Positions 1 through 64,000 of a stretch of 64,000 nt of DNA are shown here, piece after piece. Under the pieces are notes generated by a model. The model saw only the letters and a program-made list of their open reading frames with translations. It made no database searches and was not told where the DNA came from. Source of the stretch: Selaginella moellendorffii (Eukaryota > Plantae > Lycopodiophyta); NCBI RefSeq assembly GCF_000143415.4, contig NW_003314298.1:537986-601985 (forward strand). Reading direction: 5' to 3'. The translations under genes were made by a program, and so were the position numbers. The stretch's first letter is position 1; each line of letters starts with the position of its first letter.

Positions 1-1365
1 CCAGGGATCGAGCATTTCTCACACAGGTACCTCAATGGTTCTTCACTCAGCTTTCAGCTTTGCCGCAGCCAGTGCCTGCAAAACTGCTCGTGCTCGGCGT
101 TTTTCTTCTGGGAAGAATCCAGCTCCTGCTTTCTGATGGATAGCCTTCGTACGCTTCAAGCCGTGCCCAACCATCGCCACGTTGCATACGTGAAAGTAGC
201 GGCCACGAACACCACGAACGATGTCTTGCCTGTTCCAGCCACAGGATCGAAGCTTTCAGCTGGTGCCACTGCGGGGATCGTAGTTGGCAGCTTCTTTCTA
301 CTTCTGGTGGCCCTCCTGCCCATCATTTTGTGCATATCGAGAAAGCGGTCCAAGCAAGTGGAGGCTGTAGTCTACGACAGCGACAACTATCTCGAGACGA
401 TAGAGAACTTGAAACCAATGAGGTTCTGTCGAGCGGACTTGGAACGGATCACTGACAACTTCAGCAAGCTTATCGGAACTGGAAGCTTTGGAAGTGTGTA
501 CGAAGGTGTTCTTCCCGAGGGCAGGAAAGTGGCAGTCAAGAGGCTCGAAAGCACAGGACAGGGGAAGCGGAAGATCTTTGCTGAAGTTGCGGTGCTAGGA
601 ACGTTTCATCACTGGAACTTGGTGAGGCTACTCGGTTTTTGCGATCAAGGATGTCACGGGTTTATCATCTACGAGCATATTGGAAATGGTTCGCTGGACA
701 GATGGATCTATCGTGACAACGGGGAAAACGTCTTGGACTGGGAACTGAGGATGGGAATCGTGATGGGAATAGCACGAGGATTGGCTTACTTGCACGAAGA
801 ATGCATGGAAGTTCATCTCAACTTGAAGCCTCAAAACGTGTTACTCGACTCTTCGTTCGTTCCCAAGCTTTCCGGCTACGGAGTCTCCAGGATCATGGCT
901 CGAGAATCCCAGAGCTCAGCAGCTAAAACAGGTCTGGAGAGCTATCACCCACCAGAGTGGCTTCTCGACACCTCCATTACCGAGAAGTGCGACGTTTACA
1001 GCTTTGGAATTCTACTCTTGGAGATTATCAGCGGGAAAAGAAGCTCCAACAGCGACAAGTTTTATCTTCCGGCCCATGCATTGGATCTCACAAGGCAAGG
1101 CAGGCAAATGGAACTTGTGGACACGAGGATCGTCAAGGACTCGAGCGAGTCTAAAGTTCGTCAGGGTGTAAGTATTGCTTTCCAGTGCTTACAGGAAGAT
1201 CCAAGATCCAGGCCGTCCATGGGGGACGTTGTCCAGATGCTCCAAGGCTCCTGTGAGATTCCAGAAGTTCCCAGGAACAGCGCTTTCTTCTGGCTCAAGG
1301 ACAACGAAACTCGCTACTCGGAAGCTCACTCGCTGTTGATGGGCTTAAAGCACTCGATCGACTAG
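1..1365 (+). CDS. G-type lectin/S-domain (SD2-like) receptor-like kinase, 5'-truncated by window edge; probable pseudokinase
   Basis: Frame is open from base 1 and reads PAN/apple-like CRSQCLQNCSCSAFFF..SSSCF, then a TM helix (GIVVGSFFLLLVALLPIILCI), PMRF..ADL juxtamembrane, GTGSFGSVY, VAVK, HHWNLVRLLGFC, DVYSFG and RPSM kinase motifs. Confidence 0.9.
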   Translation, partial: PGIEHFSHRYLNGSSLSFQLCRSQCLQNCSCSAFFFWEESSSCFLMDSLRTLQAVPNHRHVAYVKVAATNTTNDVLPVPATGSKLSAGATAGIVVGSFFLLLVALLPIILCISRKRSKQVEAVVYDSDNYLETIENLKPMRFCRADLERITDNFSKLIGTGSFGSVYEGVLPEGRKVAVKRLESTGQGKRKIFAEVAVLGTFHHWNLVRLLGFCDQGCHGFIIYEHIGNGSLDRWIYRDNGENVLDWELRMGIVMGIARGLAYLHEECMEVHLNLKPQNVLLDSSFVPKLSGYGVSRIMARESQSSAAKTGLESYHPPEWLLDTSITEKCDVYSFGILLLEIISGKRSSNSDKFYLPAHALDLTRQGRQMELVDTRIVKDSSESKVRQGVSIAFQCLQEDPRSRPSMGDVVQMLQGSCEIPEVPRNSAFFWLKDNETRYSEAHSLLMGLKHSID

Positions 1366-3823
1366 GAGAGGAATGTGTAAAAAACTTTTTCTAATTGACG
1401 CAAAGAACAAGCCTTGGACAAGAACAGTGCTAGCACCATGCTCGCAGCAGCGACAGGGATGCAGTCTGGAAACTCCGGCTCCAGCAGCAATCCGAGGATC
1501 AACCACGTCCCTTTCCTTCATAGCGAAGCAGCCAGTGATCTTGGCTGAAGGTTTCAAGACCGTGCACAACGTAAATGAGATAAGTTGACTTATACTTCGA
1601 ATTACTAGCCACCGTTCACTGTAACTTACAGCAAGTTTACCTTTCCCTTTATTTTACCTTTTTGTGTTATTAAATTATGAAATATTTTAGGGTTTTAATC
1701 AGGCTGATATTGCTACAAAATCTGGGTAGTTTGGATTGTGATAAGGCACGATTAGTAAAATTGCATGCACTGTTTTTCACATAGAAATGAAGATGATTAC
1801 TGGTTTTCCAAAAAACATGAAATGCTTCAATTAAACATTCAGAAAGAATAATGGACAACCAAATTTGTACTTCATGCCGTACCCATCCCCATTGTGCTCA
1901 TTCCTTATACTAGGGTTTCAATTTTTCCTTAGCAGTGTGAGCAAGCGCACACTAGTGCATAAGAGTAGTGGTAAATTAATGTTGGGTGTTTTTTGGTTTA
2001 TCTAAGTTGTGTATCTTTATTTTCTTAGCCACTCCTCACCCATGGTTGACTATGAAACCACTATTATAGCTCCATGTCCATATGCTGTCTCTTTTATTGA
2101 GATAATTCAAAGAACTAGCCTCTAGGATGTGATCTCTAACTAAGTTTTGGCATACAAAGGACCTCATCACTATAAAAACTTATAAACTATACTATATATA
2201 AGTCTATGTCATTTATAATAATTAACATAGTGTCACCACAGCCTTAACTGTGTAACTGGAAACTTGGAGGTTGGCTCTAGAGATTTGATGACCATGCAAC
2301 TTCCCTTGAGGAACAAAAAACTTGCACTTTGCTGAATTGAGTTGGATGCTGTAAAAATGACATAATTGGAAAATGGTTTGCAGATCCTCAATCAAGTTGT
2401 CAGGAAGTTCCCTAAACCCTAAACTAGAATTTGTATTAAATAAGAATAATTGGAAATATAATGGATTTTCTAAGGTATATAGAAAAAATATTTTATGTTT
2501 ATTTCGTATATAAATATTTGATTTGATAAGAACTAAGAGGAGACAATAATTAGAAAATGATAAACCTCTGCCAAGAGTAGATATAGTTTCTAACTAAGAT
2601 GATAACATAGTAAGTAGAACAACTCAAAGGGTGGCTAAGAGATTAGAAGTTTTGCTAAAGTGTGCTACAATGTTTAAAGTTTCTTTCTTAGTAAGATCCC
2701 ACTTGTGCTTTTTAGGTATGTGTGTTAAATGTGTGTTTGTAGTGAACAGATTTAAAATTGTAGTCATAGTGTATGGATCATAGCAAAGTAAAAATTATGT
2801 TTTTTTATGTTTAGTTAATAAAGAGTTAGGTATATGCAATTGTAAATATATTTGAGTTCTATTACGCAAGCATGTTTATGCATTACATAATATCATAAAT
2901 AAGTTATTTCTTGTTATCATCAATCTTTATATGCAGATCTACATAGCTGAAGAAAGTCACATCATCTTGGAACTAAATATATTTGAACTAAATGTAGAAC
3001 CAAAAGCTCTGCTGGTATTTATATGGCAACTAGGTACTTAGATGAGGTATTGAATCTCAAAGTATGACTTGAGTTCCACTCCATTTTCTGGCTTTTAAAG
3101 TAATCTGTGCCTTAACTATTGTGTTTAACAACAGATTTAGGAAGAACTACACTATTAAAGTCTATTCCTATAGTTAGTCGCACAGCAATCTAGTGGTACA
3201 AATGATAGTCTTTTAAACTCAAAGAGTGATCAAGTGATTACTATACCTCTTTGTGAACTTATTGAGAAAGCAGTGTGAATCATCTGTTGCGACAATGTTC
3301 GAGAAAAGAAAAAAAAAAAAGCGAACTTGTATATAAAAAAAACTCATTTTTACAGTAAAAACTGTGTTCGTCAGCTTTTTACCTGACTCGAGACACTGAA
3401 TTCTCGCCTCACTGCAAACAAAACCACCGGTTCTCTCAATCCCAATCACCGAAAAACTCAAAACAATCCATTTTTCTCTTGTTTTCGTTTTCCACGGCAT
3501 TGTCAGTGATGGCTGCGTCGAGCAAAGTAGTCACAGCAAGCTTCCAGAAAAGGGAAATTCCATTCCATTCCTTCTGGAGACAAAGATCTCCACAGCCAAA
3601 GTAAAACAAACAAACACTTCCGAAATCCCCGTACGAGAAAAAGACTAGTTTCGTCCTCCAGTGAAGAAAGAGAAAAAAAGAAGAGAACGATCGATCCAAT
3701 CATAGCTTCTCTTGGGAACGAACAGGAGAACTAAAATCTCACTCCTAGAGCTCGATCGCTCAATCAATCGATCAATCAATCAATCAGAGAATGCGAGGAG
3801 AAAACCCAGATCGATTCGTTCCA

Positions 3824-5284
3824 TCAGTGACCAGTGATCTCCTCTGCCGATGATCGGTGATGGTGTTTGTCTCTACCCATTAACCATTGCAGCGTTCTCC
3901 TCGCAATCGACACGGTGGTCATTGATGATGTCGCAGAGCCCGTACTCTTCATCTCCGCGTTCGTACTACACACCGACGCCTGGTCCCAACTGCATACCGC
4001 CGCGGTACCACCGGTACCGCCAGCGGTACTACCCTGCTGCTCGTGCGAGCTTCCCCTGTTCTTCCACCACCACACCGCCGGCTGCTGCGGCTCCTCGTGC
4101 TGCTGCTGCCCTTGATCCACATTCAGCCGGAACGAGAAGGATTTCACCTTGTCCGAATCGAAGCTCTTATCGCCTACGCTGCTGGGCGCCTTGGAGTTCC
4201 TCCTCCACGGCGCCCAGCTCAGGAACGATGACGCCCGCGACGTACCGCCGGCCGCTAGCATTGGTCGCGGATCAATGTCGATGGTGACCCACGGACTGCC
4301 GCCCTCGCGCTCGGGTATACACTCGGACAGTGCCGCGCGGTGCCCGGGCGTACCGCGCGGCGGCGGCGGCCACTTTCTGTGCATGGGCGTCGGCGCAATC
4401 ACCACCAGTGCGACTTGCTGCTGCTCTCCTCCTCCCGCGCCGCCAGTGGATGGATCCAGGACGTATTCGTAGGATCCCATGGAGTAGGATCGCCGGCTCA
4501 GCGCCGCGGTCTCGGAGGGCGCTGCCGATTCTTCTCCCGAGTTTGCTGCCGCTGGGCAGAAGCGCCCGAGCTTGACTGGCACCACTCGCAGCGATTCCTG
4601 GCGGCCGCCCGCGAGATCTAGCGATCCTCCCACGCCTCCCTCCTCGGCCATGGAGGACTCGGCCCCAAAGCTGGCGGCGCTGACGCTGCTACTGGCGCCG
4701 AAGGACTCGACCCTCATACCGCCCAGTACCGCCGCGGTACAGCCTGAGCTGGAGGCGTCGGGCACGAGGCTGCAGCGGCACAGCGGGCAAGTGGAGTGGG
4801 ACAGCAGCCAAGTGTCGATGCATTCGATGTGGAAGGCGTGGCTGCACTTGGGGAGGAGGCGCAAACGATCGTCGCCGGAAAACTCGTTGAGGCATACCGC
4901 GCAGTCCGCCCCCTCCTTGAGGCCGCGTACCGCGCGGTACAGGAAGACGGGCAGCGCGTCGATGAATGCCTGCTCTACGCCCGAGTCGTGGAGGTGGAAG
5001 AGGTGCTGGAGCTGGCCCTGGAGCGAGTTGAGCGACCCACTGCTGTTGTTCCGCCGCGAGAGGCCATTGTTGGTGGATGCCGATGGGCGAGCGAAGCAGC
5101 GCGCGAGGAGATGGAGGAATCCCGAGAGGAAGAACACCACCGTGATGAGAACGATGATGACGACGACACTGGGGCTGAGCTGCGGCGTGCCGCTGGCGGC
5201 GCCGGCGGTACCGCCCGCGGTACCCGCGCCGGAAGGGCTGCTCGTCTCTGGATCGAGGTCCCGGATGCTGAAGGAGAGTGGCAT
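3824..5284 (-). CDS. ATL-family RING-H2 E3 ubiquitin ligase (ATL13/46/47-like), intronless
   Basis: N-terminal TM helix, LFHLHDSGVEQAFIDALPVF (GLD region), CAVCLNEF..LRLLPKCSHAFHIECIDTWLLSHSTCPLCR RING-H2, RRSYSMGSYEYV motif. Confidence 0.95.
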   Translation of the reverse strand: MPLSFSIRDLDPETSSPSGAGTAGGTAGAASGTPQLSPSVVVIIVLITVVFFLSGFLHLLARCFARPSASTNNGLSRRNNSSGSLNSLQGQLQHLFHLHDSGVEQAFIDALPVFLYRAVRGLKEGADCAVCLNEFSGDDRLRLLPKCSHAFHIECIDTWLLSHSTCPLCRCSLVPDASSSGCTAAVLGGMRVESFGASSSVSAASFGAESSMAEEGGVGGSLDLAGGRQESLRVVPVKLGRFCPAAANSGEESAAPSETAALSRRSYSMGSYEYVLDPSTGGAGGGEQQQVALVVIAPTPMHRKWPPPPRGTPGHRAALSECIPEREGGSPWVTIDIDPRPMLAAGGTSRASSFLSWAPWRRNSKAPSSVGDKSFDSDKVKSFSFRLNVDQGQQQHEEPQQPAVWWWKNRGSSHEQQGSTAGGTGGTAAVCSWDQASVCSTNAEMKSTGSATSSMTTVSIARRTLQWLMGRDKHHHRSSAEEITGH

Positions 5285-5813
5285 GACTGGCGACGCATGA
5301 ATCGACCCAGATGGGCGAATCGAGAGAGGAGACTACCCAACAGCGCGATTCCAGTGAAGATCACAGCTTCTCACCGGCATTTCGATCTTCTGGAGCGAAT
5401 TCCCCCCTTTTCCATCCTACCCAGTGGGGAGAAACCAATCAAGCTAGCGTAGATCTATCCCAGCCTACCAATGTCGATCGGATCGATCTAGCGCGTGCTC
5501 CTCCTGGGAATTCTGGTTGCGGCATTGCGATCCATCCAATCCAGTGATGCATTCAACCCAGCTGCTGGCTGGAATCTCTGGCCACAGTAGGTGGGTTTGT
5601 TGTAGAACATTCATTGCCCTCCCCTGCAAATCTGGAAACAAACAAAAAGAAATTTCTTCCTGTGAGAGGGCAAAAATCTCTCCTTCACTCCTCCATCGCC
5701 CTCTCTCAATCTCGCTCGCTCGCTCGCTCGAATTGACCAGTAGGAGAAAGAACGAGACGAGAGAGAGAGAAAGCTTTAATTCGAGCAGAGCATGCGATTT
5801 TAGGGCAGGGCTC

Positions 5814-5861
5814 CCACGTCGTCGTGGAGTTCGACGTGGCGCGCGGTGGATGCCACGTGGC
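5814..5861. promoter_or_regulatory. ABRE/G-box cluster upstream of the ATL gene
   Basis: CCACGTCG (5814) and CGACGTGG (5832) form an inverted pair; perfect GCCACGTGGC at 5852-5861; GA-rich tract at ~5755-5770 lies between this cluster and the gene. Confidence 0.5.
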
Positions 5862-7181
5862 GGGTTTGGCGGGCAGTCGTGTCACTGCAATTCAAAAAAA
5901 CAGGAGGGTGCTTTCAGTTCAGACATGAAGAGCATTCAATGCAAACGCTGCCTTTCCCAAAAAATCATAAAATAAAGATTTAAAAGCAACGTTTTGTTTG
6001 ATCGTTGGTGAGTACCTAAGTTGTCAAATCCTTGCTTAGAATCTGGGAATTTATTTTGATGACATGAGCAAAAATTCGGAGCTCAATCTTCCCAAGACTT
6101 TTCCAAATGCCAGAGTGAGGTGATCATTGGATACCCAAAGCAATTTTACTAGTACTACGGTAGAAATTAAGAACCGAGGTTTTTTCTGTTTATTCCCACA
6201 AGTTCCTCGTTTCTTGCCCTTTGTTCGCAACGCTAGACAAGGAGTGATTTTTGGAGGGAAGTTTGCAACTCCAAGCCACTTGATTGATTTAACCAGACAA
6301 GAACTATCTCTTTGCTTAGAATATGGTCATCTTTGCCTTAACGAATATTCCTAGAATATCCAGCTATAGTTTAGGAACAAAATTTCATACTTTAATTCTT
6401 TTATAATCCTGTTTTATACTAATTTACAAGAATTATATACCTCAATTTTATTTCATGCTTCTACACCATACCACGATTTATAGCCCCAAAAGTATATATG
6501 GTTTCCATAGAGATTTTAGAAAAACTAAAGGTGAAAAGGATATATCACAAATATCCAAGTCTATACCTCAATCTAATTATTGATTTTCTTAGTTAGTTAG
6601 ATAACCACCTAATAAACACCAAAAGCCATTCCGGTTATTAAGTGGTTATTCCATTTTTCCCTGAAAATGGCAGGTAGGCAGCAGATTTCTCCATTATACA
6701 TGGTAGGTTTTAATTTGTATACCTAAGAAAGTTTTAAGATAACTGAGCAAAATGCCTAATTAAGTAAATAAGGAGAGCCCTAGTTTTAGTGAGAATATTA
6801 CTATCAAATCAATGTAAAATACTTCTCTATAGTTATTTGTATTGAATAATTTCTCTCAAATATTCCCAGAAAACTCTATGCCTATGATAATATAAATTTT
6901 ATTCTAATTATATAATATAAAATATACAACTTATTTATAATGCTAAATTTATAGCTTGTATTAATTAAAATCTTGTTTTTTTTTTCATTTGTGCAACTTC
7001 TTTTGTTCATATTATTAAGGACAGAATGTAAATATTCTTGATAGTTCTTAGGGTAATCATTCAAAAGTGACATGATAGTTTTAAGAAGAATCATTTATAT
7101 TAATTATGTAATTACATTAGTATTTAAAGATAATTAGGTTACTTTATAATGTATTATCTATTCTCATTTTATTTCTTACTT

Positions 7182-7460
7182 ATGGCTGGGAAAAATGTTC
7201 TATATATGATGAGTTTACTTTTTCTTTTTATATTAACTTTTATTTTTATAGCTAAAAGTGCACCACTAAAAACATGTGGTGAACATTGTGAAACAGATGA
7301 TGAATGCAAGGATCAAATTGCATGTGTTGATAAAATTTGCCAAGATGATCCAGATATGGATACTAATCCTTGTCCAAATATAGGTAAGAAAATTTCACCA
7401 CCTCCATTTGATACTTTATCTCCTCCTGATGAGGATTTAACTCCTCCCAATTTTAAATAA
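7182..7460 (+). CDS. Small secreted cysteine-rich peptide, kiwellin N-terminal (kissper)-like domain plus Pro-rich tail, copy 1 (92 aa)
   Basis: Hydrophobic signal peptide (LLFLFILTFIFIAKS/A), then C-x3-C-x5-C-x5-C-x4-C-x10-C with CQDDPD, matching kiwellin CNGPCRDLNDCDGQLICIKGKCNDDPQVGTHIC; tail SPPPFDTLSPPDEDLTPP. Confidence 0.7.
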   Translation: MAGKNVLYMMSLLFLFILTFIFIAKSAPLKTCGEHCETDDECKDQIACVDKICQDDPDMDTNPCPNIGKKISPPPFDTLSPPDEDLTPPNFK

Positions 7461-8490
7461 ATGTAATGCTAAGAACCTTACCAAATAAAATAAAATAAAA
7501 TAAAAATTATGTTATTCAAGTTAGTGTATTGATTAATGCATGTTGCTTTAGTCAATTTATATCAGATAACTTTTAAAAAATTCAAGGAATTTAAAATTGA
7601 TTATTTTGTGAATTTTTTTTTTAAAATGTGTTAAATTATAATTTATTCCTAATAATAGTAATTTGTTAGCTAATTTAAGTTTTAGGTATATCTTGAATAT
7701 ATTCAAAAACACCTCAATCTAACAATTGTGATTTTTCCACTATGAAACCTTCTCTAATTCATTGATAATCACTTAGTTAATAATATTATAATTATTTTTT
7801 AAATTTCCTCTCAATTCTCAATTTAGGACCAACCACCCTTCTGATCTTATAAATTTAGCAAACTCTAAAAGTTTATTATGTTAGTTTCATATATTAGTTC
7901 TTTGTTAGCTATAGTTTTATTAATTTTAATACAAGTTTTTATAATAAGAAATTTTGTTATGGGAATAGCAATATTAATTAGGGTTAGACCCCTTATCATA
8001 TACATGAACCAAATTTAGTTTAAATGAATAATTTGTGAGACACAAATCCCTAAGCCCTAAAGTGGAGCAGAAAAAGCACCATATTTTAGTAGTCAAAGCA
8101 AAAGTCTAATAAATGTAATATGTTTAGACCAAAGGCTCTAACTTAAAAAGTTGAGAATAGAAGTGAAATCCCAAAATAAGTGCCCAAGGAATGAGCTTCT
8201 AAAAAGGGACACAAGAAGGACTAACACATGGCAAGTGTCATGATACATGGAAATGTCAAAAACAAAGAGTCCGAAAAGGAATCCAAGATACAGTGCAAAA
8301 AAGAGTTCAAGATGGAGTCCAAAAAGGAATTTGAGATGGAGTTTGAGAAAGAGTTTGAGATGGAGTTCGATATAAACCCCAGATGGAGTTTGATATGGAC
8401 TTAGAGTCCGAGACCAAGTCTGAGTTCGAGTTCGAGTCGAGTCTGAGTCCAAAGGGTGAAAGCCTAAAGTGATTGTCTCCCAAACCCTAG

Positions 8491-9290
8491 TGTGGCGAAT
8501 TTGACTTCAGGTATCAAAAGTTACCTGTTGGCCAATCCTTATGGACACTCTTTTCTTACTGCCATGACAGTAGGAGGTAAGTATTGCTAGACCCTTTATC
8601 AGTCCCTCTTGTGCTAGTGGAGTTAAGTGGGCATTTCGAGTGTACTTAGACCGGACGAGCATAAGGACAGAATTCCTACGTGCTATTAGCTAAACACATT
8701 TAGCCCGATAAGGAGTTTCTGTCTCATTGTGTCTTGCACTGGCTAGTGATAATAACCCTCCTATATTGAGACTAGTCCCTCAATATTGCTGGATAATAGC
8801 TTACTATGTCTGCCAAACACCCTTACTATTATGCCCTTTGTGTTAGTTTTATTTCGGTCCTAAATTCTATTTGTGGAAAGTGTCCAGATTTGCTCATTTG
8901 GCATATCTACAGAATGTAAAGATTGTCTTGAACACAATGGTGTTCATCCCGTGTCCAAATTCACAATCTAAGGATATTCCATATTTAGTAAATTTCAAGC
9001 TTGTCCCAGAGACTAACTCCTAATACTAAGGGATGCTTGAAGTGAAAGCCCAAAGCGTGTGTTCCTCAAGGGGGGGGGGGGATGTGGGATAGTAGGGATA
9101 GTGGGTAGGTCAGGCATGCCTGACCAATTGAAGGCATAGTCTAGTTCCCATTTGTGTGCTTGTCCTTGTTCTATGTCCGACTTGGGCCTAAGCCCAAGTT
9201 CCATTCCATACTAGCTGGTGGAGTACCCATGTCCTTGCATTAGGCCAGAGATATGCCGAAATAGCGCCAGACTCCGTTTGGCTTCGTTTG
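8491..9290 (+). mobile_element. Partial LTR of the young LTR-retrotransposon family
   Basis: Starts TGTGGCGAAT and is colinear with the first ~800 bp of the full LTR at 62067->60936; truncated at the deletion junction at 9290. Confidence 0.85.
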
Positions 9291-12076
9291 GTTATCAAAA
9301 TTGGGGAAGTAATTCTCAAGTGTTCAAAAAAATGGCTTTGAACAAAAGTTAATGGTTGAGGACTTACATGCTTATGCATTAAACCATATTACGCTCGTCA
9401 GGTGACTTGCTAAGCGAGATTAACAAGTCAGGGGAGCAAAGACTTTAGTTAAAGGTATTGGCTCCAAAAGGGATGGCCCATGGGGCTAAATATACATGAT
9501 CATAGACTTGTTAAATGAGAGGATTTGGCAGTTTGAAGAAACTAAGTTCCTAAACTATGATCTATAGTGCACATTAAGTATAAATTGGTGCATTGGCGTA
9601 AGGAGTCACGCCAAACATTCTTAGTGATACTACTTGTAGATGCATATACGAAAGTTGGGTTTGAGTCATAACTTTGTAATGCTTGGGTTTGAGTCCCAAC
9701 TCACTAAGGGCATGGTGATGGTTTGAAATATGAAGACACTTATTTTTTAGTGGTTATAGACTCTCAATAAGGAGATTGGTTTGAGCACACTACCAAGTGG
9801 GGGATGCCTTGAAGTCGTGATGCACAGTTAAATTGTTTAGTGTGAAAGCTTGGCATATCTAACTTGAATAACTTTGGTGCAAGTGGCATCAAGGACATAG
9901 ATGAAATAAAGACACCCAATCTCAGTTGTCATGGACCCTTAGCCAAAAGGGTTGGCTTGGGTGCATTGCTAAGTGTGGGGGATGCCCCTAGGGTCATGGT
10001 TAACAACTTAAAAGTTTGGAAAACGTAATATTGATTAGCAAATCTATTAAAGTGTTAAGATGAGATCACTAAGTGATTTTATGGTTAAACAAGGATAAAG
10101 CCCTTGTGACATTAAGGAATAATGTTCCTAGTTCAAATTATTGATTTAAACTATTGGTAATAATATAACTTGGTCAAGGTGACCAAGTGGAAAGGACACC
10201 TAAGAGAAATGAGTTATAGCAATACAATAGTATTGTGAGTCCAAGAAAATAGTCTCTAAAGAAAGACCTATACATAAGTCGCAAAATTGGCCCGTGGATA
10301 GAGCCCACAACAGATAATGCTGGAAAAAATTACTAAGGGTGAACACCTTTTGGACTTAGTGAAACAAAGCTTTTACTACGAAACCAAAAAGATATCACGA
10401 ATATGGAAGTAGTGATCCTAAATTGTTTAGTACAATAATCAAAGGATAGTAGTAAAAGACTAATCACCAAGAATGGGTTATGGAAATTATTAAAAGGAAT
10501 CCAAATAACAAAGTTATGTCAAGAACACTCATGTGTTAGATGCTAACAGATTATGGAAAATGAAATATGTTTTTGAAAATAAATTCCCAAATGCTCCAAT
10601 TTGGCAAACGTGAAAGCTCCAAAAGATGGAGTGGCAAAATAGCCAAATGATAAAGCCATGAATAACATTATAAGTGGAATTTAGTGCCAAGGGTGGCACG
10701 AAATAAAAGTATTAGTGTGACCAACACGTGGTGGGTGATGATATAACCACTAAGGAGTCCAAGGCTAAAGTCAATACGGATGGACAAATGGGGTAACTTG
10801 GTGGTGGAGCCATGTGGCGGGTTTGGCAGGTAGTCGTGTCACTACAATTCAAAAAAACAGGAGGGTGCTTTCAGTTCAGACATGAAGAGCATTCAATGCA
10901 AACGCTGCCTTTCCCAAAAAATTATAAAATAAAGATTTAAAAGCAACGTTTTGTTTGATCGTTGGTGAGTACCTAAGTTGTCAAATCCTTGCTTAGAATC
11001 TGGGAATTTATTTTGATGACATGAGCAAAATTCAGAGCTCAATCTTCCCAAGACTTTTCCAAATGCCAGAGTGAGGTGATCATTGGATACACAAAGCAAT
11101 TTTACTAGTACTATAGGTTACGGTAGAAATTAAGAACTGAGGTATTTTCTGTTTATTCCCACAAGTTCCTCGTTTCTTGCCCTTTGTTCACAACGCTCCA
11201 GACAAGGAGTGATTTTTGGAGGGAAGTTTGCAACTTCAAGCTAACCAGACAAGAACTATCTCATATGGTCACTTTGCCTTAACGAATATTCCTAGAATAT
11301 TCAGTTATATTTTAGGAACAAAATTTTATACTTTAATTCTTTTATAATCCTGGTCTACTTAGAATTATATACCTCAATCTTATTTCATGCTTCTACACCA
11401 TACCTAAAAGTATACATGGTTTTTAGAAAAACTAAAGGTGAAAAGAATATATCACGAATATCCAAGTATATCCTATACCTCAATCTAATGATTGATTTTC
11501 TTATTAGTTATTTAGATAACCACCTAATAAACACCAAAAACCATTCCGGTGATTAAGTGGTTATTCCATTTTTCCCTGAAAATGGCAGGTAGGCAGCACA
11601 TTTCTCCATTATACATGTCAGGTTTTAATTTGTATACCTAAGAAAGTTCAAAATGCCTAATTAAGTAAATAAGGAGAGCCCTAGTTTTAGTAAGAATATT
11701 ACTATCAAATCAAAGTAAAATACTTCTCTATAGTTCTTTGTATTGAATAATTTCTTTCAAATATTCCCAGAAAACTCTATGCCTATGATAATATAAAATT
11801 TATTCTAATTATATAATATAAAATATACAACTTGTTTATAATGCTAAATGTATAGCTTGTACTAATTAATATCTTTTTTTTATTTGTGCAACTTCTTTTG
11901 TTCATATTATTAAGGACAGAATGTAAATATTCTTGATAGTTCTTAGGGTAATCATTCAAAAGTTACATGATAGTTTTAAGAAGAATCATTTATATTGATT
12001 ATGTAATTACTTTCGTATTTAAAGACAATTAGGTTACTTTATAGTATATTATCTATTCTCATTTTATTTCTTACTT

Positions 12077-12355
12077 ATGGCTAGAAAAAATGTTCTATAT
12101 ATTATGACTTTACTTTTTCTTTTTATATTAACTTTTATTTTTATAGCTAAAAGTGCACCACTAAAAACATGTGGTGAACATTGTGAAACAGATGATGAAT
12201 GCAAGGATCAAATTGCATGTGTTGATAAAATTTGCCAAGATGATCCAGATATGGATACTAATCCTTGTCCAAATATAGGTAAGAAAATTTCACCACCTCC
12301 ATTTGATACTTTATCTCCTCCTGATGAGGATTTAACTCCTCCCAATTTTAAATAA
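12077..12355 (+). CDS. Small secreted cysteine-rich peptide, kissper-like, copy 2 (92 aa)
   Basis: Same ORF as 7182-7460; differs only by three residues in the signal peptide. Confidence 0.7.
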   Translation: MARKNVLYIMTLLFLFILTFIFIAKSAPLKTCGEHCETDDECKDQIACVDKICQDDPDMDTNPCPNIGKKISPPPFDTLSPPDEDLTPPNFK

Positions 12356-13289
12356 ATGTAATGCTAAGAACCTTACCAAATAAAATAAAATAAAATAAAA
12401 ATTATGTTATTCAAGTTAGTGTATTGATTAATGCATGTTGCTTTAGTCAATTTATATCAGATAACTTTTAAAAAATTCAAGGAATTTAAAATTGATTATT
12501 TTGTGAAATTTTCTTTTAAAATGTACCAAATTATAATTCAATCCTAATAATAATAATTTTTTAGCTAATTTAAAATTTTGGTATATCTTGAATATTTTAA
12601 AAAACACTTCAATCTAAAAATTGTGAATTTTCCACTATTAAACCTTCTCTAATTCATTGATAATCACTTAGTTAATAATATTTCAAATTTTTTCAAATTT
12701 CCTCTCAATTCTCAATTTAGGACCAACCACCCTTCTGACCTTATGAATTTACCAAACTCTAAAAGTTTATTACATTAGTTTCATATATTAGTTTTTTTTT
12801 AGCTATAGTTTTATTAATTTTAATACAAGTTTTAGTAACTCAGGATAAGCAAAGCCTTGGAAGCTAGCCTCAAACGATACCATGCCTACAAGAGTGCCAA
12901 GAGCAGCGAAGACTAGACCATAGCAATCCTGGAGAATGCATTTCTGACCTAGTTTTTGGGACAGAAAGCACCATTGAAATAAGCTGTAATCATAGGAGTG
13001 TCCTCTTCTCATATACAAGAATGGATGAACTAAATTTCATTTAAATGAATAACCTGTGAGACAAAAATCCTTAAGCCCCAAAGTGGAGAAAAAAAGTACC
13101 ATATGGTAGTGGTCGAAGTGAAAGTCTAATAAACATAACATATTTGGACTAAAGGCTCTGATTTGAAAAATCAAGAGTAAGAATGCAACTCTAGAAAAAG
13201 TGCTTGAGGAATGAGTATGAAATAATTGGTGAATGAGTATCTAAAAAAGGACATAAGGAGGATTGACATATGGCAAGTGTCATAATGCA

Positions 13290-13800
13290 TGGAAGTGTAA
13301 AAAATGAGTTTGAAAAGGAGTCTGAGAAAGAATCTGAGATAAAGTCCAAAAAGGAGTACAAAATGGAGTCTAAGAAAGAATTTGAGATGGAGTTCAAGAA
13401 GGAGTTTGAGATAGAGTCCAATATAGACCCGAGATAGAGTCTGATATGGACCTGAGATGGAGTCTAATATGGACCCGAGATGGACCCGAGATGGAGTCTA
13501 ATATAGATCCGAGATGGACCCGAGATGAAGTTTAATATGGATCCGAGATGGACCCAAGATGGAGTTTAAGATGGAGTTCAAGATGGATCTTATGAGATGG
13601 ACTCGAGATGGAATTTGAGATGCACTGGAGATGGAGTTTGAGGTCAAGTCCAAGATGGACCTTAAATGGAGTCTAAGGTTGAGGCCAAGAAAGAGACTGA
13701 GACTGAGATTGAGATTGAAACCAAGACCAAGATCGAGACCGAGTTCGAGACCAAGTTCAAGAATAAGTCTGAGTTCGAGTCTGAGTCTAAGTCTGAGCTC
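13290..13800 (+). repeat. Degenerate 12-bp/6-bp tandem repeats (GAGATGGAGTYY, GAGWCY); shorter version at 8270-8450
   Basis: Visible periodic gagatggacc/gagatggagt units followed by gagtct/gagact hexamers. Confidence 0.8.
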
Positions 13801-13921
13801 GAGGGTGAAAGCCCAAAGCGATTGTCTCCTAGACCCTGAGGGGTTTGGTGAGCTCCAAAAGTATAATAAGGGGATAACTCTAATAGAGTCAATTTAGCCA
13901 GGAAAGGCTAATGGGTGATAA

Positions 13922-16900
13922 TATAACCATTAAGGAGTCAAATAAAGATGGACAAATGGGGTAATTTGGTAAAGTGTTTAAGAGCTGGCTCTAGCTCTTC
14001 CAAAAGATCAAATGGTCAATGCTCTAATCCAAGTGTGAGTGGCACTACCTATTTAGATACTTGGTGTGGCTCATCAGAACTTTATTCTAGCCACATGGAT
14101 AGGGCACCCAAAGGCACAAGATGGAGAGAGTACTCACAAGGCTCGTGTAAGAGCATAGTGTTTTAAAATGTTATCCTAAAGTTCTACATTGTGGAAAGGA
14201 AGAGGAGCAATCTTCTTGTGTAGTAACCAAGGATGCAATCATATGGCAAGTAAATCCCAAAGGTTAATAAGATGTAGTGGTTGGCCGTCAGGCCCTAACA
14301 CAGTAGTAATGTTGGTGAACACGGCCAAGGACGAAGAAAAACTTGGTGTGGATTGAAAAAGGAATGTTGGGGAAAGTTGTTCCTCATGTTTCTAGCCATC
14401 CTAAGGATGTTAAGAAGTGGTTCTAGGATGACCATTTATGGATGGATGGCTTAATGTTTGAGAGACAGGACTATGGCATAAGTGGCCTAGAACTACTAAT
14501 GAGACAAAGATAAATGGACATGGCTTTAGTATAACATACTGGTATATCAAAAGTACCTTTGGTGTATTGATCATGGGATCAAATACGTAGAGTACTTAAA
14601 TCAAGTGCAAAGACTGAGTCTCGAAGTTTGGCATATGACTTATGGAGGTTGTGAGTGAGACTCCTCCAAATGGTCGAAAGTGTAGTTAAAAATTTAAAGT
14701 AAAGTGAAAAATTTAGTTATTTACAATTTGATATCAAAGTTATTCTTTAGTCTGACTCTTATTAGTGGTTGAGTATATCACCACTCATATTGGCATCGGA
14801 AGGCCTTAAGAGTGGGCCTATTCTCAAAGAGTAGCATGTCAAAATGGCATGACTCTCTACTTTAGTGTATATGCAAACATGTAGGATGTGATGGATAAAA
14901 AAAGCTCAATAAGGGAATGATTTTGGGATCTTGGGAACAATATAAAATTTTCCTCAGAGAGTTAAGGATGTGATCCAGATGAGTGTTTGACTTAACAAAC
15001 TGGCTAACGTGGTTGTGATAAATAACTATAATTGAGATCATGGGAAGGATGAAAACTTCGAGACAATAAAGGAGTTGTAAGATTATCCTCATGAATTTGA
15101 GATGAAAATTAATAACTATGGGAAATTAAATACAAAAGAGGAACACAGGTCCTTGAAATGATAGTTGGGATTACTTTTAATAAATGATGGAATAACCCAA
15201 GGAGTTAAGGGTGTACTTAGAGGATGAATCGGTATTCTTATCATATGGACAGATAGTCCTAAAGGGCAAATGTTGCCTATATGGAACAAAGAATAATTAA
15301 ATGTTAGAGTAACACTTGCAAAGATGATCTTTATGAGTAAAACATAAATACAAGAAGTTGTATTCTAGCGAGTTGGCATATCAAAAGTAGTTATGAGGTT
15401 AAGACTTTATGGGTTATCAAATTAATAAAGTTTAAAAGATAAATGACTCAAGTGAAGTCAAGGAATAGTCTTAAAGGATTGGTGGAAAAATTTGGATTAA
15501 AGTGTATTGTACCCTACAAAGGATAGGGAGGATCATGAGATCCAAGTATGAAAACAATATGTATTTCATTAATGCTAGAATATGCTATATTAAAGTCATG
15601 GGAAAGGTGTTTTTGGAAAAAAATAACTTTGGCACAGAGTTATATATAAACACTATAAAGCAATGCTAACTAGTAGTTGGTATAAAAAATGACTAGTTTG
15701 ATTTTGATAAGACCTAGACACAAGTGGAAAGTGTTATTAAAATAGGATTAAAAAGCCAATAGGGTGAAGACCCCAAATGTCCCAAAGGATAATTTACCCC
15801 TTGTTAAAGTAACCCTAATGAAAACAATACCCTAGATATGGTAGAATTCATATATTTGTACTAAGTCTTGGTAGAAGTGTAGAAGTATCAACAATGAGTT
15901 GTAAAATATAATACTTATGAAGCAATTAAACAAAGGTTAAAAATGATTTGCTGGAATAGTGGGAGCTAACTTCTAGAGACTTCTTGGTTAGATAAAAACG
16001 AGGTTAGATACATTCTTTAAGGGATAGTATGCTTATGTTGCGATATAGTGAGTTTGTATCAATAAGAAACATTTATTGTTAGGAAATTTTATCATGAAAA
16101 CATATAATCATTTTAAAAACACTAAAGAGGTGACGTTTGGGTATTAAAGGGGCATTAGATAAGACCCAAAAGATGAAGTCTCTAAAAAAGAATGGATATA
16201 AACTACTATCTAATATCCAAGGTTGACAAAAGTTAAAGACAAGATAAGTTTAACTATCCAAAGTGGATCAAACCAAAAGAATTTTTGCATGGCTAGCAAT
16301 GAGCATAAAGAAGCCTATGTATAACAACATTAATCTTGATGTGTAGGATTATATAGTAAACATATCCAAATTAAAGAACCACTCCCTAAATCATTAAGTA
16401 AGTTCATCCTTAAAAATAGTTGCTAATGCATGGTTGAAAGGGCAAAGCTACCCTTCTAATTAGGAAGAGAATAATTAAAGGGAACATATAAAGCCAAAAT
16501 CAAGTAGTAAAGGGATAGAATTGAACCATAAAAATCAAAGAGTATAACCAAGGGTAATTATATAAGTTGGGAGTGGAAAATCAAGTGGTGCTCAAAAGTG
16601 TTGCTATTGGCAACTATAATGCTATAAAGACTCTAAAGTATAAAATTGTTAATGTTAGACTATATGGCAATTAAAAGGCATGTAAAAAGAAAGGTATTAG
16701 CAAAATAAAGAACAGAGTCCTTTTGAGGTTCTCAAAGACAATTTTAGGTATGTTAATACTTAGAAAAATAAATATAAATGTTTTATAAAAATGGGTGAAA
16801 TCAAATTGGTATAGCAAAAACGTGGTATTGAAGCTTGCCATGAGATGAGGTTATCAAAATTGGGGAAGTAATTCTCAAGTGTTCAAAAAAATGGCTTTGA

Positions 16901-19900
16901 ACAAAAGTTAATGGTTGAGGACTTACATGCTTATGCATTAAACCATATTACGCTGGTCAGGTGGCTTGTTAAGCGAGATTAACAAGTCAGGTGAGCAAAG
17001 ACTTTAGTTAAAGGTATTGACTCCAAAAGGGATGGCCCATGGGGCTAAATATGCATGATCATAGACTTGTTAAATGAGAGGATTTGGCAGTTTGAAGAAA
17101 CTAAGTTTCTAAACTATGATTTGTAGTGCACATTAAGTATAAATTGGTGCACTGGCGTAAGGAGTCACGCCAAACATTCTTAGTGATATTACTTGTAGAT
17201 GCATATACGAAGGTTGGGTTTGAGTCGTAACTTTGTAATGCTTGGGTTTGAATCCCAACTCACTAAGGGCATGGTGATGGTTTGAAATATGAAGACACTT
17301 ATTTTTCAGTGGTTATAGACTCTCAATAAGGAGATTGGTTTGAGCACACTACCAAGTGGGGGATGCCTTGAAGTCGTGATGCACAATTAAATTGTTTAGT
17401 GTGAAAGCTTGGCATATCTAACTTGAATAACTTTAGTATAAGTGGTATCAAGGACATAGATGAAATAGAGACACCCAATCTCAGTTGTCATGGACCCTTA
17501 GCCAAAAGGGTTGGCTTGGGTGCATTGCCAAGTGTGGGGGATGCCCCTAGGGTCATGGTTAACAACTTAAAAGTTTGGAAACTGTAATATTGATTAGCAA
17601 ATCTATTAAAGTGTTAAGATGAGATCACTAAGTGATTTTATGGTTAAACAAAGATAAAGCCCTTGTGATATTAATGAATAAGGTTCCTAGTTCAAATTAT
17701 TGATTTAAACTATAATAATATAACTTGGTCAAGGTGACCAAGTGGAAAGGACACCTAAGAGAAATGAGTTATAGCAATACAATAGTGTTGTGAGTCCAAG
17801 AAAATAGTCTCTAAAGAAAGACCTATACATGAGTCGCAAAATTGGCCCGTGGATAGAGCCCACAACAGATAATGCTGGAAAGAATTACTAAGGGTGAACA
17901 CCTTTTGGATTTAGTGAAACAGAGCTTTTACTACGAAACCAAAAAGATATCACGAATATGGAAGTAGTGATCCTAAATTATTTAGTACAATAATCAAAGG
18001 ATAGGAGTAAAAGACTAATCACCAAGAATGGGCTATGGAAATTATTAAAAGGAATCCAAATAACAAAGTTATGTCAAGAACACTCATGTGTTGGATGCTA
18101 ACAGATTATGGAAAATGAAATATGTTTTTGAAAATAAATTCCCAAATGCTCCAATTTGGCAAACGTGAAAACTCCAAAAGATGGAGTGGCAAAATAACCA
18201 AATGATAAAGCCATGAATAACATTAGCATGAATTATAGATAAGTGGAATTTAGTTCCAAGGGTGGCACGAAATAAAAGTATTAGTGTGACCAACACATGG
18301 TGGGTGATGATATAACCACTAAGGAGTCCAAGGCTAAAGTCAATACAGATGGACAAATGGGGTAACTTGGTGAAGTGTTTAAGAATCAACTCTAGCTCCC
18401 CTGGAAGATCAAATGGTCAATGTTCCTAATCTAAATGTGAGTGGCACTACCTACTTGGATACATAATATGGCTCATTGGAACCTCACTTTAACCACATAG
18501 TTAGGGCACCCAAAGGCGGAAGGTAAGGAGAGTACCACAAGGTTTATATAGAGCTATGGTGTTTCGAAATATTGTCCCAAAATCTTAGACTATAGAAAAG
18601 GAGAGGAGTAATCCTCTTATGTAGTAACCAAGGATGCAATTATATGGCAAAGAAGTCTTAGAGGTTAATGGGATGTAGTGGTTGGGCATTTAAGCCCTAA
18701 CCCAATGGTAGTGTTGGCAAACATAGTTAGGGACAAAAAGAGATTTGGTGGGGATTGAAAAAGAGATGTTGGGGAAAGTTGTTCCCCATGTCTTTGGGCA
18801 TCTTAAGGATACTAAAGAGTAATTTTAAAATGACCACTCATAGACGAATGGTTTAGTCTTTAAGAGATGGGACTATGGCACAGATGATCTAAAACTACCA
18901 ATAAGACAGGGTAAATGGACATAGTTTTAGTATAACATGCTGATATATTAGTAGTACCTTTGGGGTGTCAATCATAAGATTGAATACGTGAAGTATTTGG
19001 ACCAAATTGTCGCAAATGTGACTTCGGGTATCGAAAGTTACTTGTCGACCAGTCCTTATAGACACTCTTTCCTTACTGCCACGATGGCAGGAGGTTGGTA
19101 TTGCTAGACCCTTTATCAGCCCCTCTTGTTCAAGTGTTAGTAAACTGGACTTAGCATCTGTACTTGGCCGGATGAGCATAAGGACGGAATTCCTAAGTGT
19201 CTATTTGGCCAAGCATACTTGGCCCGGCTTTTTAGTTCTCTTTTGCTCTGTCTTGCACTGGCTTGACAAGAACCCTCGCATATTGAGATTGGTCCCTCAA
19301 TATCGCTGGATGATAGCTTACCGTGTTTGCCAAACACCCTCGCTATCATGCCCTTTGTGTTAGTCTCAATTCGTCCCAGATGCTATTTATGGAAAGTGTC
19401 CAGATTTGCTCATTTGGCATATCTACAGAATGTAGAGATCGGCCTGAACACAATGGTGTTCGTCCCGTGTTCAAATTCGCAATCTAAGGACATTCCACAT
19501 TCAAGACATGCTCAGAGCTATTGACTAAATGCATTAGTGAGCTTATTGCAGTTGAGTTGGATTCGAGTGGTCATTTAGTTTGTGCTTGTCTATGAACTTT
19601 TATCTCGTACCTGAGGTATTACGTTCATATTGGATGAGTATATGACTCGATGATATGAGTTTAGTGTTGAGTCTTGTGAACGCAAGTTGAGGAGTGATTG
19701 TTAGTTGCTTTGTGACTAGTGATTACTTGTAGACTTCATCAAGGACCGTTGACACTTGCTTTGCTTGATGATGATTTAGCAGTGGTGGGCTTGCTTTACC
19801 GGATGGTGTTGCAGAGGATCGTGTCATTAGGCTAACATGGTTTTTCTATGTTGGCATGTCAATTCCTTTGTCGATATCATTTGGTTACATTTGGTCTATA

Positions 19901-22900
19901 ATGTTGGATTTCATTGAGTCTTGGACGTGGTGATTCACTCCTTGAGGAAGTGTTATCCGTGACTGAGTATTGTTGAGAGATTGGTCTCGGATACTGACTA
20001 AAGTATCTTTGACTTCGGTTAGCTTTGTTGCTGGAGAGTTTTGAGTGGTGATTCACTCGTGCTTTCTTCTAGCTTTGTTTTGGTGTTGATGACATTGAAG
20101 TGATGCCTTGTCATTGACATTGTTGATGTTGAGGTAAAATGAAATGAGATATCTCTCCATAGGATTGATATTGAGTTTCATTAGTCTTGATGGAGATAGT
20201 GTTGATGGTTTGGTTGTAGCTTTATGTTGTTGGCATTTGTACAATTGCTAGTTAGCAACTGTGTTGACGTTCAAATGAACTGAGTGGCAAGTTGAGTTAG
20301 TTGTGTTCTACACAAGATTGCTTAGTTAAGGTTAAGTTTTCGCTTTTCCTTGAAAAGTGATTTAGTCGTGGACAATGCTACCTCTATGAGAGGAAGAGTT
20401 AGTGATTGGTATTGAAGTGTTTGAATCCTTATTGGATTTGAGTTGGACTATATCAATCATTGATGATTCTTCTTGTGCTTGTTATGAAGTGAGTTACGTC
20501 TTGCTATAGATGGATTCATGGAGGGTCATTTAGTGATCACTTGTTGAGCATAGCTCCATTGTGCTTAGCTTTTGGATTGATGCAGAAATGCTCTTCATTA
20601 GCTTTGGCATTATGAAATTTGGCTTATGGATGTGTTGAAGAAGACATTGTGGGTTGTACCATGATTTCTTCTTAAGCATTGAAGTTAGCTTCTATAAGAC
20701 TCGTGATCATTATTAAGTAAGACTTAGCTATAGGCTTCTTCAAGCTTTGGTTCTTTGAGTTTTATGCTCATTGTTCCATTTGTTAGAAGTTGTTGGGGAA
20801 GGCATTTTGGCTCATTAGCTTCGATGTTGAAGTTGGCTTTGCATCTGGCAATCATTGGTGATGATTGGCTATCATCTAGGGTAGTTAATTGTCCTTATCA
20901 CAAGTTTTGCTTGATTATTGTTGGTTTAGAATTATTTGCTATTCTTCGGGATGGTAGATTCTTTCTTAAACGATGATTATACATCACTACATTGATGGGC
21001 TAATTGACGATCTTTCATGATAGTTGGTTGTTTTCTTTGATGGCTTTGGCTTTTCGTAATACCACATGTTCTTTGTGGTTTGCTCTGGATTGGTCTCTTG
21101 GGTTTGAGACGTCAGTAGGATGTTGCTGGCACTTGCTTAGGCAACTTGAGTTCCTTGGTATTGTTGGCTGGGATCTATTCCGATTGGCTAGTGCAATAGT
21201 TGATATGAACAAGCGTTTGTTTGCTTTGCAAGATTCATTTTGTTCTGTTGATTATTGCTTGAGTTAGTTCTCATAGATTATGATGTTATTTCCTTCGGGT
21301 GAGACATTTGCGAGCATTGTGCTGTTTAGTCAATGATACTTTGTGTTCTTTGAGTTGTGTTTTGTGAGTTGTTTGGCATGCTATCTGCCATTTTCGGTAG
21401 TTCAGTTTTATCATTGAGTTTCCTTGATGATCTACTTGCTATTGAATTTTGTTGGATGGTGATTCCTATGTTTACCACTTATAATGATCTTGGTGGTTCC
21501 TATCTACAATACTACTGGTTTATCGGATGATAACTTGCTTAGAATACTTTTGTGTTCTACTCTAAGATATAATCACTAGTAATTAAGCTTCTCAGATATC
21601 ATTGTCTCTGACTTTGATATAGTCCCTATATCTTGATCTTTGAGTTTGGGCCAGTATAGGCAGACTGGCTTCGGCACTTCGTGTGCATGGTGAAATCTCT
21701 AGTCATGGGGTAGCTACTGTCGACTGGTCACATAACCCGCCTCTCTGTCGATGTTCCTTATTCCATTCAAAGGGCGTGACCGTGTAAACAACTCCAACTG
21801 CCTGTTTACAATAGTCTATCTAAACCTTACCGACGGGTTTGGTTTCTTTGCTCAGGAGGGTTGGGGCCTCTGGCTCCTCTCTCTATGTCCTTGCAGGCAG
21901 GGGCATATCACACTTTTGTAGCTGGGTGACACCCAGAGCAGCAAGGGTGGCTGACTCCGTTAGTCATTTCCTTGTCGGTGACGGCCGGAAGGTGTCTGAG
22001 CTGGTAGCGCATCCGCGTTAGACAAAGAGGTTACCCCCTAACTCATTTAAGTTGGTGCATTTCTCACATAGTGTGAGTACCGTGAACTTTTTATGGAGTT
22101 GTTTCCTTGGCGGTATTCTAGACTCGAGTATGCATCGACAAGGACGTCGATCTTCCCCAAGGGGGGGAGAGTGTCGCGAATGTGACTTCGGGTATCGAAA
22201 GTTACTTGTCGACCAGTCCTTACGGACACTCTTTCCTTACTGCCACGATGGCAGGAGGTCGGTATTGCTGGACCCTTTATCAGCCCCTCTTGTTCAAGTG
22301 TTAGTAAACTGGACTTAGCATCTGTACTTGGCCGGATGAGCATAAGGACGGAATTCCTAAGTGTCTATTTGGCCAAGCATACTTGGCCCGGCTTTTTAGT
22401 TCTCTTTTGCTCTGTCTTGCACTGGCTTGACAAGAACCCTCGCATATTGAGATTGGTCCCTCAATATCGCTGGATGATAGCTTACCGTGTCTGCCAAACA
22501 CCCTCGCTATCATGCCCTTTGTGTTAGTCTCAATTCGTCCCAGATGCTATTTGTCCAGATTTGCTCATTTGGCATATCTACGGAATGTAGAGATCGGCCT
22601 GAACACAATGGTGTTCGTCCCGTGTCCAAATTCGCAATCTAAGGACATTCCATATTTAGTAAGTTTCGAGCTTGTCCCAGAGACTAACTCCTGATACTAA
22701 GGGAGGCTTTAGGGATGCTGATATATTAGTAGTACCTTTGGGGTGTCAATCATAAGATTGAATATGTGAAGTATTTGGACCAAATGCAAAGTTAAATGGC
22801 ATAGATGCCATCCATGGGGCTAATAAGTCCTTAAGTCTGGAATAGGATTTATAAAGGTTGTAAATGAGACTCTCCCAAGTGGTTAGAGGTGTGGTTAAGT

Positions 22901-22933
22901 ACTAAAGTAGAATGGAAAATTTAATTATTTACA
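13922..22933 (+). mobile_element. Old, heavily decayed Ty3/gypsy LTR retrotransposon (5' LTR ~13922-14725; 3' LTR ~18311-19007 + 22786-22933)
   Basis: Two diverged ~0.8-kb direct repeats ending TTTACA; decayed tRNA-iMet PBS TGATATCAAAG at 14729 (canonical TGGTATCAGAG); purine-rich tract before 18311; pol relics EDHEIQV (~15530), FLVR*K/LCCDI (~15980-16050), SKVDQTK (~16260), SFEVLKD (~16720). Confidence 0.7.
19008..22714 (+). mobile_element. Young, internally deleted LTR retrotransposon nested in the 3' LTR of the old gypsy element
   Basis: Near-identical truncated LTRs at 19008-~19500 and 22172-22714, both starting TGTCGC; PPT GGGGGGGAGAG directly before 22172; no gag/pol ORF; internal region matches 62068-64000 on the opposite strand. 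Confidence 0.9.
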
Positions 22934-22944
22934 CAATCCAGGTA

Positions 22945-22947
<3 letters not shown>

Positions 22948-23018
<71 letters not shown>

Positions 23019-23058
23019 GTGTGTGTGTGTGTGTGTGTGTATGTATATATGTATATAC
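22948..23058. repeat. Compound microsatellite (AT)n(GT)n
   Basis: Directly visible. Confidence 0.97.
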
Positions 23059-24771
23059 CTTATACCATCCTCAATAGAAAAGATGATGATGATAGGTCAA
23101 GTGGAATATTTATATCTTCTACTGGACAACTATAAATTACTACAAAAACTTAAAGTTCTTACAAAATCACTTATATAATTGTTAAGAACCATGAGAAAAA
23201 CAAAACCCAAAGTCATTGTATAAATATCAATCGATAACAAAATCCCAATAAATCAATTGCAACTCTGTGTGCTACTACCAAAAACTTAAACCATCCTTGA
23301 AGCCATAACTTTACAATTCAAAAGCCATTATAATCCACAAAACACTCTTGTAGCAAATAATATATCATGTCTTTAAGTTTGCATGTTAGCTTTCTTTTGA
23401 GACTATTATTAACTCAGACTCAAATTTATCATTAGAACTGACCTTTATATATTTTCTTTTGTTAAATTCTAAAACTTATGTTAACTCAAAATTCACAATC
23501 TTTGTCCTTCCTTATATAAGAGGTTGGATTCAGTCCATTTGTTTTCCACATGCTCTTTATCCCTTTATCTAGGGAGAAATGTTTTTGAAACTTCAATTCT
23601 ATTTAAATTTGCAACATTTATCCTTTCCTTACTCCATTATCACATCCATTTGGCCTCATTATATTGAGGTTTAATGTCCTATTTGGACTAATTATGCTCA
23701 TTGTCAATTTATAATCTATAGCATTCATATTTGCTTCACTAACATATCCAGTCATCCTCACTCCAACATTAGCATTGAACTCTTATTCATCCCCTTTACC
23801 CCCTTCTCTGAAGAAAAAAAAATGTTTGAAACATCAAGGTAAATAGGAGAAAGCAATAAAAAATGAGCAAAAAATATTGTGGAAAAAATAGAAGTGGATA
23901 AGGAAGCATCAAAAGAGGATTTTTTAGTAGCTATTAAAGCAAAAATAAGAAAGTGAGAAAAAAACATGTGTTAAAAGCTTAAATAACAAAGGACCTCTTA
24001 TTATAAAATACTCAAAAAATTTGTATAATAGAGAATATTTTTTATAAAATACTTTGATCATCACTAAATAAATAAAAAACTTATACCACTCAACCTCTTC
24101 CATATAAACTCAACACTTTAAATAAGAAACCAATAAAATAAGTCCATACCGTCAAAAGAATATAAAAACTCTTTAGTAATGATGGTAAAACAAAGATTTT
24201 CAATGACACTCACCACTTAGGAAAACATACTCTACCTAAAACTTTGATAAAAATGACTCGACCCTTAGAAAAGGGGAACACTCAAAATCAAATTCTAAAG
24301 AAATGATCAAAAACTCTATAAAAGAAATAAATATAAGATTTTTAGCTACATATACACTCTTAAGATCTATATCATTTTGAAAAGGATAAAGAACATTTAA
24401 CTCAACATTGGATTGAGAATAAGAATTATCAAATGGTAAATTAAAGGATTTACACCTACTTTGCAAAATTTCTAATTCATCTTTAAAGTTATCTTTAATA
24501 TCACAATCATACTCCACATTAGTGAGAGTTGGTAGGACACCAAGTGTAGAAAAATTCATATAATCATGTCTTATAGAAATTCAATACGGCAATACACAAA
24601 GAATTGGAGTAACCAATATAATTATGTTGCATAGCACTAAAAGCTTGATCCATCTACAACTTAAAGCTTTGACCTTCAGGAAGAAATTATAATACCCCTT
24701 TTGTCCACCAATATGAGTATTTAGTATATTAATTAGGGCTTAAACAGAATAAATATTATTATAATTCCTAA

Positions 24772-24785
24772 TACACACACACACA

Positions 24786-24840
<55 letters not shown>

Positions 24841-24865
24841 ATGTGTGTGTGTGTATGTGTGTGTG
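24772..24865. repeat. Compound microsatellite (AC)n(AT)n(GT)n
   Basis: Directly visible. Confidence 0.97.
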
Positions 24866-25189
24866 AACCTTATAATTTATTATTAATAATAATAAAATAA
24901 AAATAAATGTAATATATTTTATTTATTATGTAGGTGTTTTAGTTTTAATAGTTAAGTAAAGAGTGCTTAGTTTTTTCCCATAAATTCTAAATTATAATAT
25001 AATACCATTATTAAAATTCAATATAAAATGTTAAAATAATTTTCCAAAAACATTTATAAAAAATATATATAATTCACAAATTTAAATTAATTTTAAGATG
25101 GATATTGTAGAAAACTCTACTCTTGAAGACTAAAAATGAATTAGAATGTAAATGCTATAGGGTCTTTTGTCAACTTCAGGACCATTTAT

Positions 25190-25502
25190 GCTCAAGCTCT
25201 GTAACATAGCTTTTGATCCTTCATTTAGTAAAATGGACTTGTTCTCAAATGGACTTGTTCTCAAAAAAATATGTGTAACTTTTAAATCATTGAACCTATC
25301 TATGAATGTTCCTTTTTTACACCAAGCTCATGATCCTTCATGTACTAAACTGGACTTGTTCTCAAAAAACATGATTGAGCCTATCTGGATATTCCTTTTT
25401 AACACCAAGCTCTTGATCTTTCATTTACTAAAATGTCAAAAAACATGTATAACTTTTAAATCATTGAGCCTATCTATGAATGTTCCTTTTTAACACCAAG
25501 CT
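25190..25502 (+). repeat. Degenerate ~80-130 bp tandem repeat, 3-4 units
   Basis: Recurring caagctc..gatccttcat..taaa.tggacttgttctcaaa and attgagcctatctatgaatgttcctttt. Confidence 0.75.
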
Positions 25503-25782
25503 GTTTCAAGACTTTATGTTGGACCCACTTCACCTTTTTTAGAGTATGCAAAGTTCACAAGGAATATCCTGGAGCATCATTCGTTAATTTACTTGCAAAG
25601 ACTAGAACATATTTTAGGAAACAACATGCGGCCGAGGCCAGAATCTGTTATTTTAAAACTAAGAACTACTGATTGTAAGAAAAAAATAATTTTGAGTTAA
25701 AATAGTAAGTACATCACCAGAAAAAAAATATTGTAAAATTATGCAATACAAAAATTAGAAAACTCAGTTAAAAAGAAAAGTG

Positions 25783-26555
25783 CTTGTCAAGAACCATAGC
25801 ATTCCTCTTAGCCACACTTGATTGATTATAGAGTTTTAGATCACTCTTGATTTGCTCATAGATTGTTAAACAAGTGTGATTCCTTGTAGGGACGGTGGGA
25901 TCTTGCTGGACTTTTAGCACTACTGCTTTCTCAAGACTGGAAAGCTTGTTAGCTGGAGCAAGGAGCAACTGATTGATTGTGATTACAGGGTGCCTCTCAC
26001 ACTTGAGTTGAATACGCATTGAGCATATCCATTTTTCCAGGATGGCTGCTGTGAAGGTGGCGCAATACTACCCGCCTACGAGTGCGTCAAAACCAGGGGT
26101 CTGGAATCTGAGGAAGTCTACCCTTGTGAAGAACTAGGCTACGTTTCAGACCTTGTGAACCCGTTCGTGGTCGGTGTGATTTCCGCCCAAGCAAGGTGGC
26201 CGCCACCATTGCAAACTACTCAACAGTGTCCGAGGACGAGGACCAAATCGCTGCCAATCTGGTGAAGAACGTCGAGTGAGTATCTTTTGTTCTCTGGAAA
26301 AAATCTGACATTGGGTGGTTTTTGCAGTCGCAACTTAAAGGACAGTTTCTATTCACTTACAAGGTGCGCATTTGCCCTGGGGAGATGGACCATGCAGTGC
26401 TGCTTGTTGGCTATGGCACCGAGGATGGTGTGCCCTATTGGACCCTGAAGAATTCTTGGGCCGATAAGTTTGGTGAAGATGGGTATTTCCGGCTGTGTCG
26501 AGGTTTTGGTGCTTGTGACATGAAAGTTACTACTATCTCTGCCTATTCTATGTGA
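25783..26555 (+). pseudogene. Papain-like cysteine protease (RD19-like) pseudogene, mature-domain half
   Basis: VKNH (25786), frameshifted G.(C)GSCWTFSTT, FLKTGKLVSWSKEQLIDCD, DGCCEGG, EDEDQIAANLVKN, MDHAVLLVGYG..YWTLKNSW..GYFRLCRG; frameshifts and deletions present. Confidence 0.9.
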
Positions 26556-26620
26556 AAAGATCGAGTTCCTTAAGTCGATTAATAAGTTTTACAATCCATA
26601 TTCAAGTCCACGATGAAGAT

Positions 26621-26986
26621 CACAACTGCGCCATGCTCCCTCCAATCGAAGCTGGGACCCGGTTTACAACCCGCTAGTACCTTTTACGGAATCCCATGAA
26701 CCCTAAGAGTTCTTCTGGGGTGAGGTCCTGATTCCATGAATGGCAGTGGGATCCTGGTGCTGGAGTCTCTTGGCGCGTGCCAGATTCGCTTCAAACACCT
26801 TGAGCCGGTGCACGTACTCCTCGCGTTGCCAAACTTGTGCATGAAGTGTTTGAGGTGGCCTTCCACATCCTCCACTTCTACGTCGTCTATAACCTGTCGA
26901 ATTCCACCGAGATCCAATCTACTTGTTGACGAGCAATAAATCACGCTCGCTAGCAAGACCAAGATGATCACCAGAGCCTTTGCCAT
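26621..26986 (-). pseudogene. Papain-like cysteine protease pseudogene, signal/pro-domain half (opposite strand)
   Basis: MAKALVIILVLLAS signal peptide, I29-like HFMHKFG..EEYVHRLKVFEANL..QDPTAIHG, then PSFDWREHGAVV; frameshifted. Confidence 0.9.
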
Positions 26987-27469
26987 CTTTCTACTTAGGG
27001 CTAGAAATCCCAAAGTTAATTCCCAGCACAAAGGGTTACGAGAGAGCTTGAGTATCTTTCTTAAAAGTTTGTATTGTTTTACAATCTTGACATTGACTTT
27101 TTGTTATGATATATCATACGATAGATGGTATTATATAGAACCCACTTCAAATAAAAGAGAGATCCCTTTTTACCGTAAATTTAAAATAATTTTTCTTTCT
27201 ATAAAATTATTGACAACACAAAAAGAAAAGGAATCTAGCCGGAATCTCTAGAGACATGGTAAAGACTCATCTCCATGGAGGACGCTCGTTCTATATGCGA
27301 GATGGGCACTAGCTCTTATAACATGACCGGCAGCAAAGCTCGAGGAGAAGGCTATCCAGCTTGAGAATTTCTCAAGCTTCTCCTCGACTAGAGTTGAGGA
27401 AGGCGCGGTGGCCATCGGTTGTGGATGGAAGCTCAACGTTCTCGACTTGAGGAGCTGGAGCTTACGCAT

Positions 27470-28230
27470 GGTTTCACGACTGGAGCTTGTTGACAGGCAA
27501 CACGATGGACTTCATCCCTCTCCATACACTCGTCCGGAAGTTAAACGTCGCGTTATGCTCGAGGAATTCATTTGCTCTGTAAAAAACAGGAAGACATTGA
27601 TCCTATCTTACCAAAAACAAACAAAACGAGAAACTCAAGGGACTTACCAGCGTACGATCAAAGTCCTGAGCACCTGGCGGCCGTGTACGTAACGACGATG
27701 AATACGGGAAAGGAAGATCTCATCGCAGGCATCGTAGTTCTGTTACCTTTCCCTTGGCCATAAAAGCTTCCACCGTATCACAATTAATACTGGCGGATCA
27801 TCCTCAATGCATGATGCTGCCACCACCTGTCGGTTCCTTTTCAAGACTTTGAAGCCTTGGATTGTAATTTGGAGCCTTGGACCGCACCACCAGGTATCAC
27901 CTAATCACCAACACGAGCGTCCAATTAATCGAAAAGCCAGTGCTCTAAAGAGTTATAACTTATGCTCACCAAAAGTCCACCTTTCCGAGTTTGAATTGAA
28001 CCACGAAACGCTTTATCGCTTTGCTCGAGTCGAGCGATGGCTGCTGCTGCTGCTGGCTGGTGACGGTGGTGCTGGCAGACGACGAGTAATTGTTGATAAA
28101 TTCCTGGCGAGCGACACCTTCCTTTTCCTTCCTCCTGTCCTGGGAACCAAGCAACCATATCTCATTCTCTCTCCCGATTCCTGTTCTTCCTGTTCTGCCC
28201 GTCTCTTCGTCTGATTACCATCGCTATCGT
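27470..28230 (-). other. Possible multi-exon orphan gene or gene relic
   Basis: GC-balanced exon-like blocks bounded by GT..AG (e.g. FKLGK/gt near 27978, cgctg/gtaag near 27647); no recognisable domain. Confidence 0.3.
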
Positions 28231-28646
28231 GTCACTGTAATGGCGGTCTCGGTTGATCTTCTTTCCCTCCAAAACGAAAAACCAGGCCCCTCTCAATCAA
28301 TCTGTTGCCAGTCCTATGTTCGTGCTGAGACATCGCATTCAGTCGCTTCAGCCATGTCTCCGTTCCCCCCAACTCTCCATTTTTTAATTCACTGAGAGTC
28401 ACTGATTCACTGCCCTGTCGAAGTAAATTTCCTACCCGACCTCTGCTCAGGCTGGCTGATGTATACCCCGGCCACCATAACACAACCCAACCGCTACAAA
28501 TCATTGGTCGGCTTGTCGAAGCAGTGTCCTCTTCTAGCTGCTTGCAAACTCCAGCTCCGTTTCTACGGGGTGTAGAAGGAGCGTCCTAAGCTAAAACTAC
28601 TTCGCTGGAACGAAAGCAAAATGAAAGGAAAAAAGCAACTTGAAAG

Positions 28647-30885
28647 TTACCTCCAACGTCTTGATTTGAAAATGTCCGGAGTTGATGGCCCGTCATCTCT
28701 CGAACTGTAGTGAAAGAAACGGGGACTGGCAAGCGTCGAGCCCAACCTTTTCAGCCCACAGCCCCACGAAGACGACGACGCGGAGCTGCGCTTGCTTGGC
28801 TTGAGCAGTTTCTGCAGGTCCTGCTTGATGTGGTTGTAGCCAGTCCGGAGCTCTAAGAATTGCTCCTTGATCTTTTCGATGTCTTTCTTCAGGGACCTGA
28901 TGTCTTGGGACGCTGTTTCCCACGTAGCTTCTGAGTAGGGGGGAGTGACTTGCGTACCACCACCACCGAAAGAGCCATACCCGTATATGTTCTTTAGCTT
29001 GAGGTGTTCACTGAAGAGTACCTGAACCACTGTCCTGAGAGGAAGACGTTCGTTCTGGGAGGCATGCAAGCGAGCCTCGGAAGATAGCCTTTGACAGTCC
29101 ATAATCCTGCATAGCCTCTTGCGATCCTGTTCCGTCGCTGTCGGATGTGCCTGTAGATTATAAAAAGATAAAGGGAAAGCAATAAGATTGTATCTTCTAG
29201 CAAAATGCCAAACCGAGCAGCTTTTACGAACCTTGAGGTACATGTCGATAGCTCTATACAGTCCATCGTGACAGGCTCGTGAGTAAACTGGTAAAGCGTC
29301 GGCGAGAGCTTGGAACTTGGTCAGTGGCAGCTGAGGATCGTGTGCAACTTCCGCTAGGTAGCTGTCCAGCAGCTTGGCAACCTTCATCTTGCTCCCGGAC
29401 GAATGCTCGTTGAGAACCGAGATGGAGGAGCTCTTGTTGTCGAAACTTAACTTTGCCTTGTCTATGCTCGACGGAGTTTCGGCATCGGGGCTCCGATCCG
29501 GACTGGTTTCCTCCTCGTGTGCAAGAAAGTATTCCACTAGCCTTTGAACGAGGCCGACATCATACCGTGTGTCGGAAACATGGGGAGCGGAAGGAATGAG
29601 CAAGTCACCCAGTGTCGCTTGCTCGAGCTGTATGGCGATCCTCTTCTCCAGCTCAACTTTGCAAGGACCACTCGCGTTTAGCATGCTAGCTATACGGAGC
29701 ATCTGGAGTAAAAAACCGCAGCTGACCGAGTTCTTCTGTCCGGGAAGTAGGCCGACCATACTCTCCACTACCAGCTTACTCCTGGCTTGCAGCCAGGTGA
29801 AATCCTCCTTGGTCACTATGGCTGGAGAACTTGTAGCAACCGCACGGCCTGTTTTGCTGGACTCGTGGCATGTGTTGGATAGAGTCGGGATCCACTTGAG
29901 AGCGTAGCACATTATCACAGCTCCGACAAGCTCCGACTTCATTCCTTTGGCCTTGATCGCCGTGAGAACTTTAGTGAAGTGGTCGATGCACAGCATAGAG
30001 ACGTCCTCGAACCACCAGTCCTGTGGAACCTGCTTCAGTGCCAAATTGCGCCCGTCTTTCGCAATATAGCTCGAAGGACAGACGACGTTTTTCTTGCCGC
30101 CAGTGATCGTCGGCCAATTGTTCAGCCCCTTTGGATCGGTGCATGCCTTCCAGGCAATCGACTCGCTGCACCGTCTCACAATCTGCAAGTCCTCTGCCCA
30201 TGGATGGAGTTTCTCGCAACTCAGCAGCACCGTGAGCGTGTCTTTCCACGAAGCAAGAACTACCAGTGCCAGAAACGCCTCAGTCTTCGCAATGAGATTG
30301 CCTTCTTCGAGCTCTTCTACCATCTCGAGATACTCCGCCGCACAACGCAATGCTGCAACGTTGGAAGCGTTAAGGTCGATTGGCATGCCATAGCAGAATC
30401 TGGCTGCCAATTCAAATGCTTCGGGGCCGCCGGGGACTCCTACGAGTTTAATCTCGTCAGTCTCGGTATCACGAGACTCAAACACGAGCCGGTTGAGTCT
30501 ACCACTCCTTGAAAGTAGAGGAAACTGCAAACGAGAGAGCAGAAAGTATTTAGTATCAATAGCAGCAACTCTTAAATTCTCGCCGGTGGGAGATTCAAAA
30601 GGCGAGTAGGAAAAAGGAACGTTACTGGCGTATCAACGAAACGAACCTTGTGAAGATGAAACTTGAGATCATCGACCTCCACAACCAAGTCGCTCTGAAG
30701 CTCTGTCGCCACGAACCTGAAGCGACATTTGTGAGCTCGAGGGGACCACGAAGGAGAAGAGCTCACTCGCTCGGAAAGGAATGAGAGAGGAAGAACAAAA
30801 GAAATTACCAAGCTTGGCCTTTCCTCTGGAAGCTGTTGTGACCAGCAGGAACCGCAGCTTCTTCATCCAGTTTCAGAGGGCTCAT
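28647..30885 (-). CDS. NPH3/RPT2-like (NRL) BTB/POZ protein; exons ~30885(or 31029)-30809, 30716-30647, 30524-29232, 29150-~28650, possibly a short terminal exon
   Basis: FQRKGQAW/FVATELQSDLVVEV..FHLHK/FPLLSRSG, PGGPEAFELAARFCYG, DWWFED, HDGLYRAIDMYLK/AHP, HASQNERLPLR, C-terminal coiled coil; canonical splice sites. Confidence 0.95.
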
Positions 30886-31648
30886 GCTGAGATACTTGTT
30901 GCTCTTCTCATCAGTGACATTTTCAGCATTGCTCGGCACCCTGTTGCACGCTCGGCCGCTGATCCGAGCATTGTACACTCCTATCCTCTGCTGTTGCTGT
31001 TGTTTTGGAACATTTTCCCTTCTCTTCATGCTTTTTTGAGATCCAACGGAACCAGCCCAGCGCAACAGCACAAAATGGTCTCCCTCTTTCTGCTCAGCAC
31101 GCTACAAGCCTTAAACTTCGGAGCAAGGCGCCTATCCATGTGAGCTGTGACGTGCCACTACACGTGTGATGCCCTGCTGGCAATGGTACGACCACCACCA
31201 CCTAAAAGCACCTATGAAACCGAACCCACCGCCGCTTTGTGGTGAAAGATGTCTTGACAAAAAACGTTGTGCCGTTTGAAGGCGTTCACGAAAGCTGGAA
31301 AATGAGTTCCACCTACGGCAAAAGATGAAGAGGTAATCCGATTGTCTTGACTTCCAAAAAAGAATTGTCTTTAACTCGTACCTCGGTTAACTTTGGATCT
31401 TGAATTCCTGGAGCGAAGACCTGAAAGCGTCCGCAAGCTTAGGAATAAAACAAAGCAAAGATCCCAAATAACCTGCTTTGTAAACATCTGTTGACTCTTT
31501 ACAGAACGCATTAGACCCAATGCTTGTCCAGAAAGTTATTCTTAAGATCGTTGTTTGACATGGCAACAAAAATGCGGCCTTTAGTAGCTGTGAATTACCA
31601 AAAAACGAGCATACCTGGGACTAGAGCAACTACAAAAATTATTAAGGA

Positions 31649-32744
31649 TCATATTAGAAGATCGTAATGGTTGCTACCACTGAAGAGTAACCTCACTGGC
31701 TTTCTACCCTTACGCTCTTTGGTCGATTTGCTGAACTCGCTTCCATATTCCGCGATTGGAATGTAGCCTGTGCCCCAGCGAGCTCCCTGCTTGAGCTGAA
31801 AGAAAAGAAACATTACTCCAGTTGTTTGCAACCATATTTGCTACCTCGGATTCGGGAATGTATACTGTAATTGGTTGTCCAAGCATCCGTGACAAAACCT
31901 GAAGCCAGCCTTGCCATGAGCTTGCCTGACCAAACACAAGCTTAGCAACTTTACCAGAAGTTCCGAGTCGCCTCCCCAAAAATCTTGTCTCACTATTCTC
32001 TGGCAGTATCTGGCAGTTCCAGTTGGAGCAAGGATGTTGTTTGCTTTCGATCAATACCTTTTAAGAGATTCGTCCACCGTCACTGAGATAAGAGCGTCTT
32101 CATGCTGTCGACGTTCTTGCTCACTTGTACAGAGTGCCTCTCGCACAGCCATTTTCAGTTGATCTGCGAGAAACGAGCTTTTGAAGGAGAGAAGAAAATT
32201 ACAAAGTGCTCTTACCAGCCTCTTCCTTCTCCTCTTTACCGCTCATTCGGACTCCCTTGTTTGCAGCGAGACCTTGCGCCTACTCAAACAAAGAGAACAA
32301 ATAAAAGAGAAAAAGAGAGGTAGTGATAGACACATACAAAGAAATAAAACGAGAAAGAAATCACTTACCAAAGCTCTAAACATGCATCGTCCATCGCCAG
32401 CAATTCGAAACACCGTATAATGCTCGACCTTCTTCGCGGCCGGAGGAGCCTGCCTGTGGAATAAGTGAGTGATTTACTGGAAATCGATCCAATGCGGCCG
32501 AAATATTCACCTCGTTGCTGAATCCGACCCGATCCTAGCAAAAAACAGCGATCTAGGCTTGAAAAGAGGGCGCTGGATCGCCACGGAGGGGAATGGAGGG
32601 CTCAATTGCACTCCGCTTCCACTTTCAACGATCTCAAACCAGGCGCCGGGCTCCAGCGCTTTCCCTGAATCCGATCGATTGGATCGATCGAAGCGAAAGC
32701 GAGACGAAAGAATGCATACCTGACGAAGCTCTCTCCTCCGCCAT
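31649..32744 (-). CDS. OTU-domain deubiquitinase (OTU3-like), multi-exon
   Basis: GDGRCMFRAL (Cys box), ADQLKMAVREALC, WGGDSEL, GQPITVYIPE, RLLFSGSNHYDLLI (His box); ATG at 32744 next to a telo-box. Confidence 0.88.
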
Positions 32745-32879
32745 AAACCCTAGCTAAATTTTCCCCTTCTGTTAGGGTTCTTCGTTTTAAGGCCGGGATA
32801 GGGGTTTTTAGTGTTTAGCGCTCGAGCACGGGAAGCTGCTGCTCAAGGAGAGGTGGTGGAAGAAGAATCTCAAGCACAG

Positions 32880-34267
32880 AATGCTCAGCAGTGAAGTGTG
32901 CTCCTTGCGATGCAAGGCGCACAGTTTTCCAGCATCAGCAAGTCTTTTCCAGAGATCACGCTCGAGATGACAGCCTGTGGGTTTGATGGAGAAAATCACC
33001 AACGAAGTCCTTTCGTCGCTCTTCGAGGCTCAAGCTTGCTTCAAAACACGAGTCGATCTAGACGACCATCTCTCAAATCTACACCGAGTGATTCCAACTC
33101 AAGCGTGTTGATCAGTGACATCTTATGGGAAGTGCTGGGATCCTCTAACCGAGAAGTTCGTGTATGCGTCAATCCCTGGAGACGATTCATACACAAGAAC
33201 AGAGAAAAGGCTTAAGAACCCGGGTAAAATCTCCCAACTTTGTGTGCTTTCCATTGTCAAGGAGCGGAAGCTCTGAGCTTTCTAATGCTTTGTCATGTTT
33301 CAGAGGTGGAGAACGGATTTCATACCGTACGCACTGAGAGCTGGGTTCCAAGAGCTCTTGTTGAGGCAACGCAAGATGGAAGTAAGTGTTCGTTAGTGTC
33401 TTCATGGTTTGAGGATGACAAGTCTTCTGAAAAACAGGACGAGATCCGAAGATATCTTCCAGGCAGCGTTGAGTGCGGCAAGGCTGTTGCTCAAGGACTC
33501 ACGCCCTGTGGATCGGATATATCCATTCGTTTGGGCGGAATCGAAATATAAGTACTCGATCCTGGACGTTTTTGGTTTCGTACTCGTCGAGTGGACGAGC
33601 TTCCATACAGAAGGTACAGTTTTTCGTTTCAATAGAACGATGCATTGATTGTGCATTCACTAGATACCTTGACACAGTTGTTGCAATGCGTTCACAGTCA
33701 TTGGAAGAGATTTCGACCGGAAGAATGAGCAGTTCCATATAAAGTTTCGTAATGGTATGTTGCCCAAGGAAGGGGAGTTCCCTGTAGGCGTGCTGCACGT
33801 AAACAATAAGGTAGGCTCTCGCTTTTCATATCTTTACGTTTTCTACAGCTTGGATCCTTGTAGATCTTTCAGAGGCTGCTGAATTCGTTCAGGGCATGTT
33901 GCGAATATCGATAGGCAACCATGTCCTAACGTGGAAAGAAGAAGACCTCCAGGTATTTTCTCAATGTGTGTTTGGAGCTTTCTCTACATGTTTGGAGCTT
34001 TCTAATGTGTTCTTCAGGAGGCTACGAGGTTGCGAAAGCTGTCCATCGCTGCCTGCAAGACACGGGTGTTCCAGCCTGCACGAGTGGAAGCTGAGAGATC
34101 GGAACATCGTCTGGATCTTACGAGCAATTGAAACAAACAGGTTGAAACAAACAGGTCCAGAGGAAGACTGGGAAAACGAAAGCAGTGGTAATTCCTTTGT
34201 TTGTATGCTAACATACACTGACTGTTGGTCCAGTGCAGCTCATAAGGTGATTGCTGAGGTTCTCTGA
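32880..34267 (+). other. Unidentified multi-exon gene or pseudogene, divergent from OTU
   Basis: Several coding-like ORF blocks joined by short GT-AG introns (e.g. 33380 gtaag, 33811 gtagg..ctacag 33848); no recognisable family. Confidence 0.35.
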
Positions 34268-34289
34268 GCAAACAAAAGTTTAGAAAGCT

Positions 34290-34560
34290 TACCGCAAGTT
34301 CTTGTCTCTGGCAGTGTAAGACTGTCGTCTGTTTTCATCAAACTTAGAAGTACCATTCGTCCAGCTTAACCGAGATAAGAGCGCCTACAAGCTGTCTACG
34401 TTTTTTCTCGCTTGTGCAAAGTGCCTCTCTTACAGCCATTTTCAATTGATCTGCGAAGACAAGCTTGGGAAGTGAAAAGAAAATTGCGAGTCGCTCCTCT
34501 CTAGATGGTTTGCAGCGAGTCCTTGTGCCTACAAGAAGCGCAGTGATAGCCACACACGCA
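34290..34560 (-). pseudogene. Partial duplicate of internal OTU3-like exons
   Basis: ADQLKMAVREALCTSEKKRRQLVGALISV versus ADQLKMAVREALCTSEQERRQHEDALISV at 32060-32170; adjacent exon RDLAPT-like sequence also copied. Confidence 0.8.
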
Positions 34561-34689
34561 CAAAAAAGAGAGAAAGAAGCTTTAGGATAGAATCACCACA
34601 TAAGCTCCATTGCGCATAGACACCGGGAATATACCAATTTCACTTGGCGGGACCACGTTAGAACCCTACTTTTGAGATTGAGTGAATGG

Positions 34690-36963
34690 ATGGACACGAC
34701 CGAATTCCTGGGGCGCGTGAAATCGTGCTCTTCGCTCGCGATTGCTCGCCAGCTCCACCAGCAGATCCCCTGCAAGCCCAGCGATGGCGCATTCGTGTGG
34801 AACAAGCTGGTCGAGATGTATGGGCGCTGCGGGAGCGTCACGCACGCCCGCCAGATCTTCGAGCTCATGGGCGATTCTCACATCCGGGATCTCTTCTCCT
34901 GGAGCGCGATCCTCCATGCCTACATTCGAAACGGGCATTTGGAGGAGGCCAAGGCGCTGTTCGATTCCATGGATCGCTGGAACGTCGCCGTATGCACGAC
35001 GATGATCGTGGGCTTTGCCACCGCACGGAAGATCGAGGCGGCGAGAGGGATTTTCGATTCGATGCCGCTGCTCGACACCGCCGCGATGAATTCGATGATC
35101 TCCGCGTATGCACAGTGTGGCTGTTTCCAGGAATCGATTGAGCTGTTCGCATCAATCCCCCACAAGGATGTGTTCTCGTGGAATGCGATCCTCGCGGCGA
35201 TCATCAGGGCTCGCCCAATCGCGGAAGCGCGAGAGTTCTTCGCGGCGATGGAGGAACGAGATCTCGTGTCGTGGAACCAGATGGTGTCGGCATTCGCGGA
35301 GCTGGGCTTCTCGGACGATGCCAGGAGCTCGTTTGATTCCATGCCACTGCACGATCTGGCGTCCTGGAACTCGATGCTCGCGGTCGCCGACGGATCAACA
35401 GCGCGAGCGCTCTTCCAGTCGATGCCCGAGTGGAATCTCTTGTCCTGGAACGGGCTTCTCAGCAACACCACCATGGAATCGCTCCCCGCGATCAAAGAGA
35501 TCTTTGCTCAAATGCCCCGGAGGGATTCCTTCTCCTGGAACGCGATGCTCGCAGCACTTGCCCGGTCTGGGGAACTCCGCGAAGCCGAAGAGATCTTCGC
35601 AAGAATGCCACAGCACAGCCTCACATCCTTCAACATCATGCTGTCAATCCAATCGATCGATCACGCTAAAAAAACCTTCGATTCCATGCCCGAGCGCGAT
35701 GTGATCTCTTGGACTTCGATGCTCGACGCATATGCCCGGGCTGGGGATCAAGCCGGCGCCAAGCGGCTATTCGATTCCATCCCCTACCACAACCTGGTGA
35801 CATGGAACTCCATGCTCGCCACGTACGCCCACCATCGCCACGTCACCGAGGCCGAGGCCACGTTTCGTGCCATGCTGTCGGGCTTGCAGCACGACGTTGT
35901 GACGTGGAACACGATGCTCTCGCTGTACGTGCAGCTGGGCGACGTGCGCCGGGCCGCGCGGCACTTTGACGGCATGCCGCGGCGGAACCTCGTTACGTGG
36001 AATGCTCTGATGGCAGCTTACGTGGACGCTGGTGACATGGACCGGGCAAAGCGATTGTTTGGTGCTATGCCCGAGAAGGATATTGTGTCCTGGTCTCTCT
36101 TGCTATTTCTTGCCGCCACAATGGAATCCATCGAAACCATGGAAGGGATATTCGATCAAATGCCTGAAAGAAACCTTGTGTCATGGAACACGATGCTATC
36201 TGGCTATGGCGGGAGTGGGCATCTAGAAATGGCGAGACACATCTTTTTAATAATGCCTTTTAGAGACGTTATTTCTTGGACAGCGTTGTTAACGTCTTAC
36301 GTGCATGGCCACCTTTTAATCGAAGCAAAGATAGTGTTTGATACCATGCCCATGCACAACGTTGTGACGAGGAATGCGTTGCTATCAGCATATGCCCAGA
36401 ACGGGCATTTGCTGCAATCGCGAAAGTTCTTTGATCAAATGCCCGAGGTTGACGATCCCGTCTCGTGGAGCGCGATGCTGGCTGGGTACTCCTCCAGCGC
36501 TGATTTCTCACAGGCGGCAGTGGAGCTCTTCTGGCGGATGAATCTGGCGGCCGTTCTTCCCGATCAGGCGTGCTTCCTCTCTATCCTGATCGCTTGCAGC
36601 CACGCCGGGAGTGTCAAATCCGCCAGGAGTTTCTTCGGATCCATGGATGTGGACTTCCAGATCGATCGCACCAAGCAGCACTACTGCTGCGTGATCGACT
36701 TGCTCAGCCGGGGCGGCTATCTGGACGACGCGCAAGAGCTCGTCGCGACCATGCCCTTCGATGCCAGTGCCTATGAGTGGAGCTGTTTGCTTGGGGCTTG
36801 CCGCAATGGCGGACACAATCTTGGCCACGCTCGCGACGCCGCCAAATCGGTTCTAGGCATAGGCGTGGATTCTTCCTCCCAATCTTCTTCTTCTTCGTGT
36901 TCTTCCCAAGAATCTTACGCCTATGTCCTTCTTAGTAATGCTTTCGCCGAGAGTTTAAACTAG
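34690..36963 (+). CDS. PLS-class pentatricopeptide repeat protein with E domain, no DYW; long run of short 31-aa repeats
   Basis: Repeated FDxMPxRD/NxVSWNxML..YA motifs; HYCCVIDLLSRGG..MPF..W..LLGAC; YVLLSN terminus; intronless. Confidence 0.95.
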   Translation: MDTTEFLGRVKSCSSLAIARQLHQQIPCKPSDGAFVWNKLVEMYGRCGSVTHARQIFELMGDSHIRDLFSWSAILHAYIRNGHLEEAKALFDSMDRWNVAVCTTMIVGFATARKIEAARGIFDSMPLLDTAAMNSMISAYAQCGCFQESIELFASIPHKDVFSWNAILAAIIRARPIAEAREFFAAMEERDLVSWNQMVSAFAELGFSDDARSSFDSMPLHDLASWNSMLAVADGSTARALFQSMPEWNLLSWNGLLSNTTMESLPAIKEIFAQMPRRDSFSWNAMLAALARSGELREAEEIFARMPQHSLTSFNIMLSIQSIDHAKKTFDSMPERDVISWTSMLDAYARAGDQAGAKRLFDSIPYHNLVTWNSMLATYAHHRHVTEAEATFRAMLSGLQHDVVTWNTMLSLYVQLGDVRRAARHFDGMPRRNLVTWNALMAAYVDAGDMDRAKRLFGAMPEKDIVSWSLLLFLAATMESIETMEGIFDQMPERNLVSWNTMLSGYGGSGHLEMARHIFLIMPFRDVISWTALLTSYVHGHLLIEAKIVFDTMPMHNVVTRNALLSAYAQNGHLLQSRKFFDQMPEVDDPVSWSAMLAGYSSSADFSQAAVELFWRMNLAAVLPDQACFLSILIACSHAGSVKSARSFFGSMDVDFQIDRTKQHYCCVIDLLSRGGYLDDAQELVATMPFDASAYEWSCLLGACRNGGHNLGHARDAAKSVLGIGVDSSSQSSSSSCSSQESYAYVLLSNAFAESLN

Positions 36964-37299
36964 CCGCCATTGGGCTAGGGTTTTCAAGAGAGAGCATTCC
37001 TGATCCGCGAGGCGCCGGTGGATTTTCTGCCGCTCGCTGCCATGGATTGCCATTTCCGAGCTCCAAGGATGGAATGCAGGTCGCGTACGTCGCCATCGTG
37101 CGATCTCGCCCAGGGAAAATCCAGCACTTCAACGGTGTATTCCACGCGTTCGAAGGGATTGGAAGGCTGAATTCTAGCGGTCGAAAGGCTGGAAATTAAA
37201 TCGATCGTGCTCTGCTCGAGGGTAAGTTGGAAATCATGAATGGCATTTCCTCGAACAGGCAACAGGATCGTCTTATATGAGCACTACAAACTTACTTCT

Positions 37300-38135
37300 T
37301 TGGGACATGCTTCGATGTCGATTCTAGAGTTGTAAGTGGGCTGAAAGATTTCCAGGTTCTCGTGATTCCTCGTTTCTAAGATACTGAAGCACGGGTTTGT
37401 CTCCTCTTGTGCTTTATTGCGGTGGCTCTATTTTGTTTTGCAGCTCCAGTTCACAATCGCTATGCGAATTGATGGACTTTCTTGCACCATAGCTTCCGTA
37501 TGATCAACCTCTGATAAGAGTCTTGGCCATCTGAGGTAAGTAATTCATACTATAATTTTCTATCTGCCAGACAATCCTCCAGATAAGATAATGCATTTCG
37601 CAAAACCGGAATCTAAGCTCAAGAACTCTGAAGAGAATGCTTCCAAAAGTGAGACTCGCCTCGTCCTGTGAAAAGTGAAGCCTGGCGAAAGATTGAGCAG
37701 AATGATAACATTCAAAGTAAGATTTAAGATCCATGTTAGAACATTCTAATGCGAGTCATACTCTTTATGCAGGAGTCAGGCAATTCTGTGCTTCTACGCG
37801 TCACTTGTCGATTCTGGAGTTGTAAATGAGCTCAAAAATTTCAGGTGCTCGTGATTAATCATTTCTATAGACACTGAAGTACGCAGTCGAGGTAACTACA
37901 ATTTTCTAATTGCATCGCATCTGACAATCTCATATAATGCAAACCGGATTCTAAGCTCAAAAGCTCTGAAGAGAATGCTTCCAAAAGTGAGACGCGCCGT
38001 GAAAAGTGAAGCTTGCCGAGAGTCCCTGGCGGAAAGGCTTGAGTGTGACAACATTCAACGTAAGATTTGAGATCCATTTTAGAACATTCTAATACGGGCC
38101 ATACTCTTTATGCAGGAGTCTGGCAATCTTGTGTG
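37300..38135. repeat. Local tandem duplication of the GH3 3' end/3' UTR (two units, ~37310-37790 and ~37805-38130)
   Basis: gtcgattct.gagttgtaa, gaagagaatgcttccaaaagtgagac and atactcttt.atgcaggagtc each occur twice. Confidence 0.8.
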
Positions 38136-39857
38136 ATACCTTCTTGTAGGATGGAAATCATCTCTGGACTGGTGATGCATCTCGGGGTCTTATATTGAGT
38201 GGGATTTGTTCCCTTTTCAAGGCTGTATTGTTGGAGAGCCTTGAATGTCTTACCACGGACGATGCATAACCGAAGTGGACCGATCAAGCCGTTCTCACGA
38301 CGCTGTTTATATCTCTCGGTCAGTGAGGTGTCGAGAACGCAGCAGCAGGTTTCCAGGATTATGGGATTCAGGCTAGCACCATTCTTGAGCTCCCAGAAGA
38401 TCATGTACCTCTGGCCGTCGTGGTGGCAAGTGAAGTCGACGAGCTCCTGTGAAGCAGGCAGGCAGTGCTGAGACTTCTGGACTGCTACCTGTAGCTCGGC
38501 TTCAGTGCTTCTTTCTCTTGCCATATCAAGCACCGCATTGAGACGATGGACGAACGATATGTTAGGAGAGGAGTTGGAACCCGGTTACACGGACGATGTC
38601 CCCAACTTTGTACCGATAAAGTCCTGGTTGCGAAAGACAACTTCCGTGAACAGACGGATTGTTCTACATTTACCGGACCAGGTGCTGACAACGAGCTCGT
38701 ATTCCTCGCCAACCTTCACGTCTACGAGCTTCACGGTGGATCTGTAGCTTTTGGGGATAGGGGAGGAATTCGTAGTATGCATTCTCCGGATGAATGGTGA
38801 AGCTGACGCTCTCAGGTGGACAGAATGGATCCAGGTTGAAGCCGAGAACGCACTCCGTGCAGACGTAGTCTCCAGAAACTATGGGAACGCTTCCTCCATA
38901 TTTTCTTACAGCAAGAGCATACGGTGCCATTCCTCCCGTGGTGATGGTCACTATAACCTTGCTTTTCGGCCACAAGCGCTCTACAATACCGCACCATGTG
39001 TTATCGGCTGTGCATTCCTTGCGAATACTCTGCGCTAGCTTGGGATTTGGCCGTAAGCAGAGCGACAAGGAACTTCTCAAGGTCGGGTCGGTGATCTTCG
39101 AGTTGAGAGTTCCGGTCTGGACGTCATCAGCTAGCTCGCTCCACGCCTCCTCCAACAATCGAAGCGCTTCTACCAGTGTTATAGCCAGTGCTGAGTGACG
39201 TCTTCGGATCGAATGAGGCCGCAAAGCAGGTGGCAGTACAAAGACTGGTTGATATCAGGTGCCAGAAGAAGTTCCATGGGACTGGTGAACATTTTCTTCA
39301 GATTTTCACCTTGGACTTTGAAGGACATTGAGGAGGTTGTCGATACTGGAAGGCCGCCAGGGCTCTTGTTTTCTGGTTTTGCAAACAAAAAGCCGAGACA
39401 CATCGGACTCCATCATATATACCGGCCTGCAGACAACCAGATAGTGGCAAAGTCACAAGCCTTCAGCAACGGATACCGACGGAATAGCAGCTCGAGAGAC
39501 TTCGAAGTAGCAGGAATGAGTTTGGGTTCTCCACTGACTGTGCCGGAGCTGCTATTCGTGGAAAAAAGCACGAGATTGGACTCATCACAAGAACGTTGTC
39601 GCAGCGTACCTCGTGAAGAAACGGACGACTGGCTCGGCAGTAAGAATGGGAGAAGTGTCGCCATTGGCAATGCGCTGGATGTCGTCTGCAACGTCGTGGT
39701 ATTCGATGATGAGAAGGCTGTCGAAGCGGCCTCCATACCTTCGCAGGTACTCGGTCTCGCCGTTGAGCTCCATCATCTGACTAAGCAAGTTCGCTTGCAC
39801 AGCTGCAGCATCCTTGGTCTTGGACTCTATATCGTCCCGGGACAAAGCTGGATCCAT
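38108..39857 (-). pseudogene. GH3 acyl-acid amido synthetase, frameshifted
   Basis: DIQRIANGDTSPILT, SSGTVSGEPKLIP, QSLYCHLLCGL, YVCTEC, YYEFLP, YELVVST, QYKTPRC; frame changes at ~39195 and ~38760 (probably also ~39400) without room for introns. Confidence 0.8.
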
Positions 39858-40011
39858 TGTTGTTGGTGGATTCACAACAGAGGTAGGAGTGCAGAAACTT
39901 TGCATGAAAACTGGCCTTACAGACAGTGTGAGCCATGATGGTGTTGACCAGACAGGTGAGAAGTGGAATTAAGCATTGCGTTTGTTTCTTGGTCATCTAA
40001 CTCCGAAATTT

Positions 40012-41679
40012 ATGGTTGATGCAGTATCCTTCGGAGGATCTTTGGTTGCAGACAACCTCAAAGCAAAACAAAAGGAGTCACAGCGGCAAGCAATTGAAAG
40101 ATATGCATCTCTCATAAGGGAATGTTCCGGCGAAGGAACTTTGGCACAGGGAAAGTGTGTACACTCGCAACTTGTCTCGGATGGCTGGGGGCATGTCACC
40201 TTTCTCCAAAATCTCCTGGTGGAGATGTATGGCAGGTGCGGGAGCCTCTCTGAGGCTTTGTCGGTGTTCCAGGGGATCGAGATGCCCAGCATTTTCTCGT
40301 GGACGCTGGTGATCGCAGCAAGTTCCCGCAACGGGGACTTTGGAGGCGCCTTGGATCTCATCCGGAGAATGCTGCTGGGTGGAGTGAAGCCAGACGAGGC
40401 TGCTCTTGTAGCGGTTGTCAACGTTGCTGCTGGTCTGGAAGACATTTCATTCTCAAGACAAGTTCATGCCTGGGTTGTGGAAGCTAGACATGGCTGCGAG
40501 CTCGTTGTTGGGAACGCATTGATCAGCATGCACTGGAAGTGCCGGGACAGTGGCTGGGCAGAGCGAGTGTTCTACGGCATGCAAGAGACCGATGTGATCA
40601 GTTGGACGTCTATGGCTGCTGCCTATGCTCAGAACGGACAGCACGCAGAGACTCTTCAGCTGTTCCGCAAGATGGACGTGGAAGGTGTCAAGCGCAACTT
40701 TGTCACGTTCGTGACGCTGGTCGAAGCTTGCACACGGTTCCTGGACTTGGAGAATGGAAGGGTGACGCACTCGAGAATCAAAAGCTCCGGTTTCTGCTCG
40801 GTGGTGATCGTCAGCAACAGCCTCATCCACATGTATACGAAGTGTGGAGATTTGGCGAGTGCCATCGACGTGTTTCGAGGCATGGGGGACAGGAACACAA
40901 TCTCCTGGACTGCTATGGTTGCTGCTTACACTCAACACGGTCACTGCAACGAGGCAATCAAGCATTTCCAGTTCATGGACTTGGAAGGTGTGAAGCCCGA
41001 CGTTGTGACTCTGGTGGCCGTCGTTCATGCCTGCGGGGGCGTCATGGTGCTGTCCAAGGCCAGGGAGATCCACGCTCGGGTTTCCGACAGTGGCTACTTC
41101 AACTCCAACGTTCCTCTGGCCAATGCTGTGATAAGCATGTATGGCAGATGTGGAGGCCTGGACGACGCAAGAGATTGCTTCAGAAGGTTGAGGTTGAAGA
41201 ACACGATATCGTGGAGTTCTCTCATTGCAATCTATGCGCAAGACGGACAAGGCGAGGAGGCGATCCGGCTGTTTAAGCTGATGGTTCTGGATGGAGTGAG
41301 GCCGAATTCTAGCAGCTGCGCCAGCCTCTTGTCCGCTTACAGCCACGAAGGTGACGTTCACGACTGCCGAGAGTGCTTCGCAGCTATAGCAAGTGACTTC
41401 GGCCTGGAACCAACGAAGGATCACTTTGCCGGCGTGGTTGATCTCCTGGCAAGGCTTGGAATGCTGGACAGAGCCTTGGAGCTGATCAACACAATGCCGT
41501 TTGTCCCAGACGTGGCGGTGTTCTTGGCTTTGCTATCAGCGTGCTGCGTCCACGAGGACTTGGAGCTGGGAAGCGCCGCGGCAGAGCAAGCGTCTGGGCT
41601 GGATCCAGCGGACGAGTCACCTTACGTGCTGCTGTCCAACGTTTACGCTGCGCTGGGAGTGTGGGGCGAGGCGTTGTGA
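40012..41679 (+). CDS. PLS-class pentatricopeptide repeat protein, E subgroup, no DYW
   Basis: P-L-S triplets (NALISMHWKC, VISWTSM, GVKPDVVT), HFAGVVDLLARLG..MPFVPD..LLSAC, PYVLLSNVYA. Confidence 0.95.
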   Translation: MVDAVSFGGSLVADNLKAKQKESQRQAIERYASLIRECSGEGTLAQGKCVHSQLVSDGWGHVTFLQNLLVEMYGRCGSLSEALSVFQGIEMPSIFSWTLVIAASSRNGDFGGALDLIRRMLLGGVKPDEAALVAVVNVAAGLEDISFSRQVHAWVVEARHGCELVVGNALISMHWKCRDSGWAERVFYGMQETDVISWTSMAAAYAQNGQHAETLQLFRKMDVEGVKRNFVTFVTLVEACTRFLDLENGRVTHSRIKSSGFCSVVIVSNSLIHMYTKCGDLASAIDVFRGMGDRNTISWTAMVAAYTQHGHCNEAIKHFQFMDLEGVKPDVVTLVAVVHACGGVMVLSKAREIHARVSDSGYFNSNVPLANAVISMYGRCGGLDDARDCFRRLRLKNTISWSSLIAIYAQDGQGEEAIRLFKLMVLDGVRPNSSSCASLLSAYSHEGDVHDCRECFAAIASDFGLEPTKDHFAGVVDLLARLGMLDRALELINTMPFVPDVAVFLALLSACCVHEDLELGSAAAEQASGLDPADESPYVLLSNVYAALGVWGEAL

Positions 41680-41935
41680 TTCCTGGAGATCGACCAAGGA
41701 AGAAAGAGCACGGTATGTTTTCGAGTTCTAGACTTGAAATTCTTCATTCCTTCCAATTCTTTCAGCTGTGATTCCTAGAGATCGAAACCAAACTTAAATT
41801 CTTTCAACTTTGGAGGTGCTGTGGTTGCTGGAGATCGAGCATGGAAGAGCACGGTACGTAAAGCTCTAGACTTAAAATTCTTGATTCCTTACGAGGTCTT
41901 TCAGCTGTGATTCGAAACTTGCAATTCTTCCTGGT
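41675..41935 (+). repeat. Short imperfect tandem repeat in the PPR 3' region
   Basis: tgtgattcct.gagatcga, agagcacggta, ctagactt.aaattctt and ctttcagctgtgattc recur 2-3 times. Confidence 0.7.
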
Positions 41936-42125
41936 AAGAGCATGGTTTTGTATCCATCGGAAGCTTTCCATTGGAACACTTGAGAGCTTTCCATTGGAGC
42001 GATAAGTTTATGTTGGTTTCTTCGTCATCATCTTTCTTATTTTTCTAGCAATGGCTACAAAATTTGCTATTGTTCTCTTGTCTAAGCAAAGATTGTACAG
42101 GGAAGTCGTCCTTCCTCGTCGTTTT

Positions 42126-44898
42126 TCACGGAGCAAGCACCAGAACCTTGATCGTCCCTTGGCTGTTTGCCGCAAGCATCGTTGGGCTATCGCTCTTCCA
42201 GCACACAGCACTGATGAAGTGGAACACATCGTCGTCGCTCTCCTCCGAGTCATGGTTTGTGAATCTGTGCCTTGCTGCTGGCTTGGGAACTTCCTGCTCG
42301 CAACAAACAAACAAAAGCCTCAGATTGATTCTCTTTTTCTCTAGAATCAATCAAATGGACTTACTTTGTGATACACCACGACTTCGTTCGTTTCACTACC
42401 GCACGCAATGTACTCGCTGTTAACTGTCAAGCCTACAAAGTTCTTCTCGTTAGCATGGCCTGTGAGGCTGCGTATCTGCATAGACAAAGCACGGTGTTTG
42501 ATTTGATCGATCAGGAAACCTTCGAGCTAAAGAGCTGTAGAGATATGCATACCTGGGAGCTCTTCTGGACGTCCCACAATCGCAGTGTACTGTCAGTGGA
42601 AGCCGAGGCCAACTCGTTGGGCGATACAAACTTTACATACGAGACGGCTTTTCGGTGGCCGCTAAAGACATGTAGAGGCGACTTGGAGTTCCGGAGATCG
42701 TAATAGTGGATATGATGATCGGCCGAGCCCACCTAGAAAAAGTAAACCAAGGCACTGTCAAACACAACAAGAATTTTTGCTAGTTGAAAGAAATACCGCG
42801 ACAAAATTGCTAGATCCGGGATTGTATTTGACACAGCAAATGTTTGCCTTCATGTCAATGTTCAGGACACTTGTCTCCTGCCTGGTGCACCACAGCTTGA
42901 CCTGTGCGTCAAAAACACAAACAGGGAATTCGGGTGTGTAAGTAATAATAAAACACTACCTTTCCGTCGTCACTCCCAGACACTAGCATTGTCGGGTCCG
43001 TCCTGGAGAAATCGACGCTCCAGGCTCTTCTCTCGTGCTCTTCGTACTCCATGACACTCTGCAAGGAGAAACGTACAAAAGTAAACAAACAAGCAAAGAA
43101 AGAGTTCCCAAGAGACAACTACCTGGCAAGAATTTACATCCCAAACAGTTACAGTGCCTTCATAATCGCTGCTCGCGATTTGTCCCTTGATGTACTTGTT
43201 CCAACTTAGGCAGCTTAGCTTTGACCGCGTAGACATCTCGGCGACAGGACAATGGACGTCTGCAAGCTCGTTGACAACCTGTTAGAAAAAACAAAGTATT
43301 AGAAAACAAAAATCACATGCTCACATACCGTTGCAAATTCGAAAATTTTGATTCGCCGCGAAACTCCTGCAGTGGCAAATAGTTCGTCGTCCCTGTCAAA
43401 TTCAATACTGAAAACAATACACCACTGGTGTTAGAAACTCTAGAGATAATTGAAGACCTCACCTTGAAACAATGTTAGAAGAATGAAATAAGTCTCCGTG
43501 TCGTAGCTCAGCCACCAGCTCCAAACGACTAAGCAAAAATCCAGCTTGAGAAAAACCTTCAAGAAAAGAAGAAAAGTGAAGGTACCTATATCTGGTGAAG
43601 CCAGCGAGAATGGATCTAAAGTCCTCAAGGCCCGAAGGTTGATTAAACCCACCACAGGCTTCTTCGTCTTTCTCCTTTTTAACAATGGCTTCAAACTTTT
43701 TCATCTGACGATCACGTCGTCTCTTATTCAAGTAACAATCTTGCAAGTCTTCAAACTGTCAGATCAGATCCAGAACATAACATTAGTCGCCACTTTCACT
43801 GCACTGAGACACACCATACCTGGTTTAGCATCCTCTTTTTCTTTGCGGTCTTACAAGGCAGCGGTTCAAAGTCAGAGGTACCATTTGAAGTGCCACCATT
43901 CTTCTTCACGAGAGGACCTCTCGTTGCTTTCCTTTGTTCTCCACCGAGCAAGGCTGCCCCTGCTTGGCCGACACGATGCAAGGGAACCGCAGGACGGTTG
44001 TACGGGTTCTCTTGAGCCGGACAGTCGAGAGCCGGGCAGTCAAGAAGAAAGCGCCACTTCAGCGAGCTTGTTTGTCTCGATTTGAGCAGCTCCTGCCTCT
44101 GGATCTCAACAGTAGAGATGTCCTCCCTCAGCGACTGCAAGTCCCCTTGAATCTGAGAAACAAGACGGTTAGCATTTGCTCATCTTACAAATCTCTGGTC
44201 GGTGTCATCCCAAATGACTCACGACAACTGACCTCAGAAAGTTCTTCCATCTTTTGCTGCCTAGATCTCTGCAAAAACTCGAGAAGAACCTCCATGTTCA
44301 CCTCGGCTTCCTCGTGCTCGGCTTTTCGCTTCTTATCGCTCAACAAAACCAGCAATGAATCGATCTCTTTGAGTGGAACGTCGACGCCCTGTGGGAAAAA
44401 AGAATCGAAATCACGCTATAGCAAAGAAGACCACAAACCTGTTGTAGAGCAAAACGAAGCTGCTCTGTCGGGGACGCACACGAGATTTGCGACGTAGCAA
44501 CCTTCTTAAGTATCTGCATGGAAAGACCATTGGTTTTTTAGATTTAGCACGAAGAACAACGTAAAAACAAAAGAACAAGAAAAGATCTAAGGAAAGAGGG
44601 GAAAACTTACTTTGTTCAATAGAAAATTGGGGTAAAGCTGACTGCTAGTGAGGTAGACTCCACAGCACGGGCAGTTCTTCTTGTTGTTGAGGTGCGTGAT
44701 GATACACATGTAGCAAAAGCTGTGGCCGCAAGCCGTGAGAAACGCATCCTTCATCGTCTGGATGCAAATCGGGCACTGGAAATCCTTATCCGCCAACAGC
44801 CGCGGCCCTTGCTGCTGCTGTTGCTGCTGTTGCTGCTCGGACGAGAAACTCATCGGCTCCTTCTTGATACACATTGCTCTTGATCGCGCTACATCCAT
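42126..44898 (-). CDS. COP1: E3 ubiquitin ligase COP1 (RING - coiled coil - WD40), multi-exon
   Basis: [123 protein letters not shown]. Confidence 0.97.
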
Positions 44899-45247
44899 AC
44901 CCGAGCCCAGCAGCCGCGCCTAAAATCTCGTCTCAAGGACAAATGCCGCCAAGATTTCCATTCCAATCCTCGCCAATCCCTAGCTGCGAATCCCGGATCA
45001 TCGAAATTCCTTCCCGCTGCTCCTGGTGGAGAGAAATATTTACCTATCCCGCCGCGGCGCCAAGAATCATCCAAATCTCAGCTCGAATTCTTGCGAGCCA
45101 GGGATTCACGCGGCTGCCGTGGCTATAGATCGTCCGCCATAGCCGTCGAGGACGAGACGCTCCACCAGAAAGAAGCGCGGCCAAACATAATTTCCACCCT
45201 CAGAAACTTATACCCGGCCTCGAGAAAAATGCCTTAAAGGCGAAGGC

Positions 45248-45572
45248 TGATGACGTGGGGGCGCCCGCGTCCGTCCAGATCGGGATGGAGCTAACGGCGC
45301 GATGTGCATGTGCGTAACGCCAGCAACGACCACGGAACCAAAATGGCGGGGGTGGCTGACTGTGGCGCGAGTGGCCGGAAATATCCCGTTGGGCACGGTG
45401 CCAGCTCAGGCCCAATCAAGAATGGCGGCCAATGGGAGCGAGGCTTCTGATTACAGGCGTGACGTGGACGGCCTGGGGCCTTTGTTTTCGATACGGTATG
45501 ACAAGGGAAATCTGTGGGTCGTCGTACGATCTGACGGCCTCTTTTATTTTCTGTATCCGACGGTCACGATTT
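45248..45572. promoter_or_regulatory. COP1 upstream region with ACGT elements and CCAAT boxes
   Basis: TGACGTGG at 45251 and 45460; CCAAT at ~45412 and ~45429; GATCTGACGG/ATCCGACGG motifs at 45528-45563. Confidence 0.45.
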
Positions 45573-48500
45573 GATGATGACAGGTAAACTTTATTGAAAC
45601 TTCCAAATACAAAATGCCTAGTATATTCTTTGATTCTATTTCACTTGGAAATTGTAGTTCAAGAATGGAAGGTGGACCAACAATAGCTGATGTTTTTGAA
45701 CTTCTTTATGGATTTGGTAGTTTATGGATGTTTTCTGAATCAAATTCTTGACAAAAAGATCAAGGTAATACAACTTGAATTTCATCTTACACAAGAAAAA
45801 AAGTTTGTTATACATTGTTCATGCCTATAGAAGTCCAAGTCTTATAGTGTGCAAATTGTAAATGTAGTTGTTTTCACACATGCCACAAAGATGTATGCCA
45901 CTTGGCATGCCCATTGCCATGTGTTCTTATGCCATTGGCCAGTGTCAGTTTTTGAATGGCCATAGCTTTCAGATGGCCATAAAATGGGTATGGATAGCAC
46001 AAACATGGGTGTCAGCCATTTGTGCTTACAACTCAAATGTATGTATATATAACCATTTGTGTGTTTGGCCTTTGATTTGTGTTTGTTAACTTAGGGATTA
46101 GTCAGTATCTATGTTGTAACAGTGTTGTCCATAGTAGTTCATGTTCTATTGCTCTATTCCAGAAGGTATACTTAATTTTTCTATTTTTCACTAACTCTAT
46201 GATTTATTTTGTGATAAATAAAATACTCCAATTCTATAAGACTTTATCTTCGTATTTAACAAAAATGTATTTATTATCTTTCTAAGGTTTATTAGAAAAA
46301 GAAGATGCATCAAACATTGAGAGTGAAAAGGGTGAAATTTATAAGGTAATCCCACATATCAATGCAAATAGTATTTATATTTGATCAAATTTACATTATA
46401 ATAGTCATTTGAAAGTTTCATACATTCAAGAGGATTCAACAATCCTGTTATATTTAGCACTAGGATGACCCTCAAGACTATAAAAATGAAGACAATGGAC
46501 TTCTTAGTAAGCTATCTTTAAATTTTTCAACCCACATTGCATAAGTATAGCTTGTCAATCCATATTAAAGTGGTACATACTACCATTTTCCTTCATATAA
46601 AGTACATTCAAACTAACATGGCTATGAATTATGTGGGTATAACATGGGTATTATCAATTCTTGCTCAAGTTGTCAAATGGCAAAACATCATTTTAGTTGT
46701 TGTCAAATTTGCAATACTTTATATACAACCCAATACAATTGCATGATAGGCATCTCAAAAAATTTGACAATAAATATATACAAATGAAGCCTTCTATATT
46801 GTGCTATATGAATTGTGAGTAATATTTCATTATACCAATTTATTTTTAAACCCAAGCATTTGACATTGTGTTATTATTGTAAGCTTATGACATATAGATT
46901 TTACATCCATGCAATGATATCACATTTTTATTATAGCATATGAACTTTCAACGACAAAACAATCTTACAATCTACATACTAAAAAATGTCACAGCATAAT
47001 TATGTGTCGAAGAAGATGATGGTGGTGGTTTATACTCATGAAAGTGCCTTTAAATGATAAAAACTCTTTTTCAACAGAAACAATCATCACCTCAAAAACT
47101 AAGTATTTGTGAATATGAAAAAATAAGTTGCATTATCACAATGCCATTATTCATTGGCACATCATGAAAGCAATAGAAAGAACCTTCCAAGTTAAATTAA
47201 GACTATGAATTTTACTTTTGGCTATACTTTTCACCAACTATTGTTTTAGCCTTTGCAAAGCCATATTAAAAATCAGTTAGATTTGGTCTATAGAGTTTTG
47301 GAATTAAATTCCTCCACTTCTCCAAGTTATTTTTGTTATTTGGCATAAAGTGCATAATTTGGGAAAGCCTCATATGAATTTGCACTACCTTGATTTTTAT
47401 ACTTCTTTTTGTCTTGAACTTAAAGGCTTAGATGTAATTAACACCACCACAACCTCCATTGTCGACATCCTGAAAGATGAATGCTACTTTATTGGTGTTA
47501 GTGTGCATAGGGATTGTATGCTTCCTCCATCTATTATATCCCTAACATACAACTTGCTCATGTCACTTGCTAATATTACCAATTGCCTATACGATCCTTA
47601 TTTCATCTCCCATTTGAGCCCTAAACTATATCCAACCCTAGAACCCTAATGCTTCCAATTCAATCTTTTCTAGCAAGGCTTCACGATTGGATGTTAAATT
47701 CTTAAAGCATTTCAATGAGGAAGTTCCTATTACACAACACCTACAATAAACAATTAGAAACCACATCCAAAAACACAATAGAAAACACACTCATAATCCT
47801 AACCAAGAAACAAGACCACAAGAATTTAATATCAAAGAAAGTGACAAGCTATAGAAAGCAATGGCTCTGATAAAAAGCATAAAAAGTAAACTTATCTATA
47901 CTTTATTTCACTCCTATTGCTCCTAATATTATTTCCACCCATGTATCTAGTAAGACCCACAAACAGAATAGGACCTATGTATGGAAGATCTTTGCACCAC
48001 TCCAAGCTACAAAACCCTCACCAAACTAACACCATAACATTCATGGGAAATATGCCTTCCAAAATTAGATGCTGTTAAAGTCCTCTTGACTTGTAGCTTT
48101 CGAAAAACATTCACCATGGCTTTGTTCCTATAAAACCAATACAACAGCCAATAAAAAAATTAAACAAAGTCATATATGAAAGATGAGGAGAAGAACAAAA
48201 GCCACTTCATCCCATGTTTAAAGGCATTTTACTAGTGATTCTTGGATTTAGATCATGGAGTGTCCTTTACAGAGGATGTCACTGCATATAAGTGGCAACA
48301 CAGTGGCCACAGGCCAATTCTCCCTCGTGTTTCTCCTGGAGAATCTCGTGGCAGGATCTATCTGCAGTGCTTTTGCAGGCATCAAGACTAAGGGCTTTTT
48401 GTTAAATTTCCAACTGGGACTTGTTCTTAATGTTAACTTGATCGAACTGTTGGCAGCCATCAGATCGAGTCAAGTTCTCTGCGAAAACGTGGCTGACAAT

Positions 48501-49821
48501 TGCCAGGTTCTCCAAAATCTAGCTGCCAGCTGCCAGCCCTCTCATCCTCTGATAACGTTATTCCACGTGTCCGTTAATGGTCTCGCCACAGCCCGTTAAG
48601 GCCGTTCCCGGGCACGGAACGTGCTCGCCCTACCCGGGAACTGCCTCTTGACGACATGGTCATTATCGGTTTCTTCCTTGAGAACGTGTTCTTCTCTCTT
48701 GGCGACAGTGGCGGCTGCCCCGCGGATCGACTCTCAAAAGCGGAAAACGAGAAGACTTTTCTCGTTGAGATCTTCACTTAATTCTTGTACAACTTCCTCC
48801 AAGCTCTCACCCAAGATTCTCTGCTTCGTTGCCTCCAAGCTCTGCCCATCATTGTTTGGCACTTGGGCCACTTGAATTGCCACTCCTGCAAGCACCCAAC
48901 TCGCCGAATTCCCCGCAAAGGTCTAGGGGGTATCATTGTGCCAGGCAATGTGATCGTGTCAAGTGTGCTTAGTGAAGTCTTTCTTGTGAGGGAAGTTTTC
49001 GATGCGCTCTACAACGAGATTGTTACGCGAGTTCCTCCTGTGCCACTTGAACAGGAATCCCGGTGTGGGCAAGTCCGCATTTCTGTGGTACTTCATCATC
49101 TGGACGGGGATTGAACGGCCACAGTCAGTCATTCTCTACGAGACGAGATCGAATCGCCTGAAGTTACCTTCCATCTGATCAACCAACAGAGCTCTCCTGA
49201 CTGAATTGGCAACCGAGTTCTTCTTGCTGCCTTGTTGGACGAGCACAACTCCAGAGCCATGAGGAAACTTCGTCACACGTACACACGCTATCTGCCTCCA
49301 TGGGAGAGTTCGGTTTGCTTGTGGAAGTTGCGAGCGGACAAGATGGCCCCTAGAGACGCAAACGAGATCAAGGAGAAGATGCAGGCTGCCGACTTAGCAT
49401 TCTCTTGGTTGGGTGGCATCCCAAGTTTTCTGTGGGATCATGAGCCTGGAACGCTCACACGTTCAAATGCAAGGAAGTGCCTGGCCAACACCAAGCTCAG
49501 GAAAGTGTCTAGCATCCTGCAGAGCTCTGCCGACCTCTCGTAGACGCTGTTCCACTTCAACGTGATGCCTAGCTGCTGTTTCAGTTGTTTCCAATATACA
49601 TTTTGCTCGGGGAAGGTGGCCACTCTCTACTCTGGGTGTGTAGAACCAATGTGGACAAAATCCGCAGCTTTCTCAAGGCTTCAGCAAGTACTCGGTGCTG
49701 AGGGGCTTCGTTTTTTAGCAGTATGTGATTAGACAAGCGTTGGCACTGGACATTATGGTATACCGATGGTAAGATGTTAATAATTTTTCACCTTTTGATG
49801 CTTTTTATCTGCGTGTTTTAG

Positions 49822-49975
49822 GTTGACACTGCTTGTTGCCAATGTTGTGATGATCGAGGTAAGGGTAAGATGATTCAATGTGCAACTTGTCGCAAGTGGT
49901 ATCATACTAAATGTGTTGTTAGGGAATTTGAGTTCAGAATTTGATTTCAAATATGAGTGTGGAAATTGTCAAAAT
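49822..49975 (+). pseudogene. PHD-finger exon relic within a degenerate gene (about 49750-50900)
   Basis: After a tttag acceptor: CCQCC..MIQCATCRKWYHTKCV, then a frameshift, then FKYECGNC = C4HC3 pattern. Confidence 0.7.
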
Positions 49976-52244
49976 ACATTTCCTTCTGGCTTGTTGTTAT
50001 AATATTATAAAAGTGATCCTGAAGATGCTTTGGTCGCAGCTAGTTGGTATTTTTTTTTTTTTTTTTTTATTTACTTACTTACTTCTACTGTGTAGGTAAG
50101 GATATGAATTATGCGGTCTTTGATTTTGTGCTGTTACCACACACTCTGGAACAGGCTAATGTCACTCATTATAGTCACAGGCCAGTTCTTGAGGCTACAA
50201 TTAAGGTGCAGCAGGCTCTCAAAGCCTGGAGAGATGAGTTTTGTCAGGGCCACAACAATAACGATGACGCCCTACTGGTTTTCTTTTTACCTCCAGATTC
50301 TTATGTTGACTTCTACCATTCATCTCGAAAAGTTTCTCAGAAAGTTGTCAAAGGTGATTGATTTCATATGCGCAAGAAGTATGTTGAGTTACAGATTGTG
50401 CAGTGTAAGGTGGCTATACCGGTATCTTGAAGCCCTTGTGTAGTGAAGCTTACCTATGACATGGAGGATGTTTCTCCATATCCAAACTTACCAGAGATTT
50501 GGGAGGAGGCTTTTGGCTGCATAGAATGCACAGAGGATACTTTTGAACGATCAGAGAAGTTGCTCGTGGAGGAAAGATTTGCATATTGGTTGGTTTCTGA
50601 TGGAGACAAGCAGGACGAGTTAGAAAAAATCTCTGACCCAGCCAAGCCAATAAGCGCAACCTTCAGGCATTCTGCAAGATCTACAACCAGATGCTGGTAG
50701 CTTGTAAAAGGAAGAAGAGTATTTTTTAGTTCTCATGGAAAATCATCATCATACTCCCTTTACTAAATTTCCTATTTGTTGGACCGCAACTTGGTTGGAA
50801 GTCACGCACAGCTCAGACAACCGAAGCTTGGAACCGTAACTTCTTACGGAAGTACATGACCACCCAGGGTGGTGGTACAAATCTAACTCGTCACAACTGA
50901 CCCCATGTGTCACCAGCCTGACAACTCAACTGGAAAATGTGGAAACATTGGCCAGGGCTTCATTAGGCCCCTAGCTTTAGCATGCAGCTCTAGAAGAGCC
51001 ACTAAAGGCACAGGCACAACCTCGAGATACAGCATCCTGGAATCGCTAATGTCTTAGCTATTGTGACTTTGTGATGTCCGACCTGTGTTTTAAAGTGTTT
51101 ACTGGCGGTTAACAGTGATAGCAGTGTGCTTAGAGCTTGTGTCCCGTGTTTCAGAGTGAAGGAGAGTGGCTTGAGGCTTGCAACATCCCATGCAAGTGCC
51201 TTGAGCTATGTCGCTGTGTGTGAGAGCTGCTGGTGTTGTTTTTCTGGCGTGTGGGGAATCCCTTTGCACGGCATCTGATGCACTTCAGTGCCTCGACGTG
51301 GGGTTTCTCATGGTTTTTGCCACCGGCTGGGGAAATCCAGTGGCCCCAAGAGTTCTATGAGTGTCAGAGCGAGAGTTTGACCCTAGCATCACTTCTTTTC
51401 CCAACTGTGAGGCTTCTGCAATCGCAGATGCCCGATCGCAAATCCCTCACCATATACCTGGGCTGACAAGGTAAACCTGTCTGACCAACCAGGTTTTTTC
51501 GATAGATGACTCAACGCAAGTTTTATAACTAGCAAGTCCTACCAAGACCACTTGCCATTATCAATCGTGTGCGAGAGAATCAAAACCTAACTTTATATCC
51601 AATCTTGGATTGCTTTGAATGTTCTTCAGAGATCTCCGAGAGAGCTTTTCAAAGTCACGAAACTCTGGTCAACTTCTTCTGAAAGCATTTTCCTTCTCTA
51701 TCGCAGCGATATTTTGCGCCTGGAAACGTTGGTGTTGGTCGTTCACAAGAGAAAAACTAAATCGATCGAAAATCGCTCGGCAGCCAAACAGCGGCCTCAT
51801 GGACGAAGCTTCACAGCTACCATGTTGAAACGTTGATAATAGCAGTCTTATATAAAACACAAGAAAACGAACATAATCTTTGAAAAAAGAAACACACAGC
51901 TAATTCTTCCACATGCCGATTGCGTGAGTTTTGGCTAAAGGCCTTGATACTATTTTGTCCTAGAGAACTATCACTCTCGAGAAACAAAGAAAAACAAAGG
52001 GAAAGCAAAAGAAAAGCCGTGTGATCTGCCTATCGTCAAATCATTCGAGAACCTTACCTGCATTTCATCGGCTGTTTCTCGCTTCGTGGAATCAAGACAA
52101 ACCAAGGAAGTTGAGTTTCGCAGAAAACAAATCCTAAGAAGAACAATGGTCCTTATTTTTATCCGATGATGTAATGTATGATGCCTTTTTCGGTGCAGGG
52201 TAGTCTAAAAACCAAAGGAGGTTTGTAAGTAACAGCAGCAGGCA

Positions 52245-53276
52245 ATGTTTCCAGTGAATGTAGAGGATAGGATTCTAGTGTTCTTGCATGTAAAAGCTCT
52301 GCTGCGTGCAAGATCTGTGTGCCACAGGTGGAAAGTAGTGATTGACAGTAAGGAATTTGCGAAAGCCAAGGTAGAGACGTCCAGACAGCATCCACTCGTC
52401 CTTGAATGCACACAACATGTACAACGCCACTGCCTGTCCTTAAGGATCTACAATCCTTTCACTGGCGATGATGCAACTGTTTTGCCACTGCCAGATCCAG
52501 ATTTTCTCCCCAACTGGGAGCCCGTTGCCTCTGCCGGTGGCCTGCTTTGTTTCTCCGACCGCTTTCTTTCTGGTGCACAAGAAGGGAAGTTTGGAGTGTG
52601 GAATCCCCTCAAGCGTAACTCATTTGTCGAGCTGCCAGGTATATCGCCCATCAGATTCAAAGCAAACATGAAAGTCTCAGCTGACGACCTCTCCTACACG
52701 ATCTACTCCCCAGCAGGGGGGGGCATTGACGTGTTCGACTCGTTGACCTGGTCGTGGCGGCGCCACCAGGAGTACTCGCCGCCAGATGGCTGGGCCTTGT
52801 GGATGAGGTCAGCGCCATACACATGGCTACTGGAGGGCAGCACTGCATACTTCGTCGGCGTGAAGGGTCAACAATTTGGCGTGATAGGCTGTGAGCTGGG
52901 ATCAAATCGGTGTTGGATTGAGCATGAATGGAACATTGCTCCTGAAAACATGGAGTTACTTCAGGCTATTGTACGGCATGACAATGGTGATATGATCGTC
53001 TTTATTTCGGAGACAGGGTTTGTTTCAAGGCCCGGTAGTTTGGAGAGGGTGCACAATTTCGTTTGTCCTCAAGGATCGTTTCGAGGGGAATTAGTAACCG
53101 TCTTTACTGGGATACAACACAAGTCCCTCTACTTGTGTACAGGTTATTTCAGCTTTATGAACCTAACATTTGATTATAGAAACAAAGAGTGGATAGAATC
53201 GATCAGACAAGTCAGGGAATTAGAATTGCATCCCAAAAGACGCTTTGTTTTACCTTATGTAGCCACTTTAATTTGA
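52245..53276 (+). CDS. F-box protein with putative beta-propeller C-terminus
   Basis: FPVNVEDRILVFLHVKALLRARSVCHRWK F-box; VASAGGLLCF, VWNPL, VFDSLTWSW; intronless 343 aa. Confidence 0.9.
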   Translation: MFPVNVEDRILVFLHVKALLRARSVCHRWKVVIDSKEFAKAKVETSRQHPLVLECTQHVQRHCLSLRIYNPFTGDDATVLPLPDPDFLPNWEPVASAGGLLCFSDRFLSGAQEGKFGVWNPLKRNSFVELPGISPIRFKANMKVSADDLSYTIYSPAGGGIDVFDSLTWSWRRHQEYSPPDGWALWMRSAPYTWLLEGSTAYFVGVKGQQFGVIGCELGSNRCWIEHEWNIAPENMELLQAIVRHDNGDMIVFISETGFVSRPGSLERVHNFVCPQGSFRGELVTVFTGIQHKSLYLCTGYFSFMNLTFDYRNKEWIESIRQVRELELHPKRRFVLPYVATLI

Positions 53277-53599
53277 TTTTTGTTTACTTTATACTACATT
53301 TGTGATTGGCAATGTGAGACAGGGAGAAACTGAACAAACATCAACAAAGCTGTTCAAGATCTTTCACATCACATTTGATAATGGATGTTGCCAATTGCTT
53401 AGAGAATCATTACAGAGTTGGATCGCTCTGCGTAGTAGCCGATACCGAAAGAAACAAGCATCTAACCCTGGTATGATGAACAAGCAAGGGTATAGACTTT
53501 TCCCGCCCGGACCTCACACCGCCTCCAAATTCCAATGGATAATTTCCCTCATCGACGGACGCCAGCCCCCATTCCAATCCGGCTAAATCCAGCTTAGTG

Positions 53600-54012
53600 T
53601 TACGAGGGTTTGGTCCTTCCCTTGCCGCCCAGCTTTCTTTGGCACCCCAGGTATGGCTTCTTGCCTCGATTCGGTCCAATGTAGGGTACATTTCGATCTA
53701 ATCTACTCGCAATTTACTAGCTCGATCGAGTGGAGCTTTTCCATCTTTCCTCGCCGCCAAGCGTTCTTCGATACTCCAGGTATGATTTCTTGCCTCGATC
53801 TGGTCCAATGTAGGCTACATTTCGATCTAATATCGCAATCGAGGGTTTGCCAGTTCTTTCCTTGCCGTCAAGCGTATCCTGGTATGGTTTCTTGCCTCGA
53901 ATCGGGATATAATATCGCAATCTACTAGCTCGATCAATTGAAGCACGGTTTTCCCAAGTGCCAAAGCTGTTCTTTCCCCGCTGCCAAGCATTCTTCGATA
54001 CTCCAGGTATGT
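53600..54012 (+). repeat. Tandem repeat of ~100-130 bp, 3-4 units
   Basis: ccaggtatg..ttcttgcctcga..ggtccaatgtagg.tacatttcgatctaat recurs at ~53647, 53776, 53878, partially 54003. Confidence 0.85.
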
Positions 54013-54079
54013 TGTATGCATCCATCGATCGTAATATCCTCTGGAGATTCTCTAACGGAAACTGTGATTAGGTGGCAAG

Positions 54080-55092
54080 ATGAAGAGACCGCCGATGCGA
54101 CACAAGGTAGAGCGACCGAAGAAAGTGATCATCGTTGAGGAAGGGATGGGGAGAAGATTTGTGAATCTCAAGGAAGTACCTACTGCTCCTCCGCTTGAGG
54201 TTCTTGTCATTCTCCAGATGATAGAGCTTGGCATCATCGAACGAGATATTTGGCATCCAATTCTTTCAAGTTTTGGAGAGAACGTACCACCAGCCGGGCA
54301 CGAGTTTTGGGTGGCTTTGTGCGAGCTGGCTAAGTAAGTTATTGTTTCTTTTCTTCTTTGGTTTTGTTAGTAACTTTTGGCTTTTCCAAAGGAATATTTC
54401 GCGATGGAAGATTGTGCGATGACCACTGTTAGAGCGCAGGCTCCACTTGTACGAGGTGGAAGATTGTTTTGTAGTGTTTTTGAGACTAACCTTCACTTTT
54501 GCCAGGTTATATGGCAATGCTTCCAAAAGCTCTTGTCTCTCTTATGCAAGAAGCTGGATGCCGGGATAAGGAATTCTGGCCAGATGACTACAAGCTGGTT
54601 GACATTGCAAAACGGATGTGTGACAAATATGATGCAATGATCCCCCCTGTAAGTCATTCTGATTTGATTCACTAAATGGCTTTTGTTTTTTTCTTTTGTT
54701 GTGTTTGTGCAGGAAATTGCTGTTCAGCCAAAACATGTGGAGGAGGAAGACTTCACAGCAAAAGAGTACCCCTACAGAGCTTGTAAGATACTTCGAGGTT
54801 TTCTGGGGGAGAGGACGATCCAGCTACATGTTCCACAACCGGAAACGGCTTTTTACGACGACAAGTATCATAACTGAATTGGGGTTGGGATCTAAGGATT
54901 GGGTTTTTTTTTTATGGAAGGTACCTCACGACTACACCTCTAGAAGATTTCTCAGGTGTCCGGACTGAAGTACCGGTTGCTCTTAAGCTTGATGACGAGA
55001 ATCTGGAAGCCTTGGAGGATCTCCTTAGTTATACAATATGGAGTTTCAGGGAGGGTCTTCCAATTTTGGTTCCACATCTTCACGCACTTTGA
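54080..55092 (+). CDS. Unidentified multi-exon gene or pseudogene
   Basis: ATG ORF MKRPPMRHK..ELAK/gtaag, acceptors ccaaag (54391) and tgcag (54712), further coding-like exons; no domain recognised. Confidence 0.35.
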
Positions 55093-56039
55093 GGTACTGT
55101 GGAATTCTAAAAGCTAGAACTGGAATTCTAAAAGCTCTTTCTCTTTTTTTGAAGCAATGCAATTGAAGCATTGGCCTCGAGGCGTTAGCATCTTGGGAAA
55201 ACAAGCCGTGGAAAAAAAATCACATTTTAGAAGAGAGGGGCAGGTTAACTGCGGGAACGATAGTTCACACCAGTTGGAATTAAGTATCATATATATGGTA
55301 CGAACATCACTGGCCTCTGGAGGTTTGGATCAATTGTTTCTCTTAGTGGAAGCTACTAGTGATGCTAACCGGCCATCTACTGTAAGTGATGGTTTCTTTT
55401 GGTTTGCTTCTTTGTTTCTCCAGGCCCTTGCAAGCGTGAGTGATGGTTTCTTTCTCCATCACTGTTGGAAGCGTGAGATGGTTTATTTCTTTCTTTTTTC
55501 CTTGGTTTTCCTTCATCGATGGTTTGGTTCTTTAACATTGTTTCTCCAGGCTTTCAATTTTGTGTCACTCATTGCTGGCAGCCCCAAAGACCAGCGAAAC
55601 TGTAACGGACCTCTTAATAAGCAGTGCTATCATCCTCCAGGAGGGAGATGGCAGCGGTGGTGCTGAGCTTCCTAAAGTTCTAAATAAAAGCTTCCAGCTG
55701 GAAGAGTGCTCAAGACCTCAAGCATGAGTTTGAGGATGAGTATATGGTTTCCAAATTGGACACACCACCTTTGGTTGTTCCAAAAATCCCTTTTCAATTG
55801 GAAGAAAAAGACTTAGAACCTAAGAGTTCGTTTTCTTTCCTGGTTTTTGGCTCTGTAATCGTTTTCTCAAGTGTCAACTATATAGCTGCGATCGATCCAT
55901 AGGACGACCTCAAGAGAAAAAACTGCCATTACTTGAAAAATATGTCTTGCATGTAACAGGTTATCTGGAAAGGTGGTATGCTCGTCCTTTTAGTGAACGA
56001 AGTCTGCTGAGGTGTCACTTACTTGTGTTCCTGTTGCTT

Positions 56040-56863
56040 CTATTTCCCTCAGACTAAAGGTCGCGTGTTCCAACGCAAAAGGTAAACAAAACGTTGAACC
56101 ACTCTTCTAAACAAAAATCATATCACCATTGTCATGCTCGATCCAGCACTGGTTGACCCTATCACACCAAACAGTTGGACTGTGCCCGAAGTTGGCAGTG
56201 CTGCCCTCCAATAGCCGCTGGCGCGTACTACCACAACCAGGTCAATGAGTCAAATAAAGTCAATCACCTCAAACATCAACTTTGGGGTGAGCTTGGGACC
56301 AAAGCATTGATCATAAAGCATGACTGCAAAGAAGATGGTGGTGTGGCGAGTGTGAAGCTTGGAGCAAGATTTCAACAACTCACGAAACACTTCCATTTTT
56401 GCATTCATGCTGCACTGCTAGACCATAAACAGCATATAGATAGATAAGTAGAGAGTTCTTCAGCTGAGACTTCCGTCTGTGATCTACCTGGCAGCACCAC
56501 AAATGAGTTCCGCTTTAGGGGATTCCACACCGCAAACCTCCCGCTGTTTACACCCCTCGAGGCGGAGAAACAAAGCAGGCCACCGGCGTAAGCAACGAGC
56601 TCCCAGTCCGGATCTTGCAAAACAGCTGCGTCGCTGCTACTGAAAGGATCGTAGATCTTTAAGGACGACAAACAGTAGTGTTGGACATGATCTTGTGTAT
56701 ATTCAAGAACGAGTGGATGCTGCCTCGAAATCTCTAGCCTGGATTTGGCAAACTCCTCACTGTCAATCACTGCTCTCCATCTGTGGCACACAGATCTTGC
56801 GCGTAGTAGAGCTTTTACATGCAAGAACATTAAAATCCTCTCCTCTACATGCTCTGGAAGCAT
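56040..56863 (-). pseudogene. F-box pseudogene, inverted paralog of 52245-53276
   Basis: MLPEHVEERILMFLHVKALLRARSVCHRW..QHPLVLE..AGGLLCF..VWNPLKRNSFV; frame lost after ~56440; later remnants (FDSLTWLW*, VIG..CWIEHDNGDMI) with stops and deletions. Confidence 0.8.
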
Positions 56864-56963
56864 ACCAAAAGCTAGCAACCCTGAGGCATATTCTAGACAT
56901 AATTATAATAATCCCACAATTTTAGAATATTCCTTTCAATGCTAAACCCTAAATCCTCGCAAA

Positions 56964-58413
56964 ATGGGGAGAAAGGGCACCGTGACGCCTCTGGCGGAGC
57001 TTCTCCCCGTGGGCGAGCTAGCGCAGGCCAGCGATCGCATCCAGGGCGCCATCCGCGAGCACGCCGACAAGCTCCAGCAGCTCCAATCTTTCGCCGACGA
57101 CAATCGCGCCATCCACAAGCTCGTCCAGGAGCTCCCACACAATGTCGCTTACAATATCATGGTGTGTATCTCTTTTCCATCCATTTGACGATCCATCCAT
57201 CCATCGTAGGTGCCGTTTGGAAAAGCTGCCTTCTTCCCTGGAAAGCTTGTTCATACCAATGAAATGCTGGTAAGAAATTCGCGTTGCTATTTACACGTCT
57301 TTCTCCTTAGTCCAGGTTTTGCTCGGAGAAGGCTACTACGCAGAGCGATCCGCGAAGCAAACTCTGGAACTCTTAATGAGACGAGCAAAGTTTCTCGACT
57401 CCAACATCGAGAGCATCAACTCGCAGATCGCTGACCTTCGAGCGGAGGCCACTTTCGCAAGCACTGCTGCCGAAGAAGCTGCTGTAAGTTTGTTTCTTCC
57501 TCTTCTATCTCTCACGCATTCGACAAATCCACAACCGTGGTTAGGCTGGCGTAGTGGACATCAGAGAAGAATACGATGAAGAAATCGATGGTCCACCCCC
57601 CACTGCGGAGCAAAGTCTAGAAACCCAAGGTGTAAAGTTTACATGGATTTTTCCCGTAAGCTATTTTACTGATTCATGATTTTGGCAGGGAAAAGGCCGC
57701 TGGGATCTGGTGAAGATCTCGAGCATGAGCGCTTGATGGCACGATTTTCGGAATTGGAAGCCGAAGAAGCGGCAGCAGCGGCTAAAGAATATGAGGATGA
57801 GTATGATCAAGATGGTTTTCTAGATGATGACACTCTTGCGAAAATGGGAACACCATCTTCTGAGCCGGAAGGACCTCCTGCCATCACAAATCCGGGCGAT
57901 CTCGTAAACGTAAGTTTTTGAGCCTCGATTGTTTTGTTTTCGAACAGCCTCTGATAGAACTTCTCCTTTTTTTGTCCAGTTTGAGATGTGGAAGCAAAAG
58001 ACTTGGAACAAAACGTCTACGTCTACTCCAGATCGTCCCGAGAAGCGAAATCACGACAAGAAAGCGGAAAAGCGCGTCACTTTTGATCTTCCCGAGGCCG
58101 ATATCGTCGACACGGTGCACGAAACCGAAGGGAACAAGGCTATGGATCCACAGAGCCGACGAAGTTCCCAGCATGAGCCATCAAAGGTAAATTTGTAGAG
58201 CTTAAGAAAAAATCTCAAAAAGAAGTTTTTTGTTTCCAGGTATTTGGTTCTGTGATCGAACGAACACCAGGAGGTGCTGTTCTTGATACCAAGGTAAGCT
58301 TTAACATTTCTCTCAAGCGTCAACTTATACAGCTACGATCAATCCAGGTACCCGAAAGCACCTCCATGCCGGCAAGGCCAGTTTCAAGATTCAAGCAAAG
58401 ACATGGTGGATGA
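56964..58413 (+). CDS. Unconventional prefoldin RPB5 interactor (URI/RMP/Bud27 homolog), multi-exon
   Basis: KGTVTPL..IM/VPFGKAAFFPGKLVHTNEML/VLLGEGYYAERSAKQ prefoldin-alpha domain; GVVDIREEY; acidic region; KRVTF motif; C-terminal PVSRFKQR URI box; TGA at 58411. Confidence 0.9.
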
Positions 58414-59149
58414 AAATCGCTGCAAAGTAGGAGAGTGTAGTTGTTTTGGATAACGCGAAGAGAGAAAATTCCCGTATCTTCGTTTTCCCGATCCTTTCTT
58501 GCGCTTTTCCTTCGCTTCTTTCCCCTATTTCCCCCGCAGACTGATCGATATGCGCGTCGCCGCCATCGGCCGGATGCATTCCAAATCTCCGCGATTAATT
58601 CTTTCTCTTCGAGCTCACGCTCTCTAACTGCCCCATAGTGTTATGCTTCTGCAAGCACCCAAAATCAAGACTATACACCGGGAAACTGTACAAGCTCCAT
58701 CATCCATTCTCGCTGACATCAAGATTTAAATCAATGATATCGAGGCCATAGTCACCACTTAAATCCTTTCAATACGGGACCTTGTTGGAATAGAGCATTA
58801 TTATCAGACAAGTGATCATCGATGCGAATTGCTGCGACAAGTTCTTTGGTGACTTGACGGGATAAAGAATGTCAAATGCTGGAATTGGCAACCACAAGTA
58901 GCTTAAATTTCTTCGCAAGCAAAAAATTGTGAGTTTTTTCTCCTCTCCCTCTCCTCTCAGGAACCCTAACCCTCACTAGAACTTCCATTTCACATGCAAA
59001 GCCAAGCTTGGCGTGGGACTTTTCCAACCCAGACTGAAAGGCTTAGCATTTAATAGCTCCTGCACCAAGCCAAAATTTAACGTGCAACTTCACACTAAGG
59101 CCATTATATTGGACATGTACTTCTCCTGAAACTGATAGTCATGGAAAAG

Positions 59150-60316
59150 TCTGAGCGTGAGGCCTCGTGCTAAAGCCAGTCACCTTTCTTATTGCCATGA
59201 AAAAGTCTAAGTGTGAGGACTTGTGCTAAAGCCAATCATTTTTTCTATTGCCATAAGTGTGAGGCCTTGTGTTAAAGATAGTCGCCTTTACTGAAACAAT
59301 AGCCAGAAAAAATCTAGCGTGAGGCCTTGCACTAAAGCTAGTTACCTTTCTTGAAACTAATAGCTGAGAAAAATCTAAGCCTAAGGCCTCACGCTAAAGC
59401 CAGAACAAAAGCACAAAACAAAAAAATTCTTTAGAATGAGGCCTTGCACCAATGTTTTAACTTAAGGCCCTGCACTAAGTCTTTTGGTGAAGCCTTTAGC
59501 ATAAGGCCTCATGCCAAGAAAAGCCTTCATTGCATCAGCACACCTAAAACCCACCCACAAAGTATGGTGTCTGACCTCAGGTAAAAACCTTAGCATGAGG
59601 TCTCATGCTAAGCAAACACCTTCCATTATTTCCCTAGTCTTGCAAGTGTTTGGGGAGCAATCTTGTTCAAACATTTACCCCAAAGATGAATTAAGATTAC
59701 TCACCTAGACACCTAAAGTAATAAGAAACAAATGCATATAAATGAATAACATGAGGCCTCATGCCAAGAAAATGACTTCATCCCTCCATAATACCTTAAT
59801 TTAATTTGCAAATGGATGGTGTCCAACCTCACACAAAAACCTTAGTGTGAGGCCTCACGCTAAGAAAAAAAGCCCACCCACCTCCTCTAGCCTAGTGAAA
59901 TCTCCTTTGCATGTATGTTTATTGCACAAATGAATAAGATTGTCACTAAGAAACTGGGAAAAATATCACAAGCAATCCTAAGTGTGAGGCTTTGTGCTAG
60001 TAACCTCCATTAACACATTGTGATTGGACTCATGCTTAAGGATTAGCGTGAGGCCTCGTGCTAAAGTGCTAAAAGGATTTTGGTTTGTCTAGTTTCTTGA
60101 TGGTAATCTTGCTTGAACGTCTGTCCATAGGACGAATGGGCAAGTAAGATTATTATCAAGGAATTGGCAAACACATCCCATCCATTCTTAGGTGTGAGGC
60201 CTTATGCTAATAAATTACCTCCACTACCCTTTTATACACCCCATCCATTCTTGAGCCCTCATGCTATTAGAATTACTTCCATTACCCCTTTCACTTAGGG
60301 TGAGGCCTCACACTAG
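59150..60316. repeat. Array of ~15 copies of a 22-bp palindrome, consensus TTAGCGTGAGGCCTCACGCTAA, with variable spacers
   Basis: Copies at about 59152, 59208, 59254, 59314, 59376, 59431, 59457, 59496, 59590, 59746, 59842, 59979, 60043, 60189, 60296. Confidence 0.85.
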
Positions 60317-60432
60317 GATCCAATTTAAAAAATATTTAAGTAATTCTAATAAGTTCTTTCGTGTTTCTAGGCACAACAATCTAAAACACTTTTACATGAG
60401 TTTATCAGAGTGAAAAAAGACTGCAATTCCAT

Positions 60433-60935
60433 TATAAATGACTAAATTTTCCATTCTACTTTAGTCATTTAACCACACCTCCAACCATTTGAAAGAGTTT
60501 CACTCACAACCTCCATAAGTCTTATTTTGGACTTGGGGCTTGCTAGCTTTGAGAATGGCATCCCTACCACTCAACCTTTGCACCTGGTTTAAGTGCTCCA
60601 TGTATCCGATTTCATGACTGACACACAAAAGTACCACCGACATATTAGCCTATTATGCTAAGGCCATGCCCATTCACCTTTATCACACTGGTGATCCAAC
60701 ACCACCTACATCACAATCTTGTCTCTTAAAGACAGATGAGTGATCATCCCAAATCCATTCTTTAACATCCTTAGGATGCCTATAGATATAGGGAATAGTC
60801 TTCCTCAATATCCTTTTTTTTTGTCCCCACCAAGTCTTATTTTGTCCATGGCTGTGTTCGCCAACACTGCCACTGGGTCAAGGCCCACAGGCTTGACCAC
60901 TAAGTCCTATTGTCCTCTAGAACTTCCTCACTATG
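60433..60935 (-). mobile_element. 3' part of an LTR of the old gypsy family
   Basis: Reverse complement aligns with 14250-14725 and 18645-19007/22786-22933 (e.g. ctaaagtagaatggaaaattta). Confidence 0.75.
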
Positions 60936-63900
60936 TGTAGCGCACGTGGTTTTGACCCTTTGTCCTATGATGATTTACCATAGGATAACACCACGAAGCG
61001 GAACTTAAACCCTCTTTGTGCCACGTGACAGATGCCACGTGTCACATGCCACGTGTCCATAGGAACCCGAGGTTCAGGGCCTTGGGCCACTGAACGAACG
61101 ATGCCAAACTCCCAAGCGTGGAGCCAAGGAGTGATGGAACCGAACCACGGAGTAACTCTTGAGCATACAGCCCAAGGAGCGAAGGGACAGGGGCCCGGAG
61201 CGACTTGGAACAGTCCTAGAGCAACCAGCATCCCAATGCCAGGACCAGCACGCAAAACGGAGCCAAACGGAGTTTGACGCTATTTCAGCATACCAGTGGC
61301 CTAACGTGAGGATATGGGTACTCCACCAGCTAGCATGGAATGGAACTTGGGCTTAGACCCAAGCCGGACGCAGAACAAGGACAAGCACGCAAGCGAGAGC
61401 TAGACTATGCCTCAGGTTGGTCAACCATGCCCGACCTACCCACTATCCCTACTATACATTTAGAACCCCCCATAGCCCCCCCCCCCCCCTTGAGGAACAC
61501 ACGCTTTGGGCTTTCACCCCAAGCCTCCCTTAGTATCAGGAGTTAGTCTCTGGGACAAGCTCAAAACTTATTAAATATGGAATGTCCCTAGATTGCGAAT
61601 TTGGACATGGGACGAACACCATTGTGTTCAGAATGATCTCTACATTCCGTAGATATGCCAAATGAGCAAATCTGGACACTTTCCATAAATAGCATCTGGG
61701 ACAATTTGAGACTAACACAAAGGGCATGATAGCGAGGGTGTTTGGCAGACACGGTAAGCTATCATGTAGCGATATTGAGGGACCAATCTCAATACGCGAG
61801 GGTTCTTGTCAAGCCAGTGCAAGACAGAGCAAAAGAAAACTAACAAGCCGGGCCGAGTATGCTCAGCTAAATAGACACTTAAGAATTCCTTCCTTATGCT
61901 CATCCGGCCAAATACAGATGCAAAGTCCAGTTTACTAACACTTGAACAAGAGGGACTAATAAAGGGTCCAGCAATACCGACCTCCTGCTATCGTGGCAGT
62001 AAGGTAAGAGTGTCCGTAAGGACTAGCCGACAGGTAACTTTCGATACCCGAAGTCACATTCGCGACACTCTCCCCCCCTAGAGAAGATCGACGTCCTCGT
62101 CGATGCATACTCCAGTCTAGAATACCGCCAAGGAAACAACTCCATAAAAAGTTCACGGTACTCACACTATGTGAGAAATGCACCAACTTAAATGAGTTAG
62201 GGGGCAACCTCTTTGTCTAACACGGATGCGCTACCAGCTCAGACACCTTCCGGCCGTCGCCGACAAGGAAATGACCAACGAAGTCAGCCACCCTTGCTGC
62301 TCTGGGGGTCACCCAGCTACAAAAGTGTGATATGCCCCTGCCCGCAGGAACATAGAGAGAGAAACCAGAGGCCCCAACCCTCCTAAGCAAAGAAACTAAA
62401 CCCGTTGGTAAGGTTTAGATAGATTACTGTAAACAGGCAGTTAGAGTTGTTTACACGGTCACGCCCTTTCAACGGAATAAGGAACATCGACAGAGAGGCG
62501 GGTTATGTGACCAGTCGACAGTAGCTACCCCATGACTAGAGATTTCAACATGCACACGAAGTGCCGAAGCCAGTCTGCCTATTACTGGCCCAAACTCAAA
62601 GATCAATAGATGGACAATATCAAAGTCATAGACAATGATATCTTAGAGTCGGAATTATCAGTGAATAAATCTTATATTAGAACAAAAGTATTCCAAGTAA
62701 GGTATTATCTGATAAACTAGGATTACAGCATAGGAACCACCAAGATCATCATAATTGATAAACATAGGAATCACCATCCAACAAATTCAATAGCAAGTAG
62801 ATCATCAAGGAAACTCAATGATAAAACTTAGCTACCGAAAATGGCAGATAGCATGCTAAACAACTCACAAAACACAACTCAAAGAACACAAAGTATCATT
62901 GACTAACAAGCACAATGCTCGCGAATGTATCACCTGAAGGAAATAACATCCTAATCTATGAAAACTAACTCAAGCAATAATCAACAGAACAAAATGAATG
63001 TTGCAAAGCAAACAAACGCTTATTCATATTAACCATTGCACTAGCCAATCCGGATAGATCCCAGCCAATAACACCAAGGAACTCAAGTTGCCTAAGCAAG
63101 TGTCAGCAACATCCTACTGATGTCTCAACCCAAGAGACCAATCCAGAGCAAACCACAAAGAACATGTGGTATTGCGAAAAGCCATAAGCCATCAAAGAGA
63201 ACAACTAACCATCATGAAAGATCATCAATCATCCCATCAATAAAGAGATGCATAATCATCGTCTAAGAAGGAATCCACCATCCCGAAGAACGGCAAACCA
63301 ATCTATACCAACAATAATCAAGCAAAACTTTTTTTTTTTTTGACAAGGATAATCAACTATCCTAGATGATAGTCAATCATCACCAATGATTGCTAGATGC
63401 AAATACTAACTTCAACATCGAAGCTAGGAGCCAAAATGCCTTTCCCAACAACTTCTAACAAATGGAACAATGAACATAAAACTCAAAGAACCAAAAGCTT
63501 GAAGAAGCCTATAGCCATATCTTGTCTAACAATGATCACAGGTCTTGCATGAACCAACTTCAATGTTAAAGAAGAAATCATGGTGCAACCCACAATATCC
63601 TCCTCAACATATTCATAAGCCAAACTTTATAATGCAAAGCTAATGAAGAGCATTTCTGCATCAATCCAAAAGCTAAGCATAGCAAAGTTATGCTCAACAA
63701 GTGATCACCAAACGATCCTCCATGAATCCATCTATAGCAAGACGTAGCTCACATCGTAACAAGCACAAGGGGAATCATCAATGATCAATATATTCCAATT
63801 CAAACCCAATAAAGATTCAAACTTTCCAATATTGATCACTAACTCTTTTGCTTGTAGAGTTAGCATAGTCCACGACTAAATCACTTTTCAAGGAAAAGCT

Positions 63901-64000
63901 AAAGCTCAACCCTCTACTAAATAATCTCGTCTAGAAGACAACTAACTCAACTTGCCACTCAGTTCATTTGAACGTTAACACAGTTGCTAACTAGCAATTG
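60936..64000 (-). mobile_element. Young LTR retrotransposon: complete 3' LTR (62067->60936, ~1.13 kb, TG...CA), PPT and internal region running off the window
   Basis: On the minus strand: TAGGGGGGGAGAG PPT, then TGTCGCGAAT...GTGCGCTACA; internal region homologous to ~20250-22171. Confidence 0.9.

What the first reader, a model, noticed from the sequence alone, without database searches (positions are those of the whole stretch)
7182..12355. Stand-alone kissper (kiwellin N-domain) secreted peptide genes inside a transposon island
Seen: two 92-aa ORFs (7182-7460, 12077-12355) with a signal peptide, then LKTCGEHCETDDECKDQIACVDKICQDDPDMDTNPC, a Pro-rich tail and a stop. Established: this Cys spacing (3-5-5-4-10) and C-x-DDP motif define the kissper domain of kiwifruit kiwellin, normally fused via a Pro linker to a barwin-like core. 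Kiwellins include defence proteins (maize Kwl1 blocks the Ustilago Cmu1 effector), and free kissper is known as a proteolytic product. Seen: no kiwellin core (VALSTGW/VVDECDS) anywhere downstream. The ORF is extremely AT-rich and acidic, unlike the other genes here, yet keeps all six Cys and has no stop. Inference: a genetically encoded kissper-only peptide family, possibly a defence or signalling mini-protein, likely missed by gene finders.
Basis: partly seen in the sequence, partly recalled or inferred. Interest (0 to 1): 0.75.

Follow-up and report, generated by a model that had tools for sequence, protein, structure and literature searches.

The report
Stand-alone kissper peptide gene pair
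A spikemoss (Selaginella moellendorffii) genome carries two tandem, unannotated copies of a small gene encoding only the cysteine-knotted "kissper" peptide, which normally forms the front end of kiwellin plant-defence proteins; the homology is solid, but no RNA was seen, so whether the plant uses it is open.

Summary
Both 92-codon ORFs exist exactly as described. The window is Selaginella moellendorffii. The ORFs encode a signal peptide, one six-cysteine domain and an acidic Pro-rich tail.

The domain is a true kissper homologue:
- A search of 1.84 billion proteins returned kissper-bearing proteins as the best hits, including full kissper-kiwellins.
- A profile of kiwellin N-domains matches it (hhalign 97.4%, E 1e-11).
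- The predicted fold superposes best on the N-terminus of a kiwellin cluster.

No kiwellin core lies anywhere in the 64-kb window or in 21 kb of the second haplotype. The one kissper-kiwellin gene I checked is intronless, and S. moellendorffii has other intronless kissper-only genes. So this is not a kiwellin first exon.

All four copies (two per haplotype) are intact, unannotated and homogenised by gene conversion. GC by codon position shows past coding constraint.

Weak points:
- Three RNA-seq runs gave zero reads, with no positive control.
- Variation among the copies looks neutral.
- Two near-invariant kissper residues are replaced.

The "transposon island" is an AT-rich, repeat-rich, gene-free tract with no transposase ORF. 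This scan had already noted stand-alone kissper genes elsewhere in this genome. Function is inferred only.

The parts
7182..7460 (+). Copy 1 of the kissper-only ORF (92 codons plus stop)
   Evidence: best library-wide hits are kissper-bearing proteins
7182..7259 (+). Predicted signal peptide, residues 1-26: short charged start, 19-residue hydrophobic core, A-K-S before the likely cut
   Evidence: read from the sequence. The region aligns to signal peptides of kissper-kiwellins in tblastn. No signal-peptide predictor was available.
7260..7382 (+). Kissper-type domain, residues 27-67; Cys1 to Cys6 span 7275-7373
   Evidence: (hhalign 97.4%, E 1e-11)
7383..7457 (+). Acidic Pro-rich tail, residues 68-92, with SPPP and SPP motifs. 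It starts at the donor-like AG|GTAAGA (cut 7383/7384).
   Evidence: The other Selaginella kissper-only proteins, and the kiwellin linkers, are also Pro-rich after Cys6.
7121..7128 (+). TATA-like TATTTAAA, 54 bp before the ATG, kept in copy 2
   Evidence: inference only
12077..12355 (+). Copy 2 of the ORF. The mature peptide is identical to copy 1; the signal peptide has three changes (G3R, M9I, S11T).
7214..7612 (+). 399-bp block identical between the copies (equals 12109-12507), inside flanks that differ by about 8-9%: a gene-conversion tract
5845..7939 (.). Duplicated segment A, 91.6% identical to 10803-12833. It continues as 8004-8488, which matches 13025-13837 at 74-81%.
10803..12833 (.). 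Duplicated segment A', carrying copy 2. It sits between two halves (9290-10803 and 13912-14597) of a repeat that is contiguous at 16849-18998.
8489..9289 (.). Dispersed repeat between the copies, with further copies at 19008-19501, 22170-22709 and 61255-62069(-)

Best explanation
These are two tandem copies of an intact, intron-free, unannotated S. moellendorffii gene. Its whole product is a signal peptide, one kissper-type domain and a short acidic Pro-rich tail. It belongs to a small lycophyte group of kissper-only genes and is not an exon or remnant of a kiwellin gene.

Shown: homology to kissper; absence of a kiwellin core; intactness of all four haplotype copies; homogenisation of the tandem copies by gene conversion; past coding constraint.

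Inferred: the precursor enters the secretory pathway and is cut after Ser26. The 66-residue product forms three disulfides in a knottin-like fold and is released into the apoplast, with the SPPP/SPP tail possibly hydroxylated and glycosylated. There it would act on its own as kissper is thought to act after being cut from kiwellin: as a membrane-active or protein-binding peptide in plant-microbe contact. Expression is probably confined to a tissue or condition that was not sampled.
For: Species: a window PPR protein is encoded exactly on GCA_000143415.2 GL377602.1. The neighbouring RING protein is 99% identical to an S. moellendorffii protein.

Homology:
- phmmer against 1.84 billion proteins gave 15 hits. 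The best are kissper-bearing proteins, including the full kissper-kiwellins P0006 (E 1.7e-5), P0007 and P0014.
- The six Cys, DD and Thr are invariant across 16 aligned domains.
- hhalign against kiwellin N-domains gave 97.4%, E 1e-11 over 40 columns.
- The top shape match in the ESM Atlas is a Kiwellin-like cluster: 40 residues, rmsd 1.4 A.

Stand-alone:
- No core by motif scan or tblastn in the 64-kb window or in the 21-kb locus L008 on the second haplotype.
- The Oldenlandia kissper-kiwellin gene has no intron.
- Selaginella P0005/P0024 and the ORF L004:3964-4335 are intronless kissper-only genes with Pro-rich tails.

Real ORF:
- The open frame is improbable by chance, and GC1/GC2/GC3 are 45/37/12% (p = 2e-6).
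- All four copies are intact.

Gene conversion: a 399-bp identical block in the window, and D60N and P63L shared by both copies of the other haplotype.
Against: - No RNA: zero reads in three RNA-seq runs (9.2 million reads each, no positive control), and none of the sampled words in 17 further runs of the species.
- None of the four products is in the 15-billion-protein collection, which includes assemblies of public runs.
- Variation among the four copies is 7 nonsynonymous sites to 1 synonymous. Allelic divergence of the ORF (1.4%) equals that of its flanks (1-2%), so no current constraint is visible.
- Two near-invariant kissper residues are replaced: Gly by Asp and Leu by Ile.
- The gene lies in AT-rich, repeat-rich DNA.
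- Fold matches to solved structures are not significant. The model was built from an alignment that contains kissper domains, so the Atlas match is not independent.
Confidence: 0.55

Rival explanations
1. A silent relic. The ORFs derive from a once-functional kissper-only gene but are no longer expressed. They sit in AT-rich, repeat-laden DNA that is probably silenced. They stay open only because gene conversion keeps copying one intact version and too little time has passed.
For: - No RNA reads, and no words in other runs of the species.
- Unannotated on both haplotypes.
- 7:1 nonsynonymous to synonymous variation, and ORF divergence equal to that of the flanks.
- Near-invariant Gly and Leu replaced.
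- GC3 has fallen to the local background.
Against: - All four copies are open although a frame of this composition closes quickly.
- The strong codon-position GC signal means the protein was held while silent sites drifted to AT.
- All six Cys, DD and Thr are kept.
- The TATA-like box and ATG context are kept in both copies.
- The RNA test had no positive control.
Confidence: 0.3
2. The first exon of a larger spliced gene. The AG|GTAAGA at 7383/7384 is a real donor, and the signal peptide plus kissper are joined to a downstream exon (a kiwellin core, a receptor-kinase body or something else).
For: - The site matches the donor consensus well, right after the domain.
- Kissper does occur fused to other bodies: kiwellin cores, and receptor kinases in celery and carrot.
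Against: - No kiwellin core, or other match to these proteins beyond residue 75, in 64 kb or on the other haplotype.
- No ORF of 150 aa or more for 16 kb downstream.
- The one kissper-kiwellin gene checked has no intron.
- The reading frame continues for 25 codons into a Pro-rich tail like those of the other kissper-only proteins.
Confidence: 0.07
3. A member of another cysteine-rich peptide family (defensin-like, late-nodulin/NCR-like, EB module) that merely resembles kissper, or a chance ORF.
For: Weak Pfam hits to EB (E 0.0013), AtDEF-like (E 0.002) and Nodulin_late (E 0.4). Language-model neighbours are assorted toxin and nodulin clusters.
Against: - All those hits fall below Pfam's cut-offs.
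- Bona fide kissper domains get the same weak EB, DPY and DUF7107 hits, because Pfam has no kissper model.
- Library-wide and profile searches point to kissper.
- Chance is excluded.
Confidence: 0.03

Closest known systems
Kissper, the N-terminal 39-residue domain of kiwifruit kiwellin (Act d 5; PDB 4PMK, 4X9U), and of Kwl1-type 'Kissper-Kiwellins' (PMC9813671)
   Same: Identical six-Cys spacing, with DDP after Cys5 and Thr three residues before Cys6. It follows a signal peptide directly and is followed by a Pro-rich stretch. Sequence and profile similarity are significant.
   Different: No double-psi beta-barrel core follows. Identity is only about 30-35%. The peptide is strongly acidic (pI 4.1). 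Near-invariant Gly and Leu are replaced by Asp and Ile. Free kissper is known as a proteolytic product, not as the product of a gene of its own.
S. moellendorffii hypothetical proteins D8T8C4/D8TBN1 (P0005/P0024), and the ORF L004:3964-4335 (C-terminal part of the old model D8R356)
   Same: Same species. They have a signal peptide, kissper-type domain(s) and a Pro-rich tail, with no kiwellin core and no intron. The first domain of the L004 ORF is the closest relative (47% by alignment, 53% by tblastn).
   Different: They carry two domains in tandem, are basic or His-rich rather than acidic, and have ordinary GC content. Two of them are annotated, as hypothetical proteins. The window genes have one domain, are AT-rich and are unannotated.
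Inhibitor cystine-knot peptides (squash trypsin inhibitors, spider and cone-snail toxins)
   Same: The predicted domain superposes on them over 25-33 residues at rmsd 1-2.5 A.
   Different: No match is significant (Foldseek E 0.4 or more; Z 3.1 or less). There is no sequence relationship. I did not verify the disulfide connectivity.
Legume nodule-specific cysteine-rich (NCR) and defensin-like peptide genes
   Same: A working analogy: small secreted Cys-rich peptides, tandemly duplicated, in AT-rich and repeat-rich DNA, often missed by gene finders.
   Different: Pfam scores fall below the cut-offs, the Cys pattern differs, and there is no signal-peptide intron here.
Apiaceae receptor kinases with two kissper domains as ectodomain (Apium graveolens XP_074325755, Daucus XP_017235062, annotated as G-type lectin S-receptor-like kinases)
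   Same: Kissper used without a kiwellin core. These are among the best library-wide hits.
   Different: Membrane-anchored kinases in angiosperms, with two domains.

Membership tests
Kissper domain | Six Cys spaced C-x3-C-x5-C-x5-C-x4-C-x10-C | tested here: met
   gap-free register with 4X9U residues 1-36
Kissper domain | Invariant Asp-Asp(-Pro) after Cys5, and Thr three residues before Cys6 | tested here: met
   invariant in 16 aligned domains including the window
Kissper domain | Near-invariant Gly two residues after Cys3, and Leu four residues after Cys3 | tested here: not met
   the window has Asp and Ile; these positions are invariant in 8 kiwellin N-domains
Kissper domain | Significant sequence similarity to N-domains of proteins that carry a KWL1 core | tested here: met
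   phmmer E 1.7e-5 to P0006 in 1.84 billion proteins; hhalign 97.4%, E 1e-11; tblastn E 1e-7 to 5e-10
Kissper domain | Small three-disulfide fold as in kiwellin's N-terminus | tested here: inconclusive
   AF2 domain pLDDT is about 83. 4x9u_A ranks 6th at E 0.76. The top Atlas row is Kiwellin-like, 40 residues at 1.4 A. The model's alignment contained kissper domains.
Kissper domain | pH-dependent, voltage-gated pore formation in lipid bilayers (reported for kiwifruit kissper, cited in PMC9813671) | not testable with these tools
   needs synthetic or recombinant peptide
Kiwellin (Kwl1, Pfam PF24300 KWL1) | Double-psi beta-barrel core with beta-hairpin extension | tested here: not met
   no KWL1 hit; no core motifs; no tblastn match beyond residue 75 in the window or L008
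Defensin-like / late nodulin (NCR) | Pfam score above the gathering threshold | tested here: not met
   AtDEF-like 18.8 against a cut-off of 25; Nodulin_late 11.4 against 30.4

The most novel reading that the evidence does not exclude
Kissper is an autonomous peptide module, not just the head of kiwellin. On this reading, lycophytes encode it as free secreted peptides (single or tandem) that work on their own: as pore-formers, or as ligands or decoys for the kissper-kiwellin receptor kinases that this scan noted in the same genome. The same module was recruited independently as a receptor-kinase ectodomain in Apiaceae. It was also picked up by plant-associated bacteria, where it sits in a MacB-TolC-DsbA export operon.
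Probability: 0.2. Interest if true: 0.7.

Novelty: new variant of a known kind. Interest (0 to 1): 0.5.

Why it matters
The biological role of kissper is unknown. It has been studied only as a fragment cut from kiwifruit kiwellin in vitro. The family survey PMC9813671 treats it as restricted to the Kwl1 subfamily.

Genes that encode kissper alone would show that the peptide can work without the barrel domain. They would offer a natural system for testing its function separately. They also bear on whether kissper was fused to, or split from, the kiwellin core early in vascular-plant history.

The value is limited by three things: no expression evidence for this locus, the small size of the family, and the fact that this scan had already noted similar genes elsewhere in the same genome.

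Tried and rejected
- Pfam scan of the ORFs gave only sub-threshold EB, AtDEF-like and Nodulin_late hits. This is uninformative, because real kissper domains behave the same way and Pfam's KWL1 model covers only the core.
- phmmer of the ORF against PDB sequences did not find kiwellin.
- The word-based homologue search found nothing.
- Language-model neighbours were non-specific, all below 0.9.
- Foldseek and VIA against the PDB were not significant.
I reran it without that row.
- Exact look-ups of the four products and of the L004 ORF were all absent from the collection.
- The look-up for a second kissper-kiwellin gene structure (Lycium isoform P0025) found no record, so the intronless precedent rests on one gene.
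- A weak tblastn hit at 55478-55639 proved to be a hydrophobic chance match.
Full report
**Observation.** Each encodes four parts:
- a hydrophobic N-terminal signal-like segment;
- a domain with Cys spacing 3-5-5-4-10 and C-x-DDP;
- a 25-residue acidic tail rich in Pro (SPPP, SPP, TPP);
- a stop codon.

In a six-frame scan of all 64 kb this Cys pattern occurs only at these two places. The ORF has 31% GC with GC3 at 12%, whereas neighbouring genes have 51-65% GC. The mature peptide has pI 4.1. The ORF is not a chance product. A 276-nt frame of its own dinucleotide make-up stays open in 0.04% of simulations. An ORF of 92 aa or more appears in 0.7% of simulated copies of the surrounding kilobase. 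GC at codon positions 1, 2 and 3 is 45, 37 and 12% (p = 2e-6), whereas a nearby chance ORF shows no such periodicity.

**Source.** The window is plant DNA, with PPR, NPH3, RING-H2 and kinase genes. A PPR protein of the window is encoded exactly on scaffold GL377602.1 of assembly GCA_000143415.2. The neighbouring RING-H2 protein is 99% identical to an S. moellendorffii RefSeq protein on scaffold GL377579.1. That scaffold is collinear with the window at about 96% identity, so it is the second haplotype. Earlier notes of this scan name the same species.

The ORF aligns to it without gaps, 11 of 36 identical, with all six Cys and DDP in register.

An exhaustive phmmer search of 1.84 billion representatives gave 15 hits at E of 1e-3 or less. 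Ten of the 14 hits I fetched (all but P0004) carry the kissper Cys pattern:
- full kissper-kiwellins P0006 (E 1.7e-5), P0007 (Lycium) and P0014 (Oldenlandia), each with a Pfam KWL1 core after the domain;
- kiwellin fragments;
- celery and carrot receptor kinases with two kissper domains;
- two S. moellendorffii proteins.

Across 16 aligned domains the six Cys, the two Asp and one Thr are invariant, and the window keeps them all. A profile of eight kiwellin N-domains matches the window domain with hhalign probability 97.4% and E 1e-11 over 40 columns.

Pfam gives only sub-threshold EB, AtDEF-like and Nodulin_late hits. The same is true of genuine kissper domains, because the KWL1 model begins after them.

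An AlphaFold model built from the domain alignment has pLDDT of about 83 over the domain and a disordered tail. Foldseek and VIA against the PDB list knottins and 4x9u_A, none of them significant. In the ESM Atlas the top shape match is a Kiwellin-like cluster, 40 residues at 1.4 A. The structure results are consistent but not independent, since the alignment contained kissper domains.

One defining feature fails. The Gly and Leu that are invariant in kiwellin N-domains are Asp and Ile here. I file the domain as a divergent kissper homologue, not as a kiwellin.

**Is it stand-alone?** No kiwellin-core motif occurs in any frame of the window. In tblastn, three full kissper-kiwellins match the window only over their first 61-75 residues, at the two ORFs. 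Nothing matches their cores in the 64-kb window or in 21 kb of the other haplotype. There is no ORF of 150 aa or more between 5975 and 28647.

The donor-like AG|GTAAGA at 7383/7384 is real sequence. The one kissper-kiwellin gene whose locus I could read (Oldenlandia, L003:1001-1672) is uninterrupted. So there is no precedent for an intron between kissper and the core. A second look-up failed.

S. moellendorffii also has other kissper-only genes:
- P0005/P0024 carry a signal peptide, two kissper-like domains and a Pro/His-rich tail. P0005 is intronless at L002:6001-6399.
- The ORF L004:3964-4335 encodes a signal peptide, two domains and a Pro-rich tail. An old gene model fused it to an Eaf7-like gene, and the RefSeq models drop it.

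The first domain of the L004 ORF is the closest relative of the window peptide: 47% in the alignment and 53% by tblastn. Pro-rich tails are thus a family trait, which argues that the window's tail is coding and not intron read-through.

**Duplication and haplotypes.** The segment 5845-7939 is repeated at 10803-12833 at 91.6% identity. The repeat continues more weakly at 8004-8488 and 13025-13837. Copy 2 with its flanks lies between two halves of a repeat that is contiguous at 16849-18998. The halves overlap by 72 bp. The copy was therefore inserted by a DNA-level duplication.

Within the duplicated segment, 7214-7612 is identical to 12109-12507 (399 bp), while the flanks differ by about 8-9%.

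The second haplotype holds both copies, and both are intact (L008:7835-8113 and 673-951, minus strand). There the two copies share D60N and P63L relative to the window. They are near-identical only over 7210-7472 in window numbering. The 3' flank of copy 2 keeps its own differences, which the window's copy 2 has lost. So at least one conversion, from copy 1 to copy 2, happened on the window haplotype after the haplotypes split, and the pair evolves in concert.

**Constraint.** Long-term constraint is shown by the conserved framework and by the codon-position GC pattern. Silent sites have fallen to the local AT-rich background while positions 1 and 2 have not.

Short-term constraint is not visible. 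Eight variable sites among the four copies are 7 nonsynonymous to 1 synonymous. Allelic divergence of the ORF (4 of 279) equals that of its flanks at 1-2%. The numbers are too small to decide.

**Annotation and expression.** None of the four products, nor the 103-aa upstream-ATG variant, is in the 15-billion-protein collection. The upstream ATG at 7149 is absent from copy 2 of both haplotypes, so 7182 is the conserved start. No gene is called over the copies on the second haplotype.

Three RNA-seq runs labelled with the species gave no read on 6700-8100. Each run was sampled at 9.2 million reads, about 12% of the run. Seventeen other runs of the species hold next to none of the sampled words. 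A fourth run, of unrecorded type and added only because it held part of the stretch, gave low-depth contigs over 7517-8100 alone, with no RNA evidence and nothing over the ORF. Expression is therefore unproven, not excluded.

**Setting.** The tract at 6-26 kb has 24-43% GC, is full of dispersed and tandem repeats and has no long ORF. I found no transposase or reverse-transcriptase ORF. 'Transposon island' should read 'AT-rich repeat tract'.

**Mechanism (inferred).** The steps I infer are:
1. Transcription starts downstream of the TATA-like box at 7121-7128.
2. The precursor enters the ER co-translationally and is cleaved after A-K-S (Ser26).
3. Three disulfides form a knottin-like domain.
4. 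The peptide is secreted, and the SPPP/SPP tail may be hydroxylated and arabinosylated.

By analogy with kiwifruit kissper, the free peptide could act at membranes. Kissper forms pH-dependent, voltage-gated pores in artificial bilayers, and its role in the plant is unknown (PMC9813671). Its net charge of about -8 makes a classical cationic antimicrobial action unlikely. Binding of a protein or cation, or a ligand or decoy role, fits as well.

**Literature.** Nineteen papers in the library contain 'kissper', and none describes a gene encoding kissper alone. The family survey reports 143 of 915 kiwellins with a kissper domain, restricted to Kwl1, and does not mention stand-alone forms.

**Earlier notes of this scan.** They report kissper-only genes on other pieces of this genome: a three-copy array, also without RNA, and an unannotated intron-free gene. 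They also report kissper-kiwellin receptor kinases. I confirmed the species and the existence of a small kissper-only family independently. I did not see those loci.

**Verdict.** The kissper-only reading is supported at the level of sequence, architecture and annotation. Function and expression remain open. It is a new architectural variant of a known domain, of moderate interest.

Noticed in passing
L005:3049-3360, L006:3032-3343, L007:1528-1839 (proteins P0029-P0031): A 103-aa protein with a signal peptide and one kissper domain, 68% identical over 37 residues to an angiosperm kissper (E 1e-16), lies in a bacterial operon. Upstream are a MacB-type ABC exporter and a TolC-like OEP. Downstream is a DsbA-like thioredoxin, then IS5, MerR and Tn3 genes. 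The flanking insertion elements match Methylorubrum/Methylobacterium plasmids at 85-91%. This may be a plant-to-bacterium transfer of a kissper gene into a plant-associated bacterium.
   Followed up: partly
proteins P0002/P0018 (Apium graveolens) and P0016 (Daucus carota): These receptor kinases have two tandem kissper domains as their whole ectodomain, followed by a membrane helix and a kinase. They are annotated as 'G-type lectin S-receptor-like kinase B120' although no lectin domain was hit in the one scanned, P0002.
   Followed up: partly
L004:3001-4335 (GL377571.1): The old model SELMODRAFT_406856 (P0003) fuses an Eaf7-like gene to a separate 123-aa ORF (3964-4335) that has its own ATG, a signal peptide and two kissper domains. 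The RefSeq models P0022/P0023 end before it, which leaves the kissper gene unannotated.
   Followed up: partly
window 9290-14597 and 16849-18998: The copy-2 segment (10803-13837) sits inside a repeat that is contiguous elsewhere. 18301-18372 matches both edges (10732-10803 and 13912-13983). This is a 72-bp flanking duplication, too long for a transposon target-site duplication.
   Followed up: partly
window 8267-8368 and 13300-13677: Arrays of 12/24-nt (and, in the second copy, 23/34/48-nt) tandem repeats lie downstream of each kissper copy. The array is much expanded in the second copy.
   Followed up: no
L008 reverse-complement 14467-16762: The second haplotype carries about 2.3 kb between the copies that the window lacks at that place. 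It resembles window 13055-14725 at 68%.
   Followed up: no
window 136-1365: The kinase-domain ORF is the 3' part of a B-lectin receptor-kinase gene. An 843-aa model with B_lectin and Pkinase domains is called at the matching place on the other haplotype.
   Followed up: no
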